A stretch of DNA of 61,298 nucleotides, the filler included, from Sphacelaria rigidula (taxonomy: Eukaryota): assembly GCA_964200075.2 (NCBI GenBank). It is 10 parts of 10 records of this genome, joined end to end, with 100 filler letters (N's around TTAATTAATTAA, not from the genome) between each part and the next. Parts side by side here need not be neighbours in the genome. Positions count along the whole stretch, not along the records: positions 55,260 to 61,298 come from CAXNAA020022637.1; 9 more parts are not named here. One strand, 5' to 3'. The first letter of the stretch is position 1. Each line of letters opens with the position of its first letter. This document shows, in pieces, positions 1-61,298 of the stretch. A model generated the notes under the pieces. It saw only the letters and a program-made list of their open reading frames with translations. It did no database searches and was not told the DNA's origin. Position numbers and translations under genes: made by a program.

Positions 1-1370
1 CCTCGGGGTTCCTTCGGCACCAGGACGGCAGTCTCCCCCCGTAGGTCTCTGACTACTCTGGCGATACGCCTTCCGATACATATATATGTGTATCAAACTA
101 CCGGCGGGTCGACATTTTGTACAGGAAAAATGCAGCACATTGTCTGCTGTACCTTGCAAGGCTTGTTCGATCTATCAGGGTTCAACGACACATCGATATA
201 TTGTGCATGTACAGATTAATTCTTTTTCGTGCCTTGCCGGGGTTGCGCGCAAGCGCAAGGACGTTAGGATCAGGTACTGTACCCCGTACGCTGAGTACCT
301 ATACTTCCGGGATATTTGTAGTATTCGGTAGTGAAAAGTACTCATGCTATCAACGGTAACAAAAGTCGGTACTTGCAGGATAGGGCGTTCGGGCGTACGG
401 AATGCTCGACTGTACTTGGGGCTTGCCTGCCTCGGATACTCGGTGCTCCAGGGTACATCATGTATCGACTCCAAGCAACGGCGTTTATTTCGGGGTAGTC
501 ACGATAAAGACTCCCGAAGATGAAGACGCACGATTTTTGCAATACCGTGTGCTCCACGGTACGCAGGTTATCAATTGACGAACACCTCATGTCATATCTC
601 GAGTACGGACCACGAGCATTCCGCACGTGTTCACGTACCGAATGCTAGAGCCATAAAACCCGGGGTATCATCTCCTCCCAATGATACCGCAGCCTAAACC
701 TTCATCACCACGATGACTCGGAAAGTTTCACGTACGGAGAATACGAGCACATTCCCCCTTAAGGAAACAAATGCGGAGCACAGGAGTTACACAGGTCGGA
801 CGAAAGGTACGTACCCCCACACTGTTTTTCTACGAGCGACAAGACAACAAGTATGGTTCGGGCAGTATTATGTCCCCATCCCCCCAGCAAATTGACAACT
901 ACAAAAAGTTACCCCCAACCCCGGCAGAAACGGCGAGTGGGCAACGTAATCCTCCCGCCTCCGGAAGAGTTTACGGCTTCGGCAAAAAATTACACCTCAG
1001 TGTGTCAGGCAGCTACGGAAAAGAACGCGGTACCCAAAGGATAGGAACGGTCAGTACCGTTGGAAAGGAATATATTCCGGCTCCGTCAACAGTCGAACGC
1101 GGCCACAGACGCCAACATGATTTTTTTCCCCCCAATCCAAACCAACAGCAATCAACCACTGATTTTCAACTCTTTGCGACATGTCAACATGCGAGAAGAG
1201 ATGACAATGAAAGGTGCCACCACGGTAGCTGAACACGGTTGTTCTTTGCGCCACCTGGAAGACATCGTGGTACGTACTCGAAATCAACTGCATGCTGCTT
1301 CACCATGCTCGATTGTCATTATCCAATGCATCATTACCATCACCGTCATCGAAACACATTCAAACACCGT

Positions 1371-3430
1371 TCAACTTGGAGATTCGCAACGGCCGCAAAT
1401 TCGTGCCTGCTTGAAGCTTTCTCTTCCGACTCCTTCACCACAGAACGCGTGCATGAACCCCTTGCACCCTGGGCAGGCGTGGTTTCCTTCGGCTTGGAAC
1501 GCCGGCGTCTTGCACTTGGGGTCGACGCATGGCTTCAACCTAGTCCGCTGCGTCTGATCAGCCCTTCTGATTCGTTTCCGCTCGTCTCTGCCTCCATCAT
1601 CGTGACCCCCGTTTCTTTTCGTTGAGTTAACCCTTCTCCCCCCCTTGCCCATACCATCATGCCCCCCGCGCCCCATTGTGCCGTCGCCCTCGTCTTCGCT
1701 CGATTCATCGCCACCCCCGTTTTCCTCCCTAGAGCCAGCCTTCCACTTTCCTTTGTCTTTTCTATTATGGCCCCCGCCCTCCACTTGGCCGCTGCCCTTC
1801 TCTTCGCTCAACTTACCGCCATGCTCGTTTCCCTCCTCCAAGTCAACCTTGCTTTTTCCTTCGCCCATACTGCCATGGCCCCTGTCCCCCACTGAGCCGC
1901 TGTCCTCGTTTTCGCTCATTTCGTCATCACTATCACTTTCGTCTCCCCAATCATCGGAGTCTTCCCAATCAGCATCCATGTTACCACCACCCGCTCGAGA
2001 CCGTTGGTCTAACCCCTGCACCTCCTCCAGGGAGTCTTTATCCCTCAGCCGGTTGTGAATGGCTGCTTGCGCCTCTTCGGCGTTCAGGAGGGGTATGTCC
2101 ATAGGAATGTTGTCGGACTGAGCCCGAAGGAACAGCATCTCCAGGAAGGCCGGATCAAGAGAGCCCCTGTTCCGGCGGAGAACTTGGCCAGCCACGCAGA
2201 AGTCCCTCTCCAAAACGGCTGCAGACGCCGGCACCCCCAAGACTGCTTGCGCGACGTTTTTCACGATCGGGGAGAAGTGGCCGTGTTGCCGCCAGAAGTT
2301 GCACGCGTTATCTCCGCCTGAGGCCTTCTTGAACTGAATTGGAGTCTGGAATAAAACACCAGGAGAACGTTGAGGTACCGTGACATATCAGGCGGTGACC
2401 GCATGGGCTTCGCACGCACCCTCCTCCTCTGTACTCTCATTACTCACATGCCTACATCACTATGAGGGCAGAGTCCACTTCGAGCCACTCTCAGAAGGCA
2501 TTGACCACATGACATGTAGATGTCACCGTACAAGCACGTTCGACGTTTCTCAACACATCCCTCCCTGATCTCCCCCCCCTCCGATAACTCACATACCCCC
2601 ACGACAAAGATCCTTGAGCAATCATGAAATGATGGGGCTGCGCTCTGCCTCACCTTCAACGTACGTCACGGGTCCACCTCGGCGTCCGCTTCCTCGCGGG
2701 CAGTAAGTGCCGCGGGGCCCTTGCCCTTGCCATCGTCCTCACTGTCACTGGCATCCACCATGCCAACTGCCGCCAACGCTCACAAGGTCTCGTCGGCGGC
2801 AGCAGCATCCTGTCCCTGCCCGCGGTTGTTACCTCGCCGTGGAAATATCGAAACCCGCTGCTGCTTTTCCGTCTGTGCAGGGCCTCCCCCGCTGCCACTG
2901 CCGCACGCGCTACGCGCCCGTTTCTCCTCGACAGCCTTCGTCGCCAGGTCGGCGATGCCTCTTCATACCTTCTTCTTGATAGAGTCTGCCGAATTCCTGA
3001 AGTTTCCTGTGCGGCCAATACTTGACGCCTTCAAAACCTCCAAGTATCGAAGGCTACGAGTACTCGGTGTCATTGCTAGCGCCCTGTCGAACATGAGACT
3101 GTGTCCGCCCGCTTTCGTTCCATAGCGCTCACTCACCAGGCGCTTTGCCATGGCCCGATGGAAGACCGCCCGGGTTTCCTGGCCGATAGTCGTCAGTTTG
3201 TGGGCGGGCCTCTCCACTCTCTTGACAGTGCCATCACCCTTTTCTGTTACCGATGGCACGCACTTGATGGACAGCGGCCTTGACGTGTCTAGCGTTTTGG
3301 TCATGAGGAGCATCAGCGGCTCCATGGCCTCCGGCGCTACCGGTTTCGATGATGACTGTCACAGGTCTATCGCTCGCCTGACCTCCTCGACGATAGTAAC
3401 CTCCTCGACGATAGTGAAAACTTCCTCGAC
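1371..3430 (-). pseudogene. hAT-superfamily transposase, spliced 3' portion (exons ~3430-2654 and 2345-1371), inactivated by stops/frameshifts
   Basis: Exon 2345-1371 reads NFWRQHGHFSPIVKNVAQAVLGVPASAAVLERDFCVAGQVLRRNRGSLDPAFLEMLFLR, matching the hAT C-terminal dimerisation motif (FW..P....A..VL.VPASSA..ER.F..AG). GT-AG intron 2653-2346 (AAG|GTGAGG ... TTATTCCAG|ACT), phase 0. The upstream exon has in-frame stops (EVDP*RTLK, AIDL*Q) and an 18-bp duplication near 3380-3430. Confidence 0.85.
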
Positions 3431-3911
3431 CTGACACAATAACAGCACAAGGCGGAGCAAACAACGAAGCAGTGACATCATCTTCTCCACAAACGAAGTG
3501 TGTACAGCCGCCCGTCTGCCCTCTGGACGGCAACTCAAAATCCACCCTTCGGCCCACGTCAGCTGTGAGATTCGTTCTCAATGCCCGCAAGCCACATTAC
3601 AGCCATTGGACCCACGACACGCCATCTCGAAAGCCTTGAAAATATACTAGAACAAAAGAAAGCCAAGACATACAGACCGGTTTGGGATGAATGACTAAAA
3701 TTTACTCCCAGCGTTTTCACGCGGAATTGTCTAGTTGGACCCTGATATATTGCACACGAAAGCTGGGATGCTCCGAAAAGCCGTGTGGAGTATTTTTTTC
3801 TGCGCCAAATATCCGGGGTCCCAGGAGCCGGTGTGACACACGATCCGCGTCTGTCTTCACAATCAAGCAGCGCTACGACCAGGTCCAGCCTTGGACCGGA
3901 TCTGCAGCTTG

Positions 3912-4194
3912 CAGGCCCGTTCTCACTTTAATATTGAGAGATTAATTTTCAAATTTGGTATGGAGAGTAATAGGCGTCGTAAAAAATATACGCCAGGACA
4001 AGAAATTTTTCTTTTATTCGCGAGTTAACGGACATTTGATCGAAAACCGGATAAGGGTTTTTGCCTGTACCTCACGACAAGAAATAAAGCATGCCTCAAA
4101 GTTTTTTCGTCATGCTCTATTTACTCTACATACAAAATTTGAAAGTACAAGTCTCAAAACTGAGTTAACACGGCCGATTTAGAATGCGGGCCTG
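3912..4194. mobile_element. Putative MITE with short imperfect TIRs
   Basis: Left CAGGCCCGTTCTCA versus right-end reverse complement CAGGCCCGCATTCTA. No TSD is visible. Confidence 0.35.
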
Positions 4195-4496
4195 TCGGAA
4201 GTCGGAACAGTATGTTGCACTTACCGGCTGAGGTTCAGTAGTTGTGCTTTGACATTTTTTGTGCAAAGTCACCAAGGCATGATGAAAAAAAAATGGGACA
4301 GGTCGACTTTTTTTTCAACACTTGACAACATTAGAGTATAGTGAAGACTATTTTTTCACGAGTAAAAGGAATCGAAGGAAGGCCCACTTTTTCTCAGTGT
4401 GCCGTTGTGATTCTCCATGCTTGACTCCAGATCACGGTGTTACAAAGTGGGGTTGAGAAACGGAGGTAAGGGCCGAAAACGACCTCTATTTTTCCT

Positions 4497-4901
4497 TCAA
4501 ACGCCCGTCAAATACGTGAAGATGAATATAAGCAGTGGAATCTCGAAAATGGGGTTGAAAAAAAGGGGTTCAACTGAAAAGCCGTGCTTTCCCCGACCTA
4601 AATTCATGGTCAATGACTTTCATATGGACGACCCCATCCCTCCCAACCTCCTGAAAACTATTTCGGGAGATTTTAAGTGTGCTTTCCCACATACCCTTTG
4701 AGAGAAAGGAAGGCTAAAGATCCCCTGGAAAAGTTTAAGGGGGGTCGGGGGGGGTGAGGCCGTCCATATGAAAGTAATTTGTCATGAATTTAGGTCAGGG
4801 AAAGCACGGCTTGTGAGTTGAACCTAACTTCTCCATTTTCGAGAACCCACTACTTATATATATATATATATAAATCAGGAAATACTTGACATGGCGTTGA
4901 A
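4497..4901. mobile_element. Foldback element / long imperfect inverted repeat (~400 bp)
   Basis: Arm AAGCCGTGCTTTCCCCGACCTAAATTCATGG...TTTCATATGGACG is mirrored by CGTCCATATGAAAG...CATGAATTTAGGTCAGGGAAAGCACGGCTT. Confidence 0.75.
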
Positions 4902-6041
4902 TTAGCGATGATTAACTGGCCCAGAGCCTTGAGCAAACGTTTTTTTTTCAGACGATTGACAACATAGGGAGATCGCGGCCCAATTCCATGAGATATTGAT
5001 GCAAGAGCTCAAATTTGGTTCTAGGCTGGACCAGCTCCTAGCACTTTGAAGTGTCCCACGAAAAAAGTATGCGAGACGATTAAAACAAAAAACAAGTACG
5101 GGGATTGCTAAACTGGGATGTGCACAGTACGTGAGGGGAGAACTTATCCCGATCATTCTTCAATGGCTGCAGAAAAATTCGCTTCCGGTGCTCTACATGT
5201 CACTGAAGCCGAAAAACTGCGTTTTGTTTCACCAAAAACTGGAGTGGACGCACGGTAACACTCCCTCGAATTTTTGCTCTTCATTCCCCCGGGGTTCCTT
5301 GCATGCATATTCATGTTCCGTTCGTGGAACACTCGGAAGTGCTAGCGTCGCTTTCTTGGGGGAACGGAACAGGTGATTGAAAGGCGTTCCTCCAGTTGAT
5401 ATTTTGGCGATACGGAATAAACATGTCATCTGGCAGGAGGGTGCTATCGGCCGTTACTGGACCAAAAAACACGGGTCTTCCTCTACACACAAATAAGGTA
5501 GAATATGACAAGATCGTTTGTTTCATTCGTCCACAAAATCGATCGGGATTTGGTTGAACCCGTCGGAAACACCGTGCAGCCGGAATCTGTCTTTGTGTAG
5601 GGGCAGGGCCCTCGAGTACTGCTCAGCCCGTCACTCGCTAAGCATCGGTTCCAGGAACGATTTGTTTCTAGAGGGTGCTGCGGGTGTGACCATATTCCGG
5701 TCGGAGAAACATTTGGGGGTCAAACGTTCACCGTGACGCGTTATGAACGGAAAAAAACTATGAAAAATCGCCAACTGCGAAGTTAACACCAATATCGACT
5801 GACAGACGTTGTCTCAACTACCCTCATCTCGCGACGCCATGAAATTGTCACGAGGATGCTGACACCAACTCTCGACGTTGATTGTTAATTTGGCGGCTCG
5901 TCTGCGGTACTGCTGCAGTGGGGCTCCGGGTATTGGTTGCTCACCTCCGCCTTCTTTCCCCCCCCAAAAAACACTTATTAGCCTGGTCCGGCGAGAACCC
6001 GGCGCGCTCCGTCCCGGCTTTGTAGGGGCGGACCCCCGATG

Positions 6042-6141
6042 NNNNNNNNNNNNNNNNNNNNNNNNNNNNNNNNNNNNNNNNNNNNTTAATTAATTAANNN
6101 NNNNNNNNNNNNNNNNNNNNNNNNNNNNNNNNNNNNNNNNN
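6042..6141. other. Artificial contig spacer N44-TTAATTAATTAA-N44; also at 12183-12282, 18323-18422, 24463-24562, 30603-30702, 36743-36842, 42882-42981, 49021-49120, 55160-55259
   Basis: Identical 100-nt structure with stops in all six frames recurs every 6139-6141 nt. The flanking contigs decrease in length from 6041 to 6039 bp. Confidence 0.98.
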
Positions 6142-6224
6142 GTGATTCCGGCCCTACACCCGCCGGAAAGACCCTCCCCACGCCGTACCGACAAAACCGG
6201 TCATGGCCTTCGTCGGAGGACGGG

Positions 6225-6560
6225 GAACATAGACAGGAAATAGAAAAGCTAACCCTGCTTTTTCTCAAACCTACCATAACACAGCCCGGACATAGACATG
6301 AAATGAAGAAACTTACCCTGCTTTTTCTCAAACCCACCATAAAACAGTCCGGACGTAGACATGCAATGAAGAAACCAACCCTGCTTTTTCTCAAACCAAC
6401 CAAGAAACAGTCCGGACATAGACATGAAATGAATAAGCTAACCCTGCTTTTTCTTCAACCTACCATCATGTAGCCTGGACATAGACATGAGATGAACAAG
6501 CTAACCCTGCTTTCTTTATAAAACTACCATGATAGCACAGATATAGACGTAAAATAGACA
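6225..6560 (+). repeat. 63-bp tandem repeat (~5 copies) in the 5' region of the LINE
   Basis: Unit GGACATAGACATGAAATGAAGAAACTTACCCTGCTTTTTCTCAAACCCACCATAAAACAGTCC starts near 6225, 6288, 6351, 6414 and 6477. The same unit precedes the second LINE copy at ~53875-54000. Confidence 0.93.
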
Positions 6561-9500
6561 AAAAAACAGATCAACTTCCCCATACCAAGACGAGAAATAA
6601 CCGAAAATTTCCCCCCTATATCATCACAAGGGTAAGACAAAAATATAACCGAAACCTAGACATATGTAAGTAATAGCGTAGAGGTTGACCACCCTACATG
6701 CAAATCAAGAATACAAAATGCATAGCAAGTACGGATAGGGTAGGGACATCACCTCCTTCGTGGTAAATTCACATGGAGGTTGGGGTCTCGTGGTGAGATA
6801 CTTGTAAACCTTACCGGTTTCCAGTAGGCGGTGGAAATCTTGTCAGCCATTTTCCTGAAATTTGAACAAAATTCCGACATTAGGTGCAAAAGGCGCCTAA
6901 TGAAGGGAAGGGGTGAGTAATGCATGGCATACACGTCACGACCTACCGCACTCACGAAACAAACACCTCACCGATGATCGACCACATGTCTTACGAGAAG
7001 GATCACCAAGCAACACGAGGACTTCTCGAGATCTTGAAGGATAGAAGCTGTTACAAAGTGTGTACTCATCCTCATGCATGCAATAGGAACGAAGTGTGGG
7101 GGGATCGTTGGCCAAGCTTCAGCAGCGAAGGTCTACTCTGAAGCATCAGTGGAGTAGCGACCCATGGTGAATCGTACACGGAGTGGAAAAGTGATGTACG
7201 GGACATCTCGATGTGAGGAAGACCTCTTGTCATGCAAGCTGCCGTTAAACCTTACAAGGTGGAAATGATCTCCCTAGAGAAAAGTGCCCACTACAACAGC
7301 GGGGCAAGAAGATAGAAGATACGACCGTGGGACGCCTGGATAGTTCACCGTGAAAATCGCCTGGCACAAACGTGGGGTATTTGTGTCAAAGGTGTTGAAC
7401 TTGGCTTCAGGCTACGAGCCCGTGTTGGAGACATTATTTAGTGTCGGCAAGTCAGCAACAGAAGTGAAAGGAGCCAGACCCCCAACGACTACTAGGATTG
7501 GGATATCCTAGTCCGTTGAAGATATCTCACCAATACAATCCAAATTAACGAGCTGGATATTCTCTCGAAGGAGAGAGAGAGAGAGAGACGGAAAAGGAAG
7601 GCGGGTGGAGGAGTAAATAGTGCACGGGTAAAGTACTAGTAGTGCTGGTGTTCGAAGTTCGTGGCGATAAAACGAGAATAGAGTCTAAAATGATATGCAA
7701 TGGAGTTGGACTATGCTATTTGGCACGAGGAAAAGTAGAAAGGGAGAGAGAACACTTCCAAGTCACGCTAAAAAAGAGCGCGAGCAAGGCGTTGGAAAGG
7801 ATAGAGACAAGTAAAGTGTCGGCATGGGTTAGAAGAGTAGAATGGAGAGTATGCATAGCTAATGGAACAACAAACCTAAGACGTAGTCCACCGGTAAACG
7901 GAGAGGGAGAGAGACAGAAACAGGCAAGTGCCCGGAAGGGGAACGGAAGGGGACATAGCGGCCCGAAGCAAATAGACAGAGGCCATCCCAGAAACGGGAA
8001 GAACAGTCAAGCAAGGGACAGTAGAGGTAAAAGCGACGGTGGGAGAACAGCAGACAACGGGAGAGCACATAATGATTCGGGAAGGAATTCAAGAACAGGA
8101 CCGTGGAACGTGTGTGGATTCGTCACAGACAAGCGCAAAAGAATAGAGATAGTCGAACAAGTAAGTGAACGTGACCCAGATGAAGTAGGAATTCAAGAGA
8201 CAGGAGAAGGAGGAGGCGGAAATAGGATGCAAAGTTGAAGAGTACGCATGGATAGGGGAAAAGAGGAGTGGACAGAACCCCAAAAGCAGGGGAGCGGGGG
8301 GAGTAAGACTCATAGTCAAGGAATACTTGTGTGGCAGTATGGAAGTAATCGATGACACGAAATTTTACGAGAGCACGTGCATAAGGGTACCATGAGAGCG
8401 AGGAACGAAAAACTTCTTCGTAGGAAACATCTACATGCCCCCAGAATCGAAGAGTAGGGTGAACGATATACGGCGGAGGTTTGGAGAGATAGTATCAAAT
8501 GTACATACGTATAAAATGCAAGGAGAAGTAACGTGAGTGGGAAATTTTAATGCAAAGGTAAGAAGAGCAGGTACATCGGACGAGATCATTGGGTATTACG
8601 GGGAAGTTGAGAAGAATACGAATGGGGTAAAGATGCCGAAGTTCCTTGATCATTACGGGATGAAGACGCTGAAAAATCGAGCACGAAAGCTTAAGGCGCA
8701 ATGGACATGGACTAGGAAATGCAAAGGGGAAAAGAGAGAACACTCCGTTCTTGGTTATACAGTGGTATAGCATGAAAATAGGAAATAAAAGTAAGTGCAT
8801 GTTTGCGCGGAGGACCTGGGAACTACAGATCATTGCTCAATATAGGCAGAAAGCCAACAGACGAGAGCTAGGAGTAAAAGAAATAGGCGGGGTAAGAAGT
8901 TGTACAAATGGAGAATCGACAAACTAGATATGAAGAAAAAACAGCGAGAGTTTCAAGAAGAGATGGCAGAGAATGCATTGAGTGTTTCCGAGCTGTTTGA
9001 ACGCGTAGGTACAGTTGATATCGGAATAGAAAAAAAACGGGCAGGAGCAAAGATTATAGAAGGATGGGCGCAGTTGGTCAAGAACACAGTGGATGAAGTC
9101 ATAGGAAAGACGCTGATCGTATGCCACAGAGCAGTAAAATAGTAGGATGAGGAAATAGAAGAAGCTAGAACAGTAAGGCAAGAGACCCACGCGAGATGCA
9201 TATCGAGTAATACTACGGCAGGATGGGAGGAGTATACTAAAGCTCGAAAGGAAGTAAAAACGCTGGAATAGGAGGGAAAAGATGTAGTGAATAAAATAAA
9301 TGTGGGTAGGGGTAAAAGGGATAACGACAACCCAGGCAGGAAAGATGGACGAGGGGGTAGCCACACTCCAAGCACAGAACGGCAAAATGGTCAGTAGTCG
9401 AAGGGGACGAGAGATGTGCTACTCGAGCACTACCGTAAACCAGGAACACCAAAACCAACCACGGACTTCGACATCGAGTTCAAAACAATAATCAACGCGT

Positions 9501-10847
9501 GGGTACAGGCAAATGTAGAGACGTCAAAACGGGAGAACAGAGGCTCGAAATAACTGCAGAGAGAGTTTACCAGAGATGAAGAGAAAAAGTGCGTAGCTGC
9601 ACTCAAGAACAAAAAGGCAGCAGGGGCAAACAAAATAGTGAATGAGTTGCGAGGGGAGAGGGAATACCATGATCTTCATGCTGTACAACTGAATCTGGGA
9701 AAACGAGTACACACCAAAGAGGTAGAGAGAAGGAGTAGTCGTCAACCGTTTCAAAAGAGGAGACAACGCTGACGCAGGAAACCATAGAGGGATAAAGCTA
9801 CTGAGAACCGTAGGAAAACCATTCCGTAAGATTCTGAGCGATAGAGTAGGAACGATCCTAGAAAAGGAAGGAAGGAACTGCGAAGGGCAAGCAGGGTTTA
9901 GACCAAACCGTAGTTGCGTAAGCCACGTGTACGCACTAGATAAGATTATTCTGAGTAGGAAAGACACCGAGCTGACAACGTACTGTTTCTTCCTGGACGT
10001 GCAAAAGGCTTTTGGCACAGTATGGGAAAATGGGCTGTGGAAAACGTTGTGGGAAACTGGGATCAGAAGAAAGATGTCAAGAATGGTGAAAAAGATGACA
10101 GAATGTGCCAAACGTTTTATGATGCTAGACGGCAATATATCGAAAAATATTGATATTTTACAAGGAGTTGCACAAGGATGTGCGTTATCACCCCACTCTA
10201 TTCACGGTGTCTATTGTTGACCTGATAATAGCAATAGAAGAAGAAAAGCAAGGAGTCAAGTTGGATAAAGATATGGTATCACAACTGATGTTCGCAGATG
10301 TTTTGTGGGGATTTCAGGAACAGCAGAGGGGTTACAGAAACAGATAGATAAGGCGCTAGGATACACTAGGAAATGGAGAGTGACAGCGAACGTTAACAAA
10401 TGCGCGGTAATCGTTTGTAACGAAGATGAGAAAAATGCGGTAGAGTTCAAATGGAAGCGGGGAGAACAGGAATTGCAGATCGCAGACCAGTATACATATC
10501 TTAGCGTAGAGATCTCGAAAAACTGTTCTTAGGATGCACAAATAAACAAAGTAATAAAAAAGGGTAAGGCACAGATAGGCAGGGTGGACGTGATCCTCAG
10601 AGACTCGAACCTAGACACTAGGGTCAAGGGATGTATCCTGATGAACGTAACTGTACCAAATCTGGAATATGCAGGATAAGTATGGGAGGGGAACGTGAAG
10701 TTGATGGAGAGGTTGGAAACAGTACAGATGGCAGCAGCTAAGCAACTACTTGGATGCTCGAAAATGACGAGTATTACAGTTTTGAGAGCAGAGTTGGGAA
10801 TGAACTCACTCAAGACTATTAGGCATGAGAAAATCGCGATGTCAATA

Positions 10848-11992
10848 CAGGCTGGGCCAGCCTACAAGCGGATTCGTACTTTGCGGGCGGATTCGCAATT
10901 TTTTTTCTTGGAGTTGGAAAGTGAAATTTGGTGCGGACAATCAACAGGGCATGAAGAAAAGCTGTCTGAGAGGTTCCGAAGTCTTTTTTCCATTTTTTCA
11001 TGAGTTAAGGGCATTTTACTGAAACCTCAAAACTGATTATTGTCCCTAACTCATGAAACAAATAAAGAAATCTTCGGGACCTCATAGACAGCTTTTCTCC
11101 ATGCCCTGTTGATTGTTCATGCCAAATTTCACTTTCCAACTCCAGGGAAAAAATTGCGAATTTACCTTTGAAAAAAAACGGGCCGGCGGAAATTCGGAAC
11201 AGTATTTTGCAGGCCGTTTATCGGCCCGCGTTAGGTGTTTGGGGGTTGAAACTTTGTGCGGGATCTCGCTAGGTCATGATGAACCAAGAAAAATAAGTGA
11301 AGTTGGTATTTTTTTCACTGATTGAGGGCATTCTAGTATGGTAACGACCAGTTTTTCACGAGAACGCCTCGAACCTCTCATGAAAAAAAATAATAAGGGC
11401 TCACATATTTCTTTACTCATCATACCTGTGTCGTTCTCCATGCCAAGTTTCAAATCACAATTCTAAAAATTGAGCTGAAAAATTGAGATAAGGCGCAAGA
11501 GCAATGTTCATTTCTCCTCAAAACTCCCCTAAAAACACGAAAAAGGATGAAAAAACCCGAAAAACCCCCCGATAAAGCTGTGGATTAATTTCATTATGCA
11601 CAACCGGTTCTCCATACCAAATTTCATAGCGCAACTCTCGAAAACTGAGACGCGATATCCAGATTTTAGTATGGAAACCTTTGTGAAGGTGAGGGTATCT
11701 ATCGTCTCCGCGTGCTCCAGGGAAGGTCCACACCAAAAATCGTCGTCATCCGCTTAATCTTTCGTTCGGGGTTTCATGTAGATTTCAGTGTGGACGCTAT
11801 ATCCGCCAGGTATAGGAATTACTAGACATGGGTTTAATCAACGAGAAAAAATTGGCCTAGATTTTTGAGCAGGTGGCGCACCTTTCCGTTGATTAGACGA
11901 CTAACACGATATGCGGATCACGGCCGAACTCGTCTGTGTCGTTGAGATATCGCTTTGAGAGCATAAATCCGTTTTCATGCTGGTCCAGCTCG
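10848..11992. mobile_element. Non-autonomous Tc1/mariner-type DNA transposon (TA TSD) inserted in the LINE; contains an internal ~270-bp hairpin (~10891-11160)
   Basis: TIRs CAGGCTGGGCCAGC / CGAGCTGGACCAGC (rc). TA at 10846-47 and 11993-94. Removing the element plus one TA restores LINE codons CAA TAT AGC TTA. Confidence 0.9.
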
Positions 11993-12371
11993 TATAGCTT
12001 AAAATACGTGCAGAGAAAGAGATTCCCAGCTATAATTGATAGGGCTGCATGGGAGAAAAGTACGGAAGGGCGGGCTGGAAAAAGATGGGATAAAGAAGTC
12101 GAGAAAGTATTGAAGGAAATAAACAGCCGATCATCTATGTTGAGGATGGTGCTTTTCATTGAGGATGAGAACCCGGAGGATTNNNNNNNNNNNNNNNNNN
12201 NNNNNNNNNNNNNNNNNNNNNNNNNNTTAATTAATTAANNNNNNNNNNNNNNNNNNNNNNNNNNNNNNNNNNNNNNNNNNNNTTTTCCGGTCTGCTGGTT
12301 TTGGGGGATCCTTGTGCTGTTTTCTCCTCCGGCCATGGCCCAATTCACGCGGTACGGGGGGGGAGGCGGGG

Positions 12372-13412
12372 CGTACTCATTTGTTGCTTACCTAAGTAAT
12401 CTGATCATTGACCACGCATCCCTTTGGAGACAGGGCACTGTTCCTACTCCTAATAGAGACACCTCCAACATTCGTCTGTGTACATTACACAAAAGCCGTT
12501 GACATATCTTGTCCCCGTCCTGTTTTGCCGTCTGTGGCCACCATCCATCTCGCTACTGTATGGTGCATCAAACGATTTCACGCCACCTTCGTTTACTTCC
12601 CATATTGGGCACCATCGCGGAAAGCGTGGAGAAAGTACTGTTTTGAGCTCGAGCATCATCATGTATACTTCACATTGTCACTACATGAGTTCTACGTTCT
12701 ATTGCATTGCCACAGGGGCAATTCTGTGCATCTACTTCCACCTCCACTCCACCACTGGTGTACTACACCCATTTCTCCTCTGGCAGGCCAAGGTCCCCCA
12801 CCCGAAATCGCAGCTTCAATGTTTTCGCCGAGTCCATTGGGCCATGCAGATATATTTTCAATGATATCCCCTGTCTCACCCCCCCCATATCTTCAGGTGC
12901 TCTTACTCGTCTAATTTCTGCTTCTTTTCCCCTTAATTTTACCATGTCCCCCATTTCTATCTTGTACCCCGCGCTTTCATCTATGGAGAGTATTTCGTCT
13001 TGGTTTCCTCCTATCTCCTTCCATACTTTCTCGACTACGTTATCCCACCTCAGTCCAGCCTGCCCTTTCGTACTTTTTCTTCCATACAGCCCTATCAACT
13101 ATGGCTGATATCCTCTTTCTCTGCGTGTTCTTTTACCTTATATTGTCGTTCCAATTCTTCATGTCTGTTTGCTTGAAGTGGGTACATTCCCAACTTTGCT
13201 CTCGAATGCTGTATTACTTGTCGTTTTCGAGAATCCCAGTCTTTCTTAGCTGCTGCCATCTGTACTGTTTCCAATTTCTCCACCAGCCTCGCGTTCCCCT
13301 CCTGTACTTCTCCTGCATATTCCAGCTTTGGTACAATCACGTTCATCAGGATGCATCTATTAATCCTAGTATCTAGGTGCGAGTCTCCAAGGATCACGTC
13401 CATCCTTCCGAT
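12372..13412 (-). mobile_element. 5'-truncated copy of the same LINE family with intact 3' terminus
   Basis: Translates IGRMDVILGDSHLDTRINRCILMNVIVPKLEYAGEV..KLETVQMAAAKK, AGLRWDNVVEKVWKEIGG, KLRFRVGDL and NCPCGNAIERRTHVV (CCHC-like). Ends AGCAACAAATGAGTACG, followed by a C-rich run (G-run 12356-12371 on +). Confidence 0.93.
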
Positions 13413-13423
13413 GTGTAGGGGGG

Positions 13424-13500
13424 CGTACTCATTTGTTGCTTGCCTTATAATAGTCGTTCGACCATTCACCAAGCATCCGTTACGAGACGAAGCTATCTAT
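13424..13500 (-). mobile_element. Very short 3'-terminal LINE copy flanked by homopolymer runs
   Basis: Minus strand reads C18 (13502-13519) ... CGTCTCGTAACGGATGCTTGGTGAATGGTC...AAGGCAAGCAACAAATGAGTACG then C6 (13418-13423). Confidence 0.85.
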
Positions 13501-14182
13501 AGGGGGGGGGGGGGGGGGGAATGGAGAACGACTTTTGGGGGTGGTAGATATGAAGATATATTCATCACCAATTTGTGCGCTGTTGTGCATGGAATTGAGC
13601 CAGAGTCTGTTGAGGACAAACCTTCAGAGCTTCTCTACACATATCCTCCCGTATACCCGTGATCATATTCTTACCTCCACCATGTCTTGTTTTCTTGAAG
13701 GGGTGGTAAATAACGATACTTATCGCCGTTGGGTACCTGGGGATTTTCATTCGACCCTCATGTGTTAACCAGTTTAATCCTTCTTGTCTCTTGATTCCAT
13801 TTTTACCAGGTACGTATACTCTACGGGCAGATATGATGGGTTTGTTTTGCCTCACCCCCATCAACGCGGGGGGAGGCCGCTGTTTACCTGTTTTCTTGGC
13901 GTCTCTCATTGCTTTTATTTGGTGTTATTTTATTTGCTTGTTGGTTTTTTGGAGTCTCAGAAGAAACCAATAGGGCTTCATGTCTTGTTTCGTAAGGAAT
14001 AGCACGGACGGTACGAGTATTGGAAAGACGGGCCAATCTCTCTTACCACGGGTTTGAGGGATCGGGCTAATGTGAGGAAATAAGAATAAATACGAGTAAG
14101 ACTAAAATAATACTCGTAGCCCAAAAAGAGCCGGTGCAACACTGAACACTGGGCGTGTCGTGCGCAGCTTACGTTTCGCTCA

Positions 14183-14372
14183 GGCCGTGTCTTATCAAAT
14201 TATTTTCGACTCGAAAAGGTACGGTGGAATCGAATTTGCTCGAACCTGATACGTCCACGGCATTCATGTTCTCAACCATGTGAGAAAATTAGCAGCGTGG
14301 ACGAATCAGAAACGAGCGAATTCGATTCGACCGCACGTTTTCGACACGAAAACAATTTGATAAGAACCGGCC
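14183..14372. mobile_element. PIF/Harbinger (Tourist-like) MITE, foldback structure
   Basis: ~75-bp imperfect arms starting GGCCG(TG/GT)TCTTATCAAATT. 3-bp TSD TCA at 14180-82 and 14373-75. Confidence 0.85.
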
Positions 14373-15389
14373 TCATACCAACACAGATTTGAGCCAAAAC
14401 CAACCACACTTTGGCTGGGGAACCACGGTACATGCACCACCTTATTCAATGGTTTCTGCTCTGCCTTAGATTTTTGTTGGGGTTTGTCAGCGTTACGGTG
14501 TGACAAAAGCACAGTGTTTAACCGTCGGATATCGGAGCCGAGCTGCGATAAACCCGCCTATAATACGAGTACAGTACCGCAATGCTCATCACAATTGCTT
14601 CAAGAATCCACGACACTGCGGATATTTTGCACAGCTAGACATATTCATCATCACCACGAAATAGCTCATCCCAACATGGCCACAGGGTTATTCTTTAGGT
14701 CAACCAAACTGGGCCGCACAGACGGTATCAGCAATTACCCGCTCCAGTGGCGATACAGATGTAATGTTGTACTGGTACCTACTGTACGTGGACTACAGTC
14801 AGTACGGAGTACACTGCTACACCGACTCTATTATACAAACTTCACCGCACATACCCTGTTGCAACCAGCCACCGACTGAAACCAGTACCCCGGGACATCG
14901 CGGTTTCCTCCACTAACACATGAACCCACAACTCCGACCCCCTCCCCACACAAAGAGGCGCGGGCTCTCCCTCAATCATCGCTAAGCTGCATTCCACAGC
15001 AGACGACACATATTGAAGGGGCCGGGGTGGGGTTTGGTTTCGGTGCCAACACACCCGGATACGTACGCACATGAACACAAAGTTTGGTACAAATCATCGG
15101 TGGTAGACACCAGAAATAGCAAACGCGGGCGGGCCGGGCCAACTCACATGTGTTTCCGCGCAGACGCTCCGTTCTGTTGCTGCTTCGTAAGAGTTGAAGA
15201 TGGATAGATATACGACGAGTGAAATGTGTTCCGTGTACTTGAGGAAGAGACTGGTGAGCCCGCAAGCGCTATAGCACCCTCAGGTGCTGGGAGCTTTATT
15301 CGGTAATTCTCTGACCTGCCCGGGTTTATTTTCTGCCCGGGTTTATTTTCTGGAAGAAAGTCATAATCTAGTGTGTCCTCTGCAATGTG

Positions 15390-15762
15390 ATGAGCACCAT
15401 AGCAGAGGTCAGAGTGTCTAAATCACACAACATGCCAACGTGCGGGGATTACACCATGCGGGCGCAGCCCCGGCGGCGGGCGGTAGAGGAAAAAGAGGAG
15501 CCGGTATTTCTGCGCAAGACATTCGATATGATCTGTGCTTGCGATCGTGAGCTGTTGGACAAGGAAAACGAACAAAACGGGAAAGCGGAACAGGCAGGCG
15601 GAAACCGCGGTGGCCGCCGTGGTGGTGCGGCTACTGGGGGAAAGAAGGCGGTGCCAGACATTGGGGGAGGGAAGTTGGCATGCTGGTCTCTAAAGGGAGA
15701 AACGTTTATCGTGAAGGATCCCGTGTTGTTTTCGTCCGACGTCATTCCAAGATTTTTCAAGC
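15390..15762 (+). CDS. Heat-shock transcription factor (HSF-type DNA-binding domain), first coding exon; I found no further exons in this contig
   Basis: EEPVFLRKTFDMI ... LACWSLKGETFIVKDPVLFSSDVIPRFFK matches the HSF DBD (FL.KT..M...WS..G.TF.V.D...F...V.P.FFKH). Canonical donor AAG C|GTGAGT splits the expected His codon (phase 1). Start codon is uncertain (15390, 15432 or 15456). Confidence 0.9.
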
Positions 15763-16820
15763 GTGAGTTCTTCCTGTTGTAAGACCCTTTTGCCGAGACG
15801 CATAGACTTGGACATAGAGATGTTACAACAGTAGACAAGTGTCTGATGTGTAGTTTTATTAGTAGTACCCACTGGAGTGCCGCATCAGTTACGTATGACC
15901 GTACAGGAACAGTATACAGTACTGGTTACAAGCTCCAGTAACTCGGCACTCGGTACAGGAACATACACGCGTGCGATGTTACCCTTCGTTCCGTGTGCAA
16001 ATGTCCGAATGTTGGACACGTCTTACACGTCCTTGAGCAGCGACGTCATAGTCTGCCGAGAGCTCTTTGGCCACTACCTGCCCGCCCTGCCACCAACGAG
16101 ACAACAAGAAATCAGCGTCGTACCCCCCGGTGACTAGTGTTTCTGTTTCATTTTGACCGCATTTCTCAGCCTCATGCTTGTGGTCTGCAGCAGGGGCAGG
16201 GGCAAACATCCTGTCATCTGGTCAGTATCATAGCACCGTGAGGTTGTGTATTATCGAGACCAAGAAAAATAGCGTAGAACGAAACAAACGTCCAAAAGTA
16301 CACGTTGATGAGTCGCCGCAACCATAGAGCCACTTAGCGACCAATCAACGTCCTGCTTTTGGATGCTTGTTTCGTTTCTCGTTTTCTCGCTTCCGTTTCT
16401 TGTCTCGATCGACAGGACCTGAACCGTCACTTTGCACTTGTTCAGCTTGCATTATTTTGCCGTACGAGAGCTGGTTGGTTAACCCTTTGACCGCAAGGGT
16501 GCATCATGGATTATCTGACCGTGTAGGTCTTGCACTTGCTTTCCAGTATACATGATGCCGATTCAACAGATGGCCCTTCTGGAGGTCGATAGAGTCAAAC
16601 GATCTAGGGTTGGGCAACGAATGAAGGTCTTCGATACGTTACATCCCTACACTCACGTGCTAGGCTCGAGCGATAGCGTGAAGGCACCACACGCTTGAGA
16701 GGAGCTTACATTATCAAAAAGTGTACCGGGCACAGTGTGGAATATCTTGTCCAGTGCAATGGACGCGATAGTCAATCCTGCGCGCAATACATTTTTTACA
16801 TTTTTTTACAACGTAGCTAC

Positions 16821-17188
16821 GCCCCGGTGGCTCAGTTGGTAACCTCGTATCCTTCTGACGGTCGAGTACTGGGGTTCGATTCCCGGAGCGATCTGGGATC
16901 TTTTCTCACACCATGCCCAACAGTGAAGAGCGACTACTGTTATATGTAGTGGGTACACAAAATTGGACTCAACGGTCGACGAGGGAAAGGGACTGCTAAA
17001 ACCCTCTCGCGATTAAAAAAAAAAGGCAAGCAACGCAGAAGGAAGGTGGGGTATTAAAGACGAATAAAAAAGAAAAAGGCCCTGTGTTGACCTTCCTCCA
17101 GTGTGACCCCGGCTGATGCGCCCACATATACCGAAAAGTGTAGACTGGCGCGCAGAATAAATGGGACGACAACACACAACACACACAG
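16821..17188 (+). mobile_element. tRNA-derived SINE, probably within the HSF intron
   Basis: Pol III A-box TGGCTCAGTTGG and B-box GGTTCGATTCC, a CA-rich tail (ACAACACACAACACACAC), and a near-perfect TSD CAACGTAGCTAC (16809-20) / CAACGTAGTCTAC (17189-201). Confidence 0.85.
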
Positions 17189-17623
17189 CAACGTAGTCTA
17201 CTGTCAGTGCCACCAAGGAGAGCAAAGAAGAGGGGGAAACAGGTGTGGTACAGGGGACCGAGCTTCTCGAAGCGGTGCCCGGTACCCCAAATCGGCGCTG
17301 TTAGATCTCAGTCTGTACTGCCTTGTTTGTTGATGCAAACAGGGATGGAGATACGAAACTGTGCTTGACAAGCACAGTTCGAAAGTGCATGAACGAACCA
17401 GGGAAAACCGTTACAGTATATCTCACCTCTTACCGCGACCACGATGCACGAATTGACGGGTTAGGTGACGAGAAGAGCGGGATTTACGCGAGTTTGTTGT
17501 GAAACCCCATGATAGACACATAAGTAGACTATCGACCCCTAACCCTATTATTTTTTTTGTTTTTTGTTTTAGGTCGGCCATTTCTTTCTGTGCTTTGCTT
17601 TTGTTGACTTTTTATTATATATA

Positions 17624-18322
17624 CAGGCTGGGCCGCCTGAGAAGCTCGCTCTCCTTCAGCCCGTTCTAACTGACGATGTATCGCGATTTGTGCCTACTAT
17701 GACACATCTTGTTAATCTACAATTCAGCGCGCGTCTTCAAATCCATGTAGCACTGCGATCCGACAAGATCTATCAAACGAAATACCAAACTGTAAAGTGC
17801 GAAGGTGTATAGAGTTGAGGGTACTATGTGCGGCGGAAGTAGCCAAAAGAAAACGGCTGAGATTGGATTTTCGGTTACAGTCAGTTTTGTGCCGCATGGT
17901 GCCGCACAAGCTGCAGCACAATTCCCGAGCTCAATATTCAGTCGCTTTCGGCGAAAATTTGACATGATGTACAGGACGTATGTGAAAACACCCCTTCGTT
18001 CCTCCCGTGTCTTTTTTTTCTCTTCTTCGTGAGTTGTTAGAATAGTTTTGCTCAATTTTATATCGTTTTCGATGGAAATTTTACACAATGTACAGGACGT
18101 GCATACAATGACCCCGAAAATCCCCCCCGTCTTTTATTTTTTTTCTTCGTGAGTTATCGGCGACGCAGCAATTCACAACAGTTTTTCGGAACTCAGCCCC
18201 CCATAACTCACGAAGAAGGGGGGGGGGGAAGTGGGGGGACTTTGGGGATCTTTGCATGTACGAGCTGGGCCAGCAGTACATCCCGCATTTGCATCTCCAA
18301 CCATAACTTGTCAAGTTTACCA
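17624..18322. mobile_element. Left parts of TA-flanked elements related to the 10848 family, cut by the contig end
   Basis: TA-CAGGCTGGGCC at 17622-17634 and TA-CGAGCTGGGCCAGC at 18259-18274. Internal ~70-bp direct repeat TGTACAGGACGT...CTTCGTGAGTT. Confidence 0.6.
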
Positions 18323-18945
18323 NNNNNNNNNNNNNNNNNNNNNNNNNNNNNNNNNNNNNNNNNNNNTTAATTAATTAANNNNNNNNNNNNNNNNNNNNNN
18401 NNNNNNNNNNNNNNNNNNNNNNATCGTATTTCGGTGACATGGGGCTTTTGAGCGTCATCGGATATCGATTATACATAGTGATGATGCACCAAAGACACAG
18501 AAAGCCTCCGAACGGTTCCCCTTATGTATGTCGTGGAGAACCTCGGACCGCCCTCTACCTTGGCAGCTCGGTACGTCTAGGTGCTTCAAATACGAAACAT
18601 GTTTTGTTGAAAAAACAGACATAGCCCGCGCCTTACCGGCTTCCCGGGGGCTCCAGGGGCCTTCGCGCCGAGACCCCCGGAGGCCGGTACAGCATATCTC
18701 AAAACAAAAACAAGACAATATACGCGTCTCAGGTTAGTCCAAGAAATATTTGTACACCACTTCGTTGCGTGACCCGACAACAAAATATGCAATCGGGTTC
18801 CTTTCACTTGGAACGCACCCGGAGGAATCATTTCTATACTAGGATCAAGTAGTTGGAAGTTTGCGCCTTTCAAGCGCACTTCATCACACGAAGGCACGAT
18901 AAAGAAACTTGCTCGACGTTTAATATGAAAAATTGAACGCATGTA

Positions 18946-19112
18946 CTATGGGCCATTACGAAACTTTTCGATCGATGGATTTCTTCTTCGCGGATTTTAG
19001 GGGATTCCAGAAGGGCATGTGATCCCCTAGTGCCGTGGGACCCCCCATAACCTGTCAAAAACAGGAAACATCAAACATTCCGTCGATCGAAAACTTTCGA
19101 AATGGCGCACAG
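18946..19112. mobile_element. TA-flanked MITE (Tc1/mariner/Stowaway-like)
   Basis: TIR CTATGGGCCATTACGAAACTTTTCGATCGATGGA versus rc CTGTGCGCCATTTCGAAAGTTTTCGATCGACGGA, with TA on both sides. Confidence 0.8.
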
Positions 19113-20244
19113 TATATGTGTTCAAGTCTCAGATTCCAACTCCCAAAAACGGCGTAAAGTTCTGCGGATGAGTACATTTAGGGTGATGGGCGTAAACACG
19201 CCCGTACGCTGTGTCACCGGATAGGCGAAAAAAACACCCGCAGGTTCACTCATACCTCCGATCCCATCCGCCTCACGCCAACCGAAGAGTGTTACATAGA
19301 TCATTATCCCGTCGTTCCGACTAGTGGCCAGCGACAGGCTACGTTCGCTAGTCTAGATTCGAGAAGTCGATCCGCGAACGTGCCACTTTGGAAATGATTA
19401 ATTCAAGGGATGCACTCCTCCTTCGTGGTTCCAGCGTCTCCTTTACTCGAATCCTTACCATTGGAACAAGTCATCACGATTTTGTTACGTACAAACATAT
19501 TGCAGGTCAGGCGAGCCCAGCACATGGGAGATCACGTTTCAAGCCGCGAGGAGCACACATAGTAGTGTGAGTGCATGCCTACCCCTCCCCAATCCACGTC
19601 AACAGCAGGACCAGTCCATGAATTACGACATCCACCAATTCGCCAAATCGACAAAATCGGCGGAAGACTACCACCACGAAATTCAATGTCACTCAGCGTT
19701 CTGTCAACCATACGCTAACAGGTGCATTCTTGCTGCGTTCATGCCCATACAAATAAAGGAGGAGAAAACAACAGGTGCACCACAACCCTGGAGTAAGACT
19801 CACTCAGAGCTTCAATGTGGAGCATCCCCCAGCAGTCACAAGTATCCAGTGTGCTGGATACTCTCAATTTCCAACAAGCTACACCACGCAAGACGGCTTA
19901 CAACCACTGCATGAAGGAAAAACCGGCGATAAACACAGGTAACGGCGAAGCGTAGCAGATTTCAATCGGCGACAGAAACAGTACCGCCAATCGCTAGTTC
20001 GCAACCTTACACGTGTCAGACGTCCAACCTTCTTTGCGGTATTCCTTTCATTGAAATACTCCGAGTATAAAGAACGAACCACCCACACGGGAAACGGGCC
20101 AACCTTGTGCAGCAGTGCAAGCCAACCTACAAGCGGTGCATTCCTCAAAGCGTCCCAATATCGTCTCTACCTGTTACGTGTTACCTGTTACCTACATTGG
20201 TGTTCGTATTTTTCGTGTCAGGACATCACACACGCCATCAACAG

Positions 20245-20445
20245 GCGATCCTGAGAAATGGGAACGATATGTTCTATGGGAACGAACTGAGGTCGAAATT
20301 GTGCATGATATTGAACCTAGTTGGTACCCGCCAAACGTCTCTTGCCTTGAAGTTAATCTTCAACAAATACCCGCTTCAATATCACATGCAAGTTCGACTT
20401 CTGTTCGTTCCCAATAGGGAAATCTCGTCTTCATTTCCCAGGATG
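20245..20445. mobile_element. Degenerate foldback MITE
   Basis: ATCCTGAGAAATG...TGGGAACGAACTGAGGTCGAA...TGATATTGAA is mirrored on the opposite strand by ATCCTGGGAAATG...TGGGAACGAACAGAAGTCGAA...TGATATTGAA. Confidence 0.65.
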
Positions 20446-21076
20446 TCTGTTCATCGCTATACTATTCAAACACACGCAGAGGTATAGGTTCGCCACACAG
20501 TATACACTTGCTAGCACTCACCCCCGAAACAGGACACTCAACACTCAACACAGCTGTCAATAAGGACACCACAGAGAGTACTGCCATACACTAGTCTTGA
20601 ACCTCTTGAATACTCGCCTGTTGGCCCTGTCATCCTCCATCAAAACGCGCACAGCGTGCGTACGAGAAGCCACCCCAGCCAGAACCCGAACCACGGCGTA
20701 TACTCGTAGCCTTGTGGAGATTTATGCGTCAGTTGAGATCGCCGTCGCTCGGAATGCTCTGCCGGAGACTGGGCTGCTGAAAGTATTCAAAAATCTAAAT
20801 ATGAACAAGTCGGCACGGTGGATAGAGCGCAGAATAGACGGGCGAGGAAGGAGTTTGATTGGATGTGACGTTCTCCTCGACACTGAAACATGCTCAAGAA
20901 AACTAAAAATTCGTACATGTGTAATCATGACAGCTTCCCATGTCTAGAGGACTTTATTCTGCCTCCAGCCCTAGCTATGCTGATGAGGCACATGTACAAG
21001 CGAGAGTGTTCTACAAGGATGGTGCGTGTGACATGTTGATCAGATGTTGTTTGTAATTGCTTTTTTCATAATCACC

Positions 21077-21135
21077 TTGTTGTTGTTATTGTTATTGTTA
21101 TTGTTATTGTTACTACTACCACTATAATACTACTG
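21077..21135. repeat. Compound microsatellite (TTG/TTA/CTA)n
   Basis: Direct reading: ttgttgttgttattgttattgttattgttattgttactactaccactataatactactg. Confidence 0.85.
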
Positions 21136-23276
21136 TTGCTTTTTGTTATCCTATTTGTAATTTTTTATCATTATCGATATTTTTTCCTTACTATTATCAT
21201 GAATACTTTAGTCAATATTGTTGTCACTTTTATCACTGTTGCCGACATTATCATCTCTACCATCAGTCGGGGACATGCCAATATTTGCGCGCACATTACT
21301 GGTCAGCGCCAATTTTCCGCACGCCACCTGATTGATGTTACAGTATTGATGTTCTTGTATGTGAGTAGAGACCATTACGGTAACAGTAGCCTTCACATGG
21401 CCCTGTGGAAAAATACTTGGACGCTGCAGGAAACCACGATAAAGCAGCATGAAAGTCGTCCCAGACAGCTGCACTAGCTGCGGGAGTCGTGTGCAGTGCA
21501 TCAGCAACTAGTTAGGTAAACTGAGCTTGTCCTACGCTGCCCCTGCATATGGTGCCGTGCGGTCTCGACAGGACTCCAAATTTGAGACGTCAAAAAAAAG
21601 GGGGGCGGAGGGCAGTGTTGTTGCCTGGACTGAGAGATATACCACCCCTGAGAGGTGATACATAATATGAGTATAAAATGCGAACACCCCAATTCTCTGC
21701 ATGAGCCCGAGTATGGGGAAATTTCCATATCCAAGTAATGAGACTAGCACACGTAGTCACTTCTCTGAGTGTAAGGTTGTTCACCTGTTGGAGGTATGCT
21801 GCTGGACTTGGAGTAAGGATGTGCACTACTATCGAGAAATCGGTATGATGAGTAGACCGCGCGTCAGAGGGATCGGACTAATGTACCAGGTAGAAGTGAG
21901 CACAACAGTGAGGCAGCTGAGTTTGGGAGTCATGATACCTGCAGAATACACGGCACCCAATGGAAACGACCCATCCCAGGGATGAATCGTTACACCGAAT
22001 GAAGTATCTATGTACGCTGGATCACTCTTGCAGCTGATGCAGATACTTGCGGAAGCGTTCATACTGGTGGGCTAGCAGATGCTGCCGGATAGTCCTTGAC
22101 ACAACTCAAATACGCAAAAGTGGCATATTGGTATACTACGTGGGCTTCCCTGGACTGTTTTGTTGTCAAGGTCTCGATAGTACGGCGACAAAAATACAAC
22201 AAAAACAACAGCCGGGGCATCTCGTTACCGCATTATAGGACCTTTCCAACGTGGGGCAAAATCTGCCGAATCAACCAGCTCGGCACCCGACCTTGCTCTT
22301 AGTAGCTCCGTAGACTGCTGCCATAACTCCTATCCGTCGAAAAACTGCCGTAAAACAACACGAACGATAGGAACAAACATAAATGACGGGCAAAAGGTCA
22401 CGCGCATGTAAAAACTCGCGAAAAATCAATGGATGGCACGTGAACGACAGAAAACATGGAGTTTTCACGTACAACATCGTCGTTACGGTACAACGCTCTG
22501 GGAAATGACCACAGGTGCTGTACGAATAGTGCATATACAAGGCGTAACACGCGCGAGAGGCGTTGTAGACGTATAATATGTCAAAGGACCGATTTGGAAA
22601 GACTGTGCTCCAATATAATCAGAGGGAGGTCGTGTGCGTGTGCGTGTACGTGTAAAGTCGCATCATTTCGTCGCCGCTACTATTTCAAACACAGCGTAAA
22701 AATGACTTCAGTAAACAGGTTGGGACATCAACCGCTCGATTTGCCTTTGCTTTGTCTATCGGAGCTATACCGTACTGTACTGTAGCACATCGCGAATACC
22801 CGGGATCCAAGACCCCCGACCACTGATGAATCGCCCTCTACACGACCTCAAATACACCTGTTCGACCCCTGTAGATCAACCACTGGAAGCACCGTGCATT
22901 TATGATCACATACTGCTATACTCTCGGACAAGTGTACCTTGTGGAAAGAGATCGAAAATGTACAGTCATACTTGTTTTTCCACTGTTGGAGGAACGGAAA
23001 TGCGGCGTTTGAGGCCATCGGTATCCTCCACGAACAGGTACAATTTCCAAGTACTTGTCGAAATTGAGGAACATGTTCCGCAGTAAACACGCACTTTCAG
23101 GTATACGTGTACAAGTTCTCGCCAACAAAAGGTTCGCGGCGGGTTCGGCCAACCACGCTGCTGGAATTCTCGGTGTGTCGTACGAGCAGCAGCAGTACAC
23201 CCCGTATCTGGTCGGCGCTGGAAAATGCCCACGTGTCTGTGAAACTGCCCATTGCCCCGAATACGAAGGACAGAAC

Positions 23277-23855
23277 CAAGGTTGTGTTCTGTAAGGTACG
23301 GGTACGTTCTGTAGGGTATGAGATTCCGTACAGACTTTACAGAACTGTCGGGTACCGGTTTGGAAGTCTCACAGAGTTTACACAACTGTCGGGTACCGGT
23401 ATGAAAGTCTCACAGACTTTACAGAACTTGTCGGGTACGGTACGGGAGGTTTACACGGAACCGGTACCGGCAGTCGGGTAACTCTTCTCGGGTATACCCG
23501 CCCCTCGGGTTCGGGTAAATATTATGTACAGAGCTTACAGAACTGTCGGGTACCGGTATGAAAGTGTTACAGAACTTACAGACCTTGTCGGGTACGCTAT
23601 GCGAGGCTTACAGAGAAGCGGTACTGGCGATCGGGTAACTCTTTTCGGGTATACCCGCCCTTCGGGTTCGGGTAAATGTATTGTACAGAACTTACAGAAC
23701 TATTGGGTAAGGGTATGAAAGTCTTACAGAGATTACGGAACTGCCGGGTACCGGTATTAGAGTCTTACAGAAGTCACAGAGCTGTCGGGTACGGTACATA
23801 CCCGGTAAAATACCCCGGGTATGGAGAAAACCGTACCTTACAGAACACAACCTTG
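23277..23855. mobile_element. hAT-type MITE with internal minisatellite-like repeats
   Basis: Perfect 25-bp TIR CAAGGTTGTGTTCTGTAAGGTACGG and perfect 8-bp TSD GACAGAAC (23269-76, 23856-63). Interior is built of ACAGAACT(G/T)TCGGGTACCGGTATGAAAG motifs. Confidence 0.95.
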
Positions 23856-25417
23856 GACAGAACATGACCGCAGTTTTGATAGTAACGATGTACCTGTGCT
23901 GACCAATCGTCACAACGAACGACATGGAGTACGAAGTGAGAATGGAGTTTACCTTGAAAATGTCGACCGGTCGAAGGGGTTTCGAAGAATGGACAACAAC
24001 CAGAACAGCTGCTTGCAGTACACTGAGTAATCCGCCACGAGGTTGTTGTAGACTGTCTGCCAAAGCTGCCGCATGGTGCACGGTATCATTCGCTTCTCTG
24101 CTTCCAGGCTTGCCCGGAAGGCTTGTTCACAAAAGGATGAGAAGGCATGAGCAAAACAAAAGCATCGCAGTCATTGATTCGTTGATTCGATCGGTTGTAG
24201 CATATCGGATGATCCAGCAGCACATAGTCCAGTCTAGTCTAGTATTATATAGCAATCAATCCAGCCGCGGTCACCACTGAGGGGTACCCAGGGTAACACA
24301 CGCTAACGTACACGAAACTCGAGAAACAGGGTAAGATGAAAAACAAAAAGAGGAGAAAACAAACACAGTGATTTCGATCACTGGAAAAGAGGAAAACACG
24401 TGAAACGGGTAGCTTAACACAGCGAGAATCGTCGTCCGCACATGACCATAAAAAGCGTGAGANNNNNNNNNNNNNNNNNNNNNNNNNNNNNNNNNNNNNN
24501 NNNNNNTTAATTAATTAANNNNNNNNNNNNNNNNNNNNNNNNNNNNNNNNNNNNNNNNNNNNGGAATCGAGCCGGACTGGGATGAGAAGGTAGCTTCAGA
24601 TACATACTACAGCCGTGTATCGCTTTAGTTGCTATGCAACCTTCTTAACACTTCGTAGACTCCGTCGCGTCTTCATTCTGGGGGTGGTGGTAGGAAACGT
24701 GACACTAACCCCCGGCGTAACACTGAAACACCTGTGATTCGGTCCCGATCATGCTTGAACATATCTCTTGGTATATCACGAGTTCATTAACGATTCATAG
24801 CTTGAATGAAAGCCCTTAATATGGGCACCAGGTGTAAAATATGTACTATCCCCCATCGCGACGGTATCTCGCATAATTTTGATTAAGATGGAGCGAAATC
24901 CTGCCCGAAATTTCCGGGTGGTGATGCATGGTGTCTTCCCCTGCACATGTTTTTGGATTTGTGTCTAGGTAGTTGGTACTGCTGGAACGCGCACACCGCC
25001 TTTCGGCGCTGAAGAAACATTCGTCAAAGAAAAGCTTAATGAATCGGTATGTAGTTGATGTGCGGCAAAAACGGGTCGTGACATCGTAGCGCGACAGTTC
25101 GAGGGGATTTTCATCAACAGTATGTAAACACACACGTGGACAGATAGCACCCTGTGGAGGGGGTCTACAGGGTTCACGTACCCTGCGTAGTGTTTCTGGC
25201 GGGAATTTTACTGTACAGTGTTTTCCAGCGTAGCACAGGACGCTCCACAGGGTTTCCCTACAGTGGTCATGAATAGTGTACATCACAGGGTTCCGTCGCC
25301 CCGTGAAGAGTTCATCGCTACTGGCAATGCTGTGCAGTGTGTTTACGCACAAACACTACCCTCCACAACATGAAGCTGCGGGCGCAAGGTACTGGTGGAA
25401 TAAAGAACTGATTAGGT

Positions 25418-25490
25418 TGGACGGGAGTCGAACCCTCGACTTCACCATTACATTGCCAACCGGTTTCACACGGGGCTACGCGTGGTAGTC
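25418..25490 (-). mobile_element. Possible degenerate SINE head (Pol III B-box)
   Basis: Minus strand GTCGAGGGTTCGACTCCCG resembles a B-box. A-box and extent are unclear. Confidence 0.3.
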
Positions 25491-27838
25491 ATTGTGGAAT
25501 TGATTTTTTGTACTTCTGAATTTTGGGGCCCTCGAAGGTCCGTGTCAATAACATTGAAATCCCCCGAGTTGTTTTTACAGGCACAAGTGTAATAATACTG
25601 GAAATCTGGAATTTGGACAGCCGCTGCTGTTCGAAATAAATCCTAATTCCAAACTTGGAATATAGGGGGAAAAGGATTCATTGCGAAGAGCTTCAGCTGT
25701 AAAGAAGATCCCAAATACACTGTATATAGCGGATGGAATTTGTACACCGCGAAGAATACCTGAAATTGGTTAGAGAAAGAACTTGTTCGCGAGCAGCTTC
25801 AGCTGTTCAAGTCCCACGTACTGCACGCAAGCTTTCGTTGCAGCTATAACGTTACGTGCAATTGACCTCGGTCATTGATGCACATACCTGATGAAAACCC
25901 CGTAGTCCTGCGTCGACGAAACTAAAACAAAATACAGGGAAAATGAAGCATCTCATCGCGTGGTTGATACTACGTATACTCGGGATATATATTCACAACA
26001 ACAAACTGTATACTGGACTGTACAATACCATTGCATGCGGGACAGTGCGCTATTCCGCCGTGCTTATACGTGCGGCGCCATGTACTGCAGAGGGCTGGCT
26101 ATAAATACAATGTAGATGCCTGCATGCAGCTTATTTTGATATATGGGGCGGGTATTATATACCGTCACGAACTCCAGTTTTTCACGCGCCCGTTCCACAG
26201 CATATTTGCGCGCACATTCAGTAAGAAGGGCGTGAAAGGGAAGGGGAAAAGTACAGTACAGACAGCGCAGTACAATGTATATATGAATGTTCTCTACCTA
26301 TAGTGCGGCGTGAAAACAACTCGAACGTGCAGCATAGCGTACGCGGCCTGCGTATGCTGCACTATGTTATATCGCGGTGCGTCCGCAGCATGCATATATA
26401 TGGTGAGTGCTATGCATAATATAGGCGGGCGGTTGAGTATTGTTCCTCGCACCCGCCTATATACGCACCCGCCCGCGTATGTCGTCGCCGCGCGATGTCG
26501 CGACCGCCATGAAAGAAGGTGCTCAAGTTTCCACCAACGAGAAATACATCATATCCACCCGCACGGCAGTGTGTATATGTGTCTATATCCCTGTGCCCAA
26601 CCCGTGCTCTTTGCTGCGGGGTTGTGGTGGTATAGCTACATGGGCGGAAACATACTGTCGTGCACGGGCGGGTGTGCGTTCATTGATGTCCGCGATTTGT
26701 GTCCGGTGATAAATATACGGAGTGATGGTCTACATATACCATTGATATACGATTGATAAAGTGATATTTTCTAAACACGGTTCGTGTTGGTAGAGGATGG
26801 ACTACGGGGTTTTGTGAAAAATGTGCATACATGGACGAGGTATACCCGATCACCAAGCATCTTCCCACCTTCCCAGGGGCTTCAGACGAAGCACAGGTGT
26901 AGACATACACACGTATCCAACGTGTGGGATCTCTATTCAGCGAAAGATGTTGAGAGCTATTCATCCTTTAGCCCATGTACACATGGACTGGGGGGCAAAA
27001 GGATGAATAATACCTTTCAGCAACCTTTTCTGCGCGTCGGATCCCATGCGCTGGTGACGATGCAGTATGCGGGATTAGCCCAGCAGCTGACGCTGCTCGC
27101 AATAAATTTATTTTCCCCAAATCTCTGGATGAATTGAAGGGAAAAGTAAATATTTATTTCGAGCTTCTTCTGCTGTTCAAATTCCGAATCTGCCAGTGCG
27201 CATGGGATTTGCGCAGCAGAAGAAGCTGTTCGAAATAGATCCTTTTTTTGCTCATCTCAAACATGGGCGAAAAAAGGATCGATCTTGAACAGCTTCCTCT
27301 GCTGTTCTGAATAAATACTCTTTTCTTGCCGAAATAAATTGGGCGAGAAAAGGATCTGTTCTGGATAGCTTGTCCTGCTGTCCAAAATAATTTTTTATTT
27401 TCGCTCGATTCAAATCGGGTGAAGAGGAATTTACCTCCGACAGGAGGACAAGCTCTTGAAGATAAATAATTTTACAGATTTTGTACCAAAATATATGGGG
27501 TTTTCGAAAAACAAACTTGAGGTTTTTACACCAAAACACTACCACATGACTGGGCAGGGCTTTGCCGACGTGCCTACACAGGGCTGCAAATCCAACCCTG
27601 GGGAAAACCCTATCAAAACGCTGCGATGGGTACAGATTTTGCATTTCACTGTTAGTCTTTTTCACAAAGACTGTGGAGGACCCTGTACGGACCCTGCACA
27701 GTTCGCCCCACAAGTTTCTATCTGTCTACGGGTGCAACTTCTCAACATGAAAGAACTATGAAAAAAAGAGGTTGGGCGATTCAGCGCTAGCTCTCGCCGG
27801 AGTACAGCACAGTAGTACGCGGCATTGCGGATTGTGCC

Positions 27839-30400
27839 TGTTGGTAGGATGGCCTGGGTTGTCAATAAGATACACCTTGTCAGGGTTAGGTACACCAGTC
27901 TAGTGATATACCTGTTTGAGTTCCGGGTACTGCCCGGGATGACTTTATATTGTGATGTTAGTGACTAGATATACGTGAGTGGTGCTTGTCGCATCTTGGT
28001 TTCTTGGCCCCCACTGGGCCCACTTCCCTTCCGTCCCTCTTCATCAACAAAGCTTTATATACATTTCTGCCTCATCTTGATCGGCAGACAGCCGTGTCCA
28101 TTGATCGACTATCGCAGTCGTGTCCATTGATCGACTATCTGAGTCGAATCTGCACCCCACCCTCTCATGGGGTCACGAAGCTACAAACACTCTAGAGACC
28201 CTACCCAACTTGGGAGCTATGTGGTCAACGGACCGGTGGCGGACTGGAGCACCGCGGAAAGACAGTTGGCCGTCGCGGGAGACACATCGTCTCCAACGGA
28301 GATTCTGGAGGTGAAAGAGAATGTCGCCAGTTCGCAAGGATCGGTGACGGGAATCGCCGAGCAGCTGGCGGAGCTGAGGATGATGATGTCCCAGTTAGTG
28401 CGCGGGACATCATCCACTGGCCTTGGAGCGGCAGTGGGCGGGGAGGGGGAGGCAGGCGACGGGAGGCACACAGTCGCCGGTGCCGGAACAGGAAGGGTCC
28501 GGTCACCACGCGGTGTAGGGATTATATCAGGCCCTCTCCTAGGATCCACGTGCGATGGATCCGCCCATGTAAGTATGAAGGAGGAGTCCCCGGCTTACTA
28601 CCCTCACTAGGCGTGAAGAGTTGTTTTGGTGTTGAAAGATTCGATGAGAAGTTTGACGGTAGGGAGGAAAATTGGCCGTTGTTCCGTGATGATGATTTCC
28701 TGACAGAAGTTAGTGCCGCAGGTTTCATAAGTGCCTCACGTGACAGACGGGAAATATTTCCGTATGACACAGGAAGCTGCCCAGGACCCCCGTGAAGTGA
28801 CAAGGGAGGTCGAAAAAGAAGGAAATTTCGAATTTACAAGGGGCCTTGGGAGATACGGGGGATTCGAAACCTGATGGGCGTGAAAAATAGTTCTGTAAAG
28901 GAGAGGCGATCTTGAATTTGCCGGAAGCAAACAACACACTTCGCGCGTGACTGTCCGGAACGACATTGTACGAGATGCGGAAACACGGGACACTCGTTTC
29001 AGGATTGTAGTACAGGAGAAGACGAAGATACAGCGATGGCGGCAGGGTCATCGAGTAGTAGCGATTCTTCAGTATGTATGGAAGCGGACGCAGAAGCCTT
29101 TTGAAAATGATAGCATGAAAACTATGCATGACTCAAATACCCCTCTGATATTGTCATGTTTTGAATGTTCGTGATCATCATGCAGATAGCGATTCATGTA
29201 CCCAAAGAGACGTTGTTGCCCAGGTGGATCGAGATGTTGGATATCTCTGGACAATGTTGAGATCATATTTTGTTTTTGGAGACCGAAACTCAGTTTTGAT
29301 GTTTGACGAATATTTCTGTCTCAATGAGTACAGACTTGCTTTGCGCGCTTGTTTGACTCGATTGATGAGAAGAAGATCGTCTGCCGTTTTTGTGAGTGTG
29401 AGAAGAGCGGGGCACCGCGTCTTAACTTGACTGTGGAACGGTGTCGGTGGAAATGCACAGAATGGAGGTGCGTGAAGAGTGTTGAGGGCATGTTTTGACA
29501 TGGATGCCGAAACTCAACGCTTGTGTGTAATATTGTTGCCATTCCGATGAGCGCAAGACTGTGGGGCACCACATCCTTACTCGATCGGTTGAGGTGGAAC
29601 CTTGTTCGTCGCCTTGGTGAGTACAGGCACGTTGGACACCATGGTCTGACTGGACTAGAGGGTGATGTCGGTAAACTTCCCGCAGAGGGGTATGCGGATA
29701 AACGATGGTTGGGACCACAAAATTTGAGGTAGATTCCGAACCTCGACATCTAAGTGAAAAAGTTGTTATCATTCCGAGAGGTGCAGGATTCGCGAGGCAT
29801 CGGTTTCTTGACTGGATTGGTTGATAAGACTTCGTTGTTTTGGTAGGAGCAAGGACTGAGTAGCGCAATACCAGCCGCTTGACCTGATCATGATAATTTC
29901 GGAAGAGTGACTGTGGGCACAAAATGAATTTCCTGTACTACAGGTCAGTAAAACGCATGTGACCCATATTTGATGGGTGATAGATAGAGCTGACTTTATG
30001 AGCGAGATGCGGTTCATGTGCACAGCATGATAAAGCAAGAGTGCATTGTATCACCCATATGGGAGCTGGTCGTTGCTCGGTTGGCTGGCTAGGCGAATTC
30101 CATACAGGTTTACACATGTTGGCACGGCATGTAATGGCAAAGTGTACTGTTTCATGCAACCAGGATGCTAGCGGCCAAACTGCCGTTTGATCCATGTGTG
30201 ATATGTGAACGAGAGGTGAAGAGTTGAAATAATTGTGCTGGATTCGGGTATGATATGTTGGTGTGCGTTTGTGATTGCCATAACGCGACACCACAGTACG
30301 GTACGTGGTAAAAGTATGTTCAGCGGTTGGTGATTGACGCGCCTGAGTAACATGGGTATTAATACTTTTTCTTTCTGTTGTCGCACTGCCCATTCCCCTC
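27839..30400 (+). mobile_element. Degenerate LTR retrotransposon (Copia-like) with gag remnant; boundaries approximate
   Basis: Putative LTR TGTTGG(27839)...CCCAAC(~28209) contains a 26-bp-period duplication GTGTCCATTGATCGACTATC. It is followed by a coiled-coil segment (IAEQLAELRMMMSQL) and KFDGREENWPLFRDD, like the Copia gag KFDG..NW..W/F motif. No pol motifs recognised. Confidence 0.5.
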
Positions 30401-31410
30401 GGGTCTGCACGATATGTGAGATGCTGAGCCTCCAAAAAACATCTTTGTCCGACACAGATGCTGTCTGTACGGCTGAGACGAGCACAAGGTGACGGATGGT
30501 TTTGGAGGGTGGTGACCGACCGGGATCAAGATCAGCCCCTCGCTGCAAATCTCCCCGCTATGGGGGAAAGATGATGATGAATGCAGCACTCCTTCCCCGT
30601 GGNNNNNNNNNNNNNNNNNNNNNNNNNNNNNNNNNNNNNNNNNNNNTTAATTAATTAANNNNNNNNNNNNNNNNNNNNNNNNNNNNNNNNNNNNNNNNNN
30701 NNCGACACACCCGCCCCCCCGAGACCGCCCCCCCCCCCCCCCTCCGGCGGTCGTCGTTTTTTTTTCACAATAGGAAACGCTCAATAAATAGCCATGTTGG
30801 GGCGACTTGGGTGAGGTAGCGCCCATGATTGTTGGCCCTATCTGCCACCACAAGATACGACGCACATTGGACGCAAATTGGCGGTGCAGATAGATGCGTT
30901 GAGCTTGATTGAGCAAGCATTACAAGGCATTGTGGTATTTGTCTGGTCTTGTTCTTGTCGTGGAAGTGTGATGTGCAATGTATTGCCGAAACTCATAAAT
31001 ATAACTTGGCCTTGACTCCGAAGGTACGCGAAGAATTAAGGCTTCATTAACACGGATTTTGATTTTCGATATATATATATATATATTATTTATTTATGTG
31101 AAGGATTTAGTAACCCCCCCCCCCCGCGCGCTCGAAAAACTCCAGGATTCAAGAAAGGGGCATAGGGTCTCGATTTTGTGGGGGGGGGCACTATCGCATG
31201 CAGCAAACATGCAGCACATCTTGCTCCTCGGGCGAAATCGGCGGAAGAAACTGCCGGTATAGATGCCCGAACATGCGCAAAGCATATACCCAAGCGACGC
31301 GTTTCGATGTCTCCTACTTGCTGTACATCGTAGCAAACCTAACAGACGCGCGACGACACGGTATACGTGATATGCTTGGCAGCCAACAAGGGTCGACGGA
31401 CATACTCGAC

Positions 31411-31851
31411 CTTCACGTTTGCAGGAAACGCAGCCAGATGTCGTATTCGAACCCTTTCCCCCGGTGTATCTCCTACATCATCCTTCTCCAACACTTGATC
31501 TTGCAGCGCGTGGAACAGGAAACACGAAACTCCAGGGTCGCGAGAGTGGTGCACTGTGCGAACCGCCTCGACACCCAACACCAACTCGAGCCTAGCTTTC
31601 GTTTCCAGCCCATCTGCGTAGTCTGCACAGCCAACAAACGGTGCGGCAGAGGAAGAGAGCATCACCCGGCTTGCTTGCCATTCAAGCGCGCCTGCGAAAA
31701 CGCCGGCGTCCCCGTCAAATTCATCAACAGAAGTTGTCTCGAGAGCCACCTGAAAAAGATCTAGTGGGAAGGGGGATACTGACGGAAAGCACGTCGGCAC
31801 TATCGATACCAGCAGCTGTATTCGTCGAGACGACGCCGATCCAATCCGCAT
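31411..31851 (-). CDS. Probable first exon of a secreted protein; recalled resemblance to the N-terminal region of brown-algal subtilisin-like (S8) proteins
   Basis: Open 147-codon frame from ATG 31851 with a hydrophobic N-terminus (MRIGSASSRRIQLLVSIVPTCFPSV), then APFVGCADY...EAVRTVHHSRDPGVSCFLF...LAAFPANVK, ending at a plausible donor AAG|GTCGAG. Alternative acceptor TTTTTCAG at 31750. The family assignment is from memory only and no catalytic residues are present. Confidence 0.45.
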
Positions 31852-33194
31852 GACCGGTGGCACGAAGCCGAGGCGAGACGACACTTCTTGATATGGAATT
31901 GTGAGGGTATACCGTATGTAGACGGGTATCAACCACCCCGCAAACAACAGTGGCTGCGACATCACGGATTTCAAGTACTGTATCCACTCACAAATAAAAT
32001 ATACATCATGATCATGTGAACCGCTTGCGGGTCAACCTCTCATGTGCTGAAATCACGAACGACTGCCATATCCATGTCATGGTTGAATATGTTGCCTATT
32101 TGAGGTATATGTTTCACCGACCAGTCTGCGTCTTCCGATTAAAATGTTTGAGATACCACGAAGTGGTTTGCGTCGAGGTGTACCGCAGTAGCTGTGGCGC
32201 TTCTGTATCGGTGTATGTCGGTGAGTGTCGTGCGTGCCACGGATTTCCTGACACGCGTGGAAACGAATCAAATGAAGACGCCACAGCACCTGAACCCTAT
32301 TGTTATTTTCCAATATTACGAGTCCGAGTTGGTGTGCCTGGTGCTCTTGTTGCTGCCCCGTGGTTTAGGTAGAAAAGATAATTCCAGTTGTTGATGTTGG
32401 AAGAAGGAACTAGAAATAATTTTCAGAAGTCCATAGTTAATGATTTGCGTTGAGCAGTTCATCGACACCGTTGGCTCCACAGCGCATCATATTGTAGGGG
32501 TGGTAAAAAGCGTGATACTAATTCGAATTGCCGAGCTGCTGACCCATGACCCCGTACATGTATAAACACCATAACAGCTTACACCAAGAACGGGGGAGAA
32601 CGCGACTTCATTGACAATTCAGCTGAAAATCATGTCCGGGCGGGGTCGGCGTGCGTCCAGCCTTGATTCCCCAACAACTGCGGCGGAAAATCCAGCGGAC
32701 GCTGGAAGTGGTGGGGTGAGAGGAAGCGAACTCATGATTTCCTCAGCAACTGGTGTTGGCGGGGGTGGAAGGGACACCGGAAGTGGGAGTGGGGCGGGCA
32801 AGAGCGCCAGCGAAGTCTTGGAGTTGAACCGACGCTGCTTCTCATGCTGTAATGTGTTACTGCAGGTGGAAGCTTCTGTCGGCGGTGAACACAAAACTGT
32901 GAGTGTCCTGCGTGTTGGCGTTTCGAGTAGAGCGCCTTATTAGGGACGGCGTTAAAATATCCGCGAGTCATACCGTGAACGTGCCCACCTCGAGTTTGCC
33001 CCGTATATGTGACGGCGGCGGCCACGCGACCGAAGTGTGTGCCCCGACATATTTCTGGGAACAGAACCTTCCGTGAGTACCAAGTCTTCTGCTTCTCAAG
33101 AGAGTCGAGGCTGATCAACTCATCTATATATTGTAAGTGAGGGTGTTATACCCCGTCATGGACTGTGCAACAGTACAACAGTTACCAGTGTTCC

Positions 33195-33805
33195 GCCGAA
33201 AGAAAAAAAAAAAAGTTGATTCGGAACAGAATCCGACATCTGTTCGCCCCGATACGCACGCACCCACAACGCAACCCCAGATTTAGCAACATGAGGTTGT
33301 TGCCTATAGTCTACATGACATGCGGACGAAGTGCCAGCGCCTAAAAGTACTGACAGCGCGTGTACGGCCGTGCCTCCTGAGTTGAGGACCTCTACAGACA
33401 ATACCAGAATTTGTACCGCACAGAATGTCATCATCCACAATGGGTGCCGGCACAGATCGATGTTTGTTTCACGGCGCAGAAGTTGCGTAGTAGGTCATAA
33501 CGTGGAAGTGAACGCACCCGCGTGTCAGAACATGCATCCAGCGATGTGTCGCGCAGTCTGGGCTGCAGAGACGCCGTTTTGAGGGCGTATGGACGGCATG
33601 ACCCACAATCCGTGTTCGCTCTGTTCACCGGGTGCACTACCCCATCACGTGCCGCCGAACAGCGTATATGTTATCTGTGTTGTGTTGTATCTACGTGCCA
33701 AGTTTGAAGCCGGATGGTGGGGACACGGTGGAGGAATCCACGAACAAAGTAACGCATGAAAAGTGGGAAATTCGGTACTGAACGCTCGAAAAGATACATG
33801 AGGTG
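33195..33805 (+). repeat. Dispersed ~600-bp unclassified repeat, copy 1
   Basis: Collinear with 58608-59223 (e.g. ATGAGGTTGTTG...GTCTACATGACATGCG, CGGCCGTGCC, GTGCCAAGTTT, AAGATACATGAGGTG). Confidence 0.85.
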
Positions 33806-35829
33806 TGGTTACGCCGCATATCACAGATTCGGTGAGTTACCACCGTCCTATTTCCACCGAAAGGCCACCCGCCCAGTATGATGGCAACAACTGCGGGGTC
33901 CGCGAACGCGCTGGGTGCAGGGTGCGATGGAAGACACTCCGATTGTTTCTCGTACTGATTGTGTGTACAGCGAGAAGCACTGTGGGCTGAGGTATCGCGC
34001 AGATGCGATACCTCACCCCACTGTAGGTGTGTGTCCACGCTGAATATTCTGTCGATGCCGTGACAAAGGTCAGGTTCAACGAAGGCCTTTTTTTCGTGTT
34101 TCTTTGTTGTACCACGGAAAATATATCTGTTTGGCCACTTATCGCGTGTAAGAATGTGTCTCGATGGAAATCGCCTGTTTGCCCTCCCATGAGTAATTAC
34201 CTCGCAGATGAGGTTTCGACGGAGGTTAACACGTCGAAACGATCGTATATCTTCGCTGATCCCGTTCCGCAGCGGTTTTCCGTTCCAGGGTTATGTCATG
34301 GCTCTACTCGCGCCCGAAATTGTTATCTCAGCAACAAGCGACCAACTGAATAAAATGCATGAAGCACAAGAAAAATACGAATGTTTTCATAACAAAACAT
34401 CGACTTTGCTTCCAACAAATAAAAACGAGTTTGTTGTCAACAACTGTATCGTTTGTTATTGCAATTGCAACTTCGGCCACAAACAAAACTGTCGCGTCCA
34501 CGAAACGCGAACGTGCTCGGGTCTGCATTTTTATTGTTACGCGACCGCCCCTGTTACGGAGAGTGCGGGTTCGGCCACAAAGTGTTGTGGGGGTTATCAA
34601 GGTCCTTTACAACGGTGTCGACGAATAAAGCTTGTTATTCCGAGGTGCCAACATCCGCCCAAGCCTGCCGTCGGCTGAAAATCGACAGCGAAATGCCAAC
34701 AGCCAATCACACAAATCTTTCACGCATCATAAATGGCCTTGGCGGCAAGACTTGACGGTAGCACTTTCGGCGCATTTTGTGAAGAACAAAATATAACATT
34801 TCTCGGATATTGCAGTCCCACAATAAGTAAAACACAAACATAGACCAACGCCGGCGAAAAACAGTAATGGCGTAAATTTTTTCAGGTGATACCAGCCCCC
34901 TTGTGGGCGGGGTCTTCACTGCATACTTCGCCGAAAATCACACCGAAGATGAAATGCAGCCCATAAAATCCCATGATGTGACATCGCAGGAGGTCACTTG
35001 AACGATTAGTTTTTTTGGTGAAGGAGAATGCATGACTCTGTGCATGACTCTCGCAACCTAGCGCCGTGTTTTTTTTTATATTTCCAGGGAGTAATATATA
35101 GGAGGAGCCCGCACGAGTGACCGTATTCATTTCAAAACGCACCATCTCCGCAGGAAGAACACTTGCCCTCAACACTCAATACCCTAATGGTATGGACACT
35201 GTCTCCTTCGCTGCGGCGGGAAGTTCAGGCCGCAAAACCGTTCGATCAAATGCCGAGCGCCCACATCAAAACGCACGATGCGCCGGCGTCGGTCGATACC
35301 CAACAAATCGTACGACTTTCTATGGCAAAAAAGGCCGAGACGACATCGCGACCGTTGACCCCTCCACCGCCGCCGCGGCGGGCACATCTGAGATGTCGAG
35401 GGCATAATGTGAACGACAACCGATCCTTCCATGAGATCACATTACATCCTGCAGCGTACATGGTCTCCGTCCACCCGCGATACAACCCGCGGCAGCCTCA
35501 CAGTCTGGTTTCGCCGCTTTTGGTGCACCTGACGCGAAATGTAGCGCACACGCGGATGAATAGACGCAGAGAGGGTCAGCGAGCCAGAGTCGTGTTCCTT
35601 TCGAGCCCGAGGGAGGGGGAGGGGGGGCGGTACCCTACGACAGCACCGGAAATGGGACGGCGTCGCCGCGCAGCATGACTGATCGACATCGATCGGATGC
35701 AGCATGCTCGCGCAACTCCCACGAGGTCTGCTTTCCCGTAACTCACTTATCGACAGCCACATTCCAATACCATCTACGGCAGCCACATTGTGCTTCCCTC
35801 ATGTTACAAAATTACAGGTTGCAACATTT

Positions 35830-36443
35830 CAAGGCTGTGTTCTGTAGGGTACGGTTTTCTGTATACCCGGGGTATTCTGCCGGGTATTTACCGTACCCGA
35901 CAGTTCTTTGACTTCTGTAAGACTTTCATACCCCTACCCGACAGTTCTTTAATCTCTGTAGGACTTTCATATCCTTACGCGATAGTTCTGTAATCTCTGT
36001 AAGACTCCCGAATCGTTACCGGGGCGTGTGGGTACGCTCTTGATAAAGCACCTCATTGCGGGTACGGTTATATGTGCAACCTCCACACGCTACCCTAGTT
36101 GCTGTGAGTTCTGTAAGCCTCCCATATCCTTACCCGACAGTTCTGTGAGTTATGTGCAAAACATTTACCCGTACCCGGAGCGCGGGTATGCTTTTGAAAA
36201 AATACCCGATTGCCGGTACCGGTTTTCTGTAAGCCTCCCATACCGTACCCCACAAGTTCTGTAACTTCTGTAAGACTTTCACCCAGTACCGATACCCGAC
36301 AGTTCTGTGAGCTCTGTAAGCCCCTCTTACCCCTACCCGGGGTTAGGGTATGCCGGTATAGATATACCTGATTGCAGGTATTAGCGCAGGTATATACGTA
36401 CTTTGGGGAGGTACGGATACAGGTTCAATCCAAACACAACCTC
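35830..36443. mobile_element. Diverged inverted copy of the 23277 hAT-MITE family
   Basis: Starts CAAGGCTGTGTTCTGTAGGGTACGG. Interior TACCCGACAGTTCTGT motifs are the reverse complement of those at 23277-23855. The right TIR is degenerate (AACACAACCT). Confidence 0.8.
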
Positions 36444-37139
36444 ATGACCTGAACATGTACCTCTCATCAATCAACCCACCCAACTCCTTCATTCAAAACT
36501 GCACACCAACAATAATTCAATGTTGAATGGTTCTCTAGTTTTGGATCTGACGGGATACAAGGTACCGCTGAGTGGAAACACGAAACATGAGTAGCCCCGA
36601 GGACCGTCAGGATGTATCACCCCCAGACTCGAGTGGTGGCTCGAGCGGGGGCGGTTCATCTTCGCTACCAGAGGATCAAGTAGCAAGACGCACGTCATCG
36701 ACGTTGATGGTGGTTGTGTCGTGGTCAGCAAACCCCAGGCCTNNNNNNNNNNNNNNNNNNNNNNNNNNNNNNNNNNNNNNNNNNNNTTAATTAATTAANN
36801 NNNNNNNNNNNNNNNNNNNNNNNNNNNNNNNNNNNNNNNNNNCCTTGAGGCCAGAAGAGCTGGGGAGTCCCTCAACAGCATTCAGACGCTGCAGTACTAG
36901 CAAACCTGCTAGCGTCAAAGTCGCCAACAACCCACGAGGAGAAAAAATACACGTATAGGAGAGAAAAATGGGGCCCTCGCACATACGTCGAGTGCGTACC
37001 ACTTTGCAACGAGAACGCCCGAACCTCTGGAAAACAAATTCGAGGGCCCATTTTTTTTTCATTCGGCAAATCTCCGTGGGTTGTCGATGCTACGTTTTGA
37101 ATGACAATTTTCAATAATGAGCTGAAAACCCGAGATGAG

Positions 37140-37620
37140 GCCGGGTATTACGGCGCACAGATTTTTTGCCCACGGATTGTTCACTTTTGGGACATTTTCG
37201 CCACTTTTTGACCCCAGAATAGGGGAAATCGCCAACACACGTCGCGGACACTCTGCATCACCCTACAGAGAGGAGCCTAGCCAACTTTTTGGATTCGCTT
37301 GGCTCCAAGGTTTAGAGAGCGGCCGCTGAACAATAATCCGTGTGCAAAACAAGTTACGGCGATTTCCACAGATTATTGGGTAAACTGGCGGGGGTCGGCA
37401 AGCACAGAGTTTTGCACACGAGTTATTGTTCAACGGCCAATCTCGAAACCTCGGAGCCAAGTGAATCTGAGAAGCAGACTCGGCTCCTCTCTCTGGGGTT
37501 ACGCAAAGTTTTCGAGACGTGTGTTGGCGATTTTCCCTGTTTCGGGGTCAAACACTGGGTCAAACGTCCCGAAAGTGAACAATCCGTGGGCTTAAAATCT
37601 GTTTGCCATAACATCCGTCC
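37140..37620. mobile_element. Foldback element with ~200-bp imperfect arms
   Basis: GCCCACGGATTGTTCACTTT...AATCGCCAACACACGTC...TGAACAATAA...GTGTGCAAAAC is mirrored by GTTTTGCACAC...TTATTGTTCA...GACGTGTGTTGGCGATT...AAAGTGAACAATCCGTGGGC. Confidence 0.85.
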
Positions 37621-38020
37621 CGAGGTCGAACATCAATTTGCGTTTCTCCTCAAAAGTCGCCTAGAATAAGCAAAAAAAAGCAAAAAAAGGTGAAGTAGCA
37701 GAATAAAAGCTCATTTTCTTCTTTTATTATGCACTACCGCGGTTCTCCATTCGAATTTCCAAAGCACCACTCTTAACAACTGCGACACAATATTCAGCTT
37801 TTGTGTATTTCGTGCCTTTGGTCGTGATATATTGATTTTAGTGTGGAACCTTATGTAAGCCGTATCTCGGGATGGATGACGAATTACGTGAACGTGGGAG
37901 TATCTCCCTTCTCCGCGTGCTCCACGGAATGTCCACAACAAAACTCGTCGCCATTTACTTCATGTATCGATTGGGGTTTCATAAATACTCTAGTATACAC
38001 CGTATCTCCATAGAGTAATA

Positions 38021-40767
38021 CGAGTTGGGCCAGCCTACAAACTGATTTCAGCTCTTGAAGCAATATCTCATCGACACAGACGAGTTGGGCCGTCATCCGC
38101 ATATCGTATTAACCGTCGAATGAAGATGAAGGTTAATGAAGATGAAGGTAAAAAATATGGGCCCATACTTTCTCTTCGATTAAACCCGATATCTAGTCAT
38201 CCCTATACCGTATGGAGATAGCGTCTACACTAAAATCTATATGAAACCGGAAACGGTACATTTATAGCGGATGATGACGATTTTTGGTACGGAATTCCCT
38301 GGAGCACGGGGATACGATAGATACCCTCACCTTCACCTAATTCGTAATCTGTCTCGAGATATGGCGCACATAACGTTCTATACTATAACCAATATATTAC
38401 CAGTAGAGGCACTAGATATCCTACTGTAAACCTGGATATCGCGTCTCACTTTTGTGAAACTTGTGCTGTGAAGTTTCGTATGGAGAACCTCTACAGGCTG
38501 TTTCACAGGAAAAAAAACAAGTTCTATCATCAGCAAATGCCTTCTGCAATACTCACCCAGAAGTCGCATACATGGTATCATACTGACCGCAATGAACAGA
38601 CGAAGAGGGTGACATAGCCGCATTTGTTTTGAAGGCTTTAGCGGTGGCGCTATGGGCAAAAATGTGTCTCGACCAATGAGCGCCTTTCAAACTGTTGCGA
38701 AATTGAAAATACGACTTCCAAGCCCAATTTCCACTGAATCCCCACATGCTTCAAATCATAGTGATCGTCATCACCTCAAGAACCTAACAGGAGAAACGGA
38801 TTCGAAAACGGTTCCAACGGGATCGAATTATACCCGAAACCCGTAATGTTTCGGTGATGTGGCGTTTGGCATCGTCTAATTTCCACTCATGATACGCAGG
38901 AATAACGCAGGGAGCCTCGTCACGATTTCCCTTATATCTGTTGTAGAAAAGCTCAGATCATCCTCACACTTGGCAGTTCCTTCCGTAGGTATTGATTCCA
39001 AATGGAACAATTGTGCTCTTGGCAAGGGTTCGAAGTTTCTCGGTTCTCTTACGACTTCCGGGGATCCCAGTACAAAGACCCCCGAAAAACGGTACAGAAT
39101 GACTTAAAAGAAAAAATAATAACATGATGCGTCCCAGGATGGTCCAAGGAACATACGCACATTTTTCGGTGGAGAAACTCGAAAATCTCATACAATTTTC
39201 CCTTCCTTGACGTAAAATTCCCCCTAAAAAGATGTTTTCATACTCAACCCAAGTAGTTGGGAGTTTGCACGTTTTAAGCTCACATCCTCGCACATACGCG
39301 CAATCTTGACGCATTTATTAGAATTTAGACCCTGAAACTTGCACAAACGTGCTTGAAATCATCACGCAAGTTTCGATCAACGAGGTTTTTCTATTTCTTG
39401 AATTTTTCACCGTTTTTCGGGGGTCCGACGGGATCCAAGTCGTTTTTTCCGAGGTCATCCATTCTGGGACCCCGGCAAACCGGCACGAAAGTCTTTTTTA
39501 TCCTTTTTTTCGCGAATGCTTTGCCGCCGCAAAACCGAAGGAAGAACCCCACATTTTTTCGTGGCCAAACTCGATTAACTGGTGCTTGAATTTCCATGTT
39601 CACGTCGAAAAAGGCCTTAAAACGCCATTTTCATGTCAAAATCTACTAGTTTGCCGTTTCACCGTGGCACGGCAAGGTTCAACGCACAAACGCGAAAAAC
39701 TTCACGCCGTTTTAAGGAGTTAGACCCTGAAACTTTGTACAGGTGTTCTATGGGTCATTACGCAACGTTGCAAGGAGAAGGTTTTTTATTTATTATTTTT
39801 TACCATTTTACGGGGTCGAATTTTTACCGGCAAAAGTGGGACCCCGGAAAAACGGTGAAAAAGTAAAAAATTAAAAAAGTAAAAAAAAAAAACTCGTCCT
39901 TGCAAAGTTGCGTAATGACTCATAGAACACCTGAACAAAGTTTCAGGGTCTGACTCCTTAAAACGGCGTGAAGTTTTACCGATGAGTCTATTTGGGGTTT
40001 TTTCCGTGAACCAGCCTGTAGTGCAGAATACAAGTAAAAAACAGCATTTTGGCCTTTTTTCGCTTCTTCAATTTTTTCCTTGTTCCGGGGAGTTTTCAGG
40101 AGAAATGAACATTGTTCTCAGCCCTCATCTCTATTTTTTTCCTCAATTTTTAGAGTTTTGATTTGAAACTTTGCATGTAGAACCACAGAGGTATGCTGCA
40201 TAATATATATTTATGTACACGGGCCTTCAATTATTTCGGGGGGGAGGAGAAGTTCGGGCGTTCTCGAAAAACAAAAAGTCGAGTTACCATACTGAAACGC
40301 CCTAAACCAGTGAAGAAAAAATGGAAAATCAATCTCATCCATACTTGTTGGTGCATGATCGCCTAGTGAGGTTCTGCACAAAGTTTCGGTACACAAACAC
40401 CAAACGTGGGCCGGTGAACGGCGTGAAAAATGCTGTTCTGAATATCCACCGTTCCCGGTACTTACAGGCGAGTTCGCAATTTTCTACTTAGAGGTCAACC
40501 CTGAAATTTGGTATGAACGATTAAAGGGCATGAAAAAAATATGTAGGATTCCAATTTTCTTTGTTTTCCTCACTTGGGGGCAATCAGCAGTGTTTGGGTT
40601 TTGTAAAATGCCCTTAACTCAAGAAAGAAAAAAAAAATGCAACACCGCACAGTTAATTTGTCATGACCTGTTGATCGTCTATACTAGATTTCCGGTTCAA
40701 CTCTACAGGTAGAAAATTGCGAATTCGCCTGTAAACTCCAAACCCGCTCCTCGGCTAGCCCAGCTCG
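38021..40767. mobile_element. Second 10848-family element, inverted and inserted into the first (TA TSD)
   Basis: TA-CGAGTTGGGCCAGC ... GCTAGCCCAGCTCG-TA. The interior is collinear with the reverse complement of 10848-11992, including the hairpin (~40466-40730). Confidence 0.85.
38494..40018. mobile_element. Third TA-flanked non-autonomous element nested in the second; internal ~280-bp hairpin (~39697-39977)
   Basis: TIR CAGGCTGTTTCACAGGAAAAAA versus rc CAGGCTGGTTCACGGAAAAAA. TA at 38492-93 and 40019-20. The host sequence is continuous across the insertion. Confidence 0.85.
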
Positions 40768-41689
40768 TACGAATTACTACACACGGGGTGTAATCAACGA
40801 AAGAAAAATGACCCAGACTTTAGAGCAGATGGGCACATTTCCCTTCATTCGACGGTGAATGCGATGTATGCAGATCACGGCCCAAGTAGGCTGTCTCGAT
40901 GATACATATTGCCTTGAGAGCTTCAACCCGTGCCAACGCTGGCCCAGCTCATATGACTGCGGCATACAAGATCATGACTACCCCCTCCCCCCCCCTAACC
41001 TCACCCCCCACCACGACATAAAAGATTATGAGTATAACCCCACCCCCGCCCCTCCCCGCTCCTTTTTTGTGGAGTTCGAAAATCAGTCGCGCCCGTAACT
41101 TATACACCTGCCTTCAACGTGCGTGCAACCTGTAATGGGTTCCAACCTATACCCCGGAACCGTCTCGCAACGTCCGGCAACGTCTCCAGCAAGGTCCGAC
41201 AACGTGACGTTCCCGACCTTGCCACACAAGGTACCTTGCAGAACGTGTGGAACATCGATTCAGGCATGTTCCAGGCACCTCAGTGGCCACTACGATGGTA
41301 CAATTGCCTTGAACATGCCTGCGACATTTCATGGATTCCAACCTATACCCTGGCAAGGTCAACTTTCTGACCCTCCATGGCAAGGTACCTTGCAGAGGGT
41401 CTGGAGGGTCCATAATTTCATCCTCCAGGCACCCCAGAGGCCACGTGTGAGAACTTGAACCCCCGCCCGGACAGCTGCTGCATCTTGAAGTTCAAGTTAT
41501 GTCCTCGCTAAAACAAACCTGGCATGGTGATGAAAACGAGATTGCACCGTGTTCTTCCTATTTCATATGAAAAATCGAATCTCTCAGCCGCTGCTACAAA
41601 TATCCTCCTTCAGCGTGGTACCTTCCTGAGGGTGTGACTACACCGCAGATGATATGATACGATACAATAGTCCCGGTTGGAAGCACCAT

Positions 41690-42881
41690 GATACAAACAG
41701 AATGGCATTGCCCATCGTTGTTGTCAACATTGCGTATCTCTACTGTGCAAGCCGAGTACTAGAGCGAAGCAACAACAGAATTTCGGTCATGCAAGTTACG
41801 AAGTTTCGCTAGCTCATGCGCATACGACTTGCCCTTACTATATGACTACAAATTCCACCATCCATTTGTGCACACACTTCGTTTTTTTTTAGTATTATGT
41901 CGACCTTCCTGGATCTGCGCATTGCTTGAATCAAACATCGTTACAGTCTCACTCTTATTCCTGAAACAATCGTAAGCTCACAGCACGTGGGAAAGTCCAA
42001 CGCAGAACGATACACGCCGAACGTCAGGATATTCTCGATCACAGCTTCAGGCCGATTCGGTTTCTCTCTTTTGGTGGCGTCAAAACTTCGCACTTCAAAA
42101 GAAGTGGACACGAGGGTGATAACACCCGATTGGGTCGGTCCTTGGGAAGAACCGGATCCAACCAGATGTAAAGAGGCATGTTTATGTATTTCGTCTCTTG
42201 ACGGATTACATCACACCCTCACCCCTGACTGCGGTACTAGCCAGTTCCCGCAATCAGTCCTCCGGGCGCGTGATGTCGTTTTGAATCGACGGCCCATCAT
42301 CGTACTATCCTCATCCACCACGCCACGCCGCGATCCGTAACACAAACACTTCACGGAGAGGCTCTTGCTTGACTTGTGCGTCCTCCAGCTCACGGAGCGT
42401 CCTCCCAATGTTGTGTGCTTCAGGCTGGTCTTCTCCTGTCCGCGGGCTGAACTGGCTCTAAGCTGCTGCCCAACTTTTCTCCTCAGCCAAGACTCCTCTG
42501 ACAGAGTGCCGGAAGAATAATGTCTAGATATTGTAGCCTCTGCCAGACGATCTGGACAAGAAGGCTATCCACGAGGGACTCCTCCAGTAGCGCTGGCCTG
42601 GTGCCCAACAAGTCATTTCTTCTCACTTGTTATTATCACGGAGTGATCCTCAACAGACCAAATCAAGAGCTAGACAGCAAGGGGCAACACAGATGAGGGT
42701 CATCAATCCAGGATCGACTGATACAAACGGAATATAGTTGGCCATAGTGGTCGTCCACATGCATGTCTCTACTGTACAAGTCAAGTACTAGAGCGAACAA
42801 CAATAGCATTTCGGTCATGCAGGTTACGAGGTTTTGCTAGCTCATGCAAATATGACTTACTTTTACTATTATATATGGCTA
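41690..42881 (+). repeat. Pair of ~160-bp imperfect direct repeats (~41690-41850 and ~42720-42881), ~1030 bp apart
   Basis: Shared GATACAAAC...CTCTACTGT(G/A)CAAG...GTACTAGAGCGAA...ATTTCGGTCATGCA(A/G)GTTACGA...GCTAGCTCATGC. Confidence 0.85.
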
Positions 42882-44398
42882 NNNNNNNNNNNNNNNNNNN
42901 NNNNNNNNNNNNNNNNNNNNNNNNNTTAATTAATTAANNNNNNNNNNNNNNNNNNNNNNNNNNNNNNNNNNNNNNNNNNNNGAGCGCGAGCGAGTTAGCC
43001 CGATGACGAAGTCTGAGAGTCTTGGTCAAGAGTGATCCCCAGGGATAGCCAGCAGTTCGCTGGGAAGATCCCTGTTACCTTGGGGTCCCAGATCCGGCTG
43101 TACAGATAATATGGAGGTTTCGGGGCTCCTTCGAACTTACCCCAGTAACAGCCGTTCACGAGGTTACACGTCATAAAAGGAAATCTCTCCGCACATGTCC
43201 AAATGGCGATCTCCACATAGGGCCGCTTCAGTGTCTCCGAGGGCATCTGAACGTGATATTGAAAGGCCAATATTCGCACTGTCTTCAATATTAAGTATTT
43301 ATATCATAATGGAACATATTGTATTGTCCAGGGTATAAGCAACACAGCATCAGTGACCAGAGGGGTACCATAAGGCGCATATCGACCCGCGTTTTCTGCC
43401 GTCGTACAGTTAAGCCAAGATATGGTACGTACTGTGAAGAGTACGGGCAGCAACGCACCGCTGGCCAGATAGGTATCAGAAAGCATTTGTACTGGGTCGC
43501 CTCTTCTGTCACCATATTTCCAGCCAACAGATGCATCAAACTATTTCGACAACTCTCCGTGACCACGGACGAGAACTTCTGCGGCTTCCTTTCATGCAAG
43601 CCCCTATCCGCACGGGCTCCGGCATCCATGGCGTCTGGACCTTTTCAAAGCATACACCATACTTGAAATATAGCATGGTCTTTGGGGTTGGCGGGACTTT
43701 GCAGAGCCGATTTCCCTGCAGGACATCGATGTTGGCGATTGCCGTCTTGACGCCCTCCGGTACACGGGTTATTGCCGCAAGCCATCGACGCGGCAAGACG
43801 GCACATGTGTTCCTCGACCCCTGCGAGGTTCCACAACTGCACCCACCGTCTGACCTTGTCACCACCATTCAGTACTCCTCACTGGCGGTCGGCCGACTAG
43901 CTTTACGAAAAAAATGCGTCCATTTTCTACTTTTTATGACATATTTGTCATGGTTCGATACTCACCACCTAGGTAGGAAGATGCGAGATCAGTGGGCACC
44001 GGGGGCTAGCGGGCCCAAACACAATCTTTAGTATCGAAGCCATTGAGCTCGACGTTACCAAGTGTAAAGTCAGCCACCGCACCAGTGGTCAGGTGGCATG
44101 CCGTGAGCCGCGCAGGCTGCAGCACAACATGTGTTGCATGAAGGTCAGGCTTACATTTGTGAAGACCAGAGAATCTTCTGAGATAGCAGTCCGTGATGGC
44201 GTAGATGCTCTTGTATTATTGGCGTACAGGATAACTTGTGCTTTGCTAGTTGAGATGCATAGTCCAAAACGCTGTGACACCCGAGGGGAGACAGATCAAA
44301 TCTACCACAAAATGTAATATGACCCACCAGATACCAAGCGTGACAAAGTATGACACATGGAATCGAGTCGACTGCAAAATGATCAATAAATCTGTAAC

Positions 44399-44850
44399 AT
44401 CCCCCTAGCCATATTTATATGGCTCAACACAAATTTATTGGAGGGCTGGAAGGGTAAGAACAAAAAGAAACCTTGTACACCATACGCCTGAGAGTAAAAC
44501 GAGAAAAACCTGCTGAAATACAGTACAGGGGAAAACTCGTTGCAGATCTAATGAATGGGTAAACCCTGATAAGCAGGGGAAAACTCCATCCGTTAGGAAA
44601 GGAAAACAATCTATAACGCCCTTTCCAACGACAAAAATAGCAGACAAGTACGGTCGCTGTCGTTTTCCCGGGATCTCAGCTAGACTGGAGAACGATCGGC
44701 TAGATAGCGTGATCGCGCGTCGACACCCCAGATCAGTTACACTGGATTCTGGGGTAGTGCGGGGCTTGAACGTCGCTAAAAACAAACTTCGCACGAACTG
44801 ATCAATAGTTACAGGAGTGCAGCTTTTGAGGGGTGCTCTTCTGTAACTAC
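44399..44850 (-). mobile_element. Probable 3' region, polypurine tract and start of 3' LTR of a Copia-like element
   Basis: Minus strand GAGCCATATAAATATGGCTAGGGGGA|TGTTACAG: a purine tract immediately followed by TG at 44399. The family resemblance is recalled, not verified. Confidence 0.4.
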
Positions 44851-44859
44851 TGACACCTA

Positions 44860-45109
44860 TGACACTTTCTACGATAGCCCCCCCCAAAAAAGTGTATGGT
44901 TTTGGCAGGCAAAATCTTAACGAAAATCGGAAGGGGAAAAGCCGAGCACAACGAGAAGCTGGGAATTCCCACGCTTGGCTTCGTTCTAGCCACTGTCGCC
45001 AATATGAGGCGCTTCATACAGTCTAAACCCGAAAATTAGGTGCTGTACGGCCATTTTTTTCGTGACACTTTTAGCTGGTTTTTGGGGGGGGGTATCGTGG
45101 AAAGTGTCC
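44860..45109. mobile_element. TA-flanked MITE
   Basis: TIR GACACTTTCTACGATAGCCCCCCCCAAAAA versus rc GACACTTTCCACGATACCCCCCCCCAAAAA. Confidence 0.8.
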
Positions 45110-45384
45110 TATTCTACTGGAAATAGAGCCCACGCGCTTTGGCTCACAGATGTGCCCGTATATTACCAAATGGGGACCAACCAATAACAAAGCGACAAAA
45201 GAAAAAGACAAGAACGCTCGGAATTCATTACTGAAGCGTACGGTAGCAGCGATATATCGTTACTCATTCCCTTATTTCATCACCGCATTCCTCTCACAAT
45301 AATATCATATACCACATCACACAACAGCTATCGTGAACGTTCTTGGCTCCAGTCTCTCTTTGGTTCCTCCGTTCCAGCTTGGGG

Positions 45385-47330
45385 CGCTCGAGTTCCCGGC
45401 GAGATAGCTCTTTCCAGTCTCTATCTTCGTATAGTACTCGCCGAAAGAATTTCCCATAATCATACACGTGGTGCATCAGCTCGGCACTGCTATAGTCTTT
45501 CCAGGAGGTAGCACCTATGGGCAAAAGCTTCAAGGCATCACTACGTGGGGAAGCGGGGTGCTTTGAGTACGATGGCGGGGTCGAAGAAACTGTGGGGTGA
45601 TACAGGTGCAAAAGGCTCATGACGCAGTATGGGGCAATGGGCTGTGGGAAAATATATGAGGAACTGTGATCAAATGAAAGGTGTGGACGATGAAGACGAC
45701 AGGTATGTGCCAAAGTGCGATGATGCTATACAGGGAAATATCGAAACATTTTGATATTTTGCAAGGAGCCGCACCAGAATGTACGTTACTCGCACCAGGG
45801 TGTACGTTACACCCTCTCTACTCGAGGTATTCCTTGATGACCTGATACTAGCATTAGACATGGCAAAGCAAGGGGTGAAGTTGCTGAAGAAATTGGAAAC
45901 AGTGCAGCTGGCAGCAGCTAAAATAATACTTTGATGCGGAAACGGTGCAAATGGTAGCAGCTAAAAGAATACTTGGATGCCATAAAAATAGTGAACAAGT
46001 TGGGAACAGTACAGATTGCAACAGCTCAGAGAATACTTGGATGCAGTGAAGTTGGTGAGGGAGCTGGGAACAGTACAGATGACAGCAGCTAGGGGAATTA
46101 CTTGGATGCTCGAAACAAATGAGTACGCCCCCCCTTTTGGTGAACGAGTTGGGAACAGTGCTGATTACAGCAGCTAAGGAAATTACTTGGATGCTCGAAG
46201 CAAATGAGTACGCCCCCCCTTTTGGTGAACGAGTTGGGAACAGTGCAGATTACAGCAGCTAAGGAACTTACTTGGATGCTCGAAACAAATGAGTACGCCC
46301 CCCCCTCCTTTTGAAGTCTTTCCCTTTTCCCCACCCGACAGTGCCTGAAACAACGGAAAGTCCTCGACAATCCAACATGGTGACATATACAGGCAATGCA
46401 GTCCGACACGAGGGCAAATTCAGGGGTCAAGTGGAATGTGGGTGCAACGTTCCAGTTTGGTCCCCCTCAAGGTGGGACGCAAACACTTCGGGTATGAGGT
46501 GTTTCGGATGGGGTGGGCGGATATGGAAGGAACTTCTTGCTTTTGAGACAGCGGTGGTACGTGTGTAATGTTTACGGCCAGTCCAGAGCTCGAAGGGAAA
46601 CGTGTCAGACGGTAGCATGGCGTCGGGTCGCCGGGTAGGGTACGATTGCGCACGAGTGTGCGTGAAACGTACTCTCTCTGGGGCCAAGATTTGGACAATT
46701 CTGTAACCTTTTCAGCAGCCGTCCCCTGGGTTCTCGAATCCTGTGAAACTGTAGACATAATCATGGCAAAAATAAAATAGACAAGGCATGCTGAATAAAA
46801 ATATAATTATGAGGTACGTTGTACTAAATATACGGAGACAAAGCGCAGAAATGACAAGAAACATGATCTCACACGCATGAGTTTTACATTGATGGTCATT
46901 GGGCGAGTCTCTTCTAGTTGTATGCCATACCCTAGCTGAGCCACCATGAGACGATCGGATTGTGGTGATGAAGTCTTGCTGCAGTTGCACGGCACATGAG
47001 TTTGACAGCAAAAGGAGAGCGCGCGTTTACCTACATCGTGCAGCAATACTGTTGGCTTTCCAACTTGTTTAGAATATCGGTCAGTGGGGCGACTAGAATG
47101 CTACGCTCCTGGACAAACTGTCCAAGGTACCCGGTGGGTTTTGAAACGAACGTAGTTTTTCGACTGTATGGACGTGAAGTCTGAGCAATTGCGTTGCGTT
47201 TGGAGGGGGCTGGTTGTATGCCGGTATTATCGATTAACAGGCTAAGGAACCTGTGAGACCCTGCAGTAAAGATATATTTGGCGAATTTGGCGAATTTTAC
47301 CAAATATAAAATCGTGTAGTCGACAAACCT
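45385..47330 (-). mobile_element. Degenerate Ty3/Gypsy pol remnant (RT thumb, integrase C-terminal part, Tudor-like tail)
   Basis: 47300-47060 RFLSLLIDNTGIQPAPSKRNAIAQ...TGYLGQFVQERSILVAPLTDIL fits the Gypsy FLG....GI.P.P.K..AI...GY...F......APLT.L motif. 46750-46570 DSRTQG...ELSKSWPQREYV / PDAMLPSDTFPFELWTGR resembles the integrase end. 45540-45385 LPIGA...VYDYGKFFRRVLYEDRDWKELSRRELE. The order is collinear with Gypsy pol. Confidence 0.8.
45876..46305 (+). repeat. Tandem array of a short internal LINE segment; the last three 85-bp units each end in the LINE 3' terminus plus a C-run
   Basis: G(G/A)AACAGT(G/A)CAGAT..CAGCAGCTAA...TACTTGGATGC (= LETVQMAAAKxxLGC, cf. 10695-10762) is repeated ~6 times. 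GAGTACG+C7-8 at 46121, 46206 and 46291. Confidence 0.9.
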
Positions 47331-47711
47331 TGCCGGGGAAAGTTGGGTAAGCAACACCTCGGTCAAGAAGCTTGTGCATTTCTTTTCTGATCATGCAGCG
47401 TTCTTATGGTAGGAGGCGGCGTTGTTTTGTGGCAAAGGGTGTGCACGCGAGACAACAACCAGCAAAAAATATGGAACTCGTGCTTCGCCCCCCCCAAGGG
47501 GGTTCAGCGACCACATCAGCGGAATGAGTTTCTGAAAACCATATGTAGGGTCTGTAAAAACTGTCAAAAACAAGGTATGTAGTCGCGCAGTCAACTTGCA
47601 TGGTACGCTAGGCATGAAGGGCAAAAAGGTATAGCAGGGAAACTATCTGAGTCTGCGTACTGCATAAGTAATGACAAGAAATTGCACGGAAATATTTGTG
47701 GTTGCATGGTA

Positions 47712-47821
47712 CACGGGTGGCCACTGGGGTGCCTGCAACCTCAAATTTGGATGCTACAGACGTTGCACAAGCTCTGTAACGTCCAAATTTGAGGTTACAG
47801 GCACCCCAGTGGCCACCCGTG
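47712..47821. mobile_element. 110-bp hairpin MITE with TA TSD
   Basis: CACGGGTGGCCACTGGGGTGCCTG(C/T)AACCTCAAATTTGGA is a near-perfect inverted repeat. TA at 47710-11 and 47822-23. Confidence 0.92.
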
Positions 47822-49120
47822 TATCGAAAGCCAAGTTCAAAGCAACTAAACGAAATGGTATCCAACTACGGTACAGGGTGCGTCAAGAAGTCAACCTGCT
47901 GAATAGCAAACCATACAATCGATCACCAGAGTGGGATAAAAGTGGAGATCATGTCAAGTGACACCAAGGTAATAACCCTGCCACCAGGGTCCTAAAAAAA
48001 GGTACACGGGATTAGCTATTCCAAACCAGATTGCTGACATTCCACTCCGGAACATACCGTCATGAGCAAACCGTTCAATGTTTCCTGCGTGTCCTCCCCA
48101 AAGCAATCACGTTCAGCGCCGGTTCCCTCATCGGGATGTGACACACCCAAGGCAAGAGTGTAGGTGAAACAAGGGAGGAAGTAATAGAGGGAACGGTTAG
48201 TATGCGTTGAAAGTCGTGGAGTCTGTGAAAATATGGCTCGGTTTTATACCACGTGACGCAGATCGAGATGTAGTGTGCCGAGCGGTAAATTCGGCGTTTC
48301 GGCCTTGCGAACCAGATAAATGAAACGATTACACGCGGAATCCTGCTCAAGCATGATGAGTACAGGCAGCGCAACAGACAAGGCCCTGCAGATAGCCTAC
48401 ACCCCGCACGGTCAAAAGAAAAACATCACGATCGCCAAACACGAAACAAAATTACCAAAACATGAGATGATGAAAAATCGTGCAGCTCTACAGAGCAAGA
48501 CGACGGCGGCGCAAAATTATAAAACACGCAATACAATCGGGTGGCTCAAAAGAAAGTTATGGTGGACACGACACCCAGAGATGCAGAAAATATTGGAATG
48601 TATCATGAAAGAAAATCAATCAAGACCGAAAAAATTGGAAGCTTTACCGCACGTGCATTTCACGAATCCCCATGGCCACAATAAAAATGAAAAATACATA
48701 CTGATCATGGTGGGTTGATTGTCCCAATTCAATATGCAACAAAAATACCAAAATAATATGGAGAATGCCTGAAACACGATCATTGCCGATTAGGTACAGG
48801 CGTGATAATATGGGTGAACAGGTGTAGGTCAGGCAAAGGTGATACAATGCAGGCGACAATGAAAAAACGAAAACTGTGCGATCAGATCGAAGCAAGGTTA
48901 AAAAAAAAACATGAGGGCGGAAAATACGCGTGCACATGACAACATGCGATGCGATAGCAAGCGAGAAAAGTACAGCCGACAGTAGGCGGTAGAGGCAAAA
49001 ACAACACAACAAGCGGGATCNNNNNNNNNNNNNNNNNNNNNNNNNNNNNNNNNNNNNNNNNNNNTTAATTAATTAANNNNNNNNNNNNNNNNNNNNNNNN
49101 NNNNNNNNNNNNNNNNNNNN

Positions 49121-49181
49121 CCGGCGTTGGAGGGATGCGAGGTCAATGGTCTTATGACTATGGCATGCATGATCATGAGTT
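49121..49181 (+). mobile_element. LINE 3' terminus (type B end) followed by C13
   Basis: GGGATGCGAGGTCAATGGTCTTATGACTATGGCATGCATGATCATGAGTT then C13 (49182-49194). Confidence 0.8.
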
Positions 49182-51932
49182 CCCCCCCCCCCCCATCGTA
49201 GCATCACTCCAGAGACGTTGTGAGGTATGACGATGTGGGAGAAAGCGCGAGGCCGTGCATTAGAAATCATGGAAGACGCAAGCAGTGCACGCACGGCGCA
49301 GCCACAGCACCTACGAACAAACCTCTGCACGAGTAATTTGTGTTTTTAACTGTGAAAATCAGGTCAGGAGATCGTTATTTTTTTTCCGTGTATCGCGATT
49401 CACCTCCTCTGTGTTTTTATGCGACTTCAGTGGTAATCCCCGGTTTAATATCTCACAACACGTCAAATTTTTACGATACATTGAGGTTTCACAGCATGCT
49501 AAGGTTTTACAACATATTACGGATTTATGTTCAATATAACTTCGCAGTATCTTACGGTTTCACAATCACCCCAGGGCTATTCAGTCCTATGAACGCTGAT
49601 CGAATAGCCCTGTCGTTATGGAAACAACCTGAAATTCCTACCGTCGGCGAGCAATCTTATCTCGAGACGTTGCTCGTGTTTTGAGCGAATTCGTTGCCGG
49701 CGTTTGAAATACAATTGACCGTTTGTTAAATGAAATCTCGACAAACAAATTATTACCGCGACCGAATGCGTCGTCGGTTGAGTGCCAAGGTCAACTTGAA
49801 TAGCAGCAAATACTTGAGTATACGAACCCAACACGACTGGCATCTGTTTCTGTCAAAGGTGGGGTGTGCACGTAGCCTGTTTCGTGCGGAAGGTGACCTA
49901 AGAGATTGCGAAGTGTGTATACCCCGCGCGGTCGGTACTTTTGATTTAGTCACAATTGGTTCAGAATTATGCATTTCTGGCACCTGGTACTCTTTATGCT
50001 CGTCGTATGAGCTCAACCACTTGTGTCATTAGTAGCTGCATTGTCGCAACATATATGAAAGTCGCAACGGCAAGTAAAACGTACTATACATTTGTCAACC
50101 CACGCTTGTTGTGCTTTACTGTACTGCGCACTACCGAACTGAAGTTGCTCTGTGTTGGAATATTGCACGAGGAAGTTTCTATATTTTCCTTCCAGTGCTT
50201 CCCGGCGAAGATTATCACAGAAACAGAGACATGAAGACAAGCAATGATTCAGTTTCTCTGTGCGCGAGTAATGCTGCGGTAGCCCATCTCACTAAAGTGG
50301 CTGGTTTGAGGAGGCAAAATTCACATGTGAAGTGAAATGGCGAAAGTTGAGCACACCGAACAGCTGGGAATTCCCAATCTTGGGATCGCTTTCACCAATA
50401 TCGCCAAAATGAGGCGGCGCTTTCTGCAGTCTAAAACCAGCGATCATGAGCTGTATGGTCATTTCTTTCCGGGACAGACGGGTTTGATGGAGGGCTATAT
50501 TGCGGCATCACTCACTCTGTAACACCGAACAGTCATTGCTTGGACATGACCTTGCACTTATATCTCTGCGTTCTCAGACGGTAACCGAATGTTATTATTA
50601 TATCAATTTCCAATAATATATACCGAATTCCAGGACCCAAGTGCTGCCATGTATTCGGAACCCAACACGGTCGAGTGCCTCGTGTCACGATGTGCTTCAA
50701 ATCCAGGAATGTTACCCGGGAAATATTGTCTCCTATATCCGGATGCCAGGCTCCAGTGCAACAACCGCAGTGAGTTTCGAGCCCAGCTCGGATGGGGCCA
50801 GGAACCACAGGTTCCGAATTCAAGTATCACGAAATACGTTTACGGGAACTCGTCGACAGAATCCACGGTTGAACGTAGCTTTCGTCCCGTTGAACTCTAA
50901 GGCCAATCCTAACACCAACGGCAACCCAAGGCATATGCCGAGATATTTCGGGCAAAGGAGGTGGTAATGAATGCCCTAAGGGCAACGCGTGCATTAGCAG
51001 AGCTCCAATCGGCGCCGTAGACACCGATTTGAGGAAATCGTCCGTCCTGCGCACGCTGGCGGGTACCTGGGGCTGTATGTAAGTCCCCAAAAGATATGGC
51101 CTACACTGAAGCGAGATATTCGTTAAAATAGCTGGGAACTTGTTTTCGACGGGTTCGCGTGAACTACATACGGGTTCTCACCGTGACCATCGGTTCCATC
51201 GCTGGTAAAGATCTCGAACGCTCCTGCTAGCGAGGGCATCCGCGTGCGCATGAAACGTCCAGCGGATATGTCATTCATTGGCCAGAAATCTAAGTAAATA
51301 ATGCATCATCCTATCGGATCCCCAATCGTTAAGGCGATGTCCATCGGTAAGCGGGGAGGAAGCCGGATCCTTTTCCCGACTCTTTGGACGTTAGTAATTT
51401 ATGTTTTGCCTCATTGTTCGAATCTCGAGGATGCCCAAAGCTGTGTACGCAAGAAGCAGAAGCTGAGGGAGGGATGTAACTAGAGCAGAGGGTGTGGACC
51501 GAGAGTTAACCCAGAGTTGTCGTACGATATGGGGGATACGGGAGGGAAAGGGGGGATGCTTGATAGCACGCCAGAAGGGGCGTTGATTCACGGGTGCATG
51601 TGTTCAAACTGCACCGTCACACACACTCGCTATGCCCTCGCATGTTTGGGGATAATGACGCTGTCACACGTTGATACCGCGGTTATTCACAAGAAAAAAG
51701 TTCGGTTTGCAGCGGCCCCTCAACGAGATTCCTGTGTCCAAGAAGTGGCTGGCACCCCTTCTCCCCGGCCCTCACCACCAATCATAGATAAACCATGCGC
51801 GTCGGACCGAGCAATCTTAGCAGGATGAAGGTCACCCTTCATGCGACTCGCCGAACACACCACGGCGCTTCGCGCTTGGTGATTGATTGCGAGCCTGGTC
51901 GGGTGAACACTCGGCGTGCTCCGTTCTGGCTT

Positions 51933-51988
51933 TAAAGGGATGCGAGGTCAACGGTCGTATGACTACGGCATGTAAGATCATAAGTACA
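51933..51988 (+). mobile_element. Degenerate short LINE 3' terminus (type B end)
   Basis: AAAGGGATGCGAGGTCAACGGTCGTATGACTACGGCATGTAAGATCATAAGTACA followed by CTCCCACC. Confidence 0.7.
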
Positions 51989-53769
51989 CTCCCACCTATC
52001 ATAGGATTCCTCTTGAATAATATTCTCTGCGATTGAGAGGAGGCTGAGACCACTGACGCTACCAATTTCTCGAAGCACAACGGCCACGAACGAGGCGTCT
52101 CGTGCAGTAGGCACCCTTTGTACCGCTATATGAAAATTGGTTTGCCATACAACTAGTAGCACATCGGGAGGGGGCGTGACACGTGGAAACGCGGTGAAGC
52201 TCTGACTCAAGGTCGATTTTCTCCTCCCTTTCCCCTGCTTCACGTTGCCTCTCGCTTTGACAGGGGATTTCCGACGGGCCCAGGGATGTGTGTGATATTC
52301 CCGTTTAACGTAGTTGTTTTTATCGGAGGTGACGAATCGGAGAAATATCTGCCTCTGCTCACTATCGAAGATGCGCGACCAGAAGAGGTGCACACATAAG
52401 AGAGGTTTTGCGCTGTACTCTGTGTAGAGTTGGAGATGGTGCACTATTGTGAATATAATATTGGACAACTGTTCTTGCAGCGATCATCGTAGTAATCTAG
52501 TTCTTGCGTGTCTACGATATCTCGTACATGTGCTACCGTGCGTTCCGACACGCCTCCACCAAGCTCTTGAATTTGCTCTGCTGTATCAGCTGCTCCCATC
52601 ACCACTGTCACCTTGTCTGTCGTTGCAGCTGTTCACGCCACCGCTGCTGCCTCTGCCGTTGTCTCTTCCCCCTCAGTTGAAGAGCTCACACGACCGCAGG
52701 CCGGTTGACGACCTCGAGAACGGATACCAATGGGGTTAGTTTTTGCGGTATTTCCCGCGGCTGATGTGGATGTTGCTACATCAACTTGACGTCCTCCCTC
52801 AAAAATTACAGCGGGACATGATCTCCCGCCAATTATTTAGGATATCCTAGAATATGGTGAAGGAAATAACGGCGGACGTTTAGCGTTTCCACGAAAATAA
52901 AATGGTATCGTCGAAGTTTTGCACGTTCGCAATGAGCTGTGTAACGATGGTTCTCCCGATGTATTACGTCATCCTACGATAGTCGAGGGGGGCGTTTTGT
53001 TCCACAAAATAAGGGCTCACATCGCGTCAGATACCCAACACAGTCGCGGTGCGATTGTGTTTGGGTGAAAACAGTGTCAAGCAGTATGAATGCATGAGCA
53101 TCATCTATGGGTAACAACCACGTTCGAACAACCGTTGTTACTTTCAAAGACGGTTTTTGAAATATAATTTCGTGGAAGAAATATCCCAAAACTCTGCCCC
53201 CCCCTCACCTCCAGACTCTTGGATTGGCGTCAAGTGGCAACAGTGCTGTAAAACAAGCCACCAGAACCTTGACATGAAATGTACAGACTGCCACCGTACC
53301 TGTCCCATGAACAGCCACAAGAAAAAAGAAAGTTTCGGACCGACAAACACAATAGACACGCAAAAACCTAAATAACCACTTTTGTTCCCCCTAGAAACAC
53401 AAAAGATGGATGTAGACATTATATAACAAATCTGGCCTCGTTTTAAATCCTTTCTTTTCCTTATTCTACGTTTTCCCCCTCCCATACGACTTAGTCTGCT
53501 ATGTCGTTCTGTTCTACCCCTCTTTTTTTTTTTTTTTGTTTTTTTTTTTTTTTTTTTTTTTGTTTTGTTTTTTGTTTCGTTTTTGTTTGGTACGTCTATT
53601 TTNNNNNNNNNNTTTAATTCTTTTCTTTTACTAATTATAGGTTTTCCCCCTCTTATTCTTCTTATTCTGTTTTTTCGTTCTGTTCTCCCCCTCTTTTTTT
53701 TTTTTTCTGTTCCTGTTTTTTTTTCTCCTTTGGAGCGTTTTCAGTTTCGTTTTTGTTGGGTACGTCCAT

Positions 53770-53829
53770 CATGAGACCACGGCTGAACCCCTGGGGGGTC
53801 AGTTAAAGTGCGACAATCAATCAATCAAT
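53770..53829 (+). mobile_element. Probable 3' end of a different retroposon with (CAAT)n tail, preceded by a long T-rich tract
   Basis: GAGACCACGGCTGAACCCCTGGGGGGTCAGTTAAAGTGCGA(CAAT)4. Low-complexity T-rich sequence at 53520-53760. Confidence 0.45.
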
Positions 53830-53874
53830 TTCGTCTTTTTCTCATTCATTTTCCTCTTTTGTCTACTTTTTTTC

Positions 53875-55086
53875 GCTACCATAACACAGTCCGGACATGA
53901 ACATGGAATGAAGAAGCTAACCTTCATTTTTCTTTAACCTGCCATAACACAGCCCGGATACAGACTTGAAATAGCGGGAAAAAACAGATCTACTTCCCCT
54001 GGGCAATACGGGAAAGATAAGAAGAACACGAATGGGGTAGAAATGCTGAAGTTCCTCGAGCATAATGAGATGAAGACGCTGAATGATAGAGCACAAAAGC
54101 CAAGGGCGCAATTGACACGGGCGAGGAAACGCAAAGGGAAGAGAGAACGCTCCGTTCTTGACTATATAGTGGTCGAGCAAGGGAATAGTGAAGAAATGGA
54201 AATACATGTATACCCGGAGGACGTGGGAACTACAGATCATTGCCTAATATGGGCAGAAGGCCAACAGACGAGAGCTGACAGAAATGGGCGGCGTAGGAAG
54301 CTGTACAAATGGAGAATCGATAAACTAGATGTGAACAAAAAATGGCGAGAGTTCCAAGAAAAGATGACCAAAAATGCAGTGAATTTTTCCGAGCTGTTGG
54401 AACGCGTAGGCGCAGTTGATGGAGAAATCGAAAGAAATCGGGCAGGAGCGAAGATTATAGAAGGATTGGAGCAGATGGTCAAGAACACAGCGAGTAAAGT
54501 CATGGGGAGGAAACTGATCGTATGCAACATGACAGTAAAAAGTTGGGATGATGAAGTGAAAGAGGCTAAGAGAGTAAGAAGAGAGTAAGAAGAGAGGCCC
54601 ACGTGAGATACATATCGAGTAAGCTACGGTAGAATGGGAAGAGTGTACTGAAGTTTGAAGAAAAAAGGTAGACATATGGTACAGAAGAAAAATAAGGGAG
54701 TATGGGAAGATGTGGTGAGAAAAACAAATGAAGATTTCGATGGCAGGATGAAACAAATGAATGTGAGTAGGGATAAGAGGGATTATGGAAAACCAGGCAG
54801 GAAAGAGGGACAAGGGGATAGCCACACTCCGGGCACAGAACGGTAAAATGGTCAGCAGTTCGAAGGGGAAGAGAGAAGTGCTAGTCGAGCACTACCGCAA
54901 ACTAGGAACACCAGAAACAACCACGGAGTTCGAAAAGGAATTCGAAAAAGAAATCAACGCTCGGGCAGAGGCAAATGTAGAGGCGTCAAAACGGGAGGGT
55001 AGAGGCTCAAAAGAGTTGCAGACGAGGTTCACCAGAGACGAAGTAAAGGAGTGCGTAGCTAAACTCAACAACAGAAAGGCAGCAGG
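53875..55086 (+). mobile_element. Second long copy of the LINE family with ~2-kb internal deletion
   Basis: The 63-bp 5' repeat and AAAAAACAGATC(T/A)ACTTCCCC (cf. 6560-6580) are joined directly to the endonuclease region (cf. ~8591). ORF 54043-54588 contains SVLDYIVV and DVGTTDHCLIW, and the copy continues to KLNNRKAAG. Confidence 0.93.
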
Positions 55087-55730
55087 ATGTACTCATGATC
55101 ATGCCGTACATCCTGCTGCCTTTCTGTTGTTGAGAAAGGCAGCAGGGGGGGGGGGGGTGNNNNNNNNNNNNNNNNNNNNNNNNNNNNNNNNNNNNNNNNN
55201 NNNTTAATTAATTAANNNNNNNNNNNNNNNNNNNNNNNNNNNNNNNNNNNNNNNNNNNNATAAGATGCCCAGTACCAATGTACCGCGCAGATATCGGAAC
55301 GGTTTTTAATGTGAAGACAAGAACAGAAGTCGACAAGTCAAGGCGTCAGGAAACGGGTGCGAGAAAAAAACATGTTAAAAATCTACACGCGATACAATCA
55401 GATCTTGTGCAAGTACACTAGGTAACCCGCATTCACACAGACTGCACGATGAGCAGAAGCAGCTCAAGATGGAAAAGAGGCCAATAACGAGGTAATCGAA
55501 AAAAGGGCGAGGAGAGATGTACAGAAAAAAACGAAAAAAGAACGTAGCGCCATCGCCATTAAGCACCTCCTTACTCTTCACAAGCAACAGGGTTAATACC
55601 TTTTCGATCTGCCACGGAGCGAAGTTGACTTTATTGCGGTGGAGGAAGTTTAAAACACAAAATAGCGGTACATACGGGAGGGGGTGGGGGGTGGATCATA
55701 TTTCACCTCGAAAACAAAAGCAGCGCACCA

Positions 55731-56006
55731 TCACCAGCTATTCCCTCCACCACCACCGCCCCTGCCTCTCTTCCTCCCACTGCCACGACTACCCCCAAAA
55801 CTCTCTCCGAACAGGCCCCCGCCCCCCCTACCCCCTCGGCCTTGAGTACCTCTACCCCCTCCCCTTCCTCGCCGAGGCGTTCCTCCCCCCCCTCGAGTAG
55901 ATGCACCCCCGCGTGGTCGTGGTGGCTCGTCTGCCCCCTCGAACGTGCCGCACTGTTCATCCTTGGGCCGTGGACATGTATAGAACTGTCGCCCTTGATT
56001 GGAACC
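55731..56006 (-). CDS. Last exon of a tandem GRF-type zinc-finger protein (second half of a finger + RGG/Gly-rich tail)
   Basis: Acceptor TGCCAG|GGT. Reads GSNQGRQFYTCPRPKDEQCGTFEGADE...RGGRGGGG...GNSW*. 276 nt, phase 0. Confidence 0.88.
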   Translation of the reverse strand, partial: GSNQGRQFYTCPRPKDEQCGTFEGADEPPRPRGGASTRGGGGTPRRGRGGGRGTQGRGGRGGGGLFGESFGGSRGSGRKRGRGGGGGGNSW

Positions 56007-56899
56007 CTGGCAATCGATTTTCCACAGGACGGAAAAGAGAGGGGATGATAGATGGGGAGGAGAGGGAATGATGTACACGCAAGTAGTGATTGAGAAAACA
56101 TAGCCGGTGAAAGTTGTGGTATTCGTTGAGCCTAGATATTATTGGAATCTGCGACAAGCGGTGAGACTAATGTCGTTGAACCCTAAGATCTCGTGGAGAT
56201 TTCCTCGAAAACGTGGACCTGTCGGCGGTGGGATTATTTTTTGGTCAAAGCTCGAAGGCAACGAATTTCCCATCGAATGGGTGCGGGGGGTGTCATGATT
56301 CATCCCCCCTGTTTGTATCAGTAAATACGCGCTGATAAGCGTCGGCATATATCGCGAGACCGGCGTTATCTTGGCCACCCCAAGAGAACCGACGAGCTTG
56401 GATCATGTCGTGGATGCCCTTGGATAATGCCAGAGATACCTTGGGGTTATGTCCCGGATACCTGTGTTGTACGTCTTCAGAGTGGAAACTTCGGTAAAGT
56501 TTTGAAGTGTTGTCTCTGCAGGAACAGCAAAACATGCACAAGATCTCTTCGAGGCACGCATTGTGACCCAAGAAAATATATACTTGTGTTGCATATCTCC
56601 ACGACCACTTTCCTTGCGTCCTCCAGGGGGACGGAGCGTGAGTTCGACGTTTACTTATGCGGAGTTATATGGAAGAGTCAAAAGCGAGACATCCGCAACA
56701 TGCGAGATATTGAGGCTCTCTGTTGCGACAGCCCACTACTGGAAACTGCATGGCACATATTTCTCGATCTCCTTGCGTGCGAATCAGCGGGCGTGGGTCT
56801 CATTGGTCGAACCTCAACTGCAGATACTCGTTACACCATCACACAAACCCAGCCATCTTATACTAAGGGAGTCCCAGATAAGTGTTACACAGATGTGTG

Positions 56900-57215
56900 A
56901 AGAGGCAAACAAGACACGCTCACACACGAACCCGCCGCCGTGGTCCGCACGGCATAGTCGGTATTGCAAGCTCTCAAAACCTCTTCAACCTCGGCAAAGG
57001 CCAGCGTATCGACCCAACCATGAGCACCCGACAATGTGCGGGAGGGGTTCCTTTCATCAAATTCATTTGCACAAGTGTAGCAAGGACGTACAAGCAACAA
57101 TGGCCGTGATATCGATCTTCAGCGATATGTCGGCACCTAGACGGCACTCAACGTCGGAAACACACCCAAAACAGGCGTGCCGCTGGACATCACACCCACG
57201 AACCTCATCGATTCG
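56900..57215 (+). pseudogene. Possible Mutator (MULE) transposase remnant inside the intron
   Basis: RIDPTMSTRQCAGGVPFIKF, VISIFSD and TGC CGC TGG (C)AC ATC ACA CCC ACG AAC CTC (C-R-W-H-I..N-L with one indel) echo MULE D.T..T....P, SD and C.WH motifs. The spacing is shorter than canonical. Confidence 0.25.
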
Positions 57216-57253
57216 AGACACTGTTACCGTCACCACTTCTCTCCCCCCCCCCC

Positions 57254-57533
57254 GGGACGTGAACGAAGGTGGGATGAAACCGTTTGATGCATTAGACAGT
57301 AGGGATAAAACGATGGCTATACTAGGAGATAGATGGTGGCCAAAGATGGCGAAACAGGACGGGGATAAGATATGTAGAAGGTTTTCGTGTAATATATGGA
57401 AGAAAAGTAATGAGCGCCGGAATGTTGGAGGTGTCTCTATTACGAGTAGAACGGTGCTCCGTCTCGAAAGGGTTGCGTGGTCAATCGTCAAGGCAAGCAA
57501 CAAATGAGTACAGCATGCATGATCATGAGTACA
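57254..57533 (+). mobile_element. 5'-truncated LINE copy bracketed by C11 and C7, carrying both 3'-end variants in tandem
   Basis: DVNEGGMKPFDALDSRDKTMAILGDRWWPKMAKQDGDKIC...NVGGVSI...KASNK* (TGA 57505-07), then GTAC-AGCATGCATGATCATGAGTACA-C7. C11 at 57243-57253. Confidence 0.93.
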
Positions 57534-57582
57534 CCCCCCCACGCCGCTACCTTGGATTGGCTCATTGCAAGAACCACTTCAC

Positions 57583-57807
57583 CTCCTTTCGAACGGTCCT
57601 CAAGGCACAAGTCTCTTGGTGCCCCTCGCACAGCCGTCCATCCCCCCCCCCCCCCCCGCTTCCACCCCCCCCGCCTCTTCCTCCTCCCCCTCCCCCACCG
57701 CTGCTATAGGGCATACCCCCTTGCTCTTCGTCCGCCCATGTAAAGGTCTGACACCGCTCACTGTCTGGGCGTGCACAGGTGTAGAATTGTCGCCCCTGGT
57801 TAGGGCC
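57583..57807 (-). CDS. Internal exon of the GRF zinc-finger gene (not in the ORF track in this frame)
   Basis: Acceptor TCCACAG|GGC, donor GAG|GTGAAG. 225 nt open: GPNQGRQFYTCARPDSERCQTFTWADEEQGGMPYSSGGG...DGRLCEGHQETCALRTVRKE. Confidence 0.9.
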
Positions 57808-58607
57808 CTGTGGATCACGATACGCAGAAAACGATCAAGCAAGGGTACGAGTCACGTTCTGGTGTTTTTATAGCTAGTTCGTTTTTTTCTTTTTTGGGGG
57901 CAAGAAAGGAATATACGGAGCGATTATAGGCTTCTGAGTCGATAAAAAGGCAAAATCATGCCTTTGCTTTTCTTTCTGTTTTTCGCTGAAGGGTTTGCCG
58001 CCGGTCATTGCCTAGGCGGCCCGCAGGTCCCTACCGTGGGAAACTGCTGCGTCTGCTCAGGTGACCGTGGTGAATCGTACTGCAAGACAAGCACCCACTA
58101 CAGCGGGATGCGTACGCGACGTACGCCGTGTTGACTTCGACCGCGGGTTCGCTCAACTGGACGCATGTGATTGGTATGTACGAAGATGCCGATTACCGAT
58201 GAAACGAACGTTAAATGCAAGCGGATGAGCTCAGGTCTCACAGCGGGCGCGATCAAATTTTGATAAACTCTGACAGATCAGATAAATAGGGGGCGAAAAG
58301 CATACTTTTGCAAGATGTATTGTCCGTCGTCGCAGCACACTGCCAGCGTGCGATTTTCCGCAGCTCTCATCTGACCACTTTGCTCTCTTGTGTTTATTTT
58401 GTACACCCCCTTTGGTCCTGTAGCCTTCAAAACGTTCAAGGGCAAGTTGAGTAGGGTAAACTCAATTACGGGGTATTGTGAAAGTCACACTTGAAGTACA
58501 CAAATTGGGGAAGGGTGTTAGGAGTCGCACCTGAAAAATAACTGGAAAACGATCCCCTGACACCCTACCCCAATTTGTGTACTTTCAGTACGACTTTCCA
58601 GTCTTGA

Positions 58608-59223
58608 GCCAAAAGAGAACAAAGAGGAAACTCGGGACAGAATGCGACATCTTTTCGCCCCAATACGCACGAACACGCTGTGCAACCCCAAATTCAGCAA
58701 GATGAGGTTGTTGTCTGTTGTCTACATGACATGCGATCGAAGTTTAAGTGCGTAAAAGCACTGACGGCGCTTGCACGGCCGTGCCGCCTGAAGTGAGGAC
58801 CTCCACAGGCGATACCAATATAGATACCGCGTAGAATGACAGCATCCAGAGTGTGCTCAATACGGATCGATGTTTGTTTGCCGCCGCAGGAGCCACCCAG
58901 CAGGTCATGATGTGGAAATGAGCGCATCTGCGTCTCAACATATGCGTCCGCTGACGTCTCCACGCAGTCTGGGCCGAGGGTACTCCGTTTCGAGGGCGTA
59001 TCGATGGCATTGCCCAAAATCCGTATTCGCTTCGTGCGTCTGGCGCACCACGTAAAACGTGCCGCCGACCCGGGAATACGCTGTCTGTGTTGTGGTCTCT
59101 ACCTCTGTGCCAAGTTTCAGGCTGGTTCGTTCAGACCCGGCGGAGAAATTCACAAGCAAGCAAAGTAATGCTTGACTTGTACTGAAAATATAGTACTAGA
59201 ACCGTCGAAAGATACATGAGGTG
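58608..59223 (+). repeat. Dispersed ~600-bp unclassified repeat, copy 2 (intronic)
   Basis: Collinear with 33195-33805. Confidence 0.85.
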
Positions 59224-59463
59224 CGTATGATTTTTGTGTGCGGGCATCTTGGCATTTGAGTTGCGTTTTTTTTTCTTGGCGTAAGACTGTTTCAAAATAC
59301 CTCGCAATTGAGTATACCGTACTCGACCTGCCCTTAAACGCTTACCTTGCTCCGCATTTTTCTCCTTGGTACCCAATACGATCTGCACAACACATCCCAC
59401 CGTGCTTGTAGTTTGCGCTGACGACTCCCTCCACCTCCGAGCTGTATGTATCTAATGGCTTAC

Positions 59464-59685
59464 CTCTTTTCGGACCGTCCGGAGCGCACAAGCTTCCTGA
59501 TGACCCGCGCATACCCTGCCGTCGCCCCCCCCTCCCCCTCCGCCTCCCCCACCGAATAATCCGCCCCCTCCGCTGCCGCCACCGTTAGCGCCCGCTTGCC
59601 CCGCTTCATCCGCCCAAACGAAGGTATTACACCGATCTGTCTCCGTGCCACTGCAGCAGTAGAACTGTCGTCCCTGATTTGCACC
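59464..59685 (-). CDS. Internal exon of the GRF zinc-finger gene
   Basis: Acceptor GCTCAG|GGT, donor GAG|GTAAGC. 222 nt open: GANQGRQFYCCSGTETDRCNTFVWADEAGQAGANGGG...DGRVCAGHQEACALRTVRKE. Confidence 0.92.
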
Positions 59686-60599
59686 CTGAGCGCAAGAAAT
59701 AATAAATGACGAATGCAAGAAAAATCGACGGCAACAACAACCACAACAACAACAACAGCAGCAATGAATAAGGTGTGAAAAAACAAAAGGGCTGCATTGT
59801 AGATCAGCTAGGTGACGTCAGACCCCCTCTACGGGACACCACTACGCCAAAATACAACCTCCTCTTTTCATACGCGGAAAATAGTCGGCCTCGAAAAAAT
59901 GTTCGGAGAATGGCGTCACCCGTCCCGCCGAGACCCGTGTCTCGACGACACGAAATAATTGATAAAAGGTTTCTGCACCGTGCCCGTCCCCCACAGTGCC
60001 GTGACTGCGGTGAATGAATAATATTCCGTCGACTTTGTGAACGCCTAAGAACCAAGTGCCGAGGAAAGAATATTCGTTGACATTGAAGCCTTGCAGGCCT
60101 CGAGCTTGGCGGACTCGAAAGCACCGACCAACACAATTCTGTCCTCATGTGCCCAGAATACAGAATCTCCACGAGTGTCGAAACAGTCCTTGAGCATCGG
60201 TGTCAGGGGATGCTAGGTAGGCACCGCTGCCAGTCCGCCTCTGGGAGAAGGGACATGCCATCTAGTGTCAAGGAGCATGTCGTTGCTGACCCTTCGCGTG
60301 TATGCCTTTAGCGTACGTCTAGGACACTATAGCTTCTCCAAGAATCTCAGAATTCACCAACTCAGCGAACCCAAAAAAAGTACAGCTCGAGCTATATATT
60401 TTACTAAGCTGGTGGCTGGGGGGAGTACACGTCCATGTGTGGTTTGTGTTGGGCCGTGTGTGTCACACCTGTTGATGCGCTCGACCAGTTGCTGCGCTCT
60501 ATGTCCGCCTTCGAGGAAGCATATAATAATTGTTCGTTCGCGCAACTCTAGTGCGCTTATTGATACATGTTCGCCGTACGTGTACACAAACGGCGGAAT

Positions 60600-60900
60600 T
60601 GTGAACGTCTACAAAACAAGAACACGTTTTAGGCAGTACCCGTAGTCATAAGCACGATGTATGGATGGTGTACGATTGGCGAGATCAGCAGGAACGGCCA
60701 TACCACGTCGATAGCACCACATCCCGTCCGCTCTGTGAAGTATATCGGGAAAACTCCAGAATGCGCTCTTCAACTCGGTTTGCGCAAACACACTTTATGC
60801 CGATCGCGGGGACTGGTCATCGCTCTGACCAATGACATCACTCGAGAAACCGAAGCAGACTTTCTGAGAGGCTCGACTTTCCTGTGTCAACTAAAATAAG
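60600..60900 (-). pseudogene. Possible Copia integrase remnant
   Basis: FAQTELKSAFWS...ADLANRTPS resembles Copia ML..S.LP..FW..A...A..L.NRTP. The spacing is irregular and there are no other clear motifs. Confidence 0.3.
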
Positions 60901-61258
60901 TAACGGTCTTCAGATCTCTTCATTGTCCACCTTTTGTTTCGCGCACGTTTCAAGGGCTTCTGCTTCCCTGTCATGTCGCTTGCGGTGGCTGGGGGTTCTC
61001 AACTTTTCACCTCGCTCCAGCAAGTGGTCTTTCCTTCATGTTTACCTACACTCCTTGGCTACGTCTTGTATGAAGCACTGGGGGCGTCATCTTATAACAA
61101 ACCACCTCGGTTTTGAAGAAACAAACATCTAAATTAATACACTTCGTCTGTCCCATACGTTGGGTGGAGATGTTTGTATAGGCCCTAGACCGTGTCCGAC
61201 AATTTCTCGATTTTTCATCGCTTTTCAGCTTTATGTGGTTGGACTCCCCCCCCCCCCC

Positions 61259-61298
61259 TTCCGTCTCGAAAGGGATGCGTGGTCAATGGTCAAACGAC
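61259..61298 (+). mobile_element. Short LINE 3'-region copy starting immediately after C13, cut by the window end
   Basis: C13 (61246-61258) then TTCCGTCTCGAAAGGGATGCGTGGTCAATGGTCAAACGAC, matching 57458-57490. Confidence 0.85.

Follow-up and report, generated by a model that had tools for sequence, protein, structure and literature searches.

The sequence at positions 57254-57533 (plus strand) of the 61,298-nt window, the window being the whole stretch of DNA analysed here, is a LINE copy that has lost its 5' part and retains the last ~280 nt of the element, which probably belongs to the brown-alga RTE-X kind known from Ectocarpus (RTEX-1/2_Ec32). The element itself has one ORF of ~1,350 aa with its stop 5 nt before the end, and its terminus is GTACG(C)n. 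The best explanation for the C-runs that accompany its copies, to which we assign a probability of about 0.6, is that an RTE-X-type LINE inserts at C-rich targets by target-primed reverse transcription (TPRT), which would be primed by a templated oligo(C) RNA end on a nicked (G)n strand. A first-pass annotation of the same DNA had known of no prior description of such an element. The trait is real and unusual but not new, as Supplementary Material 3 of the Ectocarpus mobilome paper (Genome Biol 2025;26:320, PMC12477816) already notes it for RTEX-1/2 and for the short derivatives of these elements, and the novelty of a poly(C)-ended LINE therefore fails.

The window consists of ten pieces of ~6,040 nt, with joints of the form N44-TTAATTAATTAA-N44, and does not represent one locus. 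It was taken to be DNA of a brown alga or a near relative, an Ectocarpus gene model being its best named protein match and 'algae metagenome' being among the labels of the sequencing runs that contain piece 3. Six external DNA copies (L001-L006) were used for comparison, each from a different contig among unrelated metagenome or MAG contigs: four metagenome contigs were found by a back-translated search with a C-terminal alignment, and a 19-mer scan of prokaryote genome bins returned two algal contaminant contigs with the element together with one chance match (L007), which lay inside a true bacterial contig and was dropped. No relatives of the family were found in the viral contigs searched, and a protein cluster look-up for the family RT returned generic RVT_1 clusters only. 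In addition, contigs of four sequencing runs (X1, X3, X4 and X5; two studies) were aligned to piece 10, with 58,396 X1 contigs placed on the piece 10 stretch.

A protein search with the RT domain of the window returned nine relatives, three of which (P0001, P0002 and P0003) end in GQMTKASNK. P0002 (1,360 aa) and P0003 (1,328 aa) each hold both domains in a single protein, with Pfam matches to Exo_endo_phos (E=3.4e-12 and 8.1e-15) and RVT_1 (E about 1e-31), and carry a C-x2-C...H-x4-C motif C-terminal to APE and RT; the ~1,350-aa ORF also has an N-terminal part that precedes the APE. This order of domains, with the APE endonuclease ahead of the RT in a single protein, together with tblastn of the window copies, bears out the earlier proposal of an APE-type LINE family. 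P0006, a gene model of Ectocarpus sp., shares 353/391 identities with P0003 when gaps are included, or about 98% outside gaps. The family shows the variable 5' truncation of a LINE, with copies of ~30, 78, 280 and 1,046 nt, as well as longer ones, sharing a common terminal sequence. The window copies are 72-86% identical to the external ones and are thus old copies or copies of another species. The assignment to RTE-X is made because of the traits shared with the Ectocarpus elements, the Ectocarpus homologue and the lack of any other (C)n-ended Ectocarpus LINE in the published table.

The copy at 57254-57533 was recognised by blastn (86% to L003 and 82% to L002), by nhmmer (E=1.1e-42), by tblastn, in which it aligns to P0002 residues 1281-1360 with residue 1281 at 57274, and by its sequence. 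Family similarity begins at 57254, right after C11, in blastn comparisons with both the piece-3 copy and L003, and the order along 57243-57540 is C11, GGGACGTGAACGAAGG..., ...GGCAAGCAACAAATGAGTACA GCATGCATGATCATGAGTACA and C7. Frame 1 of 56506-57510 ends in ...VKASNK*, its stop TGA at 57507-57509 being followed by GTAC(A/G), and the 3' UTR of the family amounts to 5 nt (GTACG/GTACA). The A-type end of this copy (...AAATGAGTACA) extends to 57512 and is followed, with no C-run in between, by a 21-nt second terminal unit, GCATGCATGATCATGAGTACA, a B-type tail at 57513-57533. Upstream of 57254 lies a 333-aa open frame with no family similarity in tblastn against P0002 and no Pfam match, so the copy is truly 5'-truncated at the C-run. 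Both flanking runs (plus strand) are present in the sequence and in crossing contigs: the C11 of the 5' junction (57243-57253) is crossed without gaps by X1 and X3 contigs and by an X4 contig with three gaps, the places of which are not given, and the C7 of the 3' junction (57534-57540) is crossed by contigs of X1 and X4. The insertion is present in contigs of every sample covering the site in the runs searched (X1, X3, X4 and X5), and an empty allele, that is, a joint skipping 57254-57540, does not occur among the joints listed for the four runs.

Other members of the family are scattered over the window. A long decayed copy at 6227-10847 (plus strand) was identified by tblastn, Pfam and blastn (78-82% to L002/L003); it has 63-nt tandem repeats in its 5' region (6227-6513), followed by N-terminal, APE and RT coding parts with frameshifts and stops at 7594-10823, which align to P0002 residues 2-1092 and include an RVT_1 match at 9726-10217 (E=2.8e-14). 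This copy resumes at 11994-12182 (plus strand), reaching the end of the piece, as established by tblastn and by blastn with L003, nucleotides 1-1077 of which correspond to 9771-10845 and 1079-1203 to 11994-12121. The 1,147-nt insert between the two parts (10848-11993) was considered as a nested family member and rejected, being an unrelated repeat with no C-runs at its ends. On the minus strand, piece 3 holds an array of C18, 78 nt, C6, 1,046 nt and a C-tract. Here a C18 at the 5' junction (13502-13519) precedes a 78-nt mini-copy made of the tail only (13424-13501; blastn 84% to L002/L003, nhmmer E=2.1e-13), and a C6 (13418-13423) both follows the 3' end of this mini-copy and directly precedes the 1,046-nt copy lying head-to-tail with it. 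The latter is a 5'-truncated copy at 12372-13417 ending in ...AAATGAGTACG (blastn 73-75% to L001-L003, tblastn, nhmmer E=3.7e-37), with the 3' C-tract CCCCGCCTCCCCCCCC (CCCCGCCTC8) at 12356-12371. At 45519-46305 (plus strand; tblastn and sequence), an RT fragment leads into a tandem series of 43/64/85-nt units that stem from the RT 'thumb' region, and the three 85-nt units (46052-46305) each end in ...CAAATGAGTACG followed by C7, C7 and C8 (46128, 46213 and 46298).

The B-type tails (...GGCATGCATGATCATGAGT...) are, by alignment, a diverged version of the same terminal 60-70 nt as the A-type. One of them (49121-49194, plus strand; nhmmer and sequence) is cut by the start of its piece and comprises the tail (...GGCATGCATGATCATGAGTT) at 49121-49181 and a C13 at 49182-49194. 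An old B-type tail at 51916-51996 (plus strand; nhmmer) ends in ...GATCATAAGTACA at 51988, continues into a degraded C-tract, CTCCCACC, and has no 5' C-run. A third, of ~30 nt (...GGCATACAAGATCATGACTAC; 40952-40981), adjoins an unrelated repeat and is followed by CCCCTCCCCCCCCC (CCCCTC9), the whole spanning 40952-40995 on the plus strand (sequence). The remaining copies are an internally deleted one at 53876-55086 (plus strand; blastn and tblastn), in which the 63-nt 5' repeats are joined to the coding part of the APE-RT linker, again with no 5' C-run, and a tail copy at 61246-61298 (plus strand), consisting of a C13 (61246-61258) and the start of the tail (TTCCGTCTCGAAAGGG...) before it is cut by the window end (nhmmer E=1e-9; 97% to L002/L003 over 39 nt in blastn). 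Two further tail candidates, both on the minus strand, were rejected: that at 55096 falls within a near-perfect palindrome (55064-55134), its likeness to CATGATCATGAGTAC seeming to be due to chance, and that at 7069 is a 22-nt resemblance only, the nearby weak nhmmer match at 7007-6973 (E=0.42) being out of register. A (CAA)n-tailed repeat is also present in the window, at about 58290-59757. All the C-run coordinates listed in the first-pass annotation, as well as the ORF end KASNK*, agree with the sequence. The junctions, which it assigned to four unrelated contigs, fall in pieces 3, 8, 9 and 10, and one further junction falls in piece 7.

The association of the family with C is invariant at the 3' end. 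At all nine 3' ends in the window, the 8 nt that follow include at least 6 C, a composition shared by 0.86% of the 8-mers of the two strands (P = 2.5e-19; with the three tandem units taken as one, 7/7, P = 3.4e-15), on the understanding that these ends were not all located blind, 40981 having been spotted via the C-run list. The six external copies all read TGA(G/C)TAC(G/C), after which no fewer than 9 of 10 nt are C. An A-run was found at 0/15 3' ends and a C-tract at 15/15 (9 window, 6 external), in line with the earlier description of an element with no poly(A) and almost no 3' UTR. Compound 3' tracts, such as C9TC9 and C11GC5, are frequent among the external copies, and a further two mini-copies in one of the bins (L010 and L011), both old, show C-rich 3' tracts with interruptions, with a C5 before one copy and no run before the other.

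At the 5' end the association is partial. Four of the six resolvable 5' ends in the window (57254, 13501, 13417 and 61259) are preceded by 8 nt of which at least 7 are C, and no C-run precedes 53876, 51916 or position 349 of L005, a young 5'-truncated copy 90% identical to L002, which brings the 5' total to 4/7 (P about 2e-7 at a 6-of-8 cut-off). The claim that truncated copies begin after C-runs is thus upheld at four junctions but not at three, two of which (53876 and 51916) had been given as counter-examples from the outset; with respect to a C-rich TSD or (C)n at both termini, a C-run is thus found at 4/7 of the 5' junctions and is lacking at 3/7. The 5' C-runs occur at four different internal truncation points. 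Those at 57243, 13502 and 61246 have no other element's end before them and the DNA upstream is unique, so they are not simply older tails. No TSD outside the C-runs was seen at the family junctions. The runs vary in length from 6 to 18 and are unequal on the two sides of one insertion (C11/C7, C18/C6); they are internal and strand-specific, always with C on the sense strand of the element.

In the mechanism that we favour, a genomic copy carrying its own C-run would give rise to a transcript ending in oligo(C). The APE would nick the G-rich strand of a (C)n.(G)n or C-rich site, and the freed ...GGG-3' end could then pair with the oligo(C) of the RNA and prime reverse transcription. A staggered second cut in the same tract would leave C-runs on both sides, corresponding to a 'C-rich TSD', and we infer such a pre-existing target C-run at 57254. 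Each insertion would thereby leave a new C-run as the next target, generating tail-to-head arrays and a share in the C/G homopolymer excess. The signal recognised by the RT probably lies in the last 60-100 nt, inside the coding sequence, because this is all that is preserved in the mini-copies and in the published non-autonomous partners. RNA folding of the last 60-90 nt gave no significant structure (RNAalifold -4.66 kcal/mol, with compensatory changes in 3/18 pairs; single-fold z of the tails -0.28, -0.83, -1.50, -0.44 and +0.41). A possible helix, CGUCUC...GAGUACG, closing the last ~66 nt was noticed as a lead only.

The dual proposal made at the outset, of C-runs that are targeted and duplicated or of a C tail that is added, is in keeping with the curation of the Ectocarpus library, where the entries read '(C)n termini/TSD' and TSD 'C-rich' (PMC12477816). 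If only the C tail were templated and insertion sites were essentially unselected, the 5' C-runs would come from chance landing in older tails or C-runs, or from nesting. This would suit a 3' run that is invariant (15/15) while the 5' run is not (4/7), the 5' run at 13418-13423, which is the neighbouring copy's tail, and the lack of a 5' run at the young copy L005; other Ectocarpus LINEs likewise have plain (CAA)n or (CA)n tails (PMC12477816). The same account is, however, hard to reconcile with C-rich 8-mers making up just 0.86% of the window against 4/7 of the 5' junctions (P about 2e-7), with the three 5' runs that have no preceding element end, and with the library curators giving the TSD itself as C-rich (PMC12477816), and we consider it unlikely. 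Run lengths from 6 to 18 that differ across one insertion (C11/C7, C18/C6) could also point to non-templated tailing, in which the RT or a host enzyme would add G to the nicked end, giving the 3' run, and to the finished cDNA, giving the 5' run, with no C-run needed in RNA or target. Extra nucleotides at junctions, usually few, are a known product of non-LTR RTs, but 8-18 of one base at both junctions go well beyond this; moreover, the C-run inside the repeated 85-nt unit fits a templated run, and compound 3' tracts (C9TC9, C11GC5) are what a tail joined to a C-rich target is expected to give, all of which leaves tailing of this type improbable.

Serial template jumps, in which the RT, on reaching the end of an RNA cut short, would continue at the 3' end of a second element RNA, could create arrays and some 5' C-runs in one event. 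Head-to-tail arrays with C-runs as joints, the recurrent joints to the same start ~58 nt from the end (5-48 contigs per run) and the second terminal unit of 21 nt (57513-57533), which lacks a preceding C-run, are all consistent with such jumps. They would nevertheless leave unexplained the 5' C-runs that have unique DNA upstream, unless only the C's were copied with a stop exactly at the GUACG boundary, and arrays of identical unit length could also arise by unequal exchange. Jumps may act alongside the main mechanism and need not replace it; as a substitute for it they seem improbable, and they probably add to the arrays. As to an origin of the C/G runs in sequencing or assembly, for example from poly-G read ends, nothing specific speaks for it beyond the general proneness of homopolymers to error. 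The runs lie internally, with C always on the element's sense strand; six independent assemblies contain them, contigs of runs from two studies cross them with few or no differences, and the curated Ectocarpus library records them (PMC12477816); an artefact is effectively refuted by the independent assemblies and its probability is negligible. Templated insertion into C-rich targets is preferred over pure tailing because of the unique DNA upstream of three 5' runs, the C-run within the 85-nt units and the compound 3' tracts, whereas the 3/7 5' junctions without a run and the lack of an empty site among the joints listed count against targeting.

The contigs of the four runs also bear on the abundance of the family and its arrays. 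Joints in which a B-type tail end and its C-run pass directly into a ~58-nt tail (57540 to 61260) were found in 48, 37, 39 and 5 contigs in X1, X3, X4 and X5, respectively. The loose ends upstream of 61260 gave a plurality consensus with C-runs in 4/4 runs (738, 540, 697 and 235 contigs), in which many copies are mixed and agreement is only 0.45-0.50. The family tail is hugely repeated in the sequenced samples, the summed depth of the tail bin reaching 4.65 million in X1 against about 61 in unique flanks, although depth is no copy number. With regard to homopolymers, the window contains 33 C/G runs of at least 7 against 5.5 +/- 2.2 expected under a first-order Markov model, and 9 of at least 10 against 0.07 expected under the same model. 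A/T runs of at least 7 are also enriched, at 53 against 17 expected (about 3-fold), more weakly than C/G runs. The suggestion that the family helps to explain the many C/G runs stands for the 10/33 runs of at least 7 located at recognised family junctions but not for the 23/33 found elsewhere; since these lie off-junction and A/T runs are enriched as well, the family is not the source of all homopolymers. A bolder reading, on which we are evenly divided, is that this LINE family would insert specifically at (C)n.(G)n homopolymers, breed its own targets, build arrays and have seeded a large share of brown-alga C/G homopolymers.

Non-LTR retrotransposons normally end in poly(A) or short A/T-rich repeats, and oligo(C)-ended LINEs in C-rich duplications are unusual among them. 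If priming needs C:G homopolymer pairing, the family would offer a natural second example beside the A:T pairing of L1, on which to test how strongly complementarity between the RNA end and the target governs the choice of target by LINEs. If such priming is true, the family would also be a likely source of the marked C/G-run excess in brown-alga DNA and would explain the tandem mini-copies. This excess bears on assembly, polymerase slippage and sites prone to G-quadruplex or i-motif formation, and ...AAATGAGTACG(C)n provides a masking signature for brown-alga genomes. The discovery value is limited by the trait being already recorded for Ectocarpus; the interest remaining concerns the mechanism, that is, homopolymer targeting versus tailing, and the share of the family in the C/G-run excess.

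Among known systems, L1 has an RNA whose poly(A) end pairs with a T-rich nick, its TSDs are enriched in the base of the RNA homopolymer, and new copies are often found in older tails. The family described here would resemble L1 in that a homopolymer at the 3' end of the RNA would pair with a complementary homopolymer freed by the nick, and differs from it in that the homopolymer is C and that there is practically no 3' UTR. A homopolymer of C cannot stem from polyadenylation, so the donor copy must serve as its template or it must arise by some other route. LINEs specific for microsatellites or other repeats, which include Waldo, Mino, Kibi, Koshi and Dong, have the same simple repeat on both flanks, where the window family has a C-run at 15/15 ends on the 3' side and 4/7 on the 5' side; a 3' end continuous with the target repeat and head-to-tail arrays are further points of likeness. 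They belong to the clades R1, Tx1, R4 and NeSL, unlike the window family, which is probably of the RTE group and whose target would be a mononucleotide, (C)n, recognised more loosely (3/7 5' junctions without a run). Togen is a (TG)n-specific LINE (PMC4640811, where Kojima & Fujiwara 2004 is cited for repeat-specific LINEs). In open-access papers and bioRxiv, neither a description of a mononucleotide (C)n target for repeat-specific LINEs nor a mechanistic account of a (C)n-specific or (C)n-tailed LINE was found, and the available portions of PMC10294476, PMC11005252, PMC4640811 and PMC5753468 state nothing on RTE-X tails.

The closest likeness is to the LINEs of Ectocarpus. Table 1 of the mobilome paper lists LINE/RTE-X with seven families and 16,418 copies, amounting to 3.41% of the genome (PMC12477816), and the best blastp matches of these families are RTEX-4_NV and RTEX-1_BF (PMC12477816). 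In this paper the (C)n trait is found in curation notes only, the available main text being silent on the C-run: Supplementary Material 3 describes RTEX-1_Ec32 as 'single EN-RT ORF; (C)n 3'' and RTEX-2_Ec32 as having '(C)n termini/TSD', and gives the TSD as 'C-rich' for all RTE-X entries (PMC12477816). RTE-1/2_Ec32, annotated '(CAA)n 3'' (PMC12477816), resemble the window family in having one EN-RT ORF, a very short 3' UTR and a simple-repeat end, and differ from it in that the repeat unit of the window family is a single base and a C-run is also found at the 5' junction. The non-autonomous RTEX-N1/N2_Ec32 share only the 3' 60-100 bp with RTEX-1/2, and RTEX-N1, whose 60-bp 3' end is common with RTEX-1/2, 'can be present in tandem' (PMC12477816); the three 85-nt units and the B-type tails at 49121, 51916 and 40952 are likewise short tail derivatives, sometimes in tandem. 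RTEX-1/2_Ec32 themselves are elements of 5.5-5.9 kb and the most abundant repeats of the Ectocarpus genome (PMC12477816). Their single EN-RT ORF and (C)n 3' end were both looked for and found in the window family, and P0006, from Ectocarpus, is a member of the protein family that the window copies encode. The window family is likened to RTEX-1/2_Ec32 by its traits and an Ectocarpus homologue rather than by a consensus alignment.

The window is assembled from ten pieces, each about 6,040 nt long, linked by spacers of the form N44-TTAATTAATTAA-N44 (6042-6141, and eight more starting at 12183, 18323, 24463, 30603, 36743, 42882, 49021, and 55160). Apart from these spacers, there is an N10 gap at 53603-53612. 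Since the pieces are merely linked by these spacers, repeats common to several of them represent dispersed copies and not local duplications.

The 5'-truncated copy of the (C)n-ended LINE family at 57254-57533 carries two tandem terminal units at 57491-57533, GGCAAGCAACAAATGAGTACA (A-type) followed by GCATGCATGATCATGAGTACA (B-type, a diverged form of the same terminal sequence), with no C-run between the two units. The extra B-type unit could derive from a further insertion, 21 nt long, or from template switching at the extreme end of the element. The 5' region of the LINE contains 63-nt tandem repeats (4.6 units), found at 6227-6513 and 53876-54015, and in the copy at 53876 these repeats are fused directly to the coding part of the APE-RT linker through the loss of about 2 kb of internal sequence. 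The long LINE copy is split at 10848-11993 by an unclassified 1.1-kb repeat which contains internal inverted repeats, has no C-runs at its ends, and also occurs at 40300-40955 and 38014-38133, its related copies falling in pieces 7 and 2; this repeat may be a non-autonomous DNA transposon.

Long C/G runs at 57642-57672 (C16+C8), 30714-30742 (C7+C15), 31114-31125 (C12), and 18218-18228 (G11) have no recognisable tail of the LINE family beside them, and may represent either homopolymers of independent origin or what is left of short derivatives that escaped recognition. A/T runs are also in excess across the window, with 53 runs of at least 7 nt observed versus 17 expected and 8 of at least 10 nt versus 0.5 expected, indicating that part of its homopolymer richness is independent of the LINE. 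At 55064-55157, G13 adjoins a 71-nt near-perfect palindrome (94% self-complementary) including CATGATCATGAGTAC, which is similar to the B-type tail but probably unrelated to it. Piece 4 holds 41/157-nt tandem repeat arrays at 23282-23812, and piece 6 contains an inverted relative (80-87% complementary) at 35830-36322; this is probably a satellite-like or transposon-internal repeat.

Other open frames include a 338-aa frame at 1374-2387 on the minus strand, a hAT transposase remnant in which a weak SCAND3-like zinc finger accompanies the hAT C-terminal dimerisation domain (E=1.6e-8), and a minus-strand frame at 55734-56138 that encodes a GRF zinc finger (Pfam E=9.1e-9).

Besides the LINE family, another highly repeated element occupies 58290-59757, together with 55260-55325, where the summed depth of aligned contigs from other sequencing runs, which is not a copy number, reaches 10^3-10^5 versus about 60 in the flanks. 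It terminates in (CAA)8.7 at 59732-59757; (CAA)n was also read for other copies from contig loose ends at 55320-55325, and a related stretch occurs at 33200-33550. This ending agrees with the Ectocarpus TE catalogue (Genome Biol 2025;26:320; PMC12477816), whose Supplementary Material 3 lists RTE families annotated '(CAA)n 3''.
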